A stretch of DNA of 64,000 bases. It comes from Candidatus Gastranaerophilales bacterium. Its GTDB lineage: Bacteria; Cyanobacteriota; Vampirovibrionia; Gastranaerophilales; Gastranaerophilaceae. Positions 1 through 64,000 of the stretch are shown here, one piece after another. The position numbers and the translations under genes were made by a program. The notes below the pieces were generated by a model. It had not been told where the DNA came from, did no database searches, and saw only the letters and a list, made by a program, of their open reading frames with translations. The stretch spans positions 22,874-86,873 of the forward strand of contig CALVAA010000008.1 of the NCBI GenBank assembly GCA_944325315.1. Reading direction: 5' to 3'. How positions within the stretch are numbered: position 1 is the first letter of the stretch; each line of letters begins with the position of its first letter.

Positions 1-414
1 AACAATCTTTCTTTACCTATTTGTAAAAGCAATTTAAGCTTAAGGGAAAAAATTGAAATTATAACAAAAAATATAATTGAACAAAAAGATTACTCTAGCT
101 TACCTCAAACCAAGGCAAGATTTGGTTTTTGGGGAGTACCACCAAATGATTTATCTATTCTTGAACTATTCCCAAATGAAACAGAAGTGTTTGGTTGGTG
201 TAGAGCAGTTGAAGCCAAATACCCGGGGGATTTTGAACTTGAAATGTATGTTGATAAAAATATTCCTACTATCTTTTTTGCTCAATCTTTTTGTTCTAAA
301 AACTATCTTGCAAAATATCTTGCAGACAAATACCAAGGTCTTTATATAGATATTGATTCAACCCCCACCAATAGCGCAAAGGCAAAAATTGAAGCGTTTT
401 TAAAGTTAAGGTAA
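1..414 (+). CDS. 2-hydroxyacyl-CoA dehydratase-family protein, C-terminal fragment (5' end outside window)
   Basis: Frame 1 is open from base 1 to the stop at 412-414. The translation contains RFGFWGVPP, which resembles the conserved core of HgdB/BcrC-type dehydratase subunits. An activase-type ATPase gene starts 3 nt downstream. Confidence 0.45.
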   Translation, partial: NNLSLPICKSNLSLREKIEIITKNIIEQKDYSSLPQTKARFGFWGVPPNDLSILELFPNETEVFGWCRAVEAKYPGDFELEMYVDKNIPTIFFAQSFCSKNYLAKYLADKYQGLYIDIDSTPTNSAKAKIEAFLKLR

Positions 415-417
415 AAA

Positions 418-1107
418 ATGGAAAAATTATACATAGATGCAGGCACAACCTGGACGAAAATTTTAAAAATTGAAAACGAAAAAAAAACTTACACAATAGA
501 AAAAACTTCTGACTTCAAAAAAAAGGATGCCGACTATACAAAATGCACTGGTCATAGCCTAACTAAAAAACAGGGAATATATGAAAACGAAGTAGTGGCA
601 CTTTCAAAAGGAGCTCAAAAGTATCTAGAAGACGATTTTGTAGTTCTGGATTTAGGCTCAAGAGATATTAAATATATTAAATTTGAAAACAAAAAATTCA
701 AAGACCTAGACTGGAATTGCTCTTGCGCTTCAGCAACAGGGGCTACTATTGAAATGCTTTTAAAGTTTTATGAAGTAGATATTAAAGACTTAGTTTTTAC
801 AAAAGAAAAATATGCTGTAACTTGTGGAATTTTTGGACTGGAGCGAATCATGGATGATGTTGCAAATGGCTTAAAGCCAAATATTGCAATATCAAAATTT
901 GTCCATGGAATTGCATACAATGCTTTCAATTTTGTTAAAGGTGCCCCCAAAATATGTCTTAGCGGAGGCTTTTGCGAAAATCCCTGTTTTATTGAATCCC
1001 TGGAACAATACTCAACAGTTATTCCTTTGGGAAGATTTATTTTAACTGAAGGATTGTATGAGATTGATAAAGAAAGCTATCTTTGTTCGAAAAGCACTAT
1101 AGAATAA
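418..1107 (+). CDS. BadF/BadG/BcrA/BcrD-type ATPase (2-hydroxyacyl-CoA dehydratase activase-like)
   Basis: Contains YIDAGTTWTK (actin-fold phosphate-1 motif), LDLGSRD, and a C-terminal SGGF. The motifs CSCASATGATIE and TCGIFG place Cys at the two positions that bind the bridging 4Fe-4S cluster in HgdC-type activases. Confidence 0.7.
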   Translation: MEKLYIDAGTTWTKILKIENEKKTYTIEKTSDFKKKDADYTKCTGHSLTKKQGIYENEVVALSKGAQKYLEDDFVVLDLGSRDIKYIKFENKKFKDLDWNCSCASATGATIEMLLKFYEVDIKDLVFTKEKYAVTCGIFGLERIMDDVANGLKPNIAISKFVHGIAYNAFNFVKGAPKICLSGGFCENPCFIESLEQYSTVIPLGRFILTEGLYEIDKESYLCSKSTIE

Positions 1108-3302
1108 GGGTGTTGAATAAAAACATCGGACATATTTTCTAATACGCCAAAAGAATCTTCACGAGCGCTATCGCATACTTTATACCACTTTTTCCCGTCA
1201 TCGGCTTTTGGAAGTTTAACATCAATAAAGTTTGCATCTGATGAAACTGAAACAAAAAGCGGTTTTTTATCATTAACTTTATAGCACATTATATTTGAAT
1301 TTGTATTATTCCAATAAGAATTATCCCAATCATGCGCAATTGAACCATCGGGTTTAAAGTATTGAATTTGAGCTTGATTGGTTTTTATAGAATCATGAGA
1401 ATTTCTAAAATCAATCATATTTTTTGTAAAATCATATATTCTATATTCAAGACTATTTGAATCATTGATTTTTGAAAAGTCAAGATAATTTGTATCATCG
1501 TCCAAACAATAAGTGTTATTATTGCCGCCTTTTGAATGCGCTATAATATCTCCGACTTGAAGCATTGGAGTACCTTGGGCAAGTAAAGTCAGGGCAATTT
1601 GTTTTTTAATTTCATTTTCCCTGCGGCCGCTGTCGCCTCCGTAGCGCCAGAGTTCATTATTGTCTGCAAGCGTATATCCGTCATGGGAATTTGTATAATT
1701 AACAGATTTATTGAAAGCTTTCATAACACCTCTTGAACCTTCAAGAGCATCTCTTAGCTGCCTTGGAGTGTATTCAAAAGGACTGTGGGATACTTTTTTA
1801 ATTGTTTCTCTGAACTTATCATTCCACTCAGCCCAATTTGTCGGAAAATTACCAATTTGATATGCATAATCCCCGACGCAAGTCCAAGGTTCAGCTATTA
1901 AAGTTATGCCGGGACCTTTTTCATCCGGAGCTTTTACTTTTATTCCTTTTTTTTCAAGTTTTTTTGCAAGTTTTCCAACTATACTTTTATTGGTATCAAA
2001 ATAGACATTATTTCCTTCTTTGGTATCTAAAAGGCCTGCTGCAAGGTCGAATCTAAAGGCATCAACCCCTTGATTTGCCCAAAAGGCAATTGAATCGGCT
2101 ATCATTTCCATAACTTCACTATCAGCGGCATTAATATCGTTTCCGCAGCCTGAATTTTGGTTATAATATCCGCCATTTTGTTTATAGTACATTTGATTAT
2201 CCAAAAGAGCAAAACTCATCTGTTTTGCATTATCTTTTTCGCCACCAATATTTGCTCCTTCGCCTGTATGATTATAGACAACATCCATACATACTTTTAT
2301 ATTTTCTTTATGATAAGCATCAACCATTTTTCTAAATTCTCTTAAAGAACCGCCGGGGGTTTTATCGCTGGAGTATTTTTTAGCAGGTGCAAAAAAACCT
2401 AAAGTCATATAACCCCAATAGTTTCCATCATATCCTTCTTTGTGGTCAAATTCTTGAAGCGGCAAGAATTCAACCATAGATATACCGGCTTCTTTTACTT
2501 TTTTTGCCATTTGACCGGCACCAAGAAAAGTCCCCGGGGCATCAACATCTTCATTTATACTTAAATCCTTAATGTGAACTTCACCTATTACTTCATCGAC
2601 AAGGGCTCTATCTGTTGTTTTTGATAATAGTGTTGGAACTTCAACCGTAAAAACACTCTTTGGAGCAATGGATGAGTTATCTTCAAACGGTTTATATGTT
2701 GAAAAAAACGCAGGAATTCCATCGGGATTGTCTGAAGGCAAATGGCTTAATTCTCTTCCGCAAGGGTCACTTGCAATTTTATTCGGGTTAAAGCGATTGC
2801 CTTTTTCATCAACAATAGAATTAAACCCTGCTTTTGGATTTTTTATATTTCCGTTTTCGTCAAAAAAATCTTCGCTATAACGCCAATTTTCACCAAAAGC
2901 CCTATAGCCGTAATAAATTGGTTTATTTTTTCCGCCCAAAGATTTTATCGGAACAGAAGTTTGCCATACATCCTTGTTTTTTTCCATAGGCAAAGTTAAA
3001 TAAGGCTTTTTTGCCTTTGGCTCATCAAAAACGCAAAGAAAAACCTTTTCGGCATTTTTAGAAGCAACTTTAAAGTTAACTATACCTGTTCTGGGATTAA
3101 AATTCACCCCAAGGCGGGTTTTATCTTTTGTAATAAATTTTTGCTGAATTTGTCCTAAAACCTTGGCTTCTATAGCAGAAGCATAGGTTTTTCCGAAGGA
3201 AATATTTTTTGAAAAAGGAGGAGTGACCGTATTGGTATATACTTTGTTTGGCGTCTTTAAACCGTGAAAAAAATAACCGTTTTCAATCTTCCTTATTATC
3301 AT
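1077..3302 (-). CDS. glgX: glycogen debranching enzyme / isoamylase (GH13, GlgX-type)
   Basis: All four GH13 regions are present: VVYNHTGEG, GVDAFRFDLA, IAEPW and YTNSHDG. The N-terminal segment resembles CBM48, and the 741-aa length is typical of GlgX. Confidence 0.9.
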   Translation of the reverse strand: MIIRKIENGYFFHGLKTPNKVYTNTVTPPFSKNISFGKTYASAIEAKVLGQIQQKFITKDKTRLGVNFNPRTGIVNFKVASKNAEKVFLCVFDEPKAKKPYLTLPMEKNKDVWQTSVPIKSLGGKNKPIYYGYRAFGENWRYSEDFFDENGNIKNPKAGFNSIVDEKGNRFNPNKIASDPCGRELSHLPSDNPDGIPAFFSTYKPFEDNSSIAPKSVFTVEVPTLLSKTTDRALVDEVIGEVHIKDLSINEDVDAPGTFLGAGQMAKKVKEAGISMVEFLPLQEFDHKEGYDGNYWGYMTLGFFAPAKKYSSDKTPGGSLREFRKMVDAYHKENIKVCMDVVYNHTGEGANIGGEKDNAKQMSFALLDNQMYYKQNGGYYNQNSGCGNDINAADSEVMEMIADSIAFWANQGVDAFRFDLAAGLLDTKEGNNVYFDTNKSIVGKLAKKLEKKGIKVKAPDEKGPGITLIAEPWTCVGDYAYQIGNFPTNWAEWNDKFRETIKKVSHSPFEYTPRQLRDALEGSRGVMKAFNKSVNYTNSHDGYTLADNNELWRYGGDSGRRENEIKKQIALTLLAQGTPMLQVGDIIAHSKGGNNNTYCLDDDTNYLDFSKINDSNSLEYRIYDFTKNMIDFRNSHDSIKTNQAQIQYFKPDGSIAHDWDNSYWNNTNSNIMCYKVNDKKPLFVSVSSDANFIDVKLPKADDGKKWYKVCDSAREDSFGVLENMSDVFIQHPYSIVLFEQR

Positions 3303-3465
3303 GCAGCGCTCCTTTAATTCCAGTTATATAAAACATGTAAATAATTTTTATTGCCTGTTTAAAGATAAAACATATTAAGAAATAATAATATTCTTGAAGT
3401 AAAAACAATTTTGTAGTACTTTTAAAGTGTATATAGTTTACTTTTTAAAGGTTTAAGGATTAATT

Positions 3466-4569
3466 ATGGTTAAAAAACTTATCACTCAAGACACCAGAAT
3501 GTTCTTGACGGGTAATGAAGTAATTGCCTATGCCGCAAATGCAGCAGAAGCTGAGTTTATGTATGGTTACCCGATTACACCTCAAAATGAAATCATGCAC
3601 ACGTGGTGTAAATTGCTGCCTAAAACCGAAGCAGGATTTTTACAAACCGAAGATGAAATTTCTGCCGGTTTTTCAACAATTGGCGGTATTTTAGCAGGCA
3701 AAAGGGCTTTTACGGCTACGGCAGGTCCTGGTAATGTCATTATGCAAGACGCTCAATCAATGGCTGAGATGATGAGAATTCCTTTTGTTTGCGCAGTTAT
3801 GCAAAGAGGAGGCCCTTCGACTGCTACAGTAATTTATGCCCAGCAAGAAACACGTTTAACTTGTTTTGGAGGAAACGGGGAAGGCTTCAGAATTGTATAT
3901 TCAACGGCAGGACACCAGGATTTATATGATTACATGATTAAATCCTTTAATACTGCTTGGAAATACCGCTTCCCGACTTTCATGTTAGCTGACGGATATC
4001 AAGGCAAAATGAGAGAACCGGTTACATTGTATGATCCGATTTCCAGAGGCATTAAAATGGAAGCAACACCTGCTATGCTTAGAGCACCCGGTGTTATAGG
4101 GGTAGACAGAGAAGCTAATCATTTGAGAAACACATTCAATTTAGAAGAAGAATTAATGAGCCAGCTTGATCAATACCAAATTGATTATGACAAAATGAGC
4201 AAAGAAGTTGAAGAATACCTTGAATATAAAGCTGAAGATGCCGAAGTTCTTATTATTGCCCATGGTATTGTTGCAAGATCAGCAATGACAGCAGTAGACG
4301 AATTAAGACAAAAAGGCATTAAAGCAGGTTTATTCAGACCAATCACAATAAGACCTTTGGCGGTTGAACCAATGAGAAAAGCAGTTAAACAAGCAAAACA
4401 GATTTTATTTACAGAATCAGCAAACGGACAACTTGCTCAGATGTGCCTGGAAAAACTATACGGTCTTACTACTCCATATCAAACATTGTTTAAAATGGGC
4501 GTTGGCGTAACAGGCGATGATATAGTTGAAAAAGTTGAAGCCATGGTACGCCAAATGGCAGGTGTATAA
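3466..4569 (+). CDS. 2-oxoacid:ferredoxin oxidoreductase, alpha subunit
   Basis: The N-terminus GNEVIAYAANAAEAEFMYGYPITPQNEI is typical of the KorA/PorA/VorB family. An SD (AAGGA) lies upstream. It is the first of four tightly packed subunit genes. Confidence 0.9.
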   Translation: MVKKLITQDTRMFLTGNEVIAYAANAAEAEFMYGYPITPQNEIMHTWCKLLPKTEAGFLQTEDEISAGFSTIGGILAGKRAFTATAGPGNVIMQDAQSMAEMMRIPFVCAVMQRGGPSTATVIYAQQETRLTCFGGNGEGFRIVYSTAGHQDLYDYMIKSFNTAWKYRFPTFMLADGYQGKMREPVTLYDPISRGIKMEATPAMLRAPGVIGVDREANHLRNTFNLEEELMSQLDQYQIDYDKMSKEVEEYLEYKAEDAEVLIIAHGIVARSAMTAVDELRQKGIKAGLFRPITIRPLAVEPMRKAVKQAKQILFTESANGQLAQMCLEKLYGLTTPYQTLFKMGVGVTGDDIVEKVEAMVRQMAGV

Positions 4570-4593
4570 ATCAAGAATTGATGAGGAAATAAA

Positions 4594-5349
4594 ATGATTA
4601 CAACATTAGATATAAAACCTGATTTAGCTAAAGCGCAAAATGCTGAAGCCGGTGCATCTAAATTTTGCCCCGGATGCGGTCATGGTATGATTTTAAAAAC
4701 TTTAGCAAAAACAATAGATGAACTTGAACTAAACGAAAGAACAGTATTTGGCTGTGACATCGGCTGTTCTTTATTATCTTGGAATTATATGAACCTTGAT
4801 ACTGTTCAAACTCATCATGGCAGAACCACTCCCGTAATATATGGTGTTACAAGAGCAAACCCCGGAACAGTAGGAATTGCTTATATGGGCGATGGCGGCG
4901 GACTTGCAATCGGAGCTCAACATCTTGTAAATGCTGCAACAAGAGCAGAAAATCTTTTGGTGATTGTTGCAAACAACACAAACTACGGTATGACAGGCGG
5001 ACAAATGAGTCCTACTACAATGCCCGGTCAAAAAACAGAAACAACTCCATATGGAAGAGACTGCGAAGTTACCGGACGCCCCGCAAAAGCTGCCGAGCTT
5101 GTTGCTTCAATTGCAGACCCGGCTAAATCTTATGTTGCAAGAGCTTCTGTTTCTAATTTAAGAAAATTAAACACTGTATTCAAAAAAGCTCTTAAAAATA
5201 CAGCTCAAGGCGGATATTCCTTTGTTGAAGTATTGTCTGTTTGTCCCCTAAACTGGAGAACAAATAATGTTGATACCTGGGGAAGACTCAAAACAATGGA
5301 AGAATGTTTTGAAGTAAAAGAATTTCTGATAAGAGAAGGATTGGAGTAA
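4594..5349 (+). CDS. 2-oxoacid:ferredoxin oxidoreductase, beta (TPP-binding) subunit
   Basis: Contains the CPGCGHG motif and the GDGG...NN TPP-binding motif (YMGDGGGLAIG...VANNTNYGMTGGQ). Confidence 0.9.
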   Translation: MITTLDIKPDLAKAQNAEAGASKFCPGCGHGMILKTLAKTIDELELNERTVFGCDIGCSLLSWNYMNLDTVQTHHGRTTPVIYGVTRANPGTVGIAYMGDGGGLAIGAQHLVNAATRAENLLVIVANNTNYGMTGGQMSPTTMPGQKTETTPYGRDCEVTGRPAKAAELVASIADPAKSYVARASVSNLRKLNTVFKKALKNTAQGGYSFVEVLSVCPLNWRTNNVDTWGRLKTMEECFEVKEFLIREGLE

Positions 5350-5352
5350 ATT

Positions 5353-5913
5353 ATGGCAAGAACAAAAATAGTTTTGGCAGGTGAAGGCGGACAAGGCGTT
5401 CAATCTATTGCAAAAATCCTTGTTGAAGCAGGATATGAAGCAGGAAAAGAAATCCTATATATTCCAAACTTTGGAGTAGAACAAAGGGGTGGTGTTTCTG
5501 TTGCTTTTTGTCAAATAGCAGATGAAAAAATCGGAGAACCAAGATTTGCTAAAGGCGATATTATAATAGCCCTTTCGGATAGAGCCATTGAAAGGTGCGA
5601 AACATATACTTCAAAAGATTCCATAGTAGTATATGATTCTTCTGTTTGCGAAAACAAACCGAAAGTTGAATGCAAGGAAGTTATTGCAGTTGAGGCAAAC
5701 AAAATTGCAAACGAACAATTAAGCGCTCGTGTTTTTAATATTATGATTTTAGGAGTACTGTTAAAAGCAACAAACGTTTTAAAATTGGAAGATATTAAAA
5801 ATGCTATGGAAATTGCCTTAGGCAAAAAATTTGCAGCTAAACCCGAGTTAAGAGAATTGAACTACAAAGCTCTTGAAATGGGCATGGCAATGATAGACAA
5901 GGTTGGTGTATAA
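5353..5913 (+). CDS. 2-oxoacid:ferredoxin oxidoreductase, gamma subunit
   Basis: LAGEGGQGVQSIAKIL and FGVEQRGG are typical of the gamma subunit. The gene starts 3 nt after the beta subunit gene. Confidence 0.85.
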   Translation: MARTKIVLAGEGGQGVQSIAKILVEAGYEAGKEILYIPNFGVEQRGGVSVAFCQIADEKIGEPRFAKGDIIIALSDRAIERCETYTSKDSIVVYDSSVCENKPKVECKEVIAVEANKIANEQLSARVFNIMILGVLLKATNVLKLEDIKNAMEIALGKKFAAKPELRELNYKALEMGMAMIDKVGV

Positions 5914-6170
5914 TGGCGGAAGAAAAAAAATACAAAGGTTATAAAATCGAAAATGTGGCAAAAGGAAAAGCTGACTGGTATATGTTTTCGGAACTATGTA
6001 AAGGCTGCGGTCTTTGTATGGTAAAGTGTCCTAAACAATGCTTAAAATGGTCAAAAGAAGTGGGTTTATACCAAACTCCTTGTGTAGAGCCTGATCCTGA
6101 ACTCTGCATAGGCTGCGGAACTTGTGCCTTAACTTGTCCTGATAGTGCAATTAAAATTGTTAAAAAATAA
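5913..6170 (+). CDS. 2-oxoacid:ferredoxin oxidoreductase, delta subunit (2x[4Fe-4S] ferredoxin)
   Basis: Two CxxCxxCxxxCP motifs are present (CKGCGLCMVKCP and CIGCGTCALTCP). The start overlaps the gamma stop by 1 nt. Confidence 0.85.
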   Translation: MAEEKKYKGYKIENVAKGKADWYMFSELCKGCGLCMVKCPKQCLKWSKEVGLYQTPCVEPDPELCIGCGTCALTCPDSAIKIVKK

Positions 6171-6179
6171 TAATTAAAT

Positions 6180-6205
6180 AAAATCCGGGTTTAAACCCGG
6201 ATTTT
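6180..6205. terminator. bidirectional rho-independent terminator
   Basis: AAAATCCGGGTTTAAACCCGGATTTT forms a 7-9 bp GC-containing stem flanked by an A-run and a T-run. It lies between convergent genes. Confidence 0.75.
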
Positions 6206-6788
6206 ATTTAATTCTGACTTTTCCAAGAGCTATGGTGAAAACATCATTACCATATATGCCTCTTGAGTCCGGAGTGGCATATAGAATATACCCGCAGACA
6301 TTTTCAACAATTCTAAGTCCGCTGTTTTGATTGTAGTATTCTTTTATTTGATATGTATCGGAACAATTTCTGTTTAAATATATTCCCGCTATTATTTTTT
6401 GATTTGTAATAATGCATTGCAATTCGTCTTTTTTAAAATTTTTTCCTACGTCTGAATTTACTACAAGCCTTGAACAATCAATATTTTCGCCTTCCAAATA
6501 CTTTGCATATATATCTCTTAGCTTTTTACTGTCAGCTTCTATATCATAAGGATTATTGTCAATATTTACAATAGTTCCGCCAAAAGTTTCTTTTAACAAT
6601 ATTCCCTGATAAGAATTTTCAACGTTTGAAAAAAAAGAATTCGAAAGAGCAACGATTCTTTTAGTTCTGATTTCACCCGAAGTTAAAGTTGAAAAAGCCG
6701 TAAGCGCAACAATAACTCCTAAAATACTCATTACAATGAGGGTTTCTGTCAATGTAAAAGCTTTAAAATGTTTATTTTTTCTAATCAT
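6204..6788 (-). CDS. prepilin-type N-terminal cleavage/methylation domain protein (type IV pilin / pseudopilin-like)
   Basis: The N-terminus KHFKAFTLTETLIVMSILGVIVAL has the class III signal with E5. Two C-terminal Cys are present (NRNC...NVCG). It is a paralog of the three genes that follow. Confidence 0.8.
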   Translation of the reverse strand: MIRKNKHFKAFTLTETLIVMSILGVIVALTAFSTLTSGEIRTKRIVALSNSFFSNVENSYQGILLKETFGGTIVNIDNNPYDIEADSKKLRDIYAKYLEGENIDCSRLVVNSDVGKNFKKDELQCIITNQKIIAGIYLNRNCSDTYQIKEYYNQNSGLRIVENVCGYILYATPDSRGIYGNDVFTIALGKVRIK

Positions 6789-6870
6789 ATAAATACACTT
6801 TTTCCTGTCTTCTTTTTATATTATCCCAATATAAAGTCTTTATGTATTCATATATTTAGATGATGCTAAA

Positions 6871-6898
6871 TTGAATAAAGTTCAAATTTGGGTATAAT
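6871..6898 (+). promoter_or_regulatory. sigma-70-type promoter (TTGAAT-16-TATAAT) placed 7 nt upstream of the ATG
   Basis: TTGAAT lies at 6871-6876 and TATAAT at 6893-6898. The ATG is at 6906 with no SD in between. Confidence 0.5.
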
Positions 6899-6905
6899 AA
6901 TAAAT

Positions 6906-7550
6906 ATGAATAGAATTTTAGATAATACTCCTGCTTTTACTTTAACTGAGGCAATAATTGTAATAGTAATCTTCGGAGTTATTGCAATACTTGCTTATCC
7001 TACGCTTTTAACCATTAACCCCAACGAAAAAAGCTGGGACACAATGTCGGTTAAAATGGCAGAATACATAGAGCAGGCAACATCAGAAATTCTTCTTTTT
7101 CATTCAAGCTATGACGACTTTTTAAGAATAAAAGATACTGATAACAAAACATACTTTTCAATAGAAGATAAGGGCGCAACGGAAAGAATGGCGGGGCTGT
7201 ATCGGAAATATTTATCCGATGTAGCTATGAATGTAAACACAAATAGAGAGTATTTTTCCGAAAAAATTAAAGACTATAACGGAAAAACAACATCCGAACC
7301 AATAAAAACCGCTTATTCTAACTTTTTTTATGTGAATGACGGTATGATAATTGGTTTTAGGTTTTATGAAAGCTGCAGCGCAACAGAAAAAAACTCAAAT
7401 CCACCAAAACATAAAGGAAAGTTTGAAGTAAACAACGTATGCGGTTCAATATTTTATGATATTAATGCATACAAAAAACCCAACAAACTTGGCTCTGACC
7501 AATATATACTGCCTGTTTATTCACGAGGAATCAAGTACAACAACGATTAA
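6906..7550 (+). CDS. prepilin-type N-terminal cleavage/methylation domain protein
   Basis: MNRILDNTPAFTLTEAIIVIVIFGVIAIL carries the prepilin signal. The C-terminal motif is CGSIFYDINAYKKPNKLGSDQYILPV. The ORF track begins at an upstream TTG (6888), but ATG 6906 is the more likely start. Confidence 0.8.
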   Translation: MNRILDNTPAFTLTEAIIVIVIFGVIAILAYPTLLTINPNEKSWDTMSVKMAEYIEQATSEILLFHSSYDDFLRIKDTDNKTYFSIEDKGATERMAGLYRKYLSDVAMNVNTNREYFSEKIKDYNGKTTSEPIKTAYSNFFYVNDGMIIGFRFYESCSATEKNSNPPKHKGKFEVNNVCGSIFYDINAYKKPNKLGSDQYILPVYSRGIKYNND

Positions 7551-7562
7551 AGGAGACACAAA

Positions 7563-8126
7563 ATGAAAATCAAACAAGCTTTCACAATGGCAGAGGCAAT
7601 CCTCGTTATGACAATCCTGGGTATCATTGCAACAATTATGATTACAACCCTAAAACCAGCTGAATTTAAAGACAAAGGGATGAAAATACTGGCTAAAAAA
7701 GTATTATCCGAAATTGACACGGCAACAACCCAAATTCTGATTAATAATTCTCTGGATGGTACAATGACAGCGCTTTATCAACCGGGAACGGCCACTACCT
7801 ATGCGTTTAGCTCAAACGCTACACATAATGCAACTTTATATAAAAAATATTTAACAGCAACAAGACAAACAACAACAACAGAGGACTGCGCCCAAACCGG
7901 CTATAATGTATCGTTTTTCTTAAAAGACGGAGCTTGTATGGCAATAAAAACAGGAGCGCAAACAAATGCTCCTACAATTTTCCCGGGTGAAAAAACAACA
8001 ACAAATGCAAGTCCTAAACAGGGTCTTATCTTTTTTGATATAAATGGCTCTGAAGAACCGAATGTAGAAGGTAAAGACAGATTTATTTTACCCGTTGGAG
8101 ATGATGGTATAGATTATGCTATCTAG
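7563..8126 (+). CDS. prepilin-type N-terminal cleavage/methylation domain protein
   Basis: MKIKQAFTMAEAILVMTILGIIATI carries the prepilin signal. The C-terminal motif is GLIFFDINGSEEPNVEGKDRFILPV. An SD (AGGAGA) lies upstream. Confidence 0.8.
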   Translation: MKIKQAFTMAEAILVMTILGIIATIMITTLKPAEFKDKGMKILAKKVLSEIDTATTQILINNSLDGTMTALYQPGTATTYAFSSNATHNATLYKKYLTATRQTTTTEDCAQTGYNVSFFLKDGACMAIKTGAQTNAPTIFPGEKTTTNASPKQGLIFFDINGSEEPNVEGKDRFILPVGDDGIDYAI

Positions 8127-8137
8127 AGGTAATTAAC

Positions 8138-8743
8138 TTGAATAAATCTTTTGCTTATACACTCGCTGAATCATTGATTGTAATAGCAATTGTCGGCATT
8201 ATGTATGTAATTGTGCTTCATGTTTTGCGTCCGAATAATATAAAACATGAAGCACTTACAAAAGCCGGCAGCAATTTATATATTCAAATAGATTTTGCAA
8301 CAAAACAAATGCTTGCAAAAAACACTAAAAACTATATTTTAACACGCCTGAAAGATTCGAGCGGAGAATTTTCAGTTGAATCGAGCTCGTCTGCTTCAAG
8401 GCTTTTGGCGATATACAAAAAAAGATTGTCAGGCATCAGAAAAACTCCTGATGCGACTTATCTTAATTTAGCCTTGCAGGATAGCTCAAACAATAAAGTC
8501 GGAAACTTAAAAGTATCAAGCTTCCAGGGTTTTACCTTAAAAAATGATGCTTATTTCGGAATAAAGCTCAACAACAACTGCACAACAACGGAAAGTTATA
8601 TTTATAACCCTTCAATGCCAAACAAAAGAACTCAGGCAAAAAGTTGCGGGCTAATCTTTTTTGATGTAAACGGACAGGATTTGCCAAATAACCTTGGGGT
8701 TGACCAATATATCATTTCTATAGGCAAAAGCGGAATACGATAG
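8138..8743 (+). CDS. prepilin-type N-terminal cleavage/methylation domain protein
   Basis: MNKSFAYTLAESLIVIAIVGIMYV carries the prepilin signal. The C-terminal motif is CGLIFFDVNGQDLPNNLGVDQYII. The gene uses a TTG start preceded by GAGGT. Confidence 0.75.
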   Translation: MNKSFAYTLAESLIVIAIVGIMYVIVLHVLRPNNIKHEALTKAGSNLYIQIDFATKQMLAKNTKNYILTRLKDSSGEFSVESSSSASRLLAIYKKRLSGIRKTPDATYLNLALQDSSNNKVGNLKVSSFQGFTLKNDAYFGIKLNNNCTTTESYIYNPSMPNKRTQAKSCGLIFFDVNGQDLPNNLGVDQYIISIGKSGIR

Positions 8744-10042
8744 CTATTTTTGAATTTCTTTCATTAAATTTAAAAACTCCGGAAAAGAAGTATTTATGCA
8801 GTCAAACCCTTTAATTTTTAATTCTTTTTTAGTTATTAAAGAAAGCACATAATAGCTCATAGCAAGTCTGTGGTCTAAAAAAGTTTCAAGTTCAATTGAA
8901 TTTTTAACTTCTCTTTTTCCTTGGATTATAAAACCATCCTCTTTTTCTTCAATTTCAACTCCAAGTGCCATAAAAGCTTCAACGATTGCTTTTATTCTGT
9001 CTGATTCTTTATTTCTTAAATCTTTTGCATCTTTAACCACTGTTTTGCCGTTAGCACGGGTTGCCAGAACCGCTAAGATTGGAATTTCATCAATTAGCCT
9101 CGGCACTAAATCTCCTTTTATTTCAAAAGGCTCAATATTTTCGCTATAAGATACTTGAATATCGGAAACAGGCTCATTTGCAAGCATTCTTTTATTTAGA
9201 AGTTTGTAGTTAATTTTTGCCTGGTCAAAAACATCCAAAATTCCTGTTCTTGTAGGATTTATCCCCACATTTTTAATAACAATATCTGAATTTTTAATAA
9301 TAGCACCGGCTACCATAAAAAACGCAGCAGAAGAAATATCTCCCGGAATTTCTATATCTTTTTCAATGAGACTGGATTTTTCAACTTCAACAAAATAGCC
9401 ATTATCATCATATCCTTTTTTTATATTAGCTCCCAAATATTCAAGCATTAATTCACTATGGTTTCTTGATAGCGTTTTTTCCCAAATTTTTGTTTTCCCT
9501 TTTGCATTTAATCCTGCAATTAAAAGCGCACTTTTTATTTGCGCAGATGGAATAGGGCTTTTGTATTCAATACCTTTTAGCACGCCTCCTTCAATAATTA
9601 AAGGCATTTTATTATCATTAGATTTAATTTTAGCACCCATTAATTCCAGTGGCTCTATAATCCTTTTCATTGGGCGTTTTGAAAGACTTTCATCTCCGAA
9701 AAGTTCACTTTTAAAATTTTTTGAAGCCAAAAGCCCGGCCATAAGTCTTGTTGTAGTTCCGGAATTACCGCAATCGAGCTTATTTTTAGGCTCAATAAAA
9801 GCGCCTGTTGCATCTAAAAATAATTCTCTTTTTGATAAAAACTTATGCCTTACACCAAGCTCATTTAAAATTTTTAAAGTAGAAATGCAATCAAATCCAA
9901 GAGAAATATTGCTTATTTTAATTTTGCCTTTTGTCAAAGCTCCCAGTATAAGGCTTCTATGGGAAATTGACTTATCGGGCGGAATAATAATTTCACCTGA
10001 TAAACCGTTGGTATTTTTTTTTGTTATAAAAACATTATCCAT
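8744..10042 (-). CDS. aroA: 3-phosphoshikimate 1-carboxyvinyltransferase (EPSP synthase)
   Basis: Contains PPDKSISHRSLILGAL, LDCGNSGTTTRLMAGLLA, NKESDRI and DHRLAMS, with the typical full length of 432 aa. Confidence 0.92.
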   Translation of the reverse strand: MDNVFITKKNTNGLSGEIIIPPDKSISHRSLILGALTKGKIKISNISLGFDCISTLKILNELGVRHKFLSKRELFLDATGAFIEPKNKLDCGNSGTTTRLMAGLLASKNFKSELFGDESLSKRPMKRIIEPLELMGAKIKSNDNKMPLIIEGGVLKGIEYKSPIPSAQIKSALLIAGLNAKGKTKIWEKTLSRNHSELMLEYLGANIKKGYDDNGYFVEVEKSSLIEKDIEIPGDISSAAFFMVAGAIIKNSDIVIKNVGINPTRTGILDVFDQAKINYKLLNKRMLANEPVSDIQVSYSENIEPFEIKGDLVPRLIDEIPILAVLATRANGKTVVKDAKDLRNKESDRIKAIVEAFMALGVEIEEKEDGFIIQGKREVKNSIELETFLDHRLAMSYYVLSLITKKELKIKGFDCINTSFPEFLNLMKEIQK

Positions 10043-10916
10043 TTGCTAATTCATAAACAAAATTTGGTACGCAAAAAACAGCACTGTGGAGCTTTCTATT
10101 ATAGATTTTGCAAGTTTTTTCGATTTTCAAAGCTCTTTTTTCATCAATTGTTCTATAGTCTAAAGGAATATCAACTTCATCGCTGCAAAAACCCCAAGAC
10201 CAATATCCGCCCGGATATGTTGGCATAACAGAACAATAGGGAGCAACGTTTTTAAATACTTTTCTTAAAAGTCTGTATGTTTTTTGCATATTTTCACTCT
10301 GGGCAAAAGGGCCTTCTGTTTGAGGAACAACAATTCCACCTTTTTTTGAAGCTTTTTTAACATTGTTATAAAAACCTTCATTAAAAAGTCCTTCCCCGGG
10401 GCCAATCGGGTCAGTTGAATCAATTAAAACAACATCGTATAAATCGGTTTTGTCTTTAATGAATTCAATAGCATCCATAACCAAAACCGACACTTTTGGA
10501 TTATCAAGTTCGCTTGAAACAGTTGGAAAGTATTTTTTAGATGCTTCAATTACTTCCCCGTCAATTTCAACCATATCTATATGAACTACGCTATCATGTT
10601 TTAACAATTCACGAACAGTTCCGCCGTCTCCCCCTCCTATAACAAGAATATTTTTTGGATCTTTGTGTGTCAACATTGGAATATGTGTAATCATCTCATG
10701 GTAGAAAAACTCATCCCTTTCAGTTACCATCATAAGACCGTCCAGCGTTAAAACATTCCCGAAAGCACGAGAAGAAAAAACATCCACTTTTTGAAAAGGA
10801 GACTGTTTTGTATATAAATCTTTATCTTTTTCAATTGCTATTCCAAAGCCTTCAGGTGTAATTTCATGGTATAAATTTTCAGACATCTTTTTTCCTTTTT
10901 TAAATCTTTTTATCAT
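10035..10916 (-). CDS. speE: spermidine synthase (polyamine aminopropyltransferase)
   Basis: Contains LTLDGLMMVTERDEFFYHEM, VIGGGDGGTVRELLKH and LIDSTDPIGPGEGLF. The true start is probably ATG 10886, which has AAGGA upstream. The gene overlaps aroA by 8 nt. Confidence 0.9.
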   Translation of the reverse strand: MIKRFKKGKKMSENLYHEITPEGFGIAIEKDKDLYTKQSPFQKVDVFSSRAFGNVLTLDGLMMVTERDEFFYHEMITHIPMLTHKDPKNILVIGGGDGGTVRELLKHDSVVHIDMVEIDGEVIEASKKYFPTVSSELDNPKVSVLVMDAIEFIKDKTDLYDVVLIDSTDPIGPGEGLFNEGFYNNVKKASKKGGIVVPQTEGPFAQSENMQKTYRLLRKVFKNVAPYCSVMPTYPGGYWSWGFCSDEVDIPLDYRTIDEKRALKIEKTCKIYNRKLHSAVFCVPNFVYELANG

Positions 10917-10952
10917 TATACAAAAAAAACACTATTTGCTATAATAAATTTA

Positions 10953-11246
10953 ATGAAAAGTAAAAATAAAATTATGGACTCATTTGAAGAATTTGTTGCA
11001 TTGCCTTTATCCGTTTTAAAAAACAAATTGATACAGATAACGGGGTTTAAATCTGATTTTATTTCAACAAAATCAATAGATGTTGAATTATCAGATGATA
11101 CAATTCACATTAATTGTGTAAATTCTGAATCCGCTTATAATCTTTTAAGCAGCGTTATTTATAAAAGAAAACTAAATCAAAAAAAAGCTATAGAACAAAA
11201 AGCCAAAGAAGAACTTTTAAAAAATGATATTACGAATATAGCTTAA
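10953..11246 (+). CDS. hypothetical small protein (97 aa)
   Basis: The ORF fills the intergenic space, TATAAT (10940-10945) lies 7 nt upstream of the ATG, and a terminator follows directly. I recognise no domain. Confidence 0.45.
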   Translation: MKSKNKIMDSFEEFVALPLSVLKNKLIQITGFKSDFISTKSIDVELSDDTIHINCVNSESAYNLLSSVIYKRKLNQKKAIEQKAKEELLKNDITNIA

Positions 11247-11270
11247 AAGCTCCGAATTTTCGGAGCTTTT
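11245..11270. terminator. bidirectional rho-independent terminator
   Basis: AAAAGCTCCGAATTTTCGGAGCTTTT forms a 7-bp stem (AGCTCCG/CGGAGCT) flanked by A and T runs. It lies between convergent genes. Confidence 0.75.
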
Positions 11271-11288
11271 AATTAAACGTTCAAATCA

Positions 11289-12488
11289 TTAATCATCCAA
11301 TGCATCAACACCGGGCAGTATCTTTCCTTCAATAAATTCTAATGAAGCACCGCCGCCTGTTGAAACATGGGTAAAATCTTCAGCGCTAAAGAACTTTTTA
11401 GCAGCGCTAACAGAATCCCCGCCGCCTATTACAGAAGTTGCACCATTTTTTGTTGCTTCAACAACAGCTTCTAAAACAGCTTTTGTGCCTTGAGCAAATT
11501 TTGGATTTTCAAAAGCACCAACAGGGCCATTCATAAGAATTGTTTTAGATGATTTTATAACATCTGCAAAGATTTTTTGAGTTTCAGCTCCGGCATCAAC
11601 TCCTTCAAAACCATCAGGAATATTATTTACATCTACAACTTTATTTTCACCGTTTCCTGAAAAATCGTTTGTAGCTAAAACATCTTTAGCTAAAACAAGC
11701 TTAACACCTTTTGCTTTGGCTTTTGCTTCAATTGCCTTAGCGGTTTCCATTTGGTCATCTTCACAAATTGAATTACCGATTTTACCGCCGTTTGCTTTAA
11801 CAAATGTATAAGCCATACCACCGCCTATTATAAGGTTATCAACTTTATCGATTAAATTTTCCAAAACACCAATTTTCGTTGAAACCTTAGCACCGCCAAC
11901 AATAGCAGTAAAAGGATGAGTCGGATTATCAAGAGCAGAACCCAAACATCTTAATTCTTTTTCCATTAAAAGTCCTGATACAGCCGGTTTTAAAACTTTA
12001 GCTAATTTTGCTGTTGAAGTGTGTTTTCTGTGAGCTGCGCCAAAAGCATCATTTACATAAAAATCACCAAGTTTTGCAAGTTCATTTGCAAATGTCATAT
12101 CATCATCTTTAGCTTCTTCTTCTTTATAGAATCTAATATTTTCTAATAATGCAACTTCACCGTCTTTCAATGCTTCTAGTTCTTTATCAGCGCCTTTTCC
12201 AACCAAAGACTTAACAAACAAAACATCTTTTCCTAAAATTTTTGACATATATTTTGCAACAGGCTCTAAGCTGAATTCCGGTTTTACTTCACCCTTTGGG
12301 CGTCCCAAATGCGCCATTAAAATAACCTTAGCGCCTTTTTTGGTCAAAAATTCAACAGTAGGTAAAATTGCCTGAATTCTTGTATCATCCGTAACATTGT
12401 TGTTTTCATCCAAAGGAACATTAACGTCGACTCTAACAAGAGCACGTTTTCCTTTGATATCACCTAAATCTTTAATGGATTTTTTCAT
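11289..12488 (-). CDS. pgk: phosphoglycerate kinase
   Basis: Contains RVDVNVPLD, MAHLGRPKG, NDAFGAAHRKHTST, GGAKVSTKIGV and STGGGASLEF. Confidence 0.95.
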   Translation of the reverse strand: MKKSIKDLGDIKGKRALVRVDVNVPLDENNNVTDDTRIQAILPTVEFLTKKGAKVILMAHLGRPKGEVKPEFSLEPVAKYMSKILGKDVLFVKSLVGKGADKELEALKDGEVALLENIRFYKEEEAKDDDMTFANELAKLGDFYVNDAFGAAHRKHTSTAKLAKVLKPAVSGLLMEKELRCLGSALDNPTHPFTAIVGGAKVSTKIGVLENLIDKVDNLIIGGGMAYTFVKANGGKIGNSICEDDQMETAKAIEAKAKAKGVKLVLAKDVLATNDFSGNGENKVVDVNNIPDGFEGVDAGAETQKIFADVIKSSKTILMNGPVGAFENPKFAQGTKAVLEAVVEATKNGATSVIGGGDSVSAAKKFFSAEDFTHVSTGGGASLEFIEGKILPGVDALDD

Positions 12489-12560
12489 AATAAAACTCCT
12501 TATTAAATCACACTATATAAGCTAATTTTAAAACAAAAAAACAGTTATTCAACTTTATAT

Positions 12561-14684
12561 TTATTTTATGCGTTTATTATAAATATATGACAGCACCATA
12601 AGAATAATGCCTAAAGTCAAAAATGCAATAAATTTGTAGGTGATATCGACGCTTGATAAATCAAAAATAAATATTCTTATAACAGATAAAACGCACAAGA
12701 CAATTCCTGAAAGCTTTAAAAATTCTTTATTTTTGAATATACCAAATAAAGTAATTATACCGGAGTATAGAATCCAACAAATAGAAATTAAATATTTTGA
12801 ATCATCCAAATGATAATTTACAATAATATTTAAAATTTCTTGATGTATAAGAATAAAACCTAAAACTACTGCAATATAGTTGTATAAAGTTTTTTTGTAT
12901 AAAAGAAAGGCAAAAATACCTGCAGCAAAGGCAAGAAAACGGAAAAACAACAAAGAAAAAGAACATGGTTCGTTAAATAAATTAAAACCTGACACCAATA
13001 AATATAACATTGTTAAAAAACAAAATATTTCCGATAGATATTTAATCAATCTTGTATTTGACATTTTGTATATGCTATACAAAATTATTGAATAAACAAA
13101 GCCTAAAATAGAATTTATCATACAAGTATAGTCATTATAAGCATATACTTTTATATTTATAAATGCTATTGTATTATTAATTTCAAACCCTAAGTATATA
13201 AAAAACAAGCTAATCGAAGATAGTTTGAAAAATTCCCTGATATTTATAATACCTTTATCGTCTGATCTTCTGTGAAAAAGGTAAGAAGAAACAGAAGAAA
13301 GCAGCACCGGAAAAACCGCAAAGAGTCTTTTATTCCAAAAAGGAGTATAAGACAATGAACTTGAAAGTTCGGATACGTCATCATTCGGCATGAGCGAACA
13401 AAAAGCAATTGTCCAAATCCCCACTGCCCAATAACTAAGCGCTCTATAATTAGATTTACATGCAAAATAAGTTAAAAGTATTGCCTCTAAAGACCAAATT
13501 ATAGTGCAGGATGAATCATAAAAACAACCGTTGTTTATGGATAATACATAAAAATTAAAAGCAATAAGCGCTAAATGCAGATAGTTTTTATAAGCAGGTT
13601 TGTTCTTTTTGATTGCCATGTATACAAAAAAAGTATACACAAAGCATAATATTACTTGCGAATATGCAACAATATCATAATTAAAATCCGTGATTTTAGC
13701 TATGATACACAAAAAGGCTATATGGTTCGCGACATTCAGTTTATTGCCGGTAATTTCTTTTTGTTTTGAATCCATAACAAAACCAAAAACAAAATACAAC
13801 AACCAAATAACAGCAGGAATAATAAAAAGATTTGTTTTCGATACAAAACACAAAACAACAATTGTTGTAGCAAAAAGATTTATTATGTTTATTTTACTTT
13901 TAGTTTGATTTTTATATGAATATATAACAGAAAAAGCATTTACAAAAAGCAAATAGGCCATTAAAAACACAGGTTCAGACTTATTGTGCCAAATAAAAAA
14001 CGGATTTAAATACCCTGCAACAAGACTGAGCACCAACATCGAAGTTGTTTTTAATTTATCAGCCAAAAAGAAAACTGCAATAAGTATAGCCGTTGAAACT
14101 AAAAACGAAACTTCAGCGCTAAAAAGTTTTAAAATCGTACTTGCGCAATATGTGGTAATAAATAGAACCCCAAAACCTGTTCCCAATAATACTTCAGAAT
14201 AGTTTTGAAGTTTTTTTGTTTTATTTGGAATCTTATAAGATATTAAGACCAAAATAAGACCGAATAAAAATCCCAAAACAGTTTTAGACACTGCTGTAAA
14301 GATGATAAATTGAGAAGCAATTTTTGCAAAAACTATAACACCGATAAAAATTGCAAATGCACCGATTTTATTAAAAATGTTTCCAAGAAATAACTTTTCA
14401 AAGCTGTTAGTTTCCAATCTGCTTTCTTTGTCTTTGCATTCACTGTTTTCACTTAAAACTCCATATGCAACAGCATCTTTTTTATCATCAATATCGCATA
14501 TTGCTAAACTATAGTCATTTTCACTATCGTTATTTTCTTCTTTTTTATATTCTAAAGAAGGCTCTTTTAAATCTATATTTAGCCCTTCTATTTTATTTAT
14601 AAGTTCATCTAATTTGTTTTGAATTTTAAAAAGCCAAGTAGCTAACAAAAAAAACAAAAACAAAGATAGTATTATTGTATTCAT
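12561..14684 (-). CDS. large polytopic membrane protein (DUF2339-like architecture)
   Basis: The 707-aa protein has an N-terminal TM helix, a short coiled and acidic segment, and then about 20 hydrophobic helices. The family assignment rests on architecture only. Confidence 0.55.
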   Translation of the reverse strand: MNTIILSLFLFFLLATWLFKIQNKLDELINKIEGLNIDLKEPSLEYKKEENNDSENDYSLAICDIDDKKDAVAYGVLSENSECKDKESRLETNSFEKLFLGNIFNKIGAFAIFIGVIVFAKIASQFIIFTAVSKTVLGFLFGLILVLISYKIPNKTKKLQNYSEVLLGTGFGVLFITTYCASTILKLFSAEVSFLVSTAILIAVFFLADKLKTTSMLVLSLVAGYLNPFFIWHNKSEPVFLMAYLLFVNAFSVIYSYKNQTKSKINIINLFATTIVVLCFVSKTNLFIIPAVIWLLYFVFGFVMDSKQKEITGNKLNVANHIAFLCIIAKITDFNYDIVAYSQVILCFVYTFFVYMAIKKNKPAYKNYLHLALIAFNFYVLSINNGCFYDSSCTIIWSLEAILLTYFACKSNYRALSYWAVGIWTIAFCSLMPNDDVSELSSSLSYTPFWNKRLFAVFPVLLSSVSSYLFHRRSDDKGIINIREFFKLSSISLFFIYLGFEINNTIAFINIKVYAYNDYTCMINSILGFVYSIILYSIYKMSNTRLIKYLSEIFCFLTMLYLLVSGFNLFNEPCSFSLLFFRFLAFAAGIFAFLLYKKTLYNYIAVVLGFILIHQEILNIIVNYHLDDSKYLISICWILYSGIITLFGIFKNKEFLKLSGIVLCVLSVIRIFIFDLSSVDITYKFIAFLTLGIILMVLSYIYNKRIK

Positions 14685-14755
14685 ATTCCCACTTTAATGT
14701 ATATATTTGCAATAATACTACTTTTAAATTTATTTTGTCAAAATATTAAAAAAAA

Positions 14756-15028
14756 TTAATCTGTTTTATTTAAAAAAAGACTTTTTATCCAATCAACAAA
14801 ATCCAAAAACAAACCTTTTATAATAGACAGAAGGCTTTCTTTTTGAATCTCATCTGCATCTTCCTGTCTTTCAAAAGAATCATCAGGATAATCACGGGGG
14901 AATTCAATATTTTCTTCTTCACTTTCGCCACGCTTAAAATACCCGGTGTTTCCGCCACCTCCGGCACAAGCTTTTGAACTTGCCTGCACATTGGATAAAT
15001 TCTGCATAGGATTAAAATCAAATGACAT
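14756..15028 (-). CDS. hypothetical small acidic protein (90 aa)
   Basis: The ORF has its own TTGTAA-17-TATAAT promoter and a purine-rich pre-ATG region. I recognise no domain. Confidence 0.45.
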   Translation of the reverse strand: MSFDFNPMQNLSNVQASSKACAGGGGNTGYFKRGESEEENIEFPRDYPDDSFERQEDADEIQKESLLSIIKGLFLDFVDWIKSLFLNKTD

Positions 15029-15057
15029 TGTATCGCTTCTTTCTTATATTTACTATA

Positions 15058-15086
15058 ATTATAGCAAATATTTGAATCTTTTACAA
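15058..15086 (-). promoter_or_regulatory. sigma-70-type promoter (TTGTAA-17-TATAAT) for the 90-aa gene
   Basis: On the minus strand, TTGTAA lies at 15086-15081 and TATAAT at 15063-15058, about 30 nt upstream of the ATG at 15028. Confidence 0.55.
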
Positions 15087-15225
15087 GGTCTTGCAGGATT
15101 TATGTGCAACTTTACACCTGATAATGTAATTTGCCTGATTGGAAGAATAAAGGCACAAACTGTCATGCTGAACTTCCCGGAATTTCAGGGTGACGGTATA
15201 AAAGTCAAATGCAGGCAACTATAAT

Positions 15226-15924
15226 TTATTGGCAAGGAACTTTAAGATTATCCTGAACTTCTAAAATTAGTTTTTCGCCTTTTTTAGCTTTATAATGAAG
15301 TCCCGGAGAAACAACACCGGAAATCAATCCAACGCCGCCACCTACAGAGCCGCCTATTATAAGACCGGTTATCGTATGGCCCGCAGCAACTCCTATAGCT
15401 GCACCTAAGCCTGAGCCCACACCGCCTATCGAAAGAGTATAAGCAGCAATTTTTCCTGCAGTTTCTTTAGCGCCCTCTTGAAGATATTTCTTATGAGAAG
15501 CCAACTGAAGAGCAACAGGTATATTTTGGCCGTCAGGCAAAAGTATGTGTGTAAATTCTAAAAAAACTTTTGCATTTCTTGAAAACCACTTTGGTTTTTC
15601 TATGCAAGACACTTTTGCTATCAAAGAAGAACCGCATGGAATTATCAAAGTTCCTTCTTTGGTTTTTAAATCATTATCAAATGAAAATTGGACATAATCA
15701 CCCACTTTATAGTACTTTGAATTAAAATTTTGAGCAAAATTTACAACCAATATATTTTCTTTTTGTATAACATTACCGCCGTTTGTGACTTTTACAAGGT
15801 CTATTTTGGCATTATCAACCGTATTTAAATGCTCGACATCACTATCCGTTTCACCGTATGCAAAACAAATAGGAGCTTGTAAAAATAATGCTATTAAAGA
15901 TAATGAAAACGCTTTTTTAAACAT
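15226..15924 (-). CDS. secreted protein with C-terminal glycine-zipper region
   Basis: A signal peptide (MFKKAFSLSLIALFLQAPICFA) is present. The C-terminus is Gly-rich: GGVGSGLGAAIGVAAGHTITGLIIGGSVGGGVGLISG. Confidence 0.6.
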   Translation of the reverse strand: MFKKAFSLSLIALFLQAPICFAYGETDSDVEHLNTVDNAKIDLVKVTNGGNVIQKENILVVNFAQNFNSKYYKVGDYVQFSFDNDLKTKEGTLIIPCGSSLIAKVSCIEKPKWFSRNAKVFLEFTHILLPDGQNIPVALQLASHKKYLQEGAKETAGKIAAYTLSIGGVGSGLGAAIGVAAGHTITGLIIGGSVGGGVGLISGVVSPGLHYKAKKGEKLILEVQDNLKVPCQ

Positions 15925-15975
15925 TTCAACCTCGCTTTTAGTTTCTATTTAAATAATAACAAAAAAATTATTTTT

Positions 15976-18063
15976 TTAATCATTAATTTGATTTATAAAA
16001 TAATACAAATTAACGTCTTGTGAAAGTTCTTTTATTTTAATTCTCTGTTTATAATCAAGAATATATCCGGGTTTTTTAATTAAAAAAGAATACGAAAAAC
16101 AAGAACGCTCCAAAGCATCCTCAAAATGTATCCCGCCGTTATGATAGTCAGCGTATATGTAATAGCAGTTCAGTTTTTTTGCATTTTCAAAAATAACTTT
16201 CGAATTTTCAACTTTATAATCAATATTAATTTCCCATGGATTAAAGACATTATCGTTTTGAACTTCACCTTCCAAAATAATTAAATCATATTTTTTTATT
16301 TTTTCTTTGTCCAAAAAAGCAGCATTTAAAAAATCTATTTTTCGTTCTTTATTTTCAAGCTTCTTTAAATAAAGTGTACTTGAAATTAAAGTTTTTACAA
16401 AAGCAATGTTCTTTTTATCTTTATATCTTTCGCAAATTGTTTCATAAACAAAAGGGGCAATTTCCATTACTGAAAGAACTTTTCCCCTGTAACAGTCCTG
16501 TTCAAATTTTTCTAAATTAAAATTATTTTGCTTAAGCCCTTTAAAAACAACATTTAAAGGCATTCTTTTAACGTGAGTGGAAAGAAGAATCATATAAAAA
16601 AGGCAAAAGAAAAGAACAAAAGGCTTTATAATACTTTTTTTTCGATAAACAACAATCAAAACAACACTGCTAAAAACAACATAAGATACAATAAATCTTA
16701 TAGAATATATCATATAGCCAAAAGCGGCACAAAGAAATAAAATATTTATCAAAAAAGCCAAAGAGAATAAAAAACACAAAATCACTCTTTTATTTCGACT
16801 AAAAAAGATTCTAAAAAAAGAATAAACTACGCTTGGCAAAAACACTAAAAACCCTAAAACGCCAAAGCCTACAATTTGTTCGTCCGCAATTATATTGACC
16901 TTTTGCCAAGCAACATTAGAACCTAAAAGAGGATTTATATTTAAAACTTTAAAAAGCGACATTTTAAAATTTACTATTGCTTCATTCAAATAAAATCCCC
17001 ATTTAAAGCCCGTAAAATCAAACGCTTGAAAGAAAAAATTGATTAAATTTGCAACAAATCCCCCGAATCCTCCCCAAAAGCAATGTCCGAGATAGGCAGC
17101 TCTGTTTGAAAAAGGACTGTGAAATTGAACTAAATTTAAAATATAGTTATAACTTGAAAATATAATAAAATTAAATACCAAAAACATTAATGTTTTTCTT
17201 AACAAAAGAAATTTTTTTTCTTTTTCAACCAAGATCTCATAAAAAGTACAGACAATTAAAAAAGAAAAAACTGCGCCAAATGCCGTTGTTTTGATTCCAA
17301 GAGCAAGAGCAAGACAAAGAGATGAAAAGAATGCATTTTTTCTCGCAAAAAAGGCAAATGCGCCCAATAACAAACTCCCGACCAAAATGTCAGTCTGCAA
17401 AGACATCATCTGGACAATAACCGCACTGAAAGATGAAAGTATAAAAATTGCATAGAGTCTTTTTCTGTATGAAAACTTAAATTTTTCAAATATATCCCAC
17501 AAACAAAAAATCGCAAAGATATATGAAAAAAAGCTTAAAAGTCCATATCCTCTAAAATTATTCTTAAATGCAAGCATCCAAGCATAAAAAACCTCCGAGT
17601 TGAAAGGCATTATAAGAGCTCTTATGTCATTTGTTTCAAAATGAGATAAAGACTTATTTTCCAAAAATTCAACCGCTCTTAAAAAATGATAAGTCTGTCC
17701 GTCCGGCTCTAAAGTCGGCATTACAAAAGATAAAAACAAAGCAACAAATAGCAAAAACAAAAAAGCAAACAATAAAACCATTAAAGTTTTATCCAGTAAA
17801 AGTGCGTGTTTAAATCTTATAAAGTTAAAATCAGGTTTTAGAAATTTTGCTTTTTTATACTTAAAAAACGCAAAAGTAAGAATAAAATTTAAAAAAGCAA
17901 AAACAAACAGATTGTTTTTACCGATTGCCTCAAATAAAGATAATATTTCAACATTCAAAACAACAAGCGCAAAAAAAGATACAAATATAATTAAAACACT
18001 TTTGTATACCGAAGCAACAAAGTAAGATGATAAAATATTAAAAACTATTGCCGCAATAAACAT
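15976..18063 (-). CDS. polytopic membrane protein, possibly a GT-C-fold glycosyltransferase (ArnT/PMT-like)
   Basis: The 695-aa protein has about 12-14 N-terminal TM helices followed by a soluble C-terminal domain of about 190 aa. The assignment rests on architecture only. Confidence 0.4.
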   Translation of the reverse strand: MFIAAIVFNILSSYFVASVYKSVLIIFVSFFALVVLNVEILSLFEAIGKNNLFVFAFLNFILTFAFFKYKKAKFLKPDFNFIRFKHALLLDKTLMVLLFAFLFLLFVALFLSFVMPTLEPDGQTYHFLRAVEFLENKSLSHFETNDIRALIMPFNSEVFYAWMLAFKNNFRGYGLLSFFSYIFAIFCLWDIFEKFKFSYRKRLYAIFILSSFSAVIVQMMSLQTDILVGSLLLGAFAFFARKNAFFSSLCLALALGIKTTAFGAVFSFLIVCTFYEILVEKEKKFLLLRKTLMFLVFNFIIFSSYNYILNLVQFHSPFSNRAAYLGHCFWGGFGGFVANLINFFFQAFDFTGFKWGFYLNEAIVNFKMSLFKVLNINPLLGSNVAWQKVNIIADEQIVGFGVLGFLVFLPSVVYSFFRIFFSRNKRVILCFLFSLAFLINILFLCAAFGYMIYSIRFIVSYVVFSSVVLIVVYRKKSIIKPFVLFFCLFYMILLSTHVKRMPLNVVFKGLKQNNFNLEKFEQDCYRGKVLSVMEIAPFVYETICERYKDKKNIAFVKTLISSTLYLKKLENKERKIDFLNAAFLDKEKIKKYDLIILEGEVQNDNVFNPWEINIDYKVENSKVIFENAKKLNCYYIYADYHNGGIHFEDALERSCFSYSFLIKKPGYILDYKQRIKIKELSQDVNLYYFINQIND

Positions 18064-18077
18064 AACTCAATTATAAC

Positions 18078-18105
18078 AAAAACCCGCCAACATTAGCGGG
18101 TTTTT
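18078..18105 (-). terminator. rho-independent terminator downstream of the zinc-ribbon gene
   Basis: AAAAACCCGCCAACATTAGCGGGTTTTT. On the minus strand the hairpin CCCGC...GCGGG is followed by a U-run. Confidence 0.75.
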
Positions 18106-18121
18106 ATATATGTTTATATTT

Positions 18122-18391
18122 TTAAGCTTCTTGCCTTTTCAAAAAACACTCTTTGCAGAAAATTTCCTTCCCCTCGCTTGGCTTAAAAGGAACTTTTGTC
18201 TGTGCTCCGCATTGAGAGCAAACAGCATCGTACATTTTTCTTCTGGATTTTTGTCTTCTTGCTTTTCTGCATTCCGGACATCTTTTTGGTGTGTTAACCA
18301 ATCCTTTTTGAGAATAAAATTCCTGTTCTCCTGCGCTGAATACAAATTCTTTACCGCAATCTTCACATACTAGGGTTTGATCTTCAAACAT
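18122..18391 (-). CDS. zinc-ribbon domain protein (duplicated CxxC...CxxC, zf-trcl-like)
   Basis: MFEDQTLVCEDCGKEFVFSAGEQEFYSQKGLVNTPKRCPECRKARR is followed by a second copy, CSQCG...CKEC. The start was chosen at ATG 18391, which has AAGGAGA upstream. The ORF track extends to 18439. Confidence 0.75.
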   Translation of the reverse strand: MFEDQTLVCEDCGKEFVFSAGEQEFYSQKGLVNTPKRCPECRKARRQKSRRKMYDAVCSQCGAQTKVPFKPSEGKEIFCKECFLKRQEA

Positions 18392-18523
18392 TTTGGGTCT
18401 CCTTGCTTTTATAGTGTACTTATCCGACCACTGGTGCAAAAATTCTTTAAGTAATTAAGTAATTCAAGCGCTCAGATAGTTGATTATCTTAATATCTTAT
18501 ACCTTTTTTGCTATTTATGCAAA

Positions 18524-19888
18524 CTATTTCTTTATTGAACGATACACTTCGTCCAAATCAGAAGGGGTTGTTAAAATTAGCATTTTTTCGTTTTTCTCCA
18601 ATTCCCAAAAACAGCACTGGATTGCACTTTTAATTGAAGAATCCATTGAAATTAAACAAGGGTTAACATTAGCATATTTTAGCCTCAAGGCAAGGTCGTC
18701 AAATCTGTTTGAAGAAACATAAATTTTATTTTCAAACCCCTCAAATGCCTTAAAGTTTGAATCCCATATCCAGCTTGTATCTACTCCGTCTTTTGAAGCA
18801 TCCGAAAGACAAAAAACAACTTTTACATTTTTTTCACCCCAAAGTTCTCTTATTGCCTCAGACAGTGAAGTCGGGTTTACAATTGTTTTAATTTTAATAT
18901 TCCTCCCGTTGTTTTGGATAATTTCATCCCTCCCTTTTACGGGAATATAATTTTCAAAAGCTTTAGATATTATCTTTCTTTCAATTTTTAAGCTCAATGC
19001 AAGCGCTATCGCTCCAAGTGCATTGTATGCATTATAAACACCCCCGAGAGGAACTTTAAAAGCGTATTTGTTTTCATTATAGTAAACATTTAAAAAACTA
19101 TAGTCCGGATAAATTTTTGCATCAGCGCTAATTTGAAGTTGCGGCCTTTTGAAACCGCATTCACACTCATAATATCCTATATGAGAATAAAATCTTTTCT
19201 TATAATCAAGTATACAGGCGCATTTAGGACACCTTAAAAAGTCATTCTTCTGCTCCAGAATATCGTTTGTGTTAAAAAATTCAATATTGTTAAATCCATA
19301 GAAAATTTTATTTCTTTTTTTGTTTAAAAGAACATCGTTTTTAATATCGTCGATTTCAAAAAAACAAGGTTCATCAGCATTTATTACAAGGTTTAGTTTT
19401 GAATTTAAAATAAGTGCTTCCTGAATTTTTTGTCTTTTTTCTCCAAGCGTCGCATAATCTTTTTGGTCAATAAAAAGATTATGCAAAACCAGATAGTCAA
19501 ATCTGGAATTATTAAAGCAGTTTGCAAGTTCAAACTCGTCAAAAATCATTGTGTAGTAGTCTTTGAATTCATTTGAAAAAGAATTTTCTTCAGACAAATT
19601 GAGTACAATTGAGCTCAAAAAAGAATACTTTTTATTTTTGATTAAATTTGTTATAAAAGTTTTATTGTCTTGCTTTAAAATTTGATTAAAAATATTCAAA
19701 AGAGTTTTCTTGCCATTGGTGGAACAAATTGCAACTTTTCCTGAGTTGCAATAGCTTTGAAGCTTAAAAACCAATTGCGGACTGTAGTTATCTATAAAAG
19801 AATCAAGAGGGAAATGGCTTTTCAGTCCTGTTTTTTCCAAAATTTTATATAGCCTTCCTAATAGCTTTATTTTTGTTTTAAAATCCAT
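18524..19888 (-). CDS. murT: Mur-ligase-family protein, MurT-like (lipid II isoglutaminyl synthase subunit)
   Basis: Contains a degenerate P-loop (STNGKKT), the zinc ribbon CPKCACILDY...IGYYECECGFKRP typical of MurT, and a DUF1727-like C-terminus (DGVDTSWIWDSNFE). Confidence 0.7.
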   Translation of the reverse strand: MDFKTKIKLLGRLYKILEKTGLKSHFPLDSFIDNYSPQLVFKLQSYCNSGKVAICSTNGKKTLLNIFNQILKQDNKTFITNLIKNKKYSFLSSIVLNLSEENSFSNEFKDYYTMIFDEFELANCFNNSRFDYLVLHNLFIDQKDYATLGEKRQKIQEALILNSKLNLVINADEPCFFEIDDIKNDVLLNKKRNKIFYGFNNIEFFNTNDILEQKNDFLRCPKCACILDYKKRFYSHIGYYECECGFKRPQLQISADAKIYPDYSFLNVYYNENKYAFKVPLGGVYNAYNALGAIALALSLKIERKIISKAFENYIPVKGRDEIIQNNGRNIKIKTIVNPTSLSEAIRELWGEKNVKVVFCLSDASKDGVDTSWIWDSNFKAFEGFENKIYVSSNRFDDLALRLKYANVNPCLISMDSSIKSAIQCCFWELEKNEKMLILTTPSDLDEVYRSIKK

Positions 19889-19943
19889 TTTATTCCCTAA
19901 ATTGTGTATAGAAATTTTTCCCTATATATATTATAATACACTA

Positions 19944-20345
19944 ATGCTAGATTTTATTTTTATATTTACAATATTTTTGGAAATTGTTTTAACCGTTATT
20001 TGTTCAAAAAAATTAATTGAACTTGAAAAAAAAGTTTCAATAGTTGACAAAAAGTTAAAAACAATTTATACGCTGACATGTGAAATAAACACCAAAATTA
20101 AAGGCACTATAGGAAAAATCAACAAGTTTGTTTCAATAATTACAAATAAAAAGTTAATAAAAATAAGACAAATAATAAAAATCACGATAAATGTTGTCCA
20201 AATTATTATTCTTATAAAATCATTAAATTTTTCAAAAGGATTAAAATCCATAAACTACAAAAATATTAAAAGACTCCTGTTTGCGCAAGGTTTAAGACAA
20301 ATTATTAAAAACATTTTCATAAATTTAAATAAATTGACAACTTAA
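19944..20345 (+). CDS. hypothetical membrane protein
   Basis: The ORF has one N-terminal TM helix (MLDFIFIFTIFLEIVLTVIC) and a second hydrophobic segment. TATAAT (19932-19937) lies 6 nt upstream of ATG 19944. Composition is very AT/Lys/Ile-rich, so coding status is uncertain. Confidence 0.35.
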   Translation: MLDFIFIFTIFLEIVLTVICSKKLIELEKKVSIVDKKLKTIYTLTCEINTKIKGTIGKINKFVSIITNKKLIKIRQIIKITINVVQIIILIKSLNFSKGLKSINYKNIKRLLFAQGLRQIIKNIFINLNKLTT

Positions 20346-20402
20346 AATGTAAAATAATTTTAAATTTTAGCCTTAAAAGAATAATAATGTTAAATTTATG
20401 AT

Positions 20403-20627
20403 ATGAAAGAATTTTTCGATGATGAATTTATAAACAAAAAACTTCTCTGTCGCATGCAAAAAGAAATTAAAAGACAGCAGTTGGAAGTTACCATTGATGA
20501 ATTGAATTACTTAAATGAATTACAAAGTCATATTATATCCAGATGTGATTTTACGCCTTCGCAAAATAGGGAGTTAGACTTTATTAAAAAAGTAAACAAT
20601 GCAAGAAGAAAAAATATACAAGCATAG
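20403..20627 (+). CDS. hypothetical small protein (74 aa)
   Basis: ORF only. It overlaps the next gene by 29 nt. Confidence 0.35.
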   Translation: MKEFFDDEFINKKLLCRMQKEIKRQQLEVTIDELNYLNELQSHIISRCDFTPSQNRELDFIKKVNNARRKNIQA

Positions 20628-21288
20628 ACTAAAATTATCTAAAAATAAAGAATTAAGATTCGTTTCACATCTTGATTGGCAAAATTTAATCTTAAAAGTT
20701 TTCAGAAGAACGGGGATAAGACTCGTTTTATCCCAGGGTTTCAACAAAATGCCAAAGGTATCATACAGCCCTGCTTTACCTATTTTTATTGAATCGGATT
20801 GCGAACTTGTAAACTTTCAAACCTATGATAAATTAGACGAAGATTTTATTGAAAAATTTGAAAAAAATTCTCCAAAAGGAATTAAAGTAATAGAGTTTTT
20901 AAAAATTTTCCCCAATTCAAATGAACCTAAAAGTCTTGAAAACTATGTGCAGTGGGCGCAATATGAAGCAAAATTAATTGATGAAAAAAATCATGTTTAC
21001 AATTTTGATAAAATAAGATATATTATAGAAAAGTGTTTGTCTTCGGATGAATTATTAATCACGAAGAAAACTAAAAAAGGTATAGAAAAAACAATTAACT
21101 ATCGGAATTCCCTAAAATCTTTTGAAGTGGATGAAAAACAAAACATAAGTTTTGTTTTAAAAGCCGGACAGAATGAAAATATTCCTTCTTTAAGAGCGGA
21201 TGAGTTTTTAAAAGTACTTTTTGGCGAAAGTAATATTTTCAAAATCAAAAGAGTAAAATTTTTCGATATTAACTTGAGAGTTATTTAA
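20599..21288 (+). CDS. DUF2344 / radical-SAM-linked protein (TIGR03936-like)
   Basis: LRFVSHLDWQNLILKVFRRTGIRLVLSQGFNKMPKVSYSPALPIFIESDCE matches the family signature. Its position directly upstream of an RNase E/G gene is typical for the family. Confidence 0.7.
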   Translation: MQEEKIYKHRLKLSKNKELRFVSHLDWQNLILKVFRRTGIRLVLSQGFNKMPKVSYSPALPIFIESDCELVNFQTYDKLDEDFIEKFEKNSPKGIKVIEFLKIFPNSNEPKSLENYVQWAQYEAKLIDEKNHVYNFDKIRYIIEKCLSSDELLITKKTKKGIEKTINYRNSLKSFEVDEKQNISFVLKAGQNENIPSLRADEFLKVLFGESNIFKIKRVKFFDINLRVI

Positions 21289-21308
21289 GTTTAAAAGGAT
21301 TTTTTAAG

Positions 21309-23078
21309 ATGACAAAAAAAATTATTATATCCGAAAAAGATAATATTGCAGCTCTTTTAGAGGATAACAAAGTATCAGAGTTTTTCGTTTCCAAAGGAGA
21401 TGTATTGTTGGGAGATGTTTATTTATCAAGGGTGGATAATATTCTTCCTTCAATTGAAGCAGCCTTTGTTGATGTCGGAATGAGTGATAAAATGGGCTTT
21501 ATTCACACTGACGATATCATAGGGCAAGGCTCTTTAAAAGAAAAAGTTAAGCCCAACCAAAAACTGATAGTTCAGGTTGTAAAAGAACCGACAGGCCACA
21601 AAGGCCCGAGAGTTACTACAGCTCTTTCTTTACCGGGAAGATTTCTGGTTTTATTACCTGACGAAAAAGGGGTAAATGTCTCCAAAAAGATTACTTCACA
21701 AAAAGAAAGAGCTCGACTTAAATCCATAGTAAGCTTGCTAAAACCGGTTGGCGTAGGCGTAATTGTAAGGACAGAAGCCGAAGGGCAAACTGACAGCGAA
21801 ATTCAAGAAGATTTAGAAATTTTACTTGAAAAATGGAATTCAATAGTAAATGCGGCCGATAGCGCTAATCCCCCCACTCTTCTTTATAGAGACCAAGACT
21901 TATTATACAGAGTTATAAGAGAAGCATGTGACAGCGAAGTTGAAGAAATCATTGTAGACACCGCTTTTTCATTACACAGAACAACCCAACTTTTACAGCA
22001 CTGGAACATGCAAGTTAAAGTTACAATACACAAAGGAAATGAGCCCCTTTTAGTTGCAAGCGGTGTTAATAAAGAAATCACAAACGCCTTAAATACAAAA
22101 GTCAATCTGCCCTTGGGAGGATATCTGTTTATTCAACAAACTGAAGCCTTAACAGTTGTGGATGTTAATTCGGGTAAATTCACAAGCTCATCTAACCAGG
22201 CAGAAACTATTCTAAAAACAAATATTCAAGCGGCGGATGAAATTGCAAGACAACTAAAGTTAAGAAATATTGGCGGAATGGTAGTAATAGACTTTATCGA
22301 TATGGCTTCCCGCATGGATAAATTAGCACTTTTAGAACATTTTGAGATTGTTTTGGAAAAAGATAAAGCAAAACCGCAAATCGGGCAGCTGTCTGACTTG
22401 GGTCTTGTTGAATTAACACGCCACAGACAAGGACAGAGTTTAGCTGAAATATTTACAAAAAAATGCGACAAATGTCAAGGACAAGGTTTTATTGTTGATG
22501 AATTAAAATTTTCAACTCCGACTGCAGTCGGTGAAAACAGGGCCAAAATGAACAAGATTAAAGGACCATTTGCATCAAACTTTAGTTCAAGCTCAAATAA
22601 TGAAAGTGCATTTAATTCCAAAAATCATAAATTTGATAAAAACCAAAGACGAGATAAAAACCAAAAGAGAGACAATCAAAACAATACCCAAATGCAAGCT
22701 CAAAACGGTCAAACCGAACTTACAAAAGCAAAAGTCAATGAAATTATCGATGATTTAATAAAAGACGTTGTAATCGATAATACAATTGAAACTATCAATG
22801 AGCCGACAGAAGAAAAAACGGAATTAATTGAACTTAAAGAAAATATGCAGTCAAAAGAAATTAAAGACGAAATAAAAACGGAAGAAAACAAAGAAGAATT
22901 GACCGGTTCAAAAGCAGAAAATGCAGAAGAAAATCCGAAAGAAGAACCGAAAAAACTGTCAAGAAAAGCAAAAAAGACAAAGAAAAAAGAAACCGCTTCA
23001 CTGGAAAATGAAGAAAATACGGAAGAAAAGCCCAAAAGAAAAACAAGGAGAACGAAAAGTGCCAAAACAACTGCATAA
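21309..23078 (+). CDS. rne: ribonuclease E/G family endoribonuclease with Lys/Glu-rich C-terminal tail
   Basis: An S1-like N-terminus (GDVYLSRVDNILPSIEAAFVDVG) is present, together with TVVDVNSGKF, GGMVVIDFIDM, and a CxxC (CDKCQGQG) Zn-link-like motif. The C-terminal 180 aa or so are low complexity. Confidence 0.88.
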   Translation: MTKKIIISEKDNIAALLEDNKVSEFFVSKGDVLLGDVYLSRVDNILPSIEAAFVDVGMSDKMGFIHTDDIIGQGSLKEKVKPNQKLIVQVVKEPTGHKGPRVTTALSLPGRFLVLLPDEKGVNVSKKITSQKERARLKSIVSLLKPVGVGVIVRTEAEGQTDSEIQEDLEILLEKWNSIVNAADSANPPTLLYRDQDLLYRVIREACDSEVEEIIVDTAFSLHRTTQLLQHWNMQVKVTIHKGNEPLLVASGVNKEITNALNTKVNLPLGGYLFIQQTEALTVVDVNSGKFTSSSNQAETILKTNIQAADEIARQLKLRNIGGMVVIDFIDMASRMDKLALLEHFEIVLEKDKAKPQIGQLSDLGLVELTRHRQGQSLAEIFTKKCDKCQGQGFIVDELKFSTPTAVGENRAKMNKIKGPFASNFSSSSNNESAFNSKNHKFDKNQRRDKNQKRDNQNNTQMQAQNGQTELTKAKVNEIIDDLIKDVVIDNTIETINEPTEEKTELIELKENMQSKEIKDEIKTEENKEELTGSKAENAEENPKEEPKKLSRKAKKTKKKETASLENEENTEEKPKRKTRRTKSAKTTA

Positions 23079-23490
23079 AATTCTTGTTTTATTAAGCATT
23101 CTGTGCATAATGTCACTACCATGCTTTTACATTGACGCAAAAGCGGAAAATATAATTAATTCTCAAAATAATAATCAAATGGAATTAATTCAAAACAATG
23201 TTCAAATAAACGATTTAGACATTGAGCCCATAAATGTCAATGAGGTCAAAAAAACTGTAGTACCCGATACTAAAGAAGAAGGCAAAAAAGTCATTAATCT
23301 GTTTTTAAGGGCCATGGCAGGCGTTGTTATATGTGCCGTTATACTTTATTTTGTTTTGTTATTTGTCAAAAAATATTATGGAAGCGCTTTTGTAAACACC
23401 GACTACGATGAAGATTTTGAGTCATTAGATTTGGCAACGCCAAATAACAAACAAGATGCGCTAAAATCCTTTTTAAACAGAACAAGATAG
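23059..23490 (+). CDS. hypothetical membrane protein (signal peptide plus one TM helix)
   Basis: The start is a GTG at 23059, 7 nt after AGGAGA. The protein begins VPKQLHKILVLLSILCIMSLPCFYIDAKA and has a later TM helix, GVVICAVILYFVLLFV. It overlaps the rne stop by 20 nt. The ORF-track start at 22921 lies inside the rne tail and was rejected. Confidence 0.5.
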   Translation: MPKQLHKILVLLSILCIMSLPCFYIDAKAENIINSQNNNQMELIQNNVQINDLDIEPINVNEVKKTVVPDTKEEGKKVINLFLRAMAGVVICAVILYFVLLFVKKYYGSAFVNTDYDEDFESLDLATPNNKQDALKSFLNRTR

Positions 23491-23491
23491 T

Positions 23492-23779
23492 TTAAGCTAC
23501 TATATCATCCAAACAGATATTTTCTTTTTGAGCTGATGAACCTAAAATCTCTTTTTCATCAGGCAGTCCTTGGGTTTTTAGCAAAATATTAACTATTTTT
23601 TTCATCTGGCATTTAAAAGAATACCCTGCCTTTGTAATAGGGCAGATGTCGCAATTTGAGTTTATTTTATAACAATCCAAAGCTTGCCTTGTCCAATTTT
23701 GCACAATTGAATCAGACACAATACCATTTGTTTGGCACACAAAGTATTCTTTATCTATAGCACTTCCGTAATTATCCAA
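23492..23779 (-). CDS. hypothetical Cys-rich small protein (95 aa)
   Basis: ORF with 6 Cys residues, including CDIC. I recognise no domain. Confidence 0.4.
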   Translation of the reverse strand: MDNYGSAIDKEYFVCQTNGIVSDSIVQNWTRQALDCYKINSNCDICPITKAGYSFKCQMKKIVNILLKTQGLPDEKEILGSSAQKENICLDDIVA

Positions 23780-23926
23780 AATTTCCCCTTAAATCGCAGT
23801 AAATCAAATATATAATTCTATTATGCAACTTTTTTGACTTTTTTTCAAATTAATCCTTTAAAAGTAGTACAAAAAAGTATACTTTTTGGGAATATTTTTT
23901 TAAATAAAATCAAATAGACTTTTAAT

Positions 23927-25396
23927 ATGTATAACTTTTTTAAAAATATTTCGGAAAAAAATTCATGTCAATTAAACGGTGCATGTTCCATACACCCAAG
24001 TGTTAATGCACTTTATCAGGTATTGGCAAACCAAATAAGAGAAATTTCGTTTTATCTTGTTAAATTGAAAGAGTTTAATATTACGGACGAAAACGCAATA
24101 GATTTGTCATTAAAAGGACTATCAATATTTCTTATTAATACAAGCTATAACCAAAAAAAATACTTAGATTTTATATACGATATTTATAGTGCAAAGTGCG
24201 AAATTAAAGAACGCTACAAAAAACACTGCAAAGAAAATGAATTCCCCTGCGAAATTATAGATTCAAATTTTCAATTAAACAAAAATACTACAATATCAGA
24301 ATTAATAAAATATGCACAGAACAATATTGCGATAAAAGAAAAACACGTTGACAAAACAAAGCAAAGACTTTATGAACTAATAACAATTTTCGCCCGTTTG
24401 TGTGCGATTGAAGTTATAAAAATCAAAAAGTTGGATAAAGAATTCAAAGAATACGATTTTGAAATCTTAAGGTTTTTTGCGTTAACTAACAGCTATTCAA
24501 TAAGGAACGAAAAAATTATAAGAAGAATAAAAGAATTTTCGTCTTACGCTCTTATGATTATGAATAAGCTGAATACAATCTATGAAACAAGATACGGCAA
24601 AAAGGAATCCGCAACTCCGGCTACAAATGCATTTATGGGACACTGCATTTTAGTTTCCGGAGACGATATAGACGAACTTGAAAAACTTCTTAAAGCAATT
24701 GAAAAAACAGAGACCAAAGAAGAAATAAATGTTTATACAAACGGCGCATTATTTTTAGCGCATTTTTACCCTTATTTTAAAAATAATAAATACTTAAAAG
24801 GGCACTGGGGAGGAGATAATGCCGAATACGATTTTTCGATTTTCCCGGGAAGCATCCTTATCACCCAAAACTTTATTCAAAAAATTGATACTTTATACAG
24901 AGGTGAAATATTTTCAAATAAATTAATTTCTTTTTCAAAGGTTTTTGATATTACAAATGATAACTATATGCCCTTAATAGAATGCAGCCTCGGCCTTGAC
25001 GGCTTTTTAAAAACAACAGAAAAAACATCTATAAAAGTAAGCTACGACAGGGAAAAAATTCTAAAATTTTTAGAAAACTTTGAGGAGCAGGAAATTATTA
25101 TAATATCCAGCTTTTTAAATGGTGTTGATGTTATAAAAGACCATGAAAACAAAAAAATATTATATTTGAACTGCCCTTTAGAAAATGACGTTTTGGAAGA
25201 ATCGATTAAAATCTTGCAGAAAAAAAATGTCAAAATTACAATATTCTTTGCTCAGTGCAATCTTTCGAGTTTAAATATGCTAATGGCACTATTAGATAAA
25301 AATATTGAGCTTAATATTGCAAACTGTCCGCACTCACTTATAAACCCGCATGTCATTGAATCTTTAAACAAAGACTTTAATGTGAATATAATTTAA
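23927..25396 (+). CDS. hybrid-cluster protein (Hcp/prismane) homolog lacking most cluster ligands
   Basis: GHCILVSGDDIDELEKLL...INVYTNGALFLAHFYPYFK...GHWGG...FPGSILITQNFI aligns by eye with the E. coli Hcp segment GKCILISGHDLKDL...[20 protein letters not shown]...GNYGS...FPGPIVMTSNCI. Confidence 0.65.
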   Translation: MYNFFKNISEKNSCQLNGACSIHPSVNALYQVLANQIREISFYLVKLKEFNITDENAIDLSLKGLSIFLINTSYNQKKYLDFIYDIYSAKCEIKERYKKHCKENEFPCEIIDSNFQLNKNTTISELIKYAQNNIAIKEKHVDKTKQRLYELITIFARLCAIEVIKIKKLDKEFKEYDFEILRFFALTNSYSIRNEKIIRRIKEFSSYALMIMNKLNTIYETRYGKKESATPATNAFMGHCILVSGDDIDELEKLLKAIEKTETKEEINVYTNGALFLAHFYPYFKNNKYLKGHWGGDNAEYDFSIFPGSILITQNFIQKIDTLYRGEIFSNKLISFSKVFDITNDNYMPLIECSLGLDGFLKTTEKTSIKVSYDREKILKFLENFEEQEIIIISSFLNGVDVIKDHENKKILYLNCPLENDVLEESIKILQKKNVKITIFFAQCNLSSLNMLMALLDKNIELNIANCPHSLINPHVIESLNKDFNVNII

Positions 25397-25400
25397 TTAT

Positions 25401-25425
25401 AAGACCTCTCAACTTGAGAGGTCTT
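25401..25425. terminator. bidirectional hairpin terminator
   Basis: AAGACCTCTCAACTTGAGAGGTCTT forms a 10-bp stem between convergent genes, with AT-rich flanks. Confidence 0.7.
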
Positions 25426-25434
25426 AAATTATTT

Positions 25435-28400
25435 TTAATGAGCACCGTTATATATTGCCCTAAATGCAATATCTTGACCTCTTTTATTTGCAACGTAAAA
25501 ATGATTAACAGTATCGTTTAAAACAATATTTGACCCGTTTTTGTTTACAATTCTTTTATTTTTAATCGTATATTCAGCTCCGTCATCAACAAAAGAACCG
25601 TTTTTATAAACTTTTTTCTTTAAAACAGTGCCTTCAGCAAGAGGGCAAGATCCATCCGAATCTGTAAGTTTAATTGAATCGACTGAAACATTTTTTGTTT
25701 GGAATTTTGTTTTGTATGACGGGGTTTTATACTCAAGACCGTTATTTGTGATAACGGAAACTACCTGAGAGCCTTTTTCGTCATAATTATACAATGGCCA
25801 ATAATGCAACAGTTCTTTGTTTTCACTTTCAAATTGATAATATTTTTTGAAAAGACCATCTTTATAAAATTCTATAAAATTTTTCTTATTGCCATTATTT
25901 TCATCTATACCGAATCTGTCTTTTATTGCACCGTCTTTTCCGTCATAAGTTTCGAAAAATTCTTCAAGAGCTTTATAACCCCCGTGTTTTTCTATATTTT
26001 CAATAAAATAATTCATTGCACCATCATTACTTGTTTTTAAAGTCTTTATGCCCTGAACTTCCAAAGGCAATGTAAAGCCACCCCTTAAAGCGCTCATGCC
26101 GGGTTGCTGATATAAACTTGACACAGCAAACATTTTGTCATAAAACGGCTTATACAAAGGATTATCTTTTAGTTCATGCACGATTTGTTCACGGTTTTTT
26201 ACCGTAATATTTTTGCATTTTTCTTCATAACCTGTTTGAGCATATTCCGTACCGTTAAATAAAGTAGGAGTGCCGGGAATTGCATTCATCATCTGCCAAA
26301 GGGAATCAACCCCGTGCATTGAATTTTTCAACAGTTTATAGTTAAATTCAAGCGCAGCATCATCAAGCTTGCTTTCAGAGACAATACCCGCTCTTTTAAA
26401 CATGTCTTTTGCGCTTATTCTATAATCAAGATTTCCAAAAGCCTCAGACCTTGAACGATCAGGCTTGGAATCCGATGTTTTTTGACCTTTTGCAAGTTCA
26501 AGAAGTGCAGCTTTAAGTTTTTCTTTGTCTTTGCCTTCATACTCTTGCTCGATTAAATCATTCATAATAAGCGCAACAGCAATAGCTCTTGATGATATTT
26601 TGTTGTAATCTACATTTCCAAATAAAGCATTTATTCTTTCTTGCTGTTCTTTTTCTAAACCGTTAAAACCTTCTTTTGTGGTATCATTTAGAAAAATTCT
26701 CATATCTAACGGCATAGAATGCATTATACGAGGTTTATCGTGATTATCAACAAACATATGACTCAAAAGAGCGTTATTCGGTTGCACAGAAGATATAAAC
26801 CCAACCACATTGTCTTTTAAAGCTTTCAGATTACCGCTGTTTATAGGTACTCCGTCAAAATTTTCAGGATTTGTTCCAACGAAATTTGAAAGTTTATTAA
26901 AATATTTACTATAATTTGAATTAGCGGTCGCACGTGTTTGTATTATGAAATCTCTTTCTTTTAAGTCAGGATTATATCCGTTATCATCGAAAGTAAACTT
27001 ATCCGTATTATAGAAATCCCATAAATCCGTAAGTTCAGAGATAATATAAGCGGAAGGATTATATTGCCTTACTTTATTACAATAATCTTCCCAGAAACCA
27101 CAAACGGAATAGTCGCCTTTCCAGAACAAATCCTTAAAGTTTGTATTTTGGGCTCTGGCAGAATCAAGATCACCTATATCTTTTGCCGCATCGAATCTCC
27201 AATTTAATCCTGCCTTGCTTTGCAGAACAATTGATTCTGCCAATTTAAAGTCTTCAAGACTAATTTTGGCAAGTTCCTTTTTTAACTGTGCTTCAATTTC
27301 CTGTACACCTGCCCTGTTTAGATTTCTATGCAGTCTTTTAATCACCTGTTTTCTTTCGCTTTCTGGGGTTAGTGCAGGGAAATAATCCAAATTTTTAATA
27401 TTAACTCTTTTTAAATTTTCATAATTCAAAGAACCGTCTTTGTTTATGAGGTTGTCACCCATAGCACTTACATAAATATTTTTTAATATTCTGTTTGCGC
27501 AGGTTTTAACAACGTATGTTTTATATTCATTATTGTGCTTGTATTGCTTAGGAATAACATTTTCTATAACATCGTTTAAAATTAATGCTATTTCTTTTTC
27601 GGTTTCTTCTGTTAAAAATTCTTTTTTAAATTCACTCTGGGCAAAAACAGCGCTTAAATCGTCCCCTGTTTCAATAGACTGCAAAGGAAATTCCTCAATA
27701 TAGTCATTTATTGTTTTATTTTGCTCCAATACGGGATATTGTGATTCATCTATAGAAGATTTAATTTCTTGATAATCTTCCTGTGAAATATCGTTGTTTA
27801 AAGCTGTTTTTTCCTTTTCTTTGTCGCTCATTTGAGCAGTTCTGTATATTAAATCTGATTGGATTGCTTCTGTCCAATAAGTTGCAATCCCGAGCAGATA
27901 TTCTCTTGCTTTTTGAGTGCCTTTTATATCTTCTATGTTTGTTCTGTCAGGATTGGAAAGATTAAATTTAACCATATCACGGTTACCATCCCAATAAGAA
28001 GCGCCTCCGGCATCGTTTCTTTTAACAATTGTAAAATTATCAAAATCTAAAAATTTTTTCTTGCCCATTCTTATTTCATACAAATAAGCCGAGTTTCTGT
28101 CTTTAAACTCTGCCATCCTTTGAGGCATTGTCAAAGGATCAATTTCAAAATAAAAAGGATAGGCCGAATCTTCATTCGAAATTATATCGTAATGGTCTTC
28201 TATGTTTTTATCATAAGCTTCTATAAGTTTTGTTGAATCATTGATTTGTTCTTCGCTTGCAAGACGATCATCAAACAATTGGAAATATGTAGGTTGTGAA
28301 GCGTCATATTTCACTCTGTCGGCCGGATTATTAACTATTCTGACACCGATATGATCTTCAGGCGGATCATCATCGTCTTCTTTTCTTGATTTTGGAATAA

Positions 28401-29259
28401 GCCCCAACTGGGGTTTACCTTCAATTTTAAATATATTAAACCAGGGAGATGCCTGCCCCCATTTTAAAACATGCTGAATTAATGGAGATTGTATACTTTG
28501 AGATGTGAAAGCACCATCAGCTACATATCCTTTACCTCTTTTATAAAGCTCAAAATTAAAATCCTTAAAGTCATTTAAATCTGAACATTGGTATAAATTG
28601 CAAGGCCAATATTTATGGCTTGAAATTTTGTCTACTCCAATATCCGGAGTTGTAATAATATATCTGTAAGGGTCAAGAATGTCTGTTTGTTTAAGCATTA
28701 AAAGCAAGCCCTTAACACTGCCTTTAAGCTTATTAAAGTGATTTCTTACAAAATCTTTATCAGCATTTAAATTTAATTTATTATTTACTATAATTGCGTC
28801 GGAATCTATAAAACTGTGGCGCATTGTTCCGGCTTTAGGGGTAACTTCGTAATCTTTCCCTGCTTCAATGACATTTAATCTTTCACTTGAATCTTTAAGA
28901 GGGATAGTTTCGTATGAATCCGTGACATATTTCACGCTTCCGTCATTGGATTCAATTCTGTAACGATATGCAATTCCCTTTCCGCCGTTTTTGAAAGTTT
29001 CATTTGGCAAAAGCAAAGGTTCAAAAGCATAAAATTCTGCTTCTTGAAGTTTTTCTTGCGAAGGATTTTCAAGACGATTGGTTTCTTCATCAGTTTCCAA
29101 AAAAGTGTATTCCAAAAATACCCTTTGAGTTTTATCGTTATAAGGAGGCGGAACAAACTTTACAACAGGCACGTTGTTTATATCGTAGCCGCCTTTTACC
29201 CCTTTAAAATTTATTTTTTGCAGTTTTGAATTTCTAATTTTGTTTACCGATAAATCCAT
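25435..29259 (-). CDS. giant (1274 aa) divergent GH13-family alpha-glucan-active enzyme
   Basis: GH13-like regions are present: GYVADGAFTSQ (region I position), LNWRFDAAKD (region II, nucleophile Asp), IISELTDLW (region III Glu) and MFVDNHDKPR (region IV). No signal peptide is evident. Confidence 0.7.
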   Translation of the reverse strand: MDLSVNKIRNSKLQKINFKGVKGGYDINNVPVVKFVPPPYNDKTQRVFLEYTFLETDEETNRLENPSQEKLQEAEFYAFEPLLLPNETFKNGGKGIAYRYRIESNDGSVKYVTDSYETIPLKDSSERLNVIEAGKDYEVTPKAGTMRHSFIDSDAIIVNNKLNLNADKDFVRNHFNKLKGSVKGLLLMLKQTDILDPYRYIITTPDIGVDKISSHKYWPCNLYQCSDLNDFKDFNFELYKRGKGYVADGAFTSQSIQSPLIQHVLKWGQASPWFNIFKIEGKPQLGLIPKSRKEDDDDPPEDHIGVRIVNNPADRVKYDASQPTYFQLFDDRLASEEQINDSTKLIEAYDKNIEDHYDIISNEDSAYPFYFEIDPLTMPQRMAEFKDRNSAYLYEIRMGKKKFLDFDNFTIVKRNDAGGASYWDGNRDMVKFNLSNPDRTNIEDIKGTQKAREYLLGIATYWTEAIQSDLIYRTAQMSDKEKEKTALNNDISQEDYQEIKSSIDESQYPVLEQNKTINDYIEEFPLQSIETGDDLSAVFAQSEFKKEFLTEETEKEIALILNDVIENVIPKQYKHNNEYKTYVVKTCANRILKNIYVSAMGDNLINKDGSLNYENLKRVNIKNLDYFPALTPESERKQVIKRLHRNLNRAGVQEIEAQLKKELAKISLEDFKLAESIVLQSKAGLNWRFDAAKDIGDLDSARAQNTNFKDLFWKGDYSVCGFWEDYCNKVRQYNPSAYIISELTDLWDFYNTDKFTFDDNGYNPDLKERDFIIQTRATANSNYSKYFNKLSNFVGTNPENFDGVPINSGNLKALKDNVVGFISSVQPNNALLSHMFVDNHDKPRIMHSMPLDMRIFLNDTTKEGFNGLEKEQQERINALFGNVDYNKISSRAIAVALIMNDLIEQEYEGKDKEKLKAALLELAKGQKTSDSKPDRSRSEAFGNLDYRISAKDMFKRAGIVSESKLDDAALEFNYKLLKNSMHGVDSLWQMMNAIPGTPTLFNGTEYAQTGYEEKCKNITVKNREQIVHELKDNPLYKPFYDKMFAVSSLYQQPGMSALRGGFTLPLEVQGIKTLKTSNDGAMNYFIENIEKHGGYKALEEFFETYDGKDGAIKDRFGIDENNGNKKNFIEFYKDGLFKKYYQFESENKELLHYWPLYNYDEKGSQVVSVITNNGLEYKTPSYKTKFQTKNVSVDSIKLTDSDGSCPLAEGTVLKKKVYKNGSFVDDGAEYTIKNKRIVNKNGSNIVLNDTVNHFYVANKRGQDIAFRAIYNGAH

Positions 29260-29303
29260 AGCTTTTAATCCTATAACTTTAAATTTCCCTTTACAAGACT
29301 TTT

Positions 29304-31229
29304 TTAACCTTTAGTAAAATGCTTTTGCTGAATAATATTTTCTTCTTTTGAAAGTTTTTCTATATCCGCATCATCAATTTCAAACACACAAGCTCTGCTT
29401 GCAGGCATTTCAACGGTAACACTGCCGTCTTTGTTGTTTTGAAATTTGCATTCATCTCCATATTTTGGCATTAAATTATTAAATTTCTGCTCCGGTTTCA
29501 AGCCCGGAATAGTTACTTTTGCTCCGACTTTTTGGTTAACATTTCTATTTCCGATAAATAACAGTGTTTTTCCGTCTTTATGTCTTGCAAATGCAATTAC
29601 TTCGGGGTTATTTGTCGGAAGAATAATAAATGAACCCTTGGTTATAACATCCTGAGCATTGTTCATCTCAAGTTTAATGCCGTTATTTAGCTCATTATAT
29701 CTGTTATCTCTTAAGGCAAATGCGGATTTAACAATCTTCGAAATTTCAGGAAAATCACCGCCCGGTTTTCTGGATTTGTTGAAAATATCCATTCTGCCCG
29801 TATGAACCGTGCATTCATGATTATCGGTCAGCGTATCTCTTACAAGCGCATGGTCATATGGATAAATATAATAGTCGCCTGTCTGTAAACCATCGGTTAA
29901 ATAAGGATTAACCTGAGGCAACATGCTCTGCAAAATCGTAGTAAACATTACCCAATTTGCTCCGCCATAAAGCATAGGAGACTGATCATCATGGGTTGCA
30001 AAAGAGCCTATTAATGATTTAGGACCTGTTTTTGCTCCTATCTGATTGTTCATATCAATATTTTCTCTGACATAATCATAAAGCTGGTCTGCCTTTGTCC
30101 AATCATTAAAGATGTGATATTGACCGTAATAGCTGTCAAAACCAACTTCAAGAAGCTCTTGAGGTCTGTCATAAGGCATATTCAGCTGCGGAGATGCATC
30201 TTCATGGGTGTATGTTTCAGCTAACATCGCAAACTGCGGATCTTTGGACCTGACATAATTACTTAAAATATACCAAAATTCAACGGGTTTCGCCCTTCCT
30301 ACATCGGCTCTCAAAGCATCTATTCCAAGTTCAAGATTAGAGTCAAAGTATTTTTTGTGCATATTAAGAAGCGGTAAATTCAACTTTCTTGTTTGTTCGT
30401 CTTCAAAAGGACTAAACATTCTTATATCCTGCCAGCCTTGCGGAACTTTTTCTTTTCCATCGGGACCCATTGCCATCAATTCAGGATGTTTTTTTGCAAA
30501 GTCAACACTGGCACATGAAGGCAAGTCAAGCATTACTTTAATATTGCGCTTGTGGCATTCATCAATAAAATATTTAAATTGGCTAAATCTTACATCCGGA
30601 TCATTTTTGTCCATTTTTATAAGTTTTTTGCCTGTTTTTTGTTCATATATTTTTTCAATTTCAGTTCTTGCCTTGGGGTTTGGATTTTCATCTACAAGCT
30701 CAGGGTCAATAGCTAAGTCCCCGTTGTCTTCAATAAATTTTTCAGGAGCATAGAGCGAACCTGCTGTTCCCATTGCCTTCATTTTTCCGGTAGGATGTAT
30801 GGGGAGCAGATGAAGCATATTAAAGCCTAAATCTTTAATTTCATCTAATCTTTCAACATCATTTACAAAATTGCCGCTTACTTCATCCCCTTGTATTAAT
30901 CCGTTTCCGTCTTTATCCTGAGCATTCATTGTCCTCAATATAACCGCCAAGATATTTGCCTGATTGTTTACAAACATATCCCTTGCGTTATTTCTATAAG
31001 GCTCAACGCTTTGATTTTCAGAAACACCATTGGCACGGCTGGTAGCATTTACAGGGAGAATCTGTTTAGAATTCGCAAGAACGGTCTGCTTTAAAAGGGG
31101 GCTGTATTGAACCTTTTTAGCGGTTTGTTGTTGCATCGGCGACTCTTTTTTAACCTCTTTATTTTGATAAACAGGATTAACACCTAAATTTCTTGCCAAC
31201 ATTGGACTCATTATAGTATTTGTTGTCAT
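29304..31229 (-). CDS. GH13-family enzyme with GlgE-like (maltosyltransferase-type) motifs
   Basis: Contains GFNMLHLLPIHPTG, KVMLDLPSCASVDFAKKHPE, GIDALRADVGRAKPVEFW, FAMLAETYT and FATHDDQ. The pattern resembles the GlgE motifs DFALQCSPDH, FRVDNPHTKP and LAEAFT. No signal peptide is evident. Confidence 0.7.
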   Translation of the reverse strand: MTTNTIMSPMLARNLGVNPVYQNKEVKKESPMQQQTAKKVQYSPLLKQTVLANSKQILPVNATSRANGVSENQSVEPYRNNARDMFVNNQANILAVILRTMNAQDKDGNGLIQGDEVSGNFVNDVERLDEIKDLGFNMLHLLPIHPTGKMKAMGTAGSLYAPEKFIEDNGDLAIDPELVDENPNPKARTEIEKIYEQKTGKKLIKMDKNDPDVRFSQFKYFIDECHKRNIKVMLDLPSCASVDFAKKHPELMAMGPDGKEKVPQGWQDIRMFSPFEDEQTRKLNLPLLNMHKKYFDSNLELGIDALRADVGRAKPVEFWYILSNYVRSKDPQFAMLAETYTHEDASPQLNMPYDRPQELLEVGFDSYYGQYHIFNDWTKADQLYDYVRENIDMNNQIGAKTGPKSLIGSFATHDDQSPMLYGGANWVMFTTILQSMLPQVNPYLTDGLQTGDYYIYPYDHALVRDTLTDNHECTVHTGRMDIFNKSRKPGGDFPEISKIVKSAFALRDNRYNELNNGIKLEMNNAQDVITKGSFIILPTNNPEVIAFARHKDGKTLLFIGNRNVNQKVGAKVTIPGLKPEQKFNNLMPKYGDECKFQNNKDGSVTVEMPASRACVFEIDDADIEKLSKEENIIQQKHFTKG

Positions 31230-34200
31230 TATTTAGTGCCTCCTTTTTCCCCTTCTTCAGGAAATTCTTTTTTGATATTTCCAAACAACGGCTGTACAAG
31301 AAGCGTTGTTGCAACTAAGACTGCCGCCATAGGAGCAAATATTTTCAACCAAGATTTATTATTATATAAGCTTGTTGCATACTTTTGTGCAAGGCTGTTT
31401 AAACTTGGATTTCTCAAATATTTTCTTGTAGCATTTTTTAGCTCTTTTGAACCGTTGGACTTAACAAAATCTTCATCTATTTGAACAAGAAGGTCTTTAA
31501 CATGTTTTTGTATAAATTCAGGCTCATTCTTAAATGCTTCCGGGTCATACAAGGATTTCATAAGCTCAACAAAGTTTATATCTGCAATACCGGCTTTATT
31601 ATTAACCGCAGCAACATTTCCTTGATAAATTAAATACTTTGCGGCGCTTAAAAGTTTTTCTTCACCCGGCTTAGTTATATCTTTATTGAATGGTCTAATT
31701 TTTCCTTCTTTTAACCTTGCTTCAAAATTAGCACAAATTACCGGCCTTGCCACAATAGCTTCAATGTTTGTTTTTTGAGCTTGAATGTAATTTTGTATTA
31801 CATTTATCATCGAGCCGTCTTCACTGCCTAAAAAGGCTCTATTAAGAACTTTATCTCCGGCCGGTAAACCTTTTGCGATATTCTTGGATGCTCTCATAGC
31901 ATCGTCTATAAGGCCTTCACTCGGGCATTTTTCCAATGGTCTTAATAGTTTTTCAACTAATTGATGGTATTCCTTTGAATCGAATTCAACATCCGCTACA
32001 AGATTTTTAAAAAATTCACGCAAATTTTCATAACAGTATTCGTCTGTAGTCATTGTAATTCGTTCTAATAATTCTTTTTCAGATTTTTTCACAAAACCGA
32101 GTTTGTTAAATATATTGTCCATTACTGCAAAATATGTCCTTGTATAACCGGATTCTGCCCTGCTTCCTACTATAGGATTAACTGTTTTTAGATATTCTTT
32201 TACATTTCTGCGTAAAGGAACAACAAAATCCATATTGTAATTAAGGATATACTCTTTAAAAGAGTCCATATTTACATTAACTCTTCTTAAAAGATCGTCT
32301 ATTTGACTTTTTGAAAGGTCAAATTCGGATAATTTTTCCTTGACAAGCATAGGCGAAGGGTTTAATCCAAGGCTTTTTATAAATTCCGATATCTTTTCTT
32401 CGCTTGCAGGTTTTTTTACAACCTTAAGATCTGCCATATCCCTTATTGTGTTTTTAATAGTTTCAGGCGTACAGCTATCATCTATTGCTTTTATATATCC
32501 GTCAATTGCCTGTTGATATTTTGCATTATTTTGCTCTATTGATTTTCTCCAAGCCTTCAGTTTTGTTTTCAGTTCTTCAAGGCTAACATTATCCTTCATT
32601 GCATTAACAAATTTGATAACGTGTTTTTCTCCTTCTGTCGGCTTTTCAATGGTTTTCAAAGAATCAACCAAAGATTCATAAGTATTTTTACCATCCATTA
32701 TATCCATGCATCTTCCGATTGCGTTTATATTTGTGTCAGTATTGGAAGACAATGTTTTTTGCCAATTCTGTAATCTTTCTTTTATTTGTCCGAGACTCAT
32801 ATCGTCTTTTATTGAAGATACAAATTTAGCAATATTTTTGCCTCCTTCAGGCTGATTTTGCGCATCGGTAAGTAATTTTTTGAAAGCTTCGGTTGGTACA
32901 AAGTTTTTATCCACTGTATCAATAAAATTATTTACCAAAGTATCATCTCTTAAAACAGCAGAACCTGAAAATTGTTTTAGACCCTGTAATTTTTCTTTTA
33001 TCTGTTCAAGAGTCATATCATCTTTTATAGAATCGATAAATTTTATAATATCCTCCTGGACACAAGACTGACTCGATAATCTGAGTTTTGATTTAATATT
33101 TTCGCTGCTTAAATCTTCTCCTAAGAATTGCATAAATCTTTCTATTTCAGCTTTTCCTCTTTGAGGCAAAGGTTTATTTGCCGAAATATTATTAAGAGTT
33201 TTATATCTTGTTGTAAGGAGTTCTCTAACTTTTTCTATAGTAGGATTTTCGCCTAATGCATCTGTTATGGATTTAATATCTTCTGCTTCAAGGTTTATAA
33301 GCATGTCTTTTTGGAAAGCCTTATTTCCGGAACCAAAAATACCGCTTTTCGGAATTGCTTTTGTAACGGAAAGGTTTTTTGAGTGTTTACGTGGCTTTGT
33401 TTCAACAATATTTACCCCTTGAAGTTTTTCTTTTAAATCTTTTGCATCAACACTTGCTCTTCTTCCATAAACTTCTTGAAGTGCATCTGCAAGATTTCCC
33501 GAGTTAAATGCTTGTATTGGTTTTACATCATCTAAGCTTCTGAAGTCATTTGAAAGGTCGCCGACATATAAAAGCTGCGCAAGCTCATCAAAGAATTGCT
33601 TATCTGCCGGCTTTGAAGATGAAGAATAACTGTCAATTAATTTTGCGATTTTTCTTTCATTGTGAAGTTCTTTTTTGTGTAAACCAACTTTGTTGGTCAA
33701 AGCAAGAGCTTTATCCTTAATTGCATCTTTTGCTATATCAACTTTCGTTCTGTTACCGTTGATTCTCCTTGAAGCAACCTTTATATCATGTTCTGTTACA
33801 ATATCCCTAACTTTAGGCTCAATAAAGTTTCCGAATAATGAAGTCATCAAAGGAGTTGCAAAACCTGCCGTTGCCATCCATAGCGTTCTGTTTTGAAGGG
33901 CGGTTTTTCTACATTTTTCACGTTCTTTTTCACCAGTAATACCGGTAGCATCCCACACGATAAATTGGTTATCCAAGTACAAGTCTTTTTTATCGCCCTG
34001 AGCACTTATATATTTTTTACCTATATCAACTTTATGAACTAATTTTGCAGGTAAATTAATAAACAGCTTGGGCCACAGAGCCATTGATGCAAAAAATGCA
34101 CCACCGCCTATAAACTGCATTAAAGCTTCTGTCTTGGTTTTTGCTTTTGTTGCCAAGTAAGAAGCAATTAAAACACCGCCTGCCTTCATGCCTAAGTCAT

Positions 34201-34483
34201 TTATGCGTCCTAAATTATTATCGCTCATCTTACCGGTTTTAACAGCTTTAACAAAATTAACGCTGTCGCTTCCGACACCCTTTATGGCACTTACACCTGC
34301 TTCTAAAAGATTTTCATCCACCAATTTTGCTTTTGGTTCATTTGGTTTAACCTGATTTGCTTTATTAGTTAAATCATTGTATATTTTTTCGTGCTTGTTT
34401 TCGGTTTCTTTTTTATTTTCCAAAAAAGCCACATTTTTTTGATTATTCAATCTGTCTTGTAATACGGGACTTATAACTTTCAT
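31229..34483 (-). CDS. 1084-aa membrane-anchored protein of unknown function with internal repeats
   Basis: The long ORF shares 1 nt with both neighbouring genes. Hydrophobic helices lie at about aa 100-143, 200-220 and 1046-1066. A motif of about 20 aa recurs six times between aa 403 and 720. Confidence 0.7.
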   Translation of the reverse strand: MKVISPVLQDRLNNQKNVAFLENKKETENKHEKIYNDLTNKANQVKPNEPKAKLVDENLLEAGVSAIKGVGSDSVNFVKAVKTGKMSDNNLGRINDLGMKAGGVLIASYLATKAKTKTEALMQFIGGGAFFASMALWPKLFINLPAKLVHKVDIGKKYISAQGDKKDLYLDNQFIVWDATGITGEKEREKCRKTALQNRTLWMATAGFATPLMTSLFGNFIEPKVRDIVTEHDIKVASRRINGNRTKVDIAKDAIKDKALALTNKVGLHKKELHNERKIAKLIDSYSSSSKPADKQFFDELAQLLYVGDLSNDFRSLDDVKPIQAFNSGNLADALQEVYGRRASVDAKDLKEKLQGVNIVETKPRKHSKNLSVTKAIPKSGIFGSGNKAFQKDMLINLEAEDIKSITDALGENPTIEKVRELLTTRYKTLNNISANKPLPQRGKAEIERFMQFLGEDLSSENIKSKLRLSSQSCVQEDIIKFIDSIKDDMTLEQIKEKLQGLKQFSGSAVLRDDTLVNNFIDTVDKNFVPTEAFKKLLTDAQNQPEGGKNIAKFVSSIKDDMSLGQIKERLQNWQKTLSSNTDTNINAIGRCMDIMDGKNTYESLVDSLKTIEKPTEGEKHVIKFVNAMKDNVSLEELKTKLKAWRKSIEQNNAKYQQAIDGYIKAIDDSCTPETIKNTIRDMADLKVVKKPASEEKISEFIKSLGLNPSPMLVKEKLSEFDLSKSQIDDLLRRVNVNMDSFKEYILNYNMDFVVPLRRNVKEYLKTVNPIVGSRAESGYTRTYFAVMDNIFNKLGFVKKSEKELLERITMTTDEYCYENLREFFKNLVADVEFDSKEYHQLVEKLLRPLEKCPSEGLIDDAMRASKNIAKGLPAGDKVLNRAFLGSEDGSMINVIQNYIQAQKTNIEAIVARPVICANFEARLKEGKIRPFNKDITKPGEEKLLSAAKYLIYQGNVAAVNNKAGIADINFVELMKSLYDPEAFKNEPEFIQKHVKDLLVQIDEDFVKSNGSKELKNATRKYLRNPSLNSLAQKYATSLYNNKSWLKIFAPMAAVLVATTLLVQPLFGNIKKEFPEEGEKGGTK

Positions 34484-35487
34484 TATGCCACCTCGTATTC
34501 TTTTTTAGTATCAACTTTAGATGTCATTTTATTCGGGTTGTGCTTAAAGGCAATTGTAGGAATCAGCCAGCTTGATAGTGTTGAGGCAATTGAGGCAAAT
34601 ATTAACGCTTTACCGTAATGTTTTGTCACAAGATTTCTATCATTACCTTTCCATAGTTGTTTAGCGGAATCTTTAAAAGCATTTTTAAGAGATTCGAAAG
34701 GCCTTCTGAATGTAAGGCCCGAAAAACCCTTTTGTACCCCAAAGGCAACGCCTAAAGCAGCAAGAATATACTTGTTAACATTTTCTAAAGCACATGAACG
34801 AGCTTTCAGCTCTCTTATTTTATCGTCCATAGTTTGCGCGGGGCAGTTTAATTTATTTTTAAAACCGGCCTTTTTAGCTATTTTATCATTATATGCATTA
34901 ATATCACCATGGTTTAACTCTGAATCTTTACTTAAAAGATCTTTTCTAAAGAAGTTAACGGAATCAAACACGCCAGGGTACTGTACTCTTACAATTCCCT
35001 TTTCCTGTCCGGGTTCGGGGAGTTCTTGTTTTTTATTTATATAACGCATATTTAAATCAACACCTGTTGAAGCATGGATAAGAGTTCTTGAAAGCTTTTG
35101 AGATGCCCATTTGCCGATACCGTATAAAACAACTCCCGCCCCAAAGCATTTGGCAGCACTTCTTGCACAGGATGCATCACTGTCTAAAAATTTACGGTTT
35201 GCAGCCGAATACAAAGCAATTAATGTTGCGCTTCCGACAATATATGGAACCATACCCAAGGATAAATATTCGTAAAAATCACTGTTTTTAGAACCGGCAA
35301 ATCCTTTTGGAAAATAGGTTAAAAAATCGTTATAAAGCTTGTGTGCTCCGGCCTTAACCCCCGATAAAGGACCTTGCTTATAAATGTGTGATTCGTTTTT
35401 GTAAAATTCTTCTTTTTTCTGCTCTTTTGAGGTATAGTAGCCTATTTTGGGCAAATTTTCTATACTCGGACTTTTTATTTGTTGCAT
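34483..35487 (-). CDS. multi-TM membrane protein of unknown function (paralogous to the N-terminus of the 1084-aa protein)
   Basis: The start was chosen at ATG 35487, which has GGGGTGA 4 nt upstream. The ORF track starts at TTG 35502. The protein has 3-4 hydrophobic helices, and its stop overlaps the next start (ATGA). Confidence 0.65.
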   Translation of the reverse strand: MQQIKSPSIENLPKIGYYTSKEQKKEEFYKNESHIYKQGPLSGVKAGAHKLYNDFLTYFPKGFAGSKNSDFYEYLSLGMVPYIVGSATLIALYSAANRKFLDSDASCARSAAKCFGAGVVLYGIGKWASQKLSRTLIHASTGVDLNMRYINKKQELPEPGQEKGIVRVQYPGVFDSVNFFRKDLLSKDSELNHGDINAYNDKIAKKAGFKNKLNCPAQTMDDKIRELKARSCALENVNKYILAALGVAFGVQKGFSGLTFRRPFESLKNAFKDSAKQLWKGNDRNLVTKHYGKALIFASIASTLSSWLIPTIAFKHNPNKMTSKVDTKKEYEVA

Positions 35488-35652
35488 TTTCACCCCAAAC
35501 AACTATCATATATATAAACAACACTAAATTTAAAGTTTTGCCTTTTGTCTTAAATATTCTTTACAATAATTAATAGAGTAAATTTTACACCTAATTTTGC
35601 AATTTTTTGCTTAAACTATTAATTTCAACACGACCGGAGAACATTTTACCTA

Positions 35653-35681
35653 TTGCAAATAATGTTAAAAATTTTTACAAT
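35653..35681 (+). promoter_or_regulatory. sigma-70-type promoter (TTGCAA-17-TACAAT) 6 nt upstream of the ATG
   Basis: TTGCAA lies at 35653-35658 and TACAAT at 35676-35681. The ATG is at 35688 with no SD. Confidence 0.5.
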
Positions 35682-35687
35682 ACTAAT

Positions 35688-38003
35688 ATGACTCAAGGCT
35701 TTTTTCAATTTAATGATTCCATTATAAATCAAATCTTAAATTTTGTCACATCCTCTTTTGACTTACTCTTTATGAGCGGTGAAAAAGGAACATCAAAAAG
35801 CGAGATAATGGAAAAAGTGTCTTCTAATCTAAGCGAGAACAATTTGGTATTTACGCATTTTTGTTTTGAAAACACGGTAATCGACGATTTTTTGTTAAAT
35901 TTTTATGATGCCTTGAGAAGCTTTTCTCTGGCTTCTAAAATATCTTTGAAAAAATTTGCAACAAACAATTTTAAAGAAAAAGTAAGTCATTATTTTAAAA
36001 CAATTGATGCCAATTGCGTTATAATAATCGAAAATTTTGAAAAAATAGACACAAATGTTGAAATAGTTGATTTTTTATCTTATCTTGCAGGGTATAAAAA
36101 CGTTAAAATAATTATTTGCACAAGGAACAAAGACAGAAACCTTTTCCGTTTTAAAAAAATAAGAATGCAAACTATTAATCTTAATCAAATTGAAAAAAAT
36201 GAATTCAATTCACATTTAAGCATATTACTTGGTCCTGTTGAAAGTGAGGTTAAAGAAAAATTTTACGAAATAACATCAGGCCTGGAACTTTATCTGAAAA
36301 TGAGCATTAAATACTGTAATACAACAGACACTTCAATAAAAGATTTAATTGCGGAATTTGAAAGAAAAAATATGTCTTTTGAAGAATTTTTAGTTTTAAA
36401 ATTCACTTCTTTAACACCAAGTGCTTATCAAAATATTTTCAAAATACTTTGTATGTTGGATCATCCCGTAAGTATAAATTTTCTTAACGCATACAAATTA
36501 GGAGATATCAGTCATATCGAATATCTTGAAAAAAACTTTTTGATCAATACCTTCGGAAGCGAAATATATGTCAAGGATTATTTTAGAAAACACATTGTAA
36601 AAACTTTTTCAATTCAGGAAAAAATTAACTACTGCAAAAAATTAAATTCAATATACGAAAATGAACTGACAAAAAGCCCCAAAGACAGGCTTTTAAGGCT
36701 TTCAAGAGAATCTATAAGAAAAGAAATTGACCGGTTCAATTCTATTATGCCAAATATCAACTCATCAAAAAGTCAAAACTCATTTTCCTATATAGGCTTT
36801 TCACAAAAACATTGGCACAATAAAGAAGATGAGCAAAAATCAAAACTCACAGAAAAGCTTGCAAAAATTAAAGAAAGAAAAAATTTTCTGGCAAAAGAAA
36901 AAGACAGAATAGTTTTTCCAAAAAAAAGCGAAATATTACAAAAAAATGAAGACAAAGAAATATCCAAACGCTTTATTATAAATCTTATAAATTCTTCAAG
37001 AGACTTAACAAAACAATACCGATACAGAGAATCCATAAAAGAGCTTTTAAGAGCATATGATGAGGATGACAGTGATGAGTTTAAAATTGAAATTTTAACT
37101 TTAATCGCAAAAAACAATGAACATCTAAACGAATACATACTTGCCCAAAAAAATTATGAAGAAGCGCTTGAAATTGCAAACAAAACAAACGACATAAGGA
37201 AATGTGAATTGCAGTTTTTAATTGCAATGACAAATAAGAATCTTTTCAAAATTGACTTAGCAAAAGAAGATTTTCATCAAATTGCGTACAACAAAAGCAA
37301 CCCTGTAAGCTACAGGGCAAAAGCATACATTGAACTTGGCGAAATTGAACAGGCAGATTCAAAAACAGATGCCGCAATTAAATGTTATAAAAATGCTGTT
37401 TCTTTGGCCTTAGGAAAAAGCAAAGAATTAGTTTGCCGCTGCTATTATCTTTTAGGGGTGTTGTATGATGAAAACCAACAAATCGAAGAGGCAATTCAAT
37501 ACTATCAAAAAAATTATCTGACAAGTTCCGAACGATATGAAAACAAATACTATTCAGCTTCATGCGTTAATTTAGGCTTAATATATTTCGAACAATCGAA
37601 ATACCGACAAGCAAGCGAAGCTTTTAAACTTGCTCTTTTATACGACAGTGAAAATAATGACTGGGAAAATATGTATATTTCACAAAAAGAGCTGGGGAAA
37701 ATATACCTAATAATTGACCCTACAAGCGCTGTCGGATACTTTAAACAAGCCTTGGACAGTGCGTACAAATTAAATGATATTTTTAAAGCTGCCCTTGTGT
37801 ACTTTGAAGCGGGAGAGCTTCAATACGACAGGGGGCAAGATGAAAAAGCGCTGGAGTGTTTTTTTAATGCAAAAGAAATTCTAAAAAACGACCCCAACGA
37901 TGAAAACATGTCCAGAATAAATTCAAGAATAAAAGATATAGAAGTTCGCCTCGGAAGCACCACCTTTAATTTAATAGCGGAAAAGTATGATAAATCAAAA
38001 TAA
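35688..38003 (+). CDS. P-loop NTPase-like (STAND-type) protein with C-terminal TPR repeats
   Basis: Contains a deviant Walker A (SGEKGTSKSE) and a Walker B-like segment (CVIIIENFE). The C-terminal 330 aa or so hold repeated TPR-like units (AxxxYxxAL..., YYLLGVLY, LGLIYFEQSKYRQASEAFKLAL). The ORF track begins at TTG 35607. Confidence 0.65.
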   Translation: MTQGFFQFNDSIINQILNFVTSSFDLLFMSGEKGTSKSEIMEKVSSNLSENNLVFTHFCFENTVIDDFLLNFYDALRSFSLASKISLKKFATNNFKEKVSHYFKTIDANCVIIIENFEKIDTNVEIVDFLSYLAGYKNVKIIICTRNKDRNLFRFKKIRMQTINLNQIEKNEFNSHLSILLGPVESEVKEKFYEITSGLELYLKMSIKYCNTTDTSIKDLIAEFERKNMSFEEFLVLKFTSLTPSAYQNIFKILCMLDHPVSINFLNAYKLGDISHIEYLEKNFLINTFGSEIYVKDYFRKHIVKTFSIQEKINYCKKLNSIYENELTKSPKDRLLRLSRESIRKEIDRFNSIMPNINSSKSQNSFSYIGFSQKHWHNKEDEQKSKLTEKLAKIKERKNFLAKEKDRIVFPKKSEILQKNEDKEISKRFIINLINSSRDLTKQYRYRESIKELLRAYDEDDSDEFKIEILTLIAKNNEHLNEYILAQKNYEEALEIANKTNDIRKCELQFLIAMTNKNLFKIDLAKEDFHQIAYNKSNPVSYRAKAYIELGEIEQADSKTDAAIKCYKNAVSLALGKSKELVCRCYYLLGVLYDENQQIEEAIQYYQKNYLTSSERYENKYYSASCVNLGLIYFEQSKYRQASEAFKLALLYDSENNDWENMYISQKELGKIYLIIDPTSAVGYFKQALDSAYKLNDIFKAALVYFEAGELQYDRGQDEKALECFFNAKEILKNDPNDENMSRINSRIKDIEVRLGSTTFNLIAEKYDKSK

Positions 38004-38622
38004 TATTGAAATTTTAAAAAACGAACTTAATTTTAATACCAATGACAAGACAAAAGAAAAACTTAATCTTTGGGAAGACTTTTTCGTTGAATACAACTCT
38101 CATACGAACTTAATGAGCAAGAAAGATGTTGACGTTCTTTTTGAAAAACATGTTTTTGATTCACTTGCAATTTTAAAATGGAAAAAATTTAAAAACTTTA
38201 GAAGAATACTGGATGTGGGAACAGGCGGAGGCTTTCCCGGAGTTATACTTGCGATTTGTTTTCCTTCCGTTGAAATTATTGCAAATGATTCAAGGATTAA
38301 GAAGATTAATTTTATTAAAGAAATAAAAGAAAAACTAAAATTAGAAAATTTATCCGTACTTTATTCAAGAATCGAAGATGCCCCCAAACAAAATGCCGAT
38401 TTAATTGTGTCAAGAGCAGTAGGAAAAATGATAAACGTTTATGAGGATTCTAAAAAGCATATTTCATCCAAAGGCAGTTTTTTAATCTACAAATCAAAAC
38501 TAAAAGATGAAGAAATGCAAACATTCAAAGCAAAATATAAAGATGCAAAATTTGAAGTAATACCTTATAAATTACCTTTAAAGGAAAATTACGAAAGAAA
38601 CCTTATTATTCTAAAAAGCTAA
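37987..38622 (+). CDS. rsmG: 16S rRNA (guanine527-N7)-methyltransferase
   Basis: Contains FEKHVFDSL and ILDVGTGGGFPGVILAI, and the 211-aa length is typical of GidB/RsmG. Confidence 0.88.
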   Translation: MINQNNIEILKNELNFNTNDKTKEKLNLWEDFFVEYNSHTNLMSKKDVDVLFEKHVFDSLAILKWKKFKNFRRILDVGTGGGFPGVILAICFPSVEIIANDSRIKKINFIKEIKEKLKLENLSVLYSRIEDAPKQNADLIVSRAVGKMINVYEDSKKHISSKGSFLIYKSKLKDEEMQTFKAKYKDAKFEVIPYKLPLKENYERNLIILKS

Positions 38623-39284
38623 ATACTTTCCCTTACAAGCCTAATCATTTCCACAAAACGTTTTGATAATTCAACTTGCGAAATTCGCATCTGGCGGGCA
38701 ATTTCTGTTTGATTATATCTTCTTATATATCTAAAGGAAAATATTTCCCAATAACGTTTTTTAGGAAATTTTGCATCCACTGCTTTTACTATATGCATCA
38801 ATTTTTCAACAGTGTAGCTTGAAACTCTTTTTTGCGGGCAAAACTCAAGAGGATCTATAAGCATATCCGATAAATCATATTTCTCGCTTCTTTGAATCTC
38901 TTCTTTAAGATTAACTATTTGTTCTTTTGCACTGTACATTCTAAATTCTTCGTCTAAAGAAGCACTGTCATTTAAAGGAGTTTTTTTGATATTTACAATA
39001 TCATCTTTTAATTTTGATTTCTGTTCAATTTGTTTATAAAGCTTTGTTTGATCAAATTTCTGTTTCTCTTTTAAAATTTGATCCATGCAAGAATCACATA
39101 TTAAAAGCAAATGGCGTCTTAACCTTGCTTTATCTCTTATAGCATCCATTAATAAATAAGATTTTTTATACACAGCTTCAAAAAAAAGCTCCATTAGCTC
39201 CTCATTGCCTTTAAACTTGGGGCTTTCTCTGATGATTGACTCAATTAAAACTCTATGGTCATTATTAATTTGCAATTTTTTCAT
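38619..39284 (-). CDS. sigma-70 region-4-like HTH protein (atypical sigma factor or regulator)
   Basis: The C-terminus YWEIFSFRYIRRYNQTEIARQMRISQVELSKRFVEMIRLVRE resembles sigma region 4.2. The rest of the protein does not match regions 2 or 3 clearly. Confidence 0.45.
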   Translation of the reverse strand: MKKLQINNDHRVLIESIIRESPKFKGNEELMELFFEAVYKKSYLLMDAIRDKARLRRHLLLICDSCMDQILKEKQKFDQTKLYKQIEQKSKLKDDIVNIKKTPLNDSASLDEEFRMYSAKEQIVNLKEEIQRSEKYDLSDMLIDPLEFCPQKRVSSYTVEKLMHIVKAVDAKFPKKRYWEIFSFRYIRRYNQTEIARQMRISQVELSKRFVEMIRLVRESI

Positions 39285-39472
39285 TTTACACCAACTGTTA
39301 ATAAAATAGTATTATAAATAATTATATTATGACACTAACTTTACATTTTTTGTAACAATTAATTTAATAAAGTAAGCCGAATTATGTATTTTGTTAATTT
39401 TTTTGGACTTGTATTGATTTAGATATATAATATTATTTAGATATTTATCGCCTTAATTTTGACTTGGAATAA

Positions 39473-41764
39473 ATGGACAAATTTTATATAAAATTAATAA
39501 CTTTATCAGTATTATTGTCTCTATCTTTAGCGCAAAGTGCTTATTGCCTGGATGGAGCGACAACCGTTGGCGTTGAACCCACAAGACAAGCAGGTGTTGA
39601 TATAAAAGAATTTAAAAGAATAAAAAACATTAAATCCATCTTTAAAAGAAACAAGGAAAATAAAGAAGACACAATTCAACAAGAAACCCGAATCCCAACA
39701 GAACAAAATATTGAAAACCCAAGTCAAAAAACAAAAAAGCACAAAAAATTCAAAATGAAAGAAGTCCAACTTGACGATTCTACTTTTTCATCTTTTGAAG
39801 ATGAAGAAAAAGATATGTTTTTGAATCCTCAAGAAAACGAACAACAAACAAACGAAAAAAAAACTAAAAAAGAAAAAAAGAACTTTTTCAACTTTTTTAA
39901 AAAAAAGAAAAAGAACCTACAAGAAGAGTTTCAGCCCGAGTCAATCCAACAAGAAGAAACAATTGAAGATAACTCATACGTTACAAAAGATGAAAATTAT
40001 ACGTATATAAATGATTCAGATCTTGTATATATAAAAGAATTGGAAATATTCGGAAATAATCTTTTGGATATAAACTACATCAAAGAACAGATAAAATCCA
40101 AAGAAGGTTATCAATACATCCGCTCGGATGTTTCAAACGATTTAAGAGCCTTATATAACACGGGCTATTTCACCCAAAATATTCGTGCTTTGCCGATTAA
40201 AATAGACAATAATAACGTCAGATTGAGAATAATTCTTGAAGAAAATCCTCCCGTACTAGGTTTCGGTATTAACGGTAATAAAAGCATTCCTACAAACGAA
40301 ATAATGAATATTTTGGACAGATACATTGGAAAGCCGCAAAATATCCTGAGTATAAACGATGCAATTAATGAAATTCAAGAGCTATATTCATCCAGAGGGT
40401 ATATTCTTGCACGTGTTACTAAAGTTGCGGATGACCCTGACGGATATATTAATATTTTGATAGACGAAGGTATAATCGGGGATATAATTGTTGAAGGAAA
40501 CAACAAAACAAAAGACTTTATTGTAAAAAGAAATATTTTCCTGCAACCTGGCTGCGTGTACAATGAAAACACAATGCGATCGGATATTTTAAGACTAATG
40601 GGCACGCAAGCTTTTAAAGATGTCCAAAGAGAACTTAAAAAAGACGAAAGAACCGGATTGTATGATGTCTATATTGCTCTTGAAGAGCAAAGAACAGGCA
40701 AAATTTCTCTTGGCGTTGGTATAGATTCGGCTTCAGGCTTTTTTGGCTCTGTAGGTTTCGGAGAAAACAATTTCAGAGGACTGGGACAAAAGCTGAATCT
40801 GAACTTGCTTGCAGGTACGGGTGTTTTAATGAATGACAGCTCCATTATTAACAAAGCAAATTTCCAAGGTGAAATCGGCTTTTTAGAACCTATGTTTAAA
40901 AGAGAAAACCAATCATTGGCAATAAGGGGCTTTGCAAGGTACTATGGAAGCTATCAAGTACCCCTTGCAATTGAAAAAAGATTTGGAGCTGAAGCAACCA
41001 TTGCTCGCAAATTTACTACATACAAAAACCTCACGGGACAAATAGGCTTTGGGGTTGAAAGCGTAACATTAGATGAAGGCGACGAGGGCAAAATCAGGGC
41101 AAAATATCTGGAACGCGGTATTTCCTGGGCTAATCGTGACAAAGAACTTGACGGGGGCTTCTTTATTAAGATAACTCCGGCCCTGACCTATGACACAAGA
41201 GACTCTGCAGTTAACGCAAGAAAAGGCGTCTTAGCGAGAATCACATTTGAAGAAAACCTTGGAATCTCAGGTGAAACATTTGGAAAACTACACGGTATGA
41301 TAAGAAAATTTACTCCTGTAGGAAAAAAATCTTCATTTGTCTTAACTGCTAAAGCCGGCGGGAAAATTCACGGAGATATTCCCGAATTTGCTAACTTTGC
41401 CCTTGGCGGCCCTTACACAATTAGAGGTTTTAACATATCAGAAGTCGGTGTAGGTGACGGTTATATGATGGGAAGTGCCGAATATAGAGTACCGATACCA
41501 TTTATCGACAGACTCACCTCAAACTCTTTCTTGAACAATTTAAGACTTGCTGCTTTTGTTGACGCCGGCACATTATTTAACAAATCCATAGGTTCTGAAG
41601 TATACGATAAACCAGGTTATGCAATAACGGCAGGTGTTGGCTTAAGAGTATTTATTCCAGGACTCGGACCAATCAATCTTGATTATGGTATACCATTAAC
41701 AAATACATACGGGGTCGACAGAAAATCCGGCTTCTTCACATTTGGAATGGGAGAAATGTATTAG
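39473..41764 (+). CDS. bamA: outer membrane protein assembly factor BamA/Omp85 family
   Basis: A signal peptide is followed by POTRA-like segments (IKELEIFGNNLLD..., PVLGFGINGNKSIP..., GDIIVEGNNKTKDFIV). The C-terminal bacterial surface-antigen barrel carries GGPYTIRGF and ends ...GFFTFGMGEMY. Confidence 0.88.
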   Translation: MDKFYIKLITLSVLLSLSLAQSAYCLDGATTVGVEPTRQAGVDIKEFKRIKNIKSIFKRNKENKEDTIQQETRIPTEQNIENPSQKTKKHKKFKMKEVQLDDSTFSSFEDEEKDMFLNPQENEQQTNEKKTKKEKKNFFNFFKKKKKNLQEEFQPESIQQEETIEDNSYVTKDENYTYINDSDLVYIKELEIFGNNLLDINYIKEQIKSKEGYQYIRSDVSNDLRALYNTGYFTQNIRALPIKIDNNNVRLRIILEENPPVLGFGINGNKSIPTNEIMNILDRYIGKPQNILSINDAINEIQELYSSRGYILARVTKVADDPDGYINILIDEGIIGDIIVEGNNKTKDFIVKRNIFLQPGCVYNENTMRSDILRLMGTQAFKDVQRELKKDERTGLYDVYIALEEQRTGKISLGVGIDSASGFFGSVGFGENNFRGLGQKLNLNLLAGTGVLMNDSSIINKANFQGEIGFLEPMFKRENQSLAIRGFARYYGSYQVPLAIEKRFGAEATIARKFTTYKNLTGQIGFGVESVTLDEGDEGKIRAKYLERGISWANRDKELDGGFFIKITPALTYDTRDSAVNARKGVLARITFEENLGISGETFGKLHGMIRKFTPVGKKSSFVLTAKAGGKIHGDIPEFANFALGGPYTIRGFNISEVGVGDGYMMGSAEYRVPIPFIDRLTSNSFLNNLRLAAFVDAGTLFNKSIGSEVYDKPGYAITAGVGLRVFIPGLGPINLDYGIPLTNTYGVDRKSGFFTFGMGEMY

Positions 41765-41888
41765 CCTGTATAGTTAAAAAATTTTTCATCTTTTTATATT
41801 ATTTTGCATTGAAAAAATACTAACAAGCATAATACTTTTATACTGAAGTAAAAAATTAATATTATAGCAAAATAGAGAAATGAAGAAC

Positions 41889-41911
41889 AAAAAAAGACCG
41901 TATAAACGGTC
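41889..41911 (-). terminator. rho-independent terminator after the pilMN-pilO operon
   Basis: On the minus strand, GACCGTTTATACGGTC is followed by TTTTTTT. Confidence 0.7.
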
Positions 41912-41937
41912 GGTTATTGTGTAAATATAATAAAAAT

Positions 41938-42513
41938 CTAAATTGTTTTTGTATAAAGTCTTATTTTAAATTTAGTAATAAGTATTGTTTTATCTTTATC
42001 ATAAGGTTCAATATAAACTTCATAAATACTGCTTAAGTATTTTTCTTTTGCAATATTTTTAAAGAAATTTTGAAACTGCATATATGTGCCGACGGTTGTG
42101 AAAGACAATTCACAGGCATTGTAATTTGGCATATTTGTATTTAATATTTTGTCATCAGCCGGGCTGTAGTTATAATCAATGGATCTGATTCTAACCCCGC
42201 TGTTTGTAATATTTGCCAAAATATTTTCAAACATTATCCCAAAAGAAGCTTCAGGACTAAATTGTTGTCCTAAAACCTCATATATTACTTTTCCGCTTGT
42301 AGATTCCTTCTTTTTAGGCTCATTATCAATTTTAGATTGTTTAATTTTTTCTAGTTCCATTTCTTTTGATGCAACCGATTCTTTTTTCTCAGCCACTTGA
42401 GAAAAATTAGTTAATGCCTCACTTGCTGTTGTATAAGCAGCGAAAATACCGCCCAAAAGGGTTAGTATAGCAATTAATATAAAAAGAATATTTTCTTTAA
42501 GCAATCTTTCCAT
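41938..42513 (-). CDS. pilO: PilO-like type IV pilus assembly protein
   Basis: An N-terminal TM helix is followed by a coiled coil and an alpha/beta domain of about 100 aa. The gene sits directly downstream of the PilM-PilN gene. The call rests on architecture and context. Confidence 0.5.
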   Translation of the reverse strand: MERLLKENILFILIAILTLLGGIFAAYTTASEALTNFSQVAEKKESVASKEMELEKIKQSKIDNEPKKKESTSGKVIYEVLGQQFSPEASFGIMFENILANITNSGVRIRSIDYNYSPADDKILNTNMPNYNACELSFTTVGTYMQFQNFFKNIAKEKYLSSIYEVYIEPYDKDKTILITKFKIRLYTKTI

Positions 42514-42522
42514 TATTAGTCC

Positions 42523-44226
42523 TTACTCTGTAGGTGTCATTTGATCTGAAGGTTCATCTATATTTGTTCTGGGAGGACCTCCCAAGATGTTCGATTCGTC
42601 CGGTTCTTCATTTTTAGAATTAGGATCTTTTTCGTTGTTTAATTTTATCATTTGCGTATTAGATATTTCAAAGCTGTATAGCCTGTCTGCGTCTTTATCT
42701 ATTGCCAGACTCGCAATAAATTTTGCAGTGTCTGATTTTTCTCCAGATTCATCCGTCACAACCCTAAGTTCTGTTAATTTAATATCAGAAGCCGGTGATA
42801 CAATTCTTAAATTTTTATAATACTCGTATATATCAACTATATTTTCAGCAACACCTCTTATTGCTATTTGATCTCCTGCTTTATTATAATATTGGGTAAG
42901 CCATACATTCTTTGGAATGTCCTGTGCAATTGAATCATAAAAACTTATTGCAGTAACATTCAGCGCTGCAACTTCGTCAATAATAACATTCATATCAATT
43001 TCTTGTTTATCTTCTTTTTGGGATAATGCCTGAATTTGGTTATCCAAGACTTGTTCTTTTTTACCGAGCTCACTAATCTGCGCCAGCAAAGAGTTATTTG
43101 TAAAGTATGCAACTGCAAATATTGAGCCAAACACTAAAACACATATTGCAGCGACTGATATACAAAGCTTTTGAACAAATGACTGAGTTATTTCAGTTTG
43201 AGCACCCATTATATTTGCGACAAAATATACCCCCTGACTTGCAGCAGGGTCATCAGCCATGGCATTAAGCGTCAAACCAAAGTCGGATTTTGAATTTGCA
43301 GCACCGATAACTGCTAAAGTCATTGATTTTGAATCTTTAAAATCAACGGCATTAACAACTTCCATTAAGGCATTATTTGCGTATCTGTTAGAGTCAATTG
43401 CAATAATTTCTCTATCAAACTGCATTTGTTTTTTAAGAGTTTCAGCATAAATATCATCGGTTTGGCTGACTATATAAAGCCTTGTTGATGAATAATTTGC
43501 TAAAAGCTGCGAAGCGCTTGAAACAATTGCTTGATAGGCCTCCTCCATTGAAAAAGATTTAATGGCAAGAGGAATTTCGCTGCATTCAAGAAGATTCTTA
43601 CCGTCCAACTGGAAAAGAGTATAGCTGTTTGTATTAATCAACATCAATGTCCAAGATGAATCTTCCAATATAACATCATCAATTAATCCGGTTGTATATA
43701 GACCTCTTAAAGTAGCACTGTAAGCGCTTTCTACACCAATTAACTGGAATCCTACATCGTTAATTATTTCTTTTAGTTGTTCAATTACACGTTTTTGAAA
43801 AGGCGAATAGGCAAGCCTTCTGTCTGACCCGTTTGCTGCATTTGCTACATCGCACCATCCGTTTACGGGCTCTTCTCTTTGAAACAAATAAAATTCTTCA
43901 GCTTTTGATTCAAGAGCTGTCTTTATTTCAGCTTGACCAATTCCTGCAGGGAGATCAACAAAATTAAAATAAACATTTGGCAAGACAAGATATGCCATTG
44001 TTTTTGGGCTAATTCCCATTTCGTTCATCAATTGAACAAGTGAAGTTTTAAATTGAACATAGTCTTGTATTTCTCTTGTTGAAAAATTATATTCAACTTT
44101 TTTTCTTCCGTAATTAACAACGCAATTTTTAGCTTTATCTATAATAATTGCTTCAAGACCAATCCCAGGGGTAAGGGCCAGGCCAACAACTTGTTTTTGA
44201 TTTCCAGTAGATAAAAAATTTAACAT
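42523..44226 (-). CDS. pilM: PilM-PilN fusion protein (actin-like ATPase domain, TM helix, PilN-like domain)
   Basis: The N-terminus VVGLALTPGIGLEAIIIDK...YLVLPNVYFNFVDLP resembles PilM. A TM helix (ISVAAICVLVFGSIFAVAYF) lies at about aa 355. It is followed by a coiled coil and IPKNVWLTQYY...IAIRGVA, which resembles PilN. Confidence 0.6.
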   Translation of the reverse strand: MLNFLSTGNQKQVVGLALTPGIGLEAIIIDKAKNCVVNYGRKKVEYNFSTREIQDYVQFKTSLVQLMNEMGISPKTMAYLVLPNVYFNFVDLPAGIGQAEIKTALESKAEEFYLFQREEPVNGWCDVANAANGSDRRLAYSPFQKRVIEQLKEIINDVGFQLIGVESAYSATLRGLYTTGLIDDVILEDSSWTLMLINTNSYTLFQLDGKNLLECSEIPLAIKSFSMEEAYQAIVSSASQLLANYSSTRLYIVSQTDDIYAETLKKQMQFDREIIAIDSNRYANNALMEVVNAVDFKDSKSMTLAVIGAANSKSDFGLTLNAMADDPAASQGVYFVANIMGAQTEITQSFVQKLCISVAAICVLVFGSIFAVAYFTNNSLLAQISELGKKEQVLDNQIQALSQKEDKQEIDMNVIIDEVAALNVTAISFYDSIAQDIPKNVWLTQYYNKAGDQIAIRGVAENIVDIYEYYKNLRIVSPASDIKLTELRVVTDESGEKSDTAKFIASLAIDKDADRLYSFEISNTQMIKLNNEKDPNSKNEEPDESNILGGPPRTNIDEPSDQMTPTE

Positions 44227-44333
44227 CTCTATAAATTCTAAACTTATTCACATCCTATTCTTATTTTATAATACAATAATTAAATCAATAATAATAAAAA
44301 CTTAACAATTTATTACAAAAATAAGGAAGAAAA

Positions 44334-45113
44334 ATGTCTGAAAATTGTCAAAATAACTATATATGGGGCAAAAATCCGGTATATGAAGCGCTTAACAAAA
44401 ATCCCGAAAGAATAAATAAAATCTTTATACAAAAAGATATATCATACGACAACAGGCTCAAAAAAATTATTGAATTAGCAAATTCGAATAAAATTGTTAT
44501 TCAAAAAACAAACCTTTCAAAATTTAAAACAACACAAGAACTCGAAAAAGCAAATTTTCAATGCGTTGTTGCAAGCGTTTCAAGTGTAAATTTTATTGAT
44601 GTTGAAGACTTTATAAATATTAAAAAAGAAGGCTATAAAAAGCTAATAATTCTAGACAGGATTCAAGACCCCCACAACTTTGGAGCAATCATAAGAACGG
44701 CAGTAGCTGCGGGCTTTGACGGAATATTAGTATCAAACCACAGGAGCGCTCCGGTTAATTCTACAGTTGAAAAAATATCCTCAGGCGCTGTTAACCACAT
44801 TCCAATAATAAAAACAACCAGCCTGGTAGCTAGTATTGATTATCTAAAAAAACAAGGCTTCTGGATAATTGCAACCCAAATGCAAGCAAAAGATAATTAT
44901 TATGAAATTGATTACACCGATATGAATTTTGCACTTGTAATGGGTTCAGAGGGTTCGGGAATATCAAAAACCATTCTCAACAAAGCGGATTATATAATAA
45001 AATTGGAATCTGATTTTGAATCACTAAATGTTTCAATCGCAGCAGCAATAATTATGTATGAAGCAAAAAGGCAAATAGCAACTAAAGCAATTTGCGCTAA
45101 GAATGAAAAATAG
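44334..45113 (+). CDS. rlmB: 23S rRNA (guanosine-2'-O)-methyltransferase, TrmH/SpoU family (RlmB-like)
   Basis: Contains the substrate-binding N-terminus IWGKNPVYEAL, plus LDRIQDPHNFGAIIRTA, LVMGSEGSGIS and LNVSIAAAIIMYE. Confidence 0.85.
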   Translation: MSENCQNNYIWGKNPVYEALNKNPERINKIFIQKDISYDNRLKKIIELANSNKIVIQKTNLSKFKTTQELEKANFQCVVASVSSVNFIDVEDFINIKKEGYKKLIILDRIQDPHNFGAIIRTAVAAGFDGILVSNHRSAPVNSTVEKISSGAVNHIPIIKTTSLVASIDYLKKQGFWIIATQMQAKDNYYEIDYTDMNFALVMGSEGSGISKTILNKADYIIKLESDFESLNVSIAAAIIMYEAKRQIATKAICAKNEK

Positions 45114-45144
45114 TGTATAATAGCCTTAGTCAGGGGAGTAAGTT

Positions 45145-46155
45145 ATGAAATCAAACATGCAGGATAAAAACTTAAACAATGATTTTTTATATGATGATTT
45201 AGACGAACAAACCCTTCTGCAAATAGACAATGATATTGCAGCTTCAAGCGAAGAAAAAGATGATGAAGACCAAAAAAACCACGAAGACTATAAATCTATT
45301 GTTGCAGATGATTCCGTTAAAATATACCTTCAGCAAATAGGAAAAATTCCTCTTTTAAGCTTTGAAGACGAGCTTGAAATTGCAAGACAAATAAAGGAAA
45401 ACCATTCACAAAAAGCAAGAGAAATTTTAATAAATGCAAATTTAAGACTGGTTGTTTCAATTGCAAAAAAATATATAGGAAGAGGTTTATCTTTTCTTGA
45501 TTTGATACAGGAAGGAAACTTAGGTTTAATGAAAGCTGCCGAAAAATTTGATTATTCAAAAGGCTACAAATTTTCAACTTACGCTACCTGGTGGATTCAA
45601 CAGGCGATAACAAGAGGAATTGCTGATAAATCAAGAATGATAAGACTTCCTGTGCATATGATTGAAACTCTAAGCAGGATTAAACGTGCAACAATTGAAT
45701 TATCAAGTGAATTAAACAGAATCCCGACAAAAGAAGAAATTGCAAAAAGAGTAGATATGCCGGTATCTAAGCTTGTCAGTTTAATGAAAAGTTCGCAGAG
45801 CACAATTTCTATTGAAACTCCTGCCAATCAAAAAGACGATACTTCAAAAATTGCGGATTTCATTGTCGACGATACTCATCTTACTCCTGATACAAAAGTG
45901 ACACAGGAAAATTTGCTTGAAGATGTAAGAAAAATGCTTAACCAATTGAATCCAAAGGAAAAAGATGTTTTAATCATGCGCTATGGGCTTGATAATAACG
46001 GTCAAAAGAAAACCTTAGACGAAATAGGCTCACGCTATGGTGTTTCAAGAGAACGCATTAGACAAATTGAAACACGAGCCATAGCCAAACTAAAAAAACT
46101 ATGCAGAAACAAAAATCTCTCCGTTAATCTTAAAAACTACATAGGACTTGACTAA
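45145..46155 (+). CDS. rpoD: RNA polymerase sigma factor, primary-like (RpoD/SigA group)
   Basis: Region 1.2 is YLQQIGKIPLLSFEDE. Region 2 is DLIQEGNLGLMKAAEKFDYSKGYKFSTYATWWIQQAITR. Region 3 is also present, and region 4.2 is TLDEIGSRYGVSRERIRQIETRAIAKL. Confidence 0.92.
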   Translation: MKSNMQDKNLNNDFLYDDLDEQTLLQIDNDIAASSEEKDDEDQKNHEDYKSIVADDSVKIYLQQIGKIPLLSFEDELEIARQIKENHSQKAREILINANLRLVVSIAKKYIGRGLSFLDLIQEGNLGLMKAAEKFDYSKGYKFSTYATWWIQQAITRGIADKSRMIRLPVHMIETLSRIKRATIELSSELNRIPTKEEIAKRVDMPVSKLVSLMKSSQSTISIETPANQKDDTSKIADFIVDDTHLTPDTKVTQENLLEDVRKMLNQLNPKEKDVLIMRYGLDNNGQKKTLDEIGSRYGVSRERIRQIETRAIAKLKKLCRNKNLSVNLKNYIGLD

Positions 46156-46818
46156 CTATAAAGTGAATTGGTAGTTTAGAGTTTTATAGTTAACTTGAAT
46201 GGGATATTTATCCAAGTCTTCAAAGAAAAAGTAAAAATATTGGCTTCTTCTTGGGGAAACAACAGCAGAATGCTTAATTGAATGTTTCAAAATCCGGCTT
46301 CCGATTTGCTCCAATCTTGAAAAAGCTGACTGATTGGACTGTTCTGAAGCATTTTGTATCATTGTCTGATTTACTTCGTTATAGTTGGCATTCATACCCG
46401 TCATGTTGGTAAGCGTAGCGCCCATAGAGCTCATTGCTGCCATAGATGAAGCTTCTTGATTCTGATATATATTTAAATAATTATTTGAAGTAATAAATTG
46501 AAGCTCTTTATCGGGGTTATATATTCTTAAATCTTCAACTTTAAAGGTATAAGGCGTTTCATAGGAAAGGTTTTCAACCTGAACATACAAAGCCAAAATT
46601 TCAGGGATAGGTGTTTTTGAAATACCGATTTTAAAGTTTGCATTATCCAAAGTTTTCTTATAAACACTAAAAACAAAGTCTTCATTTGTTTTAACAGTCT
46701 GAATATTATTTTCGCTATAATCATCGCCGACATAAGAGAGTGTAGCACAGCCGCACATTAAAACAGACAACAATAATATTAAACATAAATTAAAAAACTG
46801 CTTCAATTTCTTCATCAA
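46156..46818 (-). CDS. probable lipoprotein, unknown function
   Basis: The signal peptide MMKKLKQFFNLCLILLLSVLMCGC ends in a Cys-containing lipobox-like motif. Confidence 0.55.
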   Translation of the reverse strand: MMKKLKQFFNLCLILLLSVLMCGCATLSYVGDDYSENNIQTVKTNEDFVFSVYKKTLDNANFKIGISKTPIPEILALYVQVENLSYETPYTFKVEDLRIYNPDKELQFITSNNYLNIYQNQEASSMAAMSSMGATLTNMTGMNANYNEVNQTMIQNASEQSNQSAFSRLEQIGSRILKHSIKHSAVVSPRRSQYFYFFFEDLDKYPIQVNYKTLNYQFTL

Positions 46819-46933
46819 TTAAATTATATTTGCACTTTTAAAGCTAGTCAAGAAAAATTTGGAACAAATTCACCTTAACAAACGTCTTTTAAATAAAATT
46901 TTATGTTAAAATAGCATTTATGAGGATTTATCT

Positions 46934-47878
46934 ATGAAAAACAATATCTACGATTGTTTAATTTTAGGCGCAGGCCCGGCCGGACTTTCAGCAGCACTTT
47001 ACTGCGCCAGAAGCAATCTTAAAGTTGCTCTTATCGACTCATTTGCAATAGGAGGAGCACCCGGTAACTATTGCGAAATTGAAAATTATTTAGGCTTTAA
47101 AAAAATTCAAGGATTTGAACTTTGCGAAAAGTTTGAAGAACATATAGATGAATTTAATGTTGAAAAATTTCCTTATGAAGAAATTAAGGAAGTAGATTTG
47201 ACTTCGGATATTAAAAAAATTAAAACTCAGGAAAGGGAATTTTCAGCTAAAACCGTAATAATCGCAACCGGGGCAAAACCTAAAAAACTGGGTATTAAAG
47301 GCGAAACTGAAAACATAGGAAAAGGTGTCAGCTACTGCGCTGTTTGTGACGGCGCTTTTTATCAGGATAAAATTGTAACTGTAATAGGCGGTGGAAATTC
47401 AGCGTTAGAAGAAGCACTTTATCTGACAAAATTTGCAAAAAAAGTATATTTAATTCATAGAAGAAACGACTTTAGAGCTGATGAAATTGTAAAAGAAAGG
47501 GTCAAAAAAAATAAAAAAATAACTTTAATTTTAGACACCATTCCTATTGAAATTATTGCCAACAACAAAGTAGAAGAAATTGTCATAAAAAACATTAAAA
47601 CCGAAGAAGAAAAGAAATTAAAAACTGACGGAGTTTTCCCGTATATAGGCATAGAACCCAACAGTGATTTGTTTTTCAAACAGATAAAAACCGATGAATC
47701 CGGTTTTATTTTGACCGATGAAACTATGCAAACAAATCTAAAGGGGGTTTATGCCATAGGAGATGTCAGAAAAACTCCACTAAGACAAGTAATTACCGCA
47801 GTCTCCGATGGAGCTGTTGCCGGGGTCAGTTCAGGAAAGTATATAATGAAACTAAAAGAGGAAACAACGAAGGTATAA
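46934..47878 (+). CDS. trxB: thioredoxin-disulfide reductase
   Basis: Contains GAGPAGLSAALYCAR, the redox-active CAVCDG, and GGGNSALEEALYL. Confidence 0.92.
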   Translation: MKNNIYDCLILGAGPAGLSAALYCARSNLKVALIDSFAIGGAPGNYCEIENYLGFKKIQGFELCEKFEEHIDEFNVEKFPYEEIKEVDLTSDIKKIKTQEREFSAKTVIIATGAKPKKLGIKGETENIGKGVSYCAVCDGAFYQDKIVTVIGGGNSALEEALYLTKFAKKVYLIHRRNDFRADEIVKERVKKNKKITLILDTIPIEIIANNKVEEIVIKNIKTEEEKKLKTDGVFPYIGIEPNSDLFFKQIKTDESGFILTDETMQTNLKGVYAIGDVRKTPLRQVITAVSDGAVAGVSSGKYIMKLKEETTKV

Positions 47879-47879
47879 A

Positions 47880-48848
47880 ATGAAAGCACTAACATATACA
47901 GATTGTCTTAAACTTGAAAAAGATTATCCGAAACCAAAAATTTCGGATAATGAAGTTCTAATTAAAACACTGATGGTTGGAATTTGTAATACAGACTATG
48001 AAATTACCCAAGGTTATATGGGCTATAAAGGTGTTTTAGGGCATGAGTTTGTAGGCATTGTTGAAGAAGCCGGGAGAAATGTTTCAAAAAATTTGATAGG
48101 AAAAAGAGTGGTAGGAGAAATCAATTGCGCCTGCAATAATTGTTCATATTGCGCCAAAAGTCTTCAAAGACACTGTCCGAACCGCTCAACCTTGGGAATA
48201 TTTAAAAAAGACGGTTGTTTTAGCGAATACTTTACCCTTCCAAAGGAAAATGTTATTGAAATATCCAAAAATATTGATGATATAACAGCAGTCTTTACCG
48301 AACCTTTGGCAGCAGCTTATGAAATAATTGAACAAATTCATATAAAACCTGATTCAAAAGTTGCAATTGTAGGGGACGGCAAACTGGGTCTTTGTATTTC
48401 TCTTGTATTTTCAGCCTTAAATATAGATTTTACCCACATCGGAAAACATTCTCAAAAGCTTGAAATATCAAAAAACTTAGGAGCAAAAATTAAACTTTTG
48501 GAAGAGTTAAACGAAAAAGATAAAAAAGCTTATGATGTTGTAGTTGAAGCAACCGGCTCAACCGGTGGTTTTGAACTAAGTGCAGCCTTAGTTAAACCCA
48601 GAGGTAATTTGGTTTTAAAAAGCACAATAGCAGCAAAGGAAGGGTTAAATTTGGCAAGTATAGTTGTAGATGAAATTACAATCACAGGTTCCCGATGCGG
48701 CCAATTCAAGCCGATTTTAAGACTTCTTGAAAATAAAAAAATCAACGTAAAACCTCTTGTATCAGGAATTTATACAATAGACGACTATAAAAGTGCTTTT
48801 GAAAAAAATGCTTCAAAAGAAAGCCTAAAAGTATTGATAAAATTCTAA
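47880..48848 (+). CDS. zinc-dependent alcohol dehydrogenase family oxidoreductase
   Basis: Contains GICNTDYE, GHEFVGIVEEAG, the structural-Zn cysteines CACNNCSYCAKSLQRHC, and GDGKLGL. The substrate is unknown. Confidence 0.8.
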   Translation: MKALTYTDCLKLEKDYPKPKISDNEVLIKTLMVGICNTDYEITQGYMGYKGVLGHEFVGIVEEAGRNVSKNLIGKRVVGEINCACNNCSYCAKSLQRHCPNRSTLGIFKKDGCFSEYFTLPKENVIEISKNIDDITAVFTEPLAAAYEIIEQIHIKPDSKVAIVGDGKLGLCISLVFSALNIDFTHIGKHSQKLEISKNLGAKIKLLEELNEKDKKAYDVVVEATGSTGGFELSAALVKPRGNLVLKSTIAAKEGLNLASIVVDEITITGSRCGQFKPILRLLENKKINVKPLVSGIYTIDDYKSAFEKNASKESLKVLIKF

Positions 48849-48951
48849 ATACCCATGTTCATAAATCTTAACAACGTTGAAAATCCGATACAATAATATA
48901 TTATATTATTGGGAGTATTTTATTGGATATAATTAGTATTGGAATAATCTT

Positions 48952-50721
48952 GTGAACGAACATTTTAAATTATTAATTGAAGATATAAAAAAACTTTGGC
49001 TAAAACTTGATATAAACCAAAAATTCTCAATTGCCGCACTTTTAGTCGCCCTTTTTGTTGTAGGTGTATTTTTTATCGCCAAAGCAACAGAACCTAATTG
49101 GGCAGTTTTATATTCCGATTTAACAAAAGAAGATGTGGCAGCTATAACCGAAAGCCTCAAAAAAAGCGGCTATGCTTATAAATTATCCGAAGACAAAACA
49201 ACAATTCTGGTAAGAAATCAAGACAAAGAAGATTTAAGAATGTTTGTTGCCGAAAATGATCTTATAAAAGACACCTCCGGAGGTTTTGAACTTTTAGACG
49301 ATTTACAATTAGGTTCTACTGATTTTAAAAACAAACTGACAAAACAAAGGATATTTCAAGGCGAATTAACCCGCTCGATTGAAAAAATCCATGGAGTTAA
49401 AAAAGCAAGAGTACAGCTTGCCGAACCCGAGCGCTCAATTTTTTCAGACGAAGATGAAGAACCCTCGGCAAGTGTTGTTTTAATACTTGAACCCGGAATT
49501 AAATTAAAAGCAAGTCAAATCCTTGCAATAAAAAATCTTGTTGCATATTCTGTACCAAGGCTAACAAACGACAGAGTGTTTTTAACCGACCAATTTGGAA
49601 ATGTATTATCAGAAGATGTTTCAAAAAATTCATCCGATATGCAAAGCTACAGGACTGCTTTTGAAAAAGAAGCAGCCAGAAAAATAAAAGATACTCTTGA
49701 AACTATAATGGGTAAAGACAATGTTTCGGTACAAGTTTCAACAGTGATGGATTTTAACCAGACAAGAGCAACAATTGAAAGTTACACCCCAAACAAAAAT
49801 TCAGATTCCGGCATTGTTGTATCACGTCAAGGTGAAAAAGAAATCTATTCAAACCCGCAAATGCTTCCAAGCAATAAAGCTCAAGCTCAAAACCAAGCAG
49901 CAGAGACAACCGAAGCCCAACAAAGAGCGCAAGAGCAAATTGATGATTTAAACCGGCAAATAAATCAGGATAATCAACAAAATACCGCAGAACAAAACAC
50001 CGCACAAAATACTATACAAAATGCAGCGGAACTTCCTTTAAATCAAACGCCTGCAAAAACGACAAACTACACGGATAGTGAAAATGCTAAAGCGGATGAT
50101 GTTAGAAAATTAAGTTATGAAAAAGAAAAATCCGCTACGACGTATGCCGTAACTAAAGAAATTAAACAAATAGTGTATGCTCCCGGAGCAGTTACAAGAA
50201 TGAGCGTCGCTGTTGCAGTTAATAAAGTTTTAACGGAAGCCGAAAAAGAAGAAATAAAAAATCTTGTTATTGCAGCCTGCGGAATGGATACTCTGAGGGG
50301 AGATGTTGTAAGTGTATCCAGCCTCAAATTTACAGGCATAGATAACAGTGAAGAATTAAAACAAAGTCAGAAAGAAAAACAGGAATTCATTCTTGAAATT
50401 TTAACTTTTATCTTTAAAAATGTTTCTCCCGTGTTTATAATTTTAATATTAGGTTTGGTTGCTCTTCACAATTTTGGCAACATATTTAAATCTCCCGAGC
50501 CTGAAATTGAAGAAGAAGAAATTGAAGAAGAAGCAACACCACTGCCTTCTTTCGACCCTTATCTTGCACTTCAAAGCAACAAAACAAATGATGAAGACTT
50601 TTATCAGCAAGATATACAGTACACTTCAGCCGTCGACAAAAAGAAAAGTGAAATTATTAACTCAATTCTTGGAAATCCGGAAGAAGCTGCAAGAATATTA
50701 ACTTCATACATTAAAGAATAA
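48952..50721 (+). CDS. fliF: flagellar M-ring protein FliF
   Basis: An N-terminal TM helix is followed by LYSDLTKEDVAAITESLKKSGYAYKL and ELTRSIEKIHGVKKARVQLAEPE, then a C-terminal TM helix. The start is a GTG, and fliG follows. Confidence 0.88.
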   Translation: MNEHFKLLIEDIKKLWLKLDINQKFSIAALLVALFVVGVFFIAKATEPNWAVLYSDLTKEDVAAITESLKKSGYAYKLSEDKTTILVRNQDKEDLRMFVAENDLIKDTSGGFELLDDLQLGSTDFKNKLTKQRIFQGELTRSIEKIHGVKKARVQLAEPERSIFSDEDEEPSASVVLILEPGIKLKASQILAIKNLVAYSVPRLTNDRVFLTDQFGNVLSEDVSKNSSDMQSYRTAFEKEAARKIKDTLETIMGKDNVSVQVSTVMDFNQTRATIESYTPNKNSDSGIVVSRQGEKEIYSNPQMLPSNKAQAQNQAAETTEAQQRAQEQIDDLNRQINQDNQQNTAEQNTAQNTIQNAAELPLNQTPAKTTNYTDSENAKADDVRKLSYEKEKSATTYAVTKEIKQIVYAPGAVTRMSVAVAVNKVLTEAEKEEIKNLVIAACGMDTLRGDVVSVSSLKFTGIDNSEELKQSQKEKQEFILEILTFIFKNVSPVFIILILGLVALHNFGNIFKSPEPEIEEEEIEEEATPLPSFDPYLALQSNKTNDEDFYQQDIQYTSAVDKKKSEIINSILGNPEEAARILTSYIKE

Positions 50722-50733
50722 GAAAGACTATAA

Positions 50734-51756
50734 ATGGCTAATATACGCATAGAACAAATGACACCCACACAAAAAGTTGCAGCACTGCTAATTACACTTG
50801 GTCCGACTGCGGCTTCGGAAATTATGAAAAACATTGAAGATGATAATGCGCTCGAACAAATAACAATTGAAATCGCAGGATTGTCCAAACTGCCGCAGGA
50901 AGTTATTGAAGCAATAGTAGATGAATTCCACACCGTTTTTCAGGCATCATCAATGCTTGCAGCGGGCGGTATGGCTTACGCCAGAGAACTATTGGAAAAA
51001 GCATACGGGGCAAGCGAAGCAAACGACATTTTAAACCGTTTGGTCACAATATTAAATTCAAATCCCTTTCAATTTTTTAATGAAGCAGACCCTGTACAGC
51101 TTGCAACTTCTTTTCAAAACGAAAACCCGCAATTAATTGCACTTATTCTTGCATACTTAAAACCGGAGCAGTCTGCTAAAGTATTGAATTGTCTTGCTCC
51201 GAATATTCAACATAAAGTCGCACTTAAAATAGCACAAATGGAAACCACCAACCCTGAAGTAATATCGGAAGTTGAAAAAATTGTTGAATCAAGATTTTCA
51301 AATGTTGTAGCAACAGATTTTTCAAAAGCGGGAGGCACAAAAACTCTTGCAAGCATTCTCAACAGTACTGACAGAGCAACAGAGAAAAATGTTATTGAAA
51401 TGATGGAAGTTGAAACACCGGAGCTCGCCGAAGATGTAAGAAGTTTAATGTTTGTATTTGAAGATATTATTCATCTTGACGATTCTTCAATTCAAAGAGT
51501 TTTAAGAGAAGTAGATTCAAGAGATTTAGCTACAAGTTTAAAAGGCGCTAAAGAAGAAGTTAAACAAAAAATTCTAAAAAATATGTCAGAACGTGCCCAA
51601 AGTGTGCTTTTGGAAGATATTGAATATATGGGGCCCGTTAGAACAAAAGAAGTCCAAAAAGCTCAATCTAAAATTGTGGGCGTGATAAAAGCGCTCGAAT
51701 CCGTTGGAGAAGTTACCATCTATCGTGGCGGTCAAGAGGACGAATTAATTGAGTAA
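50734..51756 (+). CDS. fliG: flagellar motor switch protein FliG
   Basis: Contains QKVAALLITLGPTAASEIMKNI, the MFVFEDI motif and a torque-helix region. The 340-aa length is typical. Confidence 0.92.
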   Translation: MANIRIEQMTPTQKVAALLITLGPTAASEIMKNIEDDNALEQITIEIAGLSKLPQEVIEAIVDEFHTVFQASSMLAAGGMAYARELLEKAYGASEANDILNRLVTILNSNPFQFFNEADPVQLATSFQNENPQLIALILAYLKPEQSAKVLNCLAPNIQHKVALKIAQMETTNPEVISEVEKIVESRFSNVVATDFSKAGGTKTLASILNSTDRATEKNVIEMMEVETPELAEDVRSLMFVFEDIIHLDDSSIQRVLREVDSRDLATSLKGAKEEVKQKILKNMSERAQSVLLEDIEYMGPVRTKEVQKAQSKIVGVIKALESVGEVTIYRGGQEDELIE

Positions 51757-52729
51757 AATTAAATTAAACCATATTAATTTTAAAGAAGACGATTTTGTTG
51801 TTGAAGTAAAACAGGAAAAAGAGAAAAAAGAAAAAAAGAAAAAAGAGCTTCAACAATCAATTGAAGCGCAAAAAGAAAACGAAAAAAAACAGCAAGAAGA
51901 ACTTCAAAAAATATTTGAAGAAAAAAAAACAGAAGCACAACTTATTCTAAACAGAGCAAAACAAGAAGCGGAAGACATGGTCTTAAATGCGCAAAAAGAA
52001 GCAGAGGAAATAAACAATAAAACTCTCGGCGAACTAAGTGAAAAAAAAGAAGAAATACTAAAAAAAGCAAACGAACAAGCAGAACAAATTATAAAAGAAG
52101 CAAAAGAAAATTCTATAAAAGAATCAGAAGAACTGATTCAAAATTCTAAAGATGAAATCGAAAAAGAAAGAATTGCTTCAACAAAAAAAGGTTACGAAGA
52201 AGGTTATCAAGACGGTTTGGAAAAAATTCAAGAAGAGCTTGAAGAAAAAATTGAAACATTTAATACTTTTATAAAAACCCGATTCGAGCTTAAAGAAAAA
52301 ATTCTAAAATCTGCCTCTAAAGATATACTTGGAATTATTGTGAATATCTCAAAAAAAATTTTAGAAAAAGAAGCAGATTCACAAGCTATTGAAAAAATTA
52401 TAAAAAAAACAATCGGCTTGCTTGAAAAAAAAGAAAATGCCACAATAATCTTAAGTGAAAAATACGCTAAAATATTATTTAAAGTTCAAAACAAGAGTTT
52501 AGACAATGAAATAGAAACGGATTTTCAAAAATTCAGACAGTATGACGGTTTTGATATAATCTACAACCCAAAATTTGACGATGATACAATCATAGTTGAA
52601 AATATAAAAGAAAGACTTGATGCATCTGTTTTATCCCAATTAGATATTATTGTAAGAGATATTTACAACAATTCAAAAGATGGCGAAATAAATCTTGATG
52701 AATATATAAAAGAAAATGAAACTGAATGA
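51749..52729 (+). CDS. fliH: flagellar assembly protein FliH (Glu/Lys-rich)
   Basis: The gene lies between fliG and fliI. It has an E/K-rich coiled-coil N-terminus and a GYEEGYQDG motif, and it overlaps both neighbours. The start is a TTG. Confidence 0.7.
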   Translation: MSKIKLNHINFKEDDFVVEVKQEKEKKEKKKKELQQSIEAQKENEKKQQEELQKIFEEKKTEAQLILNRAKQEAEDMVLNAQKEAEEINNKTLGELSEKKEEILKKANEQAEQIIKEAKENSIKESEELIQNSKDEIEKERIASTKKGYEEGYQDGLEKIQEELEEKIETFNTFIKTRFELKEKILKSASKDILGIIVNISKKILEKEADSQAIEKIIKKTIGLLEKKENATIILSEKYAKILFKVQNKSLDNEIETDFQKFRQYDGFDIIYNPKFDDDTIIVENIKERLDASVLSQLDIIVRDIYNNSKDGEINLDEYIKENETE

Positions 52730-54023
52730 ATTAAATGACATTATAAATAATTCAAAAACAATAAAAGGCATAGGAAGAATCATCGAAATCATAGGTTTAA
52801 CGCTTGTTGCAGATGGCCCATTGTCTTCCATTGGGGATTTGTGTCATATTGTTCTTGAAAATTCCAAAAAAATTATTAATGCAGAAGTTGTAGGTTTCAA
52901 AAAAGACCGGGTGCTTTTAATGCCTTTAGGTTCAATCGAAGGGTTATGCGCAGGAGATAAAGTAATTAATACCGGAGAACAAATGAAAGTAAAAGTGTCT
53001 CCTTCACTTTTAGGAAGGGTTTTGGATGGTCTTGGAAACCCTATAGACCAAGGAGGAGAAATTCAAGCACCTGATTATTATCCGGTTATTGCCCCCATAA
53101 TCAATCCCATGGACAGAAAACCGATTGATGAAATTTTGTCCCTGGGTTTAAGGTCAATCGATGGTTTAAACACCATAGGAAAAGGCCAAAGAATTGGAAT
53201 TTTTGCAGGTTCAGGCGTTGGAAAATCCACAACTCTTGCAATGATTGCAAAAAATACATCAGCAGATATTAATGTAATTGCCTTAATTGGAGAACGCGGA
53301 AGAGAAGTAAGGGAATTCATTGAAAACACAATGGGAGCTGAAGGAATGAAACGTTCTATTGTTGTTTGTGCAACATCCGAACAGCCGGCATTAGTTAAAA
53401 TTAAAGCTTCTTTTGTAGCTTGCGCTATTGCTGAATATTTTAGAGACCAAGGAAAAGACGTTCTTTTTATGCTTGATAGTGTTACTCGTATAGCACTTGC
53501 TCAAAGAGAAGTGGGGCTTGCAACAGGAGAACCGCCGGCTACAAGAGGATATACTCCAAGCGTTTTTGCGCTTTTGCCAAAATTCCTGGAACGTGCGGGA
53601 GCGAGTAAAAATGGTACTATAACAGGCCTATACACTGTTCTTGTTGAAGGAGACGATATGAATGAACCGATTGCAGATACTGCAAGAAGCATTCTGGATG
53701 GACACATAGTATTATCACGTACTTTGGCACACAAAAATCATTATCCTGCTGTTGATATACTTGCAAGTATTTCTCGTGTTATGAACAATATCGTAGATGA
53801 TGAGCATAAACAGGCGGCAGCCAAAATAAGAAATTTGCTTGCAAGCTATATGAAAAATGAAGATTTAATAAACATAGGTGCTTATGTAAGAGGTTCGGAT
53901 GTTACAGTAGACAAGGCAATTTCCATGATAGATAAAATAAACGCTTATCTCAAACAGACAAGCGATGATAAATCCACATACAATCAAAGCAAAGAAGCTC
54001 TTATTGAATTAGCCAAATTGTAA
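52716..54023 (+). CDS. fliI: flagellum-specific ATPase FliI
   Basis: Contains Walker A (GSGVGKST), Walker B (VLFMLDSVTR), and SILDGHIVLSR...HYPAVD. Confidence 0.93.
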   Translation: MKLNELNDIINNSKTIKGIGRIIEIIGLTLVADGPLSSIGDLCHIVLENSKKIINAEVVGFKKDRVLLMPLGSIEGLCAGDKVINTGEQMKVKVSPSLLGRVLDGLGNPIDQGGEIQAPDYYPVIAPIINPMDRKPIDEILSLGLRSIDGLNTIGKGQRIGIFAGSGVGKSTTLAMIAKNTSADINVIALIGERGREVREFIENTMGAEGMKRSIVVCATSEQPALVKIKASFVACAIAEYFRDQGKDVLFMLDSVTRIALAQREVGLATGEPPATRGYTPSVFALLPKFLERAGASKNGTITGLYTVLVEGDDMNEPIADTARSILDGHIVLSRTLAHKNHYPAVDILASISRVMNNIVDDEHKQAAAKIRNLLASYMKNEDLINIGAYVRGSDVTVDKAISMIDKINAYLKQTSDDKSTYNQSKEALIELAKL

Positions 54024-56666
54024 CTATTTAGACTCTCTTACAATCGTATAGATGTATGGCTTTGTAAAATATTTATTTGCAACTTCCAAAATATCCCCTT
54101 GACTTACTTCAGATATTAACTTTTTATATTCGTCAAGCGCATTTAACTTGTAGCCCAATGTACTATACCAATTCATTACCGTTGCTTCATCCATATTTGT
54201 TTCAAGAGATAATACAAATTTTGCAAGAATTTTATCTTTTGCATCATTTAATTCTTTTGTTGTTACCATCTCCTTTTTAATTATTTCAATCTCATTAAGC
54301 AAACCGTCTTTTGCCTGTTGAATACTGTTTGCATTTGTGCCTATATATGTTACAAAAGCTCCGTCCAAAACATTAGCTATAACACTTGAACCTACAGTAT
54401 AAGCAAGGGATTGTTGTTCTCTTAGATTAACGAATAACCTGCTTGACATGCCGTCTCCCAAAATAGCGTCGATAACTGTTAATACGGCAATATCTTTTCT
54501 GTTTGTTATAGGACAAGTCTTGTATCCTAATGCCATCCAATTTGCCTGGACTTCGTTTTTATATAAAGTTGTTTCAATATTTTTTGAAGGATGATAAGGT
54601 ATATATTTTACGTCACTAAAGCTGAAACGCTCTCCTTTTGGATTCTTTTTAATAATTTCATTCAATTTATATTGAATATAATTTTCATCAATATCACCTA
54701 CAACAGAAATATACATGTTTTGAGGATTTATTATTTTACGGTAAAATTCGACAACATCACCCCTAGTGACTTTATTTATATTATTTAAAATGAAAGTTGA
54801 ATTTTGTCCGTATATAGAATTTAAAAATGCTAATTTTTTAAACTCATCAAATACATAACTTGCGGGGTTGTCGGATACTGTTCTTAGCTCTTGAATTTTG
54901 CGATTGCGCACTTTATCTATTTCATATTCCGAAAACACGGGGTTGTTTAAAACCTCATTAAGCGCAATTAATGCTTTATCTAAATTGTCTTTTGTTGATT
55001 GAATAACAATTGAAAAAACATCGCTTGTTGATGATACTGCAAGTTTTATTGCATTTTCGTCTAAAAACTGCGCAAATTGTGCATCTGTAAAGTTTTTTGT
55101 GCCTCTTTGTGCGCTAAGTGCCGCCAAAAGAGCTGTGGTTGGCTTTTTTTCCAAGGCTTTAGAGCCTTTTATTGTAATATCTATTGCAACTATTGCATTG
55201 GTGGTTTTCTTTTTTGTAATCAAAGTAGCACCGTTGGCTAAAAGCGTTTTCGTTGTGTTGTCTTGTTTTTCTAAAACTTTATTTGCAACAGCCGTTTTCT
55301 TATTTTCAACATTGGATACCTCCTTAAATGCAGCAGGACGTACCGTTGAAATTGCGTATTTATCTAAAATCAGATATTTTTTGGCAACTGAAACAACATC
55401 TTCTTTTGTAACTTTTTCAATATTTTTTAAATAGTTTTCATAATAATTTTCATTATTTGAAAAAGTAAAGTCATAGCCTAAATCATCACTAATATTGGAA
55501 ATAGATTCTCTTGCATAGTATGTGTCTGTTTTTATTTGATTTTTTGCTTTATTAACTGTGGCTGCATCAAACTCACCTTCTTCAACCAACTTAAGCTCAT
55601 CAACAACCGCTTTTTCAAATTCCTTTTCTTTTTGCGGCTCAAATGTTCCGTATATATAGAACATGCCTGAATCTTTCTGAGAATAATTACCTGCACTTAT
55701 TGATAAAACAACATTTTTTTCTTCTTTTAGTTTTTGATTCAGAATTGAACTTTTGCCGCTTGTAAGCATTGTAGCTAAAACATCAAGTGCATAATTATCT
55801 TTTTCGTCTGAAAATTTAGGAGCAAAAAAAGCTATCATTGTATGGGTTTTATTTATGTCCATTGTATCCGATATTCTTTCGATTTTATTTAAAGGTTTAA
55901 CAGTCGGATACTTAACTTTTTTTTGTTTTCTTTTTTTTGTAGTGCCAAAAGCATTTTGGACTTTTTGAAGCGCAAGGTCTTTATCAACATCGCCCACAAT
56001 AACCGTTGTGTAACTATCCGGTGTATAAAATTTATTATAATAATCTAAAATTTCCTCTCTTGTTACTGTTTCAATAACTTCTTTTTTACCTATGACAGGC
56101 CTTTTGTAAGGATGGTTGGATTTTGAATACAATAAAGTATACAAGTTGTCAAAAAGCCTGTTTACGGGGCTATCTTTACATTTAGATATTTCTTCTATTA
56201 CAACTCCTCTTTCTCTTTCAAGCTCTTTTCTCGGTATTAAAGGGTTAGTTAACATATCAGCGTGAATATCAAGCGCAAGGTCAAAGTCTTTTGAAGGAAG
56301 CTGAATGTAATAGTGGGTAAAATCTTTACTTGTTCCCGCATTAACTATAGCGCCTTTTGAATCCAATATTTTATCAGCAGTGCCTGTCGGGTATTTTGTT
56401 GTTCCTTTAAAAAACAGGTGCTCTAAAAAATGGCTTATTCCTGATGTTTTATCGTCTTCATTAATTGAGCCTGTATTAATCCAGGTATCAATTTTTACAA
56501 TAGGGTTATCTTTAACTTCTTTTATAATTACTTTTTGGCCTGAAGGTAATACATTAACACTCATTCCATCTTCAAGCGCAAAAACACTTGTCATACTTAG
56601 TGTTAGAGCAATAAGCGCTGTATAAAAAATTTTTTTCATTTTATCCTCAAAACTTATTATTAACAT
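54024..56666 (-). CDS. M16-family zinc peptidase, tandem (PqqL-like) two-unit form, secreted
   Basis: A signal peptide and the HFLEHLFFKGT (HxxEH) motif are present. The 880-aa length corresponds to two M16 active/inactive domain pairs. Confidence 0.85.
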   Translation of the reverse strand: MLIISFEDKMKKIFYTALIALTLSMTSVFALEDGMSVNVLPSGQKVIIKEVKDNPIVKIDTWINTGSINEDDKTSGISHFLEHLFFKGTTKYPTGTADKILDSKGAIVNAGTSKDFTHYYIQLPSKDFDLALDIHADMLTNPLIPRKELERERGVVIEEISKCKDSPVNRLFDNLYTLLYSKSNHPYKRPVIGKKEVIETVTREEILDYYNKFYTPDSYTTVIVGDVDKDLALQKVQNAFGTTKKRKQKKVKYPTVKPLNKIERISDTMDINKTHTMIAFFAPKFSDEKDNYALDVLATMLTSGKSSILNQKLKEEKNVVLSISAGNYSQKDSGMFYIYGTFEPQKEKEFEKAVVDELKLVEEGEFDAATVNKAKNQIKTDTYYARESISNISDDLGYDFTFSNNENYYENYLKNIEKVTKEDVVSVAKKYLILDKYAISTVRPAAFKEVSNVENKKTAVANKVLEKQDNTTKTLLANGATLITKKKTTNAIVAIDITIKGSKALEKKPTTALLAALSAQRGTKNFTDAQFAQFLDENAIKLAVSSTSDVFSIVIQSTKDNLDKALIALNEVLNNPVFSEYEIDKVRNRKIQELRTVSDNPASYVFDEFKKLAFLNSIYGQNSTFILNNINKVTRGDVVEFYRKIINPQNMYISVVGDIDENYIQYKLNEIIKKNPKGERFSFSDVKYIPYHPSKNIETTLYKNEVQANWMALGYKTCPITNRKDIAVLTVIDAILGDGMSSRLFVNLREQQSLAYTVGSSVIANVLDGAFVTYIGTNANSIQQAKDGLLNEIEIIKKEMVTTKELNDAKDKILAKFVLSLETNMDEATVMNWYSTLGYKLNALDEYKKLISEVSQGDILEVANKYFTKPYIYTIVRESK

Positions 56667-56716
56667 TCAATTTTAACATTTTTTAAAATTAATGTCACCT
56701 AAACCCTTGGGTAAAA

Positions 56717-57838
56717 TTATAATGTTTTATCAACAACTTTTAATTCACAACACATCTGGCAAGAAGAAAAAACTTTTGATCGCTTTAAGTGTTGCCTAAA
56801 GCAACGATATTTTTTATCGTTTAAAATCTCTTTTATGGAATTTTCTTTAACATTACCCATTTTACAAGAAAGACAAGGATAAACGTCTCCGCTTGGATTA
56901 ATAATTATATTCGAATAAGGATACAGGCACGGTTTATAAATATCTTTTACGGGCAAATCATTATATTTTGTAAAAAACTTTTTAATTAAATTAATTTCTT
57001 TTTTAGGGTCTTTATTGTCGAACTTTGGAGCAAATCTGATTTGGGTTTTAGAATATTTTTTCATTTTTTCCATTTCCAAATAAACCCTTTCAAATTCATC
57101 CAGGTCAAAATATTTTTCAATAGGATAATTTGGAATATAAAAATCTTTTACAAAAGAATTATACAATTTTGAATTTTGCTTCATATTATTATTTCTCAAA
57201 AAAGATATTGAAAAAAAGTCAAATCCTTTATTGGTAGCATACTGATAAAGTTTTACAATATCTTCAAGATTGTCCTTTAATACAATTGTTTTTATATCAA
57301 TCAATAATTTAGATTTTTCTTTTTTAACCCTTTGAGAGAGATTTTCCAAATTGTTTATAATTTTATCAAATATGCCTTCTTTACCTCTGTATTTATCGTG
57401 GTTTTTTCCCCAGCCGTCTATTGAAACGCTCAAAAGAAGCATTTTTGAATCTATTATTGCATCAATTATTTCATCATTGAGCAACAGTCCGTTTGTAACT
57501 AAATTAACTTTTCCTAAGGTTTTTTCGGCCGCAAGATATAATATATCTCTAAAGTCTTCTCTGATTAAGGGTTCTCCGCCAACAATGGTAATAAAAGCCC
57601 AAAAAGGAATTTGGTTTATAACATCTTGCCATTGCCTTGTTGTTAATTCATCTTTCAACCTATCCGAACCGATATAACAGTACTGGCAATTTAAATTACA
57701 AAGATGAGTTAACTCTAAAAAATATCTAACGGGAGGAAAAAAAATACCTCTTTTTTCAATAAAATCAGAACAATTTATTCTTGCATAAGAATTTCTTATA
57801 AAATCAAATATTTCGGATTTGTTTATAAAGCTGTTCAA
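56717..57838 (-). CDS. radical SAM protein with C-terminal SPASM/twitch-like Cys cluster
   Basis: Contains CNLNCQYCY (CxxxCxxC) and GGEPL. C-terminal cysteines occur at CLYPYSNIIINPSGDVYPCLSC...C...CQMCC. Confidence 0.8.
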   Translation of the reverse strand: MNSFINKSEIFDFIRNSYARINCSDFIEKRGIFFPPVRYFLELTHLCNLNCQYCYIGSDRLKDELTTRQWQDVINQIPFWAFITIVGGEPLIREDFRDILYLAAEKTLGKVNLVTNGLLLNDEIIDAIIDSKMLLLSVSIDGWGKNHDKYRGKEGIFDKIINNLENLSQRVKKEKSKLLIDIKTIVLKDNLEDIVKLYQYATNKGFDFFSISFLRNNNMKQNSKLYNSFVKDFYIPNYPIEKYFDLDEFERVYLEMEKMKKYSKTQIRFAPKFDNKDPKKEINLIKKFFTKYNDLPVKDIYKPCLYPYSNIIINPSGDVYPCLSCKMGNVKENSIKEILNDKKYRCFRQHLKRSKVFSSCQMCCELKVVDKTL

Positions 57839-57854
57839 TAATTCTCCGTTTTGA

Positions 57855-58205
57855 TTAAAATGGTTTAGTTTGTGATAATCTGTTTCTCAATTGTCTGAAT
57901 TTTGCAATATCTTCTTGTGCTTTAGAACTTTCTTTAAACAAAGTTTGAGAAGCAGGATGCATTATTATAATAGAATCAATATGTATTTCTAAAAAATCAT
58001 ACCTTTTAGGAGTACCGATTGAGCCTTGTGGCATAATTTCAGCATTCACAACCGCCAAAAATCTTCTTTCTTTATCATTCAAAAGTTCCGTTAATTCACG
58101 ATTTGATTTTGCAATTTTAGACACATAAACCGTTCCTTTAATCTCATGGTCTTTTGTAATTATGCAAACTTCAACGGGTGCTGTATCTGATGGTTGTTTT
58201 GTCAT
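57855..58205 (-). CDS. hypothetical protein (116 aa)
   Basis: AGGAG lies 8 nt upstream of the ATG. The gene ends 16 nt before the radical SAM gene on the same strand. I recognise no domain. Confidence 0.55.
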   Translation of the reverse strand: MTKQPSDTAPVEVCIITKDHEIKGTVYVSKIAKSNRELTELLNDKERRFLAVVNAEIMPQGSIGTPKRYDFLEIHIDSIIIMHPASQTLFKESSKAQEDIAKFRQLRNRLSQTKPF

Positions 58206-58393
58206 TTATTTACTCCTATTTTTAAAAATATTATATATTATTTTTTGAATTATTACCACATTTTTGTGTTAAAATAATATTGCCACACTTCACGGGGGGT
58301 TGCTTCTCCTTGACCGAAAGCTTATGTCGGGTGCAGAGTATATCGTGAGGCAATTTCATTTGTAGTTTGAAAATTAAAAAATTGTTGATAATT

Positions 58394-58482
58394 TAAGTTT
58401 TTACGGCGTTCCATTGCCCCAACCCGGTCAGGATGGAAACATAGCAGCCGTAAGGCAAATGAAACGGGTGTGAAAACTTATT
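58394..58482 (+). ncRNA. ffs: signal recognition particle RNA (4.5S/ffs core S domain); may extend to about 58282-58540
   Basis: GGUCAGG-AUG-GAAA-CAU-AGCAGCC matches the universal SRP helix 8 (E. coli: GGUCAGG-UCC-GGAA-GGA-AGCAGCC), with the CAGG/AGCA symmetric loop and a GNRA tetraloop. Two flanking helices close it: CGUUCCAUUGCC/GGCAAAUGAAACG and UAAGUUUU/AAAACUUA. Confidence 0.8.
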
Positions 58483-58545
58483 TAGGAGATTTTTTAGTCG
58501 TAAAATTATTTTTGTATTGTCGATAGATATAGTGTGGCTTTTATA

Positions 58546-60066
58546 TTATTTAAAGCTTCTTAATTGAAGCGCCTGTGCAATATGAGATATTGTAATATCT
58601 TCTTCCTTGGCTAAATCTGCTATTGTTCTTGAAATTTTTAAAAGTCTGTCGTAGGCTCTTGCAGACAAATTAAACTGATTTATAGCATTTTTTAAAAAAT
58701 TTTTTGAAGCTTCATCTAATTTGCAGTACTTTTTAATTAATTTTGCATTTAATTCCGAATTTACCAAAATTCCTTCGTTTTTATATCTTTCAGCCTGAAT
58801 TAATCTTGCTTCCGTTACCCTTTTTCTGATTTGTTGAGAACTTTCTTGTTTTTCCGTGTCCGATAAAAGCTCATTTTCATCTAATCTTTGAACTTTAATT
58901 TGAATATCAATTCTGTCTAATAATGGTCCTGAAAGTCTTGATATGTAACGACTAATTTGATATTCGCTGCAAGTACAATTTTTCTTTAAATCACCTAAAA
59001 AACCGCAAGGGCATGGATTCATCGCTCCGATTAAAATAAAATTAGCGGGATATGTTATACTTGTTTGTGCTCTTGAAATAGTTACAACATTATCTTCTAA
59101 AGGTTGTCTTAAAACTTCAAGGGTTTGTCTTGGAAATTCAACCATTTCATCCAAAAATAATACACCTCTGTGTGCTAAAGTAATTTCTCCGGGCTTTGGA
59201 TTAGATCCGCCCCCAATTATTCCGACAGCACTTGCACTATGGTGGGGAGAACGAAAAGGACGAGAGGTTATGAGAGGGTTTTTTCTATCTAAAAGACCTG
59301 AAATGGAATAGATTTTTGTAAGCTCTATTGCCTCTTTTTTGTTTAATGGCGGCAAAATTGACATAAAAGCTCTTGCAAGCATTGTTTTACCCGAACCGGG
59401 AGAACCGGACATTAAAACATTATGCGCTCCGGCTGCTGCAATTTCTAAAGCCCTCTTTGCCTGCATTTGTCCTTTGACATTAGAAAAATCTATCGGAAAA
59501 TCATTTTTGCAAGAAAGATAGTCTTCAATATTTTGCCTTAATTTTTTTAAATTAGAATTTTGATTTAAATATTCAACAACCTGAGATAAATTATCAGCTC
59601 CCAGAGATTCAATATTATCTATAAAGCTTGCTTCTTTTAAATTCTCACTCGGAATAATAACTTTTTTTATACCCAATTCTTCTAAACCGCATACGATTGG
59701 TAAAATCCCGTTTACAGGTCTTAAAGTACCGTCCAGGGAAAGCTCTCCGATAAAGGCTGTATGTTTATTATCAAAATCTTTGATAACTCCTTCTTTTGCT
59801 AAAATTCCAACCGCCATTGCTAAATCATAAGAAGAACCTTCTTTTTTTAAATCCGCAGGGGCAAGATTAACCACAACCTTTGTTTGCGGAAATGCGTATG
59901 ATGAATTTTTTATTGCAAGTCGTAATCTTTCCTTTGCTTCGGAAATCGCAGCATCAGGCAAACCGATAATTGTAACCTGCGGAATAGAATTTATTGTATC
60001 TACTTCAATATTTATTTCATATACATCCAAGCCAACGATTGTAGCGCTTTTAATTCCGACAACCAA
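58546..60066 (-). CDS. comM: YifB/ComM-family Mg-chelatase-like AAA+ ATPase
   Basis: A Lon-protease-like N-terminus is present (DLAMAVGILA). Walker A is GSPGSGKTMLA and Walker B is VLFLDE. The motif RISGPLLDRIDI and a C-terminal ChlI-like helix are also present. Confidence 0.9.
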   Translation of the reverse strand: MVVGIKSATIVGLDVYEINIEVDTINSIPQVTIIGLPDAAISEAKERLRLAIKNSSYAFPQTKVVVNLAPADLKKEGSSYDLAMAVGILAKEGVIKDFDNKHTAFIGELSLDGTLRPVNGILPIVCGLEELGIKKVIIPSENLKEASFIDNIESLGADNLSQVVEYLNQNSNLKKLRQNIEDYLSCKNDFPIDFSNVKGQMQAKRALEIAAAGAHNVLMSGSPGSGKTMLARAFMSILPPLNKKEAIELTKIYSISGLLDRKNPLITSRPFRSPHHSASAVGIIGGGSNPKPGEITLAHRGVLFLDEMVEFPRQTLEVLRQPLEDNVVTISRAQTSITYPANFILIGAMNPCPCGFLGDLKKNCTCSEYQISRYISRLSGPLLDRIDIQIKVQRLDENELLSDTEKQESSQQIRKRVTEARLIQAERYKNEGILVNSELNAKLIKKYCKLDEASKNFLKNAINQFNLSARAYDRLLKISRTIADLAKEEDITISHIAQALQLRSFK

Positions 60067-60067
60067 C

Positions 60068-61702
60068 TTATATTTCCTCGCTTAGTGTATTTGGTATAAG
60101 TTTTAATAGTTTAATATTTGCCACTTCAAAATTCGGGTTTAAATTAAGTGCATTTTTATAAAACTGAATGGCATCATTTCTTTTATTTGCAGCCTGGTTA
60201 TATAAACCGCAAAGATAGTAGTAATAATAATTTTTTTCCAAAGTAAAGCTTGCAACCTGGATTAGACCTTTTGCCGCTATAAAATTTTTATTTTTTAAAT
60301 TCAATTGAATGAGTTCTCCTAAAGCATTTTCATACAGAGGATTTACCATCAAAGAACGTTTCAGGAAATCTTCTTTTAAAACATCGTTTTTTGCTGCAAT
60401 ACTTATTGCGCTTTTATAGTATGAAAGGTAATCACCTTTCGGCATTTTATCGAGCAATGTTTCAAGTTTTTTTAATTCTTTAGGATTTTTTGCATATTGT
60501 CTTTGGGCATTTGAAAGCTTTAAGACTATCTCATAGTTATCTTTATCCATTTTGTGGGCTTTTTTATACATTTTAACAGAATTTTTATAATCACCATGGA
60601 TATAACGAATGTCTCCTAAACCAATAATAGTGTCTATGTTGTTTTTATCCAGTTTATAAGAATTTACAAAATAATTGTTTGCTCTTTCAACATTTCCCAA
60701 AGCAAGTTCGCTTTTTGCATATAAGGACAAAATTTTTGCGTTGTCTTTGTCAAAATTTAAAATATTTTGACAATCTTTTTTTGTTTTTTCAAAATTTCCT
60801 TCAAGGAAACTTCTATTTGCAATATAGTATTTTTTTTCTTTGTCATTTTTTGTAGTATGAGCTAAGATGGTTTGGATTAAAATTTCCAGTTGCGGTTTTT
60901 TGAAGATTATATTTTTGTTTTTTTCTAATTTTTCAACAACCGATTTAGCTTCTTTATATTTTCCGGATGCAATTAAACAGTCTGTTTTTAAAATTTTATA
61001 TGAAATATTTTCAGGGTTAGCTGAAATTGCCTTATTAATTGCGCTTAAAGCATTATTGTACTGTTTCGCTTCTAAATATGCTCTTGATAGAGTGTAGTTA
61101 TAAAAGTCGTTCTTGTCGTATAAATCTTTTTTATTGCTTAGCTCAATAGCGCTTTCATAAGCATTATTGTCAAAATATATATCAGAATATATTTTTGCAA
61201 AGTATATTTCGTCATCTATATTTAAATTTGCTTTTGGCTTAAAAGTTTTTTCAAGGTCGTTTATATTGTCAAAAAATTGATTTTTATAAACAATTTTTTC
61301 TATTGCTTTATCTCCGAGAGAAAAAAGCCCGATTTCGTAAAATACTTTTGACAAAGTAAGCAAGGAAACATCATTTTCCGTTTTATCAATTAATTTATCA
61401 TACTCGCTATATGCCGCTGTAGCATTGCCTTGATTAAATTTAGACGAAGCCCGGACAAAATCTTTCCTTAAAAAATTTTTTTCATCATTTTCCTGCTCGC
61501 TGCTCTTTTCATTGGTAAATATGGTATCAACAATATTTGCAAGATTAAAATAACTGTTATTTGGATTTGTTTTAGGCGTATTATGAATTTCAAAAGCGTT
61601 TTCGGGCATCAAAAGACTGTCGTTTTCAACTGCTTGAAGCGGATTTAGTGCGCAAAGCGCAAAAAACAAAGATAAAATTATACTTTTCTTTATTTTTTTC
61701 AT
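60068..61702 (-). CDS. secreted TPR-repeat protein
   Basis: A signal peptide (MKKIKKSIILSLFFALCALNPLQA) is followed by many TPR-like units (AxxxYxKAIxxNPxN). Confidence 0.7.
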   Translation of the reverse strand: MKKIKKSIILSLFFALCALNPLQAVENDSLLMPENAFEIHNTPKTNPNNSYFNLANIVDTIFTNEKSSEQENDEKNFLRKDFVRASSKFNQGNATAAYSEYDKLIDKTENDVSLLTLSKVFYEIGLFSLGDKAIEKIVYKNQFFDNINDLEKTFKPKANLNIDDEIYFAKIYSDIYFDNNAYESAIELSNKKDLYDKNDFYNYTLSRAYLEAKQYNNALSAINKAISANPENISYKILKTDCLIASGKYKEAKSVVEKLEKNKNIIFKKPQLEILIQTILAHTTKNDKEKKYYIANRSFLEGNFEKTKKDCQNILNFDKDNAKILSLYAKSELALGNVERANNYFVNSYKLDKNNIDTIIGLGDIRYIHGDYKNSVKMYKKAHKMDKDNYEIVLKLSNAQRQYAKNPKELKKLETLLDKMPKGDYLSYYKSAISIAAKNDVLKEDFLKRSLMVNPLYENALGELIQLNLKNKNFIAAKGLIQVASFTLEKNYYYYYLCGLYNQAANKRNDAIQFYKNALNLNPNFEVANIKLLKLIPNTLSEEI

Positions 61703-61707
61703 CTGCT

Positions 61708-63474
61708 TTAACCTTTTGAACTATAGTGATAATATTTATCGAACACTTTAATCAATTTTTTTTCACGTTCGGTGATTGCATTTTCCTCTTTTATTAGAAT
61801 AGCATATAAATCATTTAAATTAAACTCTTTTAATAAAATTTCATCATCTGAAATATTACAATTCAGATCGCTCACAATCACATTCAAAATGTCGTATGTT
61901 GAAATATTCATAAAAGTATTAACGATATTTTCATCAAAATGTTTATTTTTTCCCTGAATCATAATTTCAAGCGCATCTTTTATTTCCATTTTGTCACGAT
62001 AGTGTCTTTTGGATGTGATAGCGTCAAATACGTCCGAAACTGCTAAAATTCTTCCTCCAAGCGGAATTTCTTCTCCTTTTAGTCCTTGAAAATATCCTGT
62101 TCCATCATATTTTTCATGGTGCGTTGAAGCAATTTGAGTTACGTCTTTAAAGTTTTTTGAAATATATACTTTACCTAAAATGTTATGGGTTAATCTAACG
62201 TGTTCTTTGATGTGTTCATATTCTTCTTTGGTTAATTTTCCTTCCTTTTGTAAAACGGAATCTTTAATTCCGATTTTTCCGATATCATGTAACAGTGAAG
62301 CATTTTTGATAATTTCTTTTTCTTCATCTGATAATTTACACTTATCACAAATTAACCCGGCATACATAGTAACTCTTCTGGAATGGCCGGATGTTATTTT
62401 GTCTCTGGCATCAATTGAAGCTGAAAGGGTATCAATGAAACTTGAGAATAGTTCTTTTTGTTCTTCTATTAGTTTTTTTTGTTTGTTAAAAAGATTAGCA
62501 TTTTCTAAGGCAATACCGGCAGATGAGCCTATTGCAATTAAAAGATCTTCATCTTTTTGGCTGAAATCACCGTCGATTTTGTTTAGCACCTGAAAAACAC
62601 CGACTATTTGGTGGGAAAGATTTCTAATCGGCATACAAAGAATATTTCTTGTTTTATACCCTGTTTGAAGATCGATTTCTTTATTAAAGTATTCACTTTC
62701 ATAAGCATTTTTTATATTAACGGTTTCGCCCGTCATTGCAACATGCCCTGCCAAACCCTTATTTTTTGCAAATCTTATTTCCTTAATTTCAAGTCCCAGA
62801 GCAACTTTACTCCAAAGTTCATTGTGTTCATCATCAAGCAAAAAAACCGTGCATCTGTCTGCTTGAAGTGCTTGTTGGATTTGCTGCGCTATAATCGTCA
62901 ACAAGCTATCGATGTTTGTTTCAATTGCTATAGTTCTTCCGACTTGCAAAAGCGCTAAAAGCGCATCGTCTTTAATTTCATTTGGGATAAAAGACGGAGG
63001 AGCGGATGAAATTATTTTTTGTTGATTCTCACTTTCAATTTTTTGACGGTATTTTAATATTGTCTCATCATAATTTTCTTTGCCGCCTGTTTTGATATAA
63101 AGACTTGCCTTGATTAGATTTAAGGCTACTTCTATGTTTTTTTCATAATACTCAATCAGACTCGAGCAAAAAAGATTAATTTTTTGAGCTTCAAGACTAT
63201 TTGATGAATTAGCAAGATATTTTGCATCGTTTAAAAGATTTAAAGTTTGATAATATCTTGCACCTTGTTTGTAGTTGTTCAAAGCAAGATATGACATTGC
63301 TATTGAAACCAAATCGAAAGCTTTAAGAGCAATTGAGGATTTATGGATAGTGTTTAATTCACGATTGTTTAATGGCTTGTCTAAAGCAACATGAGTAAAA
63401 AAAGAGTCCACAAGAAACTCTCTCAATTTGCTATATCCGCAAACATCGTTAATATTTTGAGTTAATTTTGTCAT
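61708..63474 (-). CDS. GAF domain / HD-GYP domain protein (c-di-GMP phosphodiesterase family)
   Basis: Contains a GAF-like segment (DRCTVFLLDDEHNELWSK...MPIRN), the HD motif (LLHDIGKIGI) and HHEKYDGTGYFQGLKGEEIPLGGRILAVSDVFDA (GYP). Confidence 0.85.
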   Translation of the reverse strand: MTKLTQNINDVCGYSKLREFLVDSFFTHVALDKPLNNRELNTIHKSSIALKAFDLVSIAMSYLALNNYKQGARYYQTLNLLNDAKYLANSSNSLEAQKINLFCSSLIEYYEKNIEVALNLIKASLYIKTGGKENYDETILKYRQKIESENQQKIISSAPPSFIPNEIKDDALLALLQVGRTIAIETNIDSLLTIIAQQIQQALQADRCTVFLLDDEHNELWSKVALGLEIKEIRFAKNKGLAGHVAMTGETVNIKNAYESEYFNKEIDLQTGYKTRNILCMPIRNLSHQIVGVFQVLNKIDGDFSQKDEDLLIAIGSSAGIALENANLFNKQKKLIEEQKELFSSFIDTLSASIDARDKITSGHSRRVTMYAGLICDKCKLSDEEKEIIKNASLLHDIGKIGIKDSVLQKEGKLTKEEYEHIKEHVRLTHNILGKVYISKNFKDVTQIASTHHEKYDGTGYFQGLKGEEIPLGGRILAVSDVFDAITSKRHYRDKMEIKDALEIMIQGKNKHFDENIVNTFMNISTYDILNVIVSDLNCNISDDEILLKEFNLNDLYAILIKEENAITEREKKLIKVFDKYYHYSSKG

Positions 63475-63490
63475 ATCTATCCTAATTTAT

Positions 63491-63519
63491 ATTGTAGAAT
63501 TATTGAAAGACAATGTCAA
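63491..63519 (-). promoter_or_regulatory. near-consensus sigma-70 promoter (TTGACA-17-TACAAT) for the GAF/HD-GYP gene
   Basis: On the minus strand, TTGACA lies at 63519-63514 and TACAAT at 63496-63491. The ATG is 16 nt downstream, preceded by TAGGAT. Confidence 0.65.
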
Positions 63520-63534
63520 TTAATACATCATATT

Positions 63535-63558
63535 AAAACCCCGAAATTTCGGGGTTTT
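63535..63558 (-). terminator. rho-independent terminator ending the S1-domain gene transcript
   Basis: AAAACCCCGAAATTTCGGGGTTTT is a perfect 8-bp palindromic stem with U-runs on both strands. Confidence 0.8.
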
Positions 63559-63660
63559 AATATTTATGTTTTCTGCAATCTGGACAAATTGAAATCATAA
63601 CAGATTGTAAATAAGCAACATAATATAATAAAAGCCAATGCTCAACGCAAGCTCGTTATT

Positions 63661-63888
63661 GCACCGGCTTTACGCATTCTTTGCTCCTGTCAAATTCGCC
63701 TTCGGCAAGAATTTGAAACGTCGCTATCGTAGTGCTTCGGGTCAAACTCAACGTTTGCCCCTCTCGCACCGGCTTTACGCATTCTTTGCTCCTGTCAAAT
63801 TCGCCTTCGGCAAGAATTTGAAACGTCGCTATCGTAGTGCTTCGGGTCAAACTCAACGTTTGCCCCTCTCGCACCGGCTTTACGCATT
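63661..63888 (-). repeat. 105-bp perfect tandem repeat (2 full copies plus an 18-bp partial copy), GC-rich double-hairpin unit
   Basis: 63661-63765 and 63766-63870 are identical base for base. 63871-63888 repeats the first 18 nt and overlaps the stop codon of the adjacent minus-strand CDS. Confidence 0.9.
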
Positions 63889-64000
63889 AAATTTGGATTT
63901 TTCTTCTTCACTTAAACCCTTAATTGTAAGATTCACTCTGCCTTTGTCATCTATCTTTTGAACTTTGACAATAACTTCTTGTCCAATTGAAAGATGGGGT
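63880..64000 (-). CDS. S1 RNA-binding domain protein, C-terminal fragment (PNPase-like C-terminus); 5' part outside window
   Basis: The minus-strand frame reads ...PHLSIGQEVIVKVQKIDDKGRVNLTIKGLSEEEKSKFNA*. The pattern GQEVxVKVxxxDxxGRxxL(S/T)IK is typical of S1 domains, including the E. coli PNPase C-terminus. Confidence 0.6.
   Translation of the reverse strand, partial: PHLSIGQEVIVKVQKIDDKGRVNLTIKGLSEEEKSKFNA

Follow-up and report, generated by a model that had tools for sequence, protein, structure and literature searches.

A conserved cassette of two novel membrane proteins and divergent GH13 enzymes in Gastranaerophilales and related Melainabacteria

An uncultured Candidatus Gastranaerophilales bacterium (GenBank assembly GCA_944325315.1) carries a gene cassette in which two genes for novel membrane proteins, A and B, are followed by genes for two divergent GH13 enzymes, C and D. 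The cassette is undescribed, as the original prediction had supposed: it is missing from Pfam, NCBIfam and the literature searched. Its obligatory core is A-B-C, and it is specific to Gastranaerophilales and related low-GC Melainabacteria. The window, i. e. the whole stretch of 64,000 nucleotides that was analyzed (contig CALVAA010000008.1, positions 22,874 to 86,873), holds all four genes.

According to the ORF list of the window, the genes lie head to tail on the minus strand, just as first described. Gene A (34483..35487) encodes a 334-aa membrane protein that begins with MQQI; gene callers and all orthologues place its start at the ATG at 35487, while an alternative TTG at 35502 would give a protein of 339 aa (34483..35502). 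It is followed by B (31229..34483, 1084 aa), C (29304..31229, 641 aa) and D (25435..29259, 1274 aa). A and B have one nucleotide in common (34483), as do B and C (31229). The overlaps previously read as ATGA do share these nucleotides, but the sequence is TAATG, in which the stop TAA and the start ATG overlap by one A. C and D are separated by the reported 44 nt (29260..29303, minus strand), a spacer with an SD-like TAGGA that is devoid of terminator-like sites. SD-like strings precede all four starts (GGGGTGA, GAGGTGG, AGGAGG and TAGGA), and no internal terminator was found in the cassette. The four genes constitute a single, tightly packed and probably co-translated unit. At its downstream end, the proposed hairpin is real: a perfect 12-bp stem (25400..25426) separates the convergent D and a Prismane-family gene and is likely a bidirectional terminator. 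The proposed divergent promoter region at the other end, by contrast, comes down to an intergenic gap of 119 nt (35488..35606) that is common to A and a divergent P-loop/TPR gene. Promoter-like hexamers across the region were not above chance (43 vs 38.7 +/- 6.0 in shuffles), and no single promoter stood out within the gap, which is presumed to serve as the promoter region of the cassette.

Proteins A and B lie outside every described family or solved fold. Neither yielded a family match in Pfam, NCBIfam, PADLOC or PDB sequence profiles, and no match was found in Foldseek for the AF2 models of A (pLDDT 85.8, pTM 0.78; E<0.001 against PDB and BFVD) or B (pLDDT 74.6). This agrees with the initial statement that no domain is recognizable in them, and no known transporter or scaffold family was found either. 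In protein A, four hydrophobic helices, all conserved, are accompanied by a small alpha/beta domain with the motif ...ES.DF.R.DLL. An exhaustive HMM search of 1.84 billion representatives recovered no more than 136 clusters of its family. B has four hydrophobic helices as in A (approximately residues 93-115, 118-146, 199-221 and 1043-1072) and likewise a small conserved alpha/beta domain, with an all-helical domain of ~800 aa inserted between helices 3 and 4. This domain contains a repeat expansion (32324..33292, minus strand, ~residues 398-720) in which a helical unit, read from the sequence as ..I.KF[IV]..[IM]KD.[MV][ST]L..[IL]K.[KR]L.., recurs about six times and AF2 confidence is low; typical B orthologues are 740-900 aa long. 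A faint Pfam match of B to VMAP-M1 comes from the repeat region only and was seen in just 1/24 family members.

A and B align with each other over 168 collinear columns (hhalign, E 3e-4), and the A-family HMM matches 13/73 B ORFs with E-values, scaled to the set of locus ORFs, between 1e-5 and 5e-9. Moreover, some A variants harbor an insert in the TM3-TM4 loop, the very site of the large domain in B. Judged from these profiles, A and B are distant paralogues. Their paralogy is a point absent from the original prediction. The hydrophobic segments occupy equivalent positions in both proteins; only the last is strongly hydrophobic, the other three being moderately so (KD19 1.1-1.5). The description of A and B as multi-TM proteins is thus borne out by four conserved segments, but just one of these is strongly hydrophobic. 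Lys/Arg density is even across the loops and gives no cue to topology; the ~800-aa domain of B could be located in the periplasm.

The two downstream products carry GH13 motifs and lack signal peptides, as first described; no hydrophobic N-terminal segment was found in C or D. The profile of C matches, over the catalytic barrel, the alpha-amylase 4gkl (1e-23), the Thermotoga maritima maltosyltransferase 1gju (1e-20), the Lactobacillus plantarum amylase 3dhu (1e-18) and GlgE (3zss/5cgm; 7.5e-15). R307, D309, E338, H413 and D414 are invariant among 17 orthologues, and C retains the nucleophile, the acid/base residue and the region IV His-Asp of this clade, with which it also shares an intracellular location. 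Region I reads DLPSC instead of the canonical D..NH. Like GlgE, C has a Cys here in place of the canonical Asn-His, with Cys239 aligning with the Cys of DFALQCSPD, and a KPV.FW segment follows the nucleophile; RADVGRAKPVEFW of C aligns to FRVDNPHTKPVAFW of GlgE. Unlike its closest relatives, C does not match PF00128 in Pfam, is devoid of the N-terminal domains of GlgE, carries the SP[ILM]L peptide once or twice in a variable, low-complexity N-terminal extension of ~75-95 aa, and is always encoded after two membrane-protein genes with no treS, pep2 or glgB as neighbors. C can be regarded as a probably catalytically competent cytoplasmic GH13 enzyme from the clade of the 4gkl amylase, the T. maritima maltosyltransferase and GlgE, all of which are known to act on or transfer maltosyl units.

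D, in turn, is related to neopullulanases, cyclomaltodextrinases, maltogenic amylases and the Nostoc enzyme NPDE (2wc7, 2z1k, 1ea9, 1j0h, 1sma). Its profile matches range from 1.2e-14 (NPDE 2wc7, the best) to 1e-9, and its catalytic residues R688, D690, E742 and D841 (Arg, Asp, Glu and Asp) do not vary among 28 sequences of this predicted cytoplasmic protein. D differs from that group in being over twice as large, with long N- and C-terminal domains and two large conserved insertions (~290-450 and ~470-680, i. e. ~160 and 210 aa), and two canonical His are missing from region I (DGAFTS) and region II (DAAKD). The Pfam Alpha-amylase model is reached by only 1/28 members of the D family. MPKLN is reportedly the region V signature of the neopullulanase group in the classification of Janecek, which the region V-like MVKFN of D presumably resembles. 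Both C and D are thus divergent GH13 proteins with invariant catalytic triads that lack the canonical subsite -1 histidines, in line with the proposal that they are aberrant; because of these missing histidines, neither substrate nor reaction type is readable from homology.

The linkage of these genes is conserved over considerable distances. A and B are adjacent in 37/37 GTDB species loci, and all 35 of the GTDB loci that reach D show the collinear order A-B-C-D. Adjacency of A, B and C extends to a further locus (L006) and to 23 divergent metagenome loci, whose A proteins are ~20-45% identical to that of the window. Altogether, among ~60 related loci of sufficient reach, C follows A and B, adjacent and collinear, in every case except for one short and ambiguous contig (L059) in which A-B is followed by non-C ORFs. 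Both this linkage and the lack of a matching transporter or scaffold family for A and B, the two points on which the original prediction had offered itself to refutation, speak in its favor. The gene junctions overlap, or nearly do so, in distant clades as well. The flanks of the divergent loci encode unrelated housekeeping functions (GatB, CitMHS, aconitase, FeoB, RNR, RadA and an M23 peptidase). Neither the divergent TPR gene nor the Prismane gene belongs to the cassette; the TPR/rsmG and Prismane neighbors are shared by local synteny only. D is present in some clades, missing from others and solitary in one locus. Hence, the four-gene module as first proposed is conserved in its A-B-C part, while D is an accessory gene outside the core.

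A further link between B and C is a short N-terminal peptide. In B, it reads ISPVLQDRL (34448..34474, minus strand, residues 4-12), with M1, S5 and P6 conserved to 90% or more across 92 sequences of B. C begins similarly with IMSPMLARNL (31185..31214, minus strand, residues 6-15) and carries a second copy, VQYSPLLKQTVLA, in its linker (31074..31112, minus strand, residues 40-52); two copies are present in 17/39 C orthologues. Within the clade of the window, the SP[ILM]L motif occurs in 39/40 B, 36/39 C and 1/38 D sequences and in ~1% of other ORFs, and B and C are the sole bearers among 58 ORFs of the window. The shared string that had been noted in three of the products is therefore robust in B and C but weak in A, where 3/41 orthologues have the motif and 14/41 a looser pattern. 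As B and C encode the peptide with different codons, selection acts at the protein level. Beyond this clade the peptide is not kept as such, and B and C share other strings (TNLIQ/TNLIA, ANPYIQ). Co-variation between B and C was not significant (p = 0.19, permutation test with 10 clade representatives).

Melainabacteria possess glgC, glgA and a GH57 glgB but no GH13 glgB (bioRxiv 10.1101/2021.06.18.448987), and those of the gut are predicted to ferment starch and glycogen (PMC3787301). In the window, the ORFs of 150 aa or more include no glgA, glgB, glgC, treS or pep2. This corresponds to the earlier remark that the usual partners are missing, but a canonical gene of the GlgX/isoamylase type (CBM48, alpha-amylase and isoamylase_C) is located at 1077-3302. 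Together with the Melainabacterial glgC, glgA and GH57 glgB, this gene renders an intracellular alpha-glucan substrate plausible.

We tentatively favor a model in which A and B would most likely assemble into a heteromeric scaffold embedded in the membrane; this would hold the maltosyl-unit GH13 enzyme on the cytoplasmic side, where alpha-1,4-glucan is turned over. The SP[ILM]L peptide on the flexible linker of C may dock the enzyme to a complex of A and B or to a shared partner, and alpha-1,4-glucan (glycogen or maltodextrin) could then be trimmed or transglycosylated on the inner side of the cytoplasmic membrane. Within the window's clade, the giant neopullulanase-like D would be co-expressed as a second, accessory processing enzyme. 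Here, we infer the physical complex, its topology, the substrate and the direction of the reaction, as well as the membrane tethering and the glucan synthesis or remodelling of the original prediction. Operon linkage is by itself no proof of a shared pathway, which was counted against the scaffold, as were the moderate hydrophobicity of three helices, the restriction of the peptide to one clade and its scarcity in A, the missing histidines and the L059 contig. Also weighed was the possibility that A and B serve an unrelated envelope function and merely lie in an ancient operon together with soluble enzymes of glycogen turnover, the peptide reflecting some shared constraint, for example from translation initiation or a chaperone. 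Contact between A, B and C is indeed a presumption, B-C co-variation is insignificant, and the TPR/rsmG and Prismane neighbors illustrate long-lived synteny without function in this lineage. Yet, the A-B-C adjacency has outlasted a divergence that scrambled all flanks, and the tight junctions persist in distant clades. The variable offsets of the peptide, its duplication in the C linker and the differing codons also make an effect at the level of mRNA or initiation improbable. We therefore consider co-expression without a complex unlikely.

Rather improbable as well is a machine for alpha-glucan synthesis and export, in which C would act as a polymerizing GlgE- or maltosyltransferase-like transglycosylase at the membrane and A/B as the conduit, with a periplasmic 800-aa domain of B passing the glucan to the envelope as a GH13-based counterpart of synthase-dependent polysaccharide secretion. 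The non-canonical region I (xC) and the KPV.FW segment of C do match GlgE rather than hydrolytic amylases. Four TM helices with the N-terminus inside would direct the TM3-TM4 loop, and thus the large domain of B, to the periplasm, the organism is a diderm whose BamA/Omp85 is encoded in the window, and the cassette is obligatory and housekeeping-like throughout the lineage. However, the best matches of C are an amylase and a maltodextrin glycosyltransferase, and the match to GlgE starts at residue 249 of the latter (C profile position 125), leaving out its ~250-aa N-terminal domains. Supply genes for maltose-1-phosphate, such as treS and pep2, are missing from the window, the models of A and B resemble no known channel or transporter, and the A loop equivalent to the domain of B is rich in Lys/Arg, which is atypical of a periplasmic loop. 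Uptake-coupled catabolism, with A/B as a novel importer of maltodextrin or alpha-glucan and C and D degrading the imported oligosaccharide inside the cell, is slightly more doubtful still. Maltodextrin and cyclodextrin utilization loci commonly combine a membrane transporter and a GH13 enzyme that works inside the cell, and the cassette likewise groups membrane-protein genes with GH13 genes lacking signal peptides. The intracellular relatives of D and the predicted starch and glycogen fermentation would fit such a role. In contrast to these loci, no binding-protein or ATPase gene is linked to the cassette, and A and B are mutual paralogues, each with some four weakly hydrophobic helices, that bear no likeness to ABC, MFS, PTS or any other kind of transporter fold; many clades dispense with D, the enzyme of the most catabolic appearance. 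Finally, C and D might partner the membrane proteins without acting as enzymes. The heteromeric SLC3-SLC7 amino-acid transporters, which pair a heavy chain of GH13 fold (4F2hc, rBAT) with a membrane light chain, are the best-known case of this fold working with a membrane protein, and the missing histidines would be compatible with this idea. SLC3 heavy chains, however, are ectodomains that lack catalytic activity and have a TM helix of their own, whereas C and D have no TM segment and keep nucleophile Asp, acid/base Glu, transition-state Asp and Arg invariant over wide divergence. Catalytically dead scaffolds are not expected to do so, and we deem this role highly improbable.

For the scaffold model, then, the constant position of A and B beside C in this uncultured gut relative of the cyanobacteria suggests that alpha-glucan is processed at the cell membrane.

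ORF calling yields four head-to-tail genes on the minus strand, in the positions assigned to them by the original prediction. A (34483-35487, 334 aa from an ATG start) and B (31229-34483, 1084 aa) encode putative membrane proteins, while C (29304-31229, 641 aa) and D (25435-29259, 1274 aa) encode divergent GH13 enzymes; the unit of A, B and C, with or without D, is referred to here as the cassette. All orthologues of A start with MQQ, and an SD-like GGGGTGA precedes the ATG. The one-nucleotide overlaps proposed for A/B and B/C are indeed present, but the ATGA junctions described along with them are not, as the sequence reads TAATG. GAGGTGG and AGGAGG closely precede the starts of the downstream genes at these two junctions. 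C and D are separated by a spacer of 44 nt that carries an SD-like TAGGA and in which no terminator-like site was found. A perfect 12-bp hairpin (25400-25426) lies between D and a convergent Prismane-family gene. Promoter-like hexamers occur at chance level (43 found versus 38.7 ± 6.0 in shuffled sequence), which leaves the 119-nt gap before A without an assignable promoter. The cassette resembles its surroundings in GC content, which is ~32% for the window, and no paralogues of A-D were found elsewhere in the window. The window derives from a gut metagenome scaffold; Candidatus Gastranaerophilales are non-photosynthetic Melainabacteria/Vampirovibrionia. Identical copies of all four proteins are present on ENA and Logan contigs, and the only name carried by homologues is 'hypothetical protein [Candidatus Gastranaerophilales bacterium]'.

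The linkage of A and B to a GH13 gene, central to the original prediction, extends far beyond this contig. The A profile, run against a single genome for each GTDB species, gave 38 loci, all from Gastranaerophilales, Melainabacteria or unclassified MAGs. In each of the 35 loci long enough to include D, tblastn shows A-B-C-D collinear on the same strand. A second scan, in which JGI and ENA metagenomes were queried with a divergent A subgroup and the ORFs of the loci were searched with HMMs, added 32 loci with GC contents of 29-39%. B directly follows A in 31 of 31 extending metagenome loci and C directly follows B in 23, likewise in L006. D comes after C in only four of the divergent loci (L047, L048, L050 and L051) and is missing in the others; it accompanies B-C in L046 and is found alone in L045. 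Hence, C follows A-B wherever the loci extend, with L059 as the sole apparent exception. On this short metagenome contig (region 2683-4149, plus strand), where an artefact of assembly or a frameshift may be involved, two ORFs without Pfam match take the place of C after A and a short B of 548 aa. As the adjacency of A, B and C persists across loci while D and the flanks vary, A-B-C is the selected unit and D a clade-specific accessory gene. Measured against the refuting conditions set out with it, the original prediction stands. Synteny with the divergent TPR/rsmG pair and with the convergent Prismane gene is limited to the window's clade. None of the divergent loci has these genes, which were therefore rejected as core parts; the cassette is flanked there by GatB, a citrate transporter, aconitase, FeoB, ribonucleotide reductase, RadA and an M23 peptidase. 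Anti-phage defence, phage or mobile-element origin of the cassette was likewise dismissed, with PADLOC giving no match for A-D and BFVD none for A. Within the clade, the cassette is single-copy and occupies a conserved chromosomal position.

Several neighbouring genes deserve mention. The gene divergent from A (35607-38003, plus strand) encodes a 798-aa protein with an N-terminal P-loop (GEKGTSKS), C-terminal TPRs and a sub-threshold TPR_MalT match (3e-4); it overlaps rsmG (37987-38622) by 17 nt and is syntenic with the cassette in ~35 of 38 clade species. This protein may be a STAND-like regulator or a peptide-binding partner. A 1251-aa protein with double zinc ribbon, AAA_16 and TPRs, encoded 2 kb downstream of A-B-C in the metagenome locus L054 (16832-20587, plus strand), recalls it, which may be coincidence. 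Next to rsmG, a 221-aa ORF (38619-39284, minus strand) without Pfam match is conserved in related contigs, and the C-terminus of its product looks, by eye, like a sigma-region-4/HTH segment. The Prismane/hybrid-cluster-family protein (23927-25396, plus strand, 489 aa) matches positions 8-315 of the 513 in the Pfam model only and may be truncated or divergent. Farther away, a 695-aa ORF (15976-18063, minus strand) has no Pfam match, and a flagellar run of fliF, fliG, a 326-aa ORF at the fliH position and a fliI-type ATPase (48952-54023, plus strand) is consistent with a motile Gastranaerophilales bacterium. The usual glucan partners reported as absent (glgA, glgB, glgC, treS and pep2) are indeed missing among the window's ORFs of at least 150 aa; the accompanying impression that classical glycogen genes are lacking altogether does not stand, given a canonical GH13 debranching-type gene (1077-3302, minus strand, 741 aa; CBM48, Alpha-amylase and Isoamylase_C) that lies ~22 kb from the cassette.

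That A and B carry no recognisable domain agrees with profile and AlphaFold/Foldseek searches, which point to no known transporter, secretion or scaffold family. Neither protein has a consistent match in Pfam or NCBIfam or any match in PADLOC, and searches against PDB sequence profiles gave nothing below E 0.04. Of the AlphaFold2 models, built from deep alignments, that of A is confident (pLDDT 85.8, pTM 0.78) and that of B is good in its core (pLDDT 74.6, with high values at residues ~100-370 and 720-1070 and low ones in the repeats). Foldseek returned no PDB match at E<0.001 for A or B and none in BFVD for A, with TM-scores of at most ~0.2. A and B are new families without a known fold. The A family is narrow: an exhaustive HMM search of 1.84 billion representative proteins with the A profile retrieved 136 clusters only, essentially all of them A-like (330-430 aa) or fragments thereof. 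One match, P0473 (815 aa), was discarded as an unrelated repetitive protein. In B, about six copies of a ~70-aa helical repeat (32324-33292, minus strand) account for the length of 1084 aa versus 740-900 aa in most orthologues, and the repeat number seems to evolve fast. VMAP-M1 was rejected as a B family domain, as it occurs in only one of 24 members and is confined to the repeat expansion of the window's own B.

Sequence profiles and models show A and B to be paralogues. Their profiles align collinearly over 168 columns (E 3e-4, probability 39%), and the A-family HMM picks up 13 of 73 B ORFs with E-values of 1e-5 to 5e-9, relative to the locus ORF set. Each protein has four conserved hydrophobic segments, equivalent in position, with a small beta-hairpin domain after the second; in some A variants, the helix 3-4 loop contains an insertion, at the site of B's ~800-aa domain. 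Only the last helix is strongly hydrophobic (KD19 ~1.8-1.9), the other three ranging from 1.1 to 1.5; membrane association of both proteins is likely. The density of Lys and Arg is flat across the loops of A and B, and the positive-inside rule is uninformative. A ends in a nearly invariant ...VDTKKEYEV[C/A] tail (34483-34512, minus strand), mostly with a terminal Cys; the C-terminal tail of B is conserved as well and different from that of A (QPFFGKIKKEFPEE...).

The description of C and D as aberrant GH13 enzymes without signal peptides is accurate, and neither has a hydrophobic N-terminal segment. C has no PF00128 match at E<=0.1 in Pfam, where weak, sub-threshold matches to Malt_amylase_C and Alpha-amylase_C correspond to its C-terminal domain. 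A single-sequence search of the PDB found 4gkl (4e-11) and GlgE (3e-9). With a profile built from 17 sequences, the matches were the alpha-amylase 4gkl (1e-23), the T. maritima maltodextrin glycosyltransferase 1gju (1e-20), the alpha-amylase 3dhu (1e-18) and GlgE 3zss (7.5e-15). Among 17 orthologues of 45-72% identity, R307, D309, E338, H413 and D414 do not vary, and the region II Arg and Asp nucleophile, the region III Glu acid/base and the region IV His-Asp align to solved GH13 enzymes. Region I reads DLPSC with an invariant C239 and lacks the canonical Asp-x-x-x-Asn-His; the Cys aligns with that in GlgE's DFALQCSPD, and the segment RADVGRAKPVEFW aligns with GlgE's FRVDNPHTKPVAFW. Taken together, the invariant catalytic residues, the PDB profile matches and the GlgE-like region I make C a catalytically intact member of the amylase/maltosyltransferase/GlgE clade that is not a canonical amylase. 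C resembles GlgE in its region I Cys and its KPV.FW segment, yet differs from it in other respects. In GlgE (GH13_3), N-terminal domains totalling ~250 aa precede the barrel; C lacks them, and the match starts at GlgE residue 249 versus C profile position 125. Moreover, GlgE is only fourth among the relatives of C, after amylase and maltodextrin glycosyltransferase, and none of its treS/pep2/glgB neighbours is found beside C in the window or in related loci.

D has no match in Pfam or NCBIfam, and PF00128 is reached by only one of 28 D-family members, which is not the window's D. Searched against the PDB, the D family profile found Nostoc NPDE (2wc7, 1.2e-14) and 30 other GH13 chains, and the top 20 matches comprise NPDE, neopullulanase, cyclomaltodextrinase, TVAII and maltogenic amylase. 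D is thus most similar to the neopullulanase/cyclomaltodextrinase subfamily; however, these enzymes typically measure ~580 aa (N domain, barrel and C domain), compared with 1274 aa for D. Matches to PDB entries fall into three or four short stretches with hundreds of unmatched residues between them, and two conserved insertions, at roughly residues 290-450 and 470-680, interrupt them. In 28 sequences, R688, D690, E742 and D841 never vary and conservation of H840 is at least 90%; regions I (VADGAFTS) and II (WRFDAAKD) both lack the usual histidines. C and D are new, highly divergent branches of the known family GH13. A domain common to B and D was considered as a docking module and rejected (hhalign probability 0.2%).

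The similar N-terminal string that the original prediction had seen in three of the proteins is retained for B and C and is weak for A. Scored as [SN]P[ILMFVA][LIM] in the window's clade, the pattern is found within the first 20 residues of 39 of 40 B proteins and within the first 70 residues of 36 of 39 C proteins, 17 of which have two copies; elsewhere it occurs in 1/38 D, 3/41 A and ~1% of other ORFs. B and C are the only ones among 58 ORFs of the window that carry the peptide. M1, S5 and P6 of B are at least 90% conserved (92 sequences), and the N-terminal 75-95 residues of C are variable and of low complexity. The MQQIKSPSIENL of A is conserved within its own family and fits the motif only loosely (14/41). 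Since the codons differ between the peptide copies, the similarity exists at the protein level and a nucleotide-level cause was ruled out. In other clades, different strings are common to B and C (TNLIQ/TNLIA, ANPYIQ), although these instances are anecdotal; a permutation test of whether the N-termini of B and C co-vary between clades gave no significant result (p = 0.19), and co-variation thus serves as a lead only.

The most economical reading is that A and B would form a heteromeric membrane scaffold, with C held at the cytoplasmic face by the SP[ILM]L peptide. On its flexible linker, this peptide could bind C to the A/B scaffold or to a common partner, and C would then trim alpha-1,4-glucan or transfer maltosyl units at the membrane, and in some clades D would be an additional processing enzyme. 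That the cassette enzymes use an intracellular substrate is plausible, as Melainabacteria possess glgC, glgA and a GH57 branching enzyme, with no GH13 glgB (bioRxiv 10.1101/2021.06.18.448987), and the window itself holds the CBM48/isoamylase-type gene. Alternatively, A and B may constitute a novel importer that supplies C and D, or the genes may be co-expressed without physical coupling of their products. C and D could also be non-enzymatic GH13 partners of the SLC3 type; this is unlikely because such inactive partners have lost their catalytic residues, whereas the triads of C and D are invariant.

The cassette may instead be a machine for export, the large domain of B lying in the periplasm. 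In the most novel form of this reading, A and B would be a new class of membrane machinery that couples C, as a GH13 transglycosylase, to the membrane; alpha-glucan would be polymerised and moved across the cytoplasmic membrane, with the 800-aa domain of B working on the periplasmic side. We regard this version as improbable. If true, it would be the first GH13-driven, synthase-independent polysaccharide export system and a model for how alpha-glucans made in the cytoplasm get to the cell surface, a route that is an unsolved question. More generally, that the cassette is a categorically new membrane-coupled glucan machine has a minority chance.

Few carbohydrate enzymes are as well studied as those of GH13, and to our knowledge no bacterial system has a GH13 enzyme obligatorily encoded beside two membrane proteins dedicated to it. 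Neither curated libraries nor the papers searched on glycogen, GH13 or amylase in Gastranaerophilales or Melainabacteria were found to describe the obligatory A-B-C pairing. The C and D families are of value for CAZyme classification and enzyme discovery, as they keep the triad while the canonical histidines are absent, and one of the two has ~400 aa of conserved insertions. The pairing is kept throughout an entire lineage of uncultured Melainabacteria from the gut and the environment. If A and B tether or channel the enzyme, this would represent a new membrane organisation of alpha-glucan metabolism and would provide roles for four families that are now annotated as 'hypothetical protein'.

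Follow-up and report, generated by a model that had tools for sequence, protein, structure and literature searches.

The window (the whole stretch of DNA analyzed, 64,000 nt from a Gastranaerophilales bacterium) holds a GC-rich tandem array directly behind pnp. We are fairly confident that this array is a recent local tandem duplication of a modular, structured repeat specific to the Gastranaerophilales (Melainabacteria/Vampirovibrionia), and that it probably serves as a stable 3' structure and not as a regulator of pnp. The repeat family seems to be undescribed and behaves like known bacterial intergenic repeats. Full-text literature searches turned up no account of repeats of this kind in either Melainabacteria or Gastranaerophilales.

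The tandem array at the end of pnp

TRF reported one array with a period of 105 nt, 2.2 copies (2.17), 100% matches, no indels, and a score of 456 (Table 1). This bears out the perfect 105-nt duplication proposed in the sequence-only reading, and other parts of that reading held as well. The pnp stop codon (TAA, 63880-63882) lies inside the 18-nt third partial copy, so that the duplicated unit overlaps the gene end; the coding sequence ends in ...SKFNA*, and the first repeat unit contains its last two codons (N and A) together with the stop. GC content is 0.48 to 0.51 in the array versus 0.21 to 0.41 in the 100-nt windows adjoining either side. A terminator scan recovered the palindrome that places the array between the pnp stop and an intrinsic terminator, giving a long predicted 3' UTR of about 320 to 345 nt. 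This terminator, where Rfam gave weak matches to terminator-like parts only, would close the pnp transcript 3' of the array. A promoter-like site further on would serve the next gene, which encodes a GAF/HD-GYP protein (61708-63474, from Pfam domains), and probably marks the boundary of the pnp transcription unit.

One claim had to be revised. A degenerate relic of hairpin 1 had been noted beyond the second copy, and a sequence with the same loop is indeed there, but it is really the first 37 nt of a unit of the gyrB subtype. Its initial 18 nt (AAUGCGUAAAGCCGGUGC, including 63676-63678) repeat the unit starts; it then follows the gyrB-type unit (AAUAACGAGCUUGCGUUGAGCA) and stops just after the pentaloop.

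Table 1. Features of the array and its surroundings (positions in the window)
Feature	Position	Strand	Basis
3' end of pnp (PNPase S1 domain, ...KGLSEEEKSKFNA*)	63880..64000	-	ORF list and translation; full gene read from genome
Tandem array, phase of the sequence-only reading	63661..63888	.	TRF and sequence
Unit copy 1, 105 nt in element phase	63781..63885	-	model R1 match and folds
Copy 1 mini-stem GCGUAAAGC	63885-63877	-	
Copy 1 module 1, three-tier hairpin, GUUGA pentaloop	63875-63836	-	
Copy 1 linker ACGAU between modules 1 and 2		-	
Copy 1 module 2, closing helix AGCGACG/CAGGAGC around exchangeable hairpin	63830-63788	-	
Copy 1 A-rich linker AAAGAAU	63787-63781	-	
Unit copy 2	63676..63780	-	identical to copy 1 (TRF 100%)
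Copy 2 module 1	63770-63731	-	
Copy 2 module 2	63725-63683	-	
Terminal partial unit, different subtype (GCGUAAAGCCGGUGCAAUAACGAGCUUGCGUUGAGCA)	63639..63675	-	direct comparison with C23:8341-8438
18-nt direct repeats AATGCGTAAAGCCGGTGC	63871-63888, 63766-63783, 63661-63678	-	sequence and TRF
Palindromic intrinsic terminator (AAAACCCCGAAAUUUCGGGGUUUU)	63530..63563, core 63535-63558	.	terminator scan; downstream of array
Promoter-like site TTGACA-17-TACAAT, 11/12	63491..63519	-	consensus scan only; would serve GAF/HD-GYP gene

In L128, an independently assembled genome of the species, there are 1.17 copies, that is, a single unit between the same 18-nt repeats, and the L126 contig breaks exactly at the unit boundary. 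Both observations would suit a second copy that is an assembly artefact, with a true number of one unit or of more than two. We judge this unlikely. Assemblers collapse tandem repeats and do not invent them, the array lies 10.7 kb from the contig end, and perfect tandems of two to three units of the family recur in many independent assemblies. L128 differs by SNPs and is therefore another strain, and its k=87 assembly is unable to resolve a 105-nt period; its single copy may be a k=87 collapse. At least two copies in this genome are credible, with the number two resting on one assembly, and the copy number is either strain-variable or assembly-sensitive.

Perfect tandems that include the gene end were also found at groEL (164 nt x 2.1) and on contig C22 (101 nt x 2.4). 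The direct repeats at the gene end measure 15 nt at groEL (ATGGGAATGATGTAA), 11 nt at tRNA-Leu, and 18 nt at pnp. The second copy at pnp would have been produced from the 18-nt repeats, the likely substrate, by slipped-strand mispairing or by unequal recombination; these repeats take in the stop of pnp and the two codons before it. The one-unit allele exists in L128. More generally, arrays expand and contract through exchanges between short direct repeats, which successive unit starts create. About one third of family arrays end in a partial 5' piece of a unit. Three partial units end after the loop, and we considered a precise cut at the pentaloop; this was rejected, since the census shows variable ends (14 to 60 nt).

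Structure of the unit

RNAfold reproduced both hairpins that had been proposed for the mRNA-sense strand. On the minus strand, hairpin 1 is GGUGC..GGG.CAAAC[GUUGA]GUUUG.CCC..GCACU, and hairpin 2 is UCAAAUUC..GCC[GAA]GGC GAAUUUGA within the closing helix AGCGACG/CAGGAGC. Across the family, a unit is about 86 to 140 nt long and comprises, in order, a mini-stem, module 1, module 2, and a short A-rich linker. The mini-stem is GCGURAGC with a GNRA loop, and a UAA or UGA recurs at the unit start because this loop supplies it. Module 1 is a hairpin of three tiers, and its cap is either a G-N-N-G-A pentaloop or a GNRA loop (including GAGA). In module 2, a helix with tandem G·A pairs (GGCGACG/CAGGAGC) encloses a hairpin that is exchangeable. 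About 75 of 80 distinct module 2 sequences form such a hairpin within the closing helix; the stems are of many kinds, and the remaining sequences are mostly chance or coding matches to the loose pattern. Tandem G·A pairs are present in 84 of 88 units, together with GNNGA or GNRA loops, and GCCGCCG/CAGGCGG variants have G-C/C-G in place of the G·A/A·G pairs.

As the sequence-only reading had suggested checking, the structure is conserved in relatives with covarying stems. Among 90 distinct units in a model-based alignment, which is biased toward the modeled structure, 75% of cells were paired compared to 54% in shuffles, and both sides had changed in 26 of 29 pairs. The covariation score in these units (0.44 versus 0.14) was reached by 0 of 500 shuffles, and slid controls were 30 to 47% paired. 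The 37 distinct apical stems, whose windows were picked with RNAfold, were 88% paired. Strand signals were asymmetric, with 136 G·U against 53 A·C and 146 G·A against 50 C·U; mismatches and loops favor the mRNA-sense strand as the folded form. Loop and linker motifs are strongly conserved across at least 23 genera with stems covarying, which hints at a role beyond that of a stable hairpin.

The coding alternative did not survive. In it, the unit encodes a small protein, either the 30-codon ORF MRKAGARGANVEFDPKHYDSDVSNSCRRRI behind AGGAG or one of the 72-aa and 107-aa frames through the repeat. The ORFs are open, AGGAG stands 6 nt ahead of the ATG, and at the phage-like locus L037 the unit's CAGGAGCAAAGAAAUG provides the SD and start of the following gene. 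However, AGGAG belongs to the conserved closing helix, as its 3' strand (CAGGAGC), and is not a dedicated ribosome-binding site, and an ATG lies 3 to 12 nt after CAGGAGC at only 17 of 98 distinct unit junctions. The peptides at those 17 junctions are unrelated (2 to 48 aa), unit lengths are not multiples of three and keep no frame, and substitutions preserve base pairs, not codons. We put the chance of a coding function at close to nil.

The repeat family and its host genes

Covariance model R1 was built from 20 units, all from other genomes. Within the 64-kb window it matched only two units, 63788-63885(-) and 63683-63780(-), at 58.8 bits each (E about 1e-12), the former over the full length. 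There were 13 R1 matches in the genome as a whole. Across the order, R1 matched in 63 of the 151 genomes, which represent 23 of the 44 genera. The other 88 genomes had no match, and counts ran from 0 to at least 25 per genome even among close relatives. Genuine hairpin-type matches to the strict motif GGCGACG-N14-40-CAGGAGC were confined to this order, where reversed-pattern controls were near zero; matches elsewhere in the phylum resemble random GC-rich sequence with no hairpin insert. Near-identical unit copies within genomes point to recent bursts. Positions 58 to 105 of the pnp unit are 96% identical to contig C22, and positions 17 to 77 or 20 to 77 are 95 to 97% identical to contig C23. 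The pnp unit is a mosaic of the C22 module 1 and the module 2 seen after gyrB on C23, and modules are shuffled between copies of the family.

The sequence-only reading had linked the element with pnp; the dispersal of the family does not support that link. A pnp orthologue with 89 to 95% identity was found in 30 congeners, and R1 matched after pnp in only 5 of these, this genome included, leaving 25 without a unit there. In most unit-less congeners the pnp stop runs directly to the terminator, and insertions have been gained and lost at the same locus. The pnp C-termini ..AQAGV*, ..SRV*, and ..FNA* are encoded by the 5' end of a unit. No orthologous empty site with both flanks conserved was definable among the congeners, because the adjacency of pnp and the HD-GYP gene is found in this species alone.

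Units directly adjoin the stop codons of protein genes, many of these being housekeeping genes, and border tRNA and tmRNA genes on the 3' side. They are in sense orientation and precede the terminator, and therefore would be transcribed as a 3' UTR or trailer. The pnp array would be co-transcribed with pnp, giving it a 3' UTR that is long and structured. In at least 27 cases an array abuts the stop of a long ORF in the same sense, with terminators downstream, in a census that took only ORFs of at least about 145 codons abutting a unit; with a 70-codon threshold, spurious ORFs within the GC-rich arrays distorted the count. Protein hosts include genes for a ClpB-like protein, FlhA, enolase (eno), IspH, flagellin (fliC), AdoHcy hydrolase, PEPCK, and EF-Ts (tsf), and further hosts are gyrB, groEL, tmRNA, and tRNA-Ser. 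Att-like repeats (ATCTCCA/ATCTCCGT) surround the copies at tmRNA and tRNA-Ser. In one genus, a few copies (L110, L112, L116, and L117) are embedded in long GC-rich blocks, which are preceded by a promoter-like site and have a terminator on the opposite strand, and therefore not every copy is a 3'-UTR passenger.

We searched for known elements and for genes that might mobilize the units. Rfam 15 cmscan, run permissively on the array region (63400-64000) and on 12 related arrays, placed no family on the element; matches in array regions were limited to terminator-like chance matches and neighboring tRNA and RNase P genes. There was no Rfam match to hammerhead, twister, pistol, hatchet, HEARO/omega RNA, ROOL, or GOLLD, and none to RtT (RF00391) at E up to 10 in 63400-64000 or at E up to 0.01 in the 12 other arrays. 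Hammerhead-like CUGAUGA...GAAA, box C/D-like UGAUGA, twister, and CsrA-sponge CAGGA candidates, judged by eye, were inconsistent across units, had no Rfam support, and were set aside. By blastn, a phage collection gave no match to the repeat, and neither unit-to-unit nor gene-to-unit junctions were found in JGI metagenome contigs. No integrase lies within 6 kb of the tmRNA copy. The RAYT/Y1 transposase (PF01797) was present in 1 of 16 genomes tested, with control genomes responding, and was absent from copy-rich G000, G129, G134, G109, G130, G023, and G032. Reverse transcriptase (RVT_1, PF00078) was absent from G000, G129, G134, G023, and G032 and occurs in several genomes in which units are few or absent. 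A retroelement-derived repeat (SINE-like, retron, or group II intron-borne) was rejected, since these five genomes, where units have multiplied, have no RVT_1. Integron attC sites were also rejected: the loop GTTGAGY of this genome fits GTTRRRY, but it stands at the hairpin apex, other genomes have GATGAG or GACGAG, and no cassettes with ORFs lie between units. Nor is the unit a MITE, as its ends (GCGUAAAGCCGGUGC... and ...GACAGGAGCAAAGAAU) are not reverse complements, and the direct repeats at its flanks are pieces of units, 14 to 60 nt long, that occur in only about one third of arrays.

Alternative readings and known repeat systems

By analogy with REP/BIME elements, the unit RNA is likely to form a stable 3' structure that acts as a barrier to 3'-to-5' exonucleases; this stabilizing effect is suggested by position and by the same analogy. 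Units would otherwise be neutral or selfish passengers, not dedicated pnp regulators. The location in the pnp 3' UTR, ahead of the terminator, might also suggest that this 3' UTR regulates pnp specifically in cis, or that it gives rise to a small RNA that controls PNPase or is controlled by it; PNPase is a 3'-to-5' exonuclease that is stalled by stable stems. A promoter-like consensus match inside the pnp end (ATGACA-16-TACAAT, 10/12, 63950-63923(-)) could drive a separate transcript. We find such specificity very doubtful given that the same units are found behind gyrB, groEL, eno, tsf, fliC, and tRNA/tmRNA genes, that most congeners have no unit after pnp, and that the pnp unit is assembled from modules of two other loci. 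The elements might instead act at the DNA level, as REP-like sites for a transposase, gyrase, or nucleoid protein or as recombination sites, with RNA folding incidental. They are dispersed, GC-rich, and hairpin-forming, arrays lie at synteny breaks (the pnp/HD-GYP adjacency is one), and att-like repeats flank the tmRNA and tRNA-Ser copies. Against this, 15 of 16 genomes tested lack the RAYT/Y1 transposase (copy-rich G000, G129, and G134 among them), units are direct and not inverted, G·U and G·A pairs greatly exceed their opposite-strand equivalents, and GNRA-type loops are RNA motifs, which makes a DNA-level role improbable.

Two further readings each deserve a small share of belief. Units could be domesticated functional RNA modules, that is, protein- or RNA-binding platforms on many abundant transcripts with a shared trans-acting partner, in which GNRA-like loops and tandem G·A (kink-turn-like) motifs matter and units are not mere passengers. 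The high conservation of loops and linkers while stems covary, mismatches that favor the sense strand, the strictly sense orientation at stop codons, and the stand-alone multi-module blocks with a promoter-like site would fit; the patchy distribution (no match in 88 of 151 genomes, and 0 to at least 25 among close relatives), insertions that appear and vanish at the same locus, and the signs of recent bursts would not, and they leave this reading on the unlikely side. It is likewise a minority view that the family is a hitherto unrecognized kind of mobile structured RNA element, copying itself together with the 3' end, or the final codons, of the gene that hosts it and landing always in sense at the stops of highly expressed genes and at tRNA/tmRNA 3' ends without RAYT or a resident reverse transcriptase. 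If mobile, it would imply a new mechanism of 3'-end-directed copying or recombination, or else a domesticated system of exchangeable 3'-UTR RNA modules with a dedicated partner; a new spreading mechanism would bear on how non-autonomous elements move in bacteria.

The family is best read as analogous to REP/BIME, BOX, and RtT. REP/BIME of enterobacteria and REPINs of Pseudomonas stabilize upstream mRNA against 3' exonucleases. Like the family, they are GC-rich, hairpin-forming, extragenic, often clustered, strain-variable, and mostly found in 3' UTRs between stop codon and terminator. However, REPs are single palindromes of 20 to 40 nt, usually in inverted pairs and tied to the RAYT (Y1) transposase, whereas the family has two-module units of 86 to 140 nt in direct head-to-tail order, GNRA-like loops, tandem G·A pairs, and no RAYT gene in its copy-rich genomes. 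RtT of the E. coli tyrT operon (RF00391) has the same a-(bc-a)n architecture as the pnp, groEL, and tRNA-Leu arrays, with tandem direct repeats behind the gene that each carry its 3' end, and is transcribed as a trailer. RtT is limited to one or two tRNA loci, while the family is spread over many protein and RNA genes and genera and matches RF00391 in neither sequence nor structure.

The likeness to BOX of Streptococcus pneumoniae (boxA-boxB(n)-boxC) is architectural, by description: BOX is modular and intergenic with exchangeable or repeated middle modules, is transcribed with neighboring genes, folds into stable RNA, and has no known transposase of its own. BOX modules are 45 to 59 nt long and only boxB repeats, whereas the family repeats whole two-module units that abut stop codons; lineage and sequence are unrelated. 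Mycobacterial MIRU are tandem direct repeats of 40 to 100 nt within operons, co-oriented with genes and strain-variable in copy number, and they overlap the upstream stop and can provide a downstream SD and start (compare locus L037). MIRU are defined by small overlapping ORFs without covarying hairpin modules, and the family has no conserved ORF. Rickettsia palindromic elements (RPEs), like the family, are GC-richer structured repeats in an AT-rich genome that can enter coding sequence, but RPEs insert in frame within genes and are translated, whereas family units touch only the last codons and bring the stop.

REP/BIME, BOX, ERIC, and RtT affect the stability of mRNAs, the polarity of operons, and the rearrangement of genomes. 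To our knowledge, interspersed structured repeats are known almost only from cultured model bacteria. The family described here is apparently uncatalogued, and its hosts are an uncultured gut lineage related to cyanobacteria. Its RNA-level signatures are unusually clear (covarying stems, GNRA-like loops, tandem G·A pairs, and strict sense orientation at stops), and it captures host-gene ends with no recognizable transposase. It accounts for the perfect tandem repeats in these metagenome-assembled genomes and for many of their contig breaks at tRNA genes. Spurious GC-rich ORFs in the arrays should not be annotated as genes, and the copy-number-variable units are a marker for distinguishing strains.

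The pnp array and its transcript

The tandem duplication is real, and its first structural description was good. TRF returned one array (period 105, 2.2 copies, 100% matches, 0 indels), which concurs with the printed sequence, and both hairpins proposed in the sequence-only reading were minimum-free-energy folds of the minus strand. The long minus-strand ORF ending at the array encodes PNPase as its full product. That the partial copy overlaps the gene end also held: the 18-nt third copy takes in the codons AAU GCG and, right after them, the pnp stop TAA. The array has 48 to 51% G+C versus 21 to 41% in its neighbourhood. With the pnp stop upstream and a terminator and promoter-like site downstream, the array is therefore inside the pnp transcription unit, placed between stop and terminator as first described.

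Positions of the pnp array, its surroundings and other repeats (plain numbers, window; C1 to C29, contigs of the same genome, outside the window)
Feature	Position	Remark
Tandem array	63661-63888	period 105
Third, partial copy	63871-63888	18 nt
pnp stop TAA	63880-63882	
R1 matches	63788-63885(-); 63683-63780(-)	both full length
Palindromic intrinsic terminator	63530-63563	terminator scan, beyond array
Strong promoter-like site	63519-63491	for next gene (GAF/HD-GYP), after terminator
pnp / HD-GYP adjacency	63475-63879	unique to this species (loci L055-L083, L130-L159)
groEL tandem	C23:24014-24358	perfect, 164 nt x 2.1, directly after groEL
tRNA-Leu(CAA) tandem	C17:13294-13550	perfect, 106 nt x 2.4, behind tRNA
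Repeats with tRNA 5' ends	C28:1-215; C4:113596-113762	both contig ends
~190-nt element	C1:142330-142545; C29:640-832	also loci L015, L028
~550-nt repeat	L124 2963-3510 (G129:C1)	genome G129; also its loci L039, L046, L047, L050

A lineage-wide repeat family

The array is a local amplification of one member of a structured intergenic repeat family found across the lineage. When the unit was searched by BLAST against its own genome (1.81 Mb, 34 contigs, 31.6% G+C), positions 17-77 matched at 95 to 97% identity after a gyrB-like gene on C23, and positions 58-105 matched at 96% in a tandem array at the C22 terminus. Thus, the pnp unit is a mosaic of two modules that occur apart from each other at these loci. 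The loci read follow a common plan: the start GCGURAGCC, an extended hairpin whose apical loop is conserved (module 1), a linker (A)CGAU or UUGAUA, the helix GGCGACG...CAGGAGC around a variable hairpin (module 2), and a few A. More copies follow the tmRNA gene, tRNA-Ser(CGA), a tRNA-Met, and groEL, and several contigs of this genome stop exactly at tRNA 3' ends, as expected if the repeat sits there.

A covariance model with 92 positions and 29 pairs, R1, was trained on 20 units, all from other genomes. R1 matched the 64-kb window exactly twice (58.8 bits, E ~1e-12 each) and found 13 units in the whole genome. Across the sampled order, at least 63 of 151 genomes and at least 23 of 44 genera had units. 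Counts per genome ranged from 0 to at least 25; all these figures are lower bounds, as few candidates were scored in each genome. The further copies that the sequence-only reading had suggested looking for were found by both BLAST and R1. Tandems of two or three units are frequent in other genomes, e.g., 3 x 95 nt in G127:C1 and 2 x 112 nt in G109:C3. The strict motif GGCGACG-N14-40-CAGGAGC occurred in 34 of the order's 151 genomes, with a reversed control almost nil. Among 301 genomes sampled across the phylum, matches of the hairpin type were limited to this order; matches in other cyanobacterial classes were random-looking GC-rich sequence lacking the hairpin insert, at control-level frequency. 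The nearest relatives of the neighbouring HD-GYP protein were all from "Candidatus Gastranaerophilales," Melainabacteria, or Vampirovibrio MAGs of animal guts, in support of the taxonomic label of this DNA.

No Rfam family matched the unit, no similar sequence was found in a phage collection, and the literature searched held no description of similar repeats; the family is apparently new to description. Neither a Y1/RAYT transposase nor an RVT_1 reverse transcriptase was detected in the copy-rich genomes G000, G129, and G134. Units lack terminal inverted repeats, and the flanking direct repeat, which about one-third of arrays have, is a partial unit of variable size (14 to 60 nt).

Two further contexts were observed. 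A near-identical ~190-nt element with a single family unit inside was seen behind the tmRNA gene of three genomes from two genera (the present genome, a congener, and a genome of the second genus) and, in the present genome, also behind tRNA-Ser(CGA). On either side are ATCTCCA/ATCTCCGT repeats of the RNA gene 3' end, which resemble att sites bordering an integrated element; within 6 kb there was no integrase. In the same-genus genome G129, an ORF-free repeat of ~550 nt with no Rfam match has at least five copies, and in every copy a single family unit occupies the same position, with long inverted A/T-rich arms on both sides.

Structure and folding strand

Covariation in relatives, another check suggested from the sequence, was borne out. 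In 90 distinct units, in an alignment fitted to R1, 75% of pair cells were standard versus 54% when shuffled, 26 of 29 pairs had changes on both sides, and the covariation score was 0.44 versus 0.14, a value reached by 0 of 500 shuffles. Sliding the 3' partners lowered pairing to 30 to 47%. Three helix segments of module 1 (7 of its 17 pairs) were paired in 90 to 98% of cells, with at least four pair types per position. For 37 distinct apical loops in 21-nt windows chosen by RNAfold, pairing was 88% versus 53% and the score 0.86 versus 0.24. The module 2 test is less circular, as the search pattern sets the flanks only: about 75 of 80 distinct sequences fold as a hairpin within the closing helix, with many unrelated stems among them, and the exceptions are mostly chance or coding matches to a loosened pattern.

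Tandem G·A/A·G pairs occur in the closing helix of 84 of 88 units and are replaced by G-C/C-G in GCCGCCG/CAGGCGG variants. The CGAG/CGAG and GAGC/GCGA arrangement of this helix recurs inside module 2 inserts and beneath the apical stem. Apical loops are G-N-N-G-A (GUUGA, GAUGA, GACGA, GAGGA, or GUGGA), with a GAGA tetraloop in one copy. The start GCGURAGC forms a two-pair stem with the loop GUAA, GUGA, or GCAA, which is why UAA/UGA recurs at a fixed unit position. Mismatches tolerable only in the sense strand prevail among modelled pairs (G·U 136 versus A·C 53; G·A 146 versus C·U 50), so it is the mRNA-sense strand that folds. This argues for constraint at the RNA level, or at least the single-strand level.

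Origin, host genes, and likely effect

The 18-nt direct repeat AAUGCGUAAAGCCGGUGC stands on both sides of a single unit: its left copy comprises the pnp end and unit start, and its right copy the first part of the truncated unit that follows. The one-unit state at pnp is present in a second, independent assembly of this species (identical HD-GYP protein, few SNPs), and another contig breaks precisely at a unit boundary. Two units would have come from one through slipped-strand mispairing or an unequal exchange at the 18-nt repeats. Perfect tandems incorporating the upstream gene end also occur in this genome at groEL, at tRNA-Leu(CAA), and on C22. Every groEL unit begins with the last 15 nt of the gene, ATGGGAATGATGTAA, while every tRNA-Leu(CAA) unit finishes with the tRNA's final 11 nt, GGCCATCGGCA; the latter has no R1 match, is unrelated to the family, and is laid out like RtT, a structured repeat known from E. 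coli. Both an RtT-like architecture and an association with tRNA trailers are seen here. The pnp array of a different genome (L071) contains ATGGGAATGATGTAA too, showing that arrays capture host-gene ends and swap internal segments between loci, most simply by what would be gene conversion between homologous units. Separately, repeats at the ends of C28 and C4 contain the first 18 to 22 nt of a tRNA: GCCCTGGTAGCTCAGCTG fused to a family unit on C28, and the tRNA-Ile 5' end on C4. ARAGORN found no tRNA-Arg(UCU) in the assembly, so this gene may lie in the gap beside C28.

The array is most likely not a PNPase-linked regulator. Units do follow pnp in this genome, L071, L080, L081, and L083, with differing subtypes, and the unit 5' end encodes the C-terminus of some pnp products (..KAQAGV*, ..KSRV*, ..KFNA*). 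Yet these are just 5 of 30 same-genus genomes (this one counted) with a pnp orthologue, and the family is dispersed over many other genes. Most remaining congeners have the pnp stop, a short AT-rich spacer, and then a terminator; L076 has a truncated unit 5' piece only, which looks like a footprint. Reading the unit as a small gene was rejected, with an ATG at 17 of 98 junctions and unrelated peptides. Across the 30 congeners, the gene 3' of pnp varies, and pnp was never upstream at the 30 closest HD-GYP orthologue loci, one of which carries units; the array therefore lies at a synteny break or rearrangement junction.

At least 27 arrays adjoin the stop codon of a long same-strand ORF. This stop is 41 to 142 nt ahead of the first module 2 and often coincides with the unit's UAA/UGA or precedes it by up to 11 nt. 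Hosts by Pfam were ClpB-like AAA+, FlhA, enolase, IspH, phage lysozyme, flagellin, AdoHcy hydrolase, PEP carboxykinase, and EF-Ts; at L106, inspection of the ORF sequence by eye revealed a second, independent enolase locus, and other hosts were pnp, gyrB, groEL, and tRNA/tmRNA genes. In a phage-like gene cluster (L037, G106:C13), a unit lies between two ORFs, and its 3' end, CAGGAGCAAAGAAAUG, is the Shine-Dalgarno sequence and start codon of the downstream gene.

Intrinsic terminators lie downstream of arrays in the cases read. Exceptions to the usual position behind genes come from one genus, g17 (L110, L112, L116, and L117), with units within long GC-rich multi-module blocks that have a promoter-like site upstream (TTGACG-17-TGTTAAAAT) and a terminator on the opposite strand. 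These blocks share a conserved core of ~80 nt, GACAGCGGAUUUUGCGAGACGUGAAACGUCAUUUGUGAACAGCCUGUUGAAGGCUGUGAACCCGCAAUAAUCCAAGA, had no Rfam match, and may be a stand-alone large structured RNA. Host genes are mostly those of abundant transcripts. On the model of REP/BIME repeats, the effect of a unit would most likely be a stable 3' structure on the transcript.
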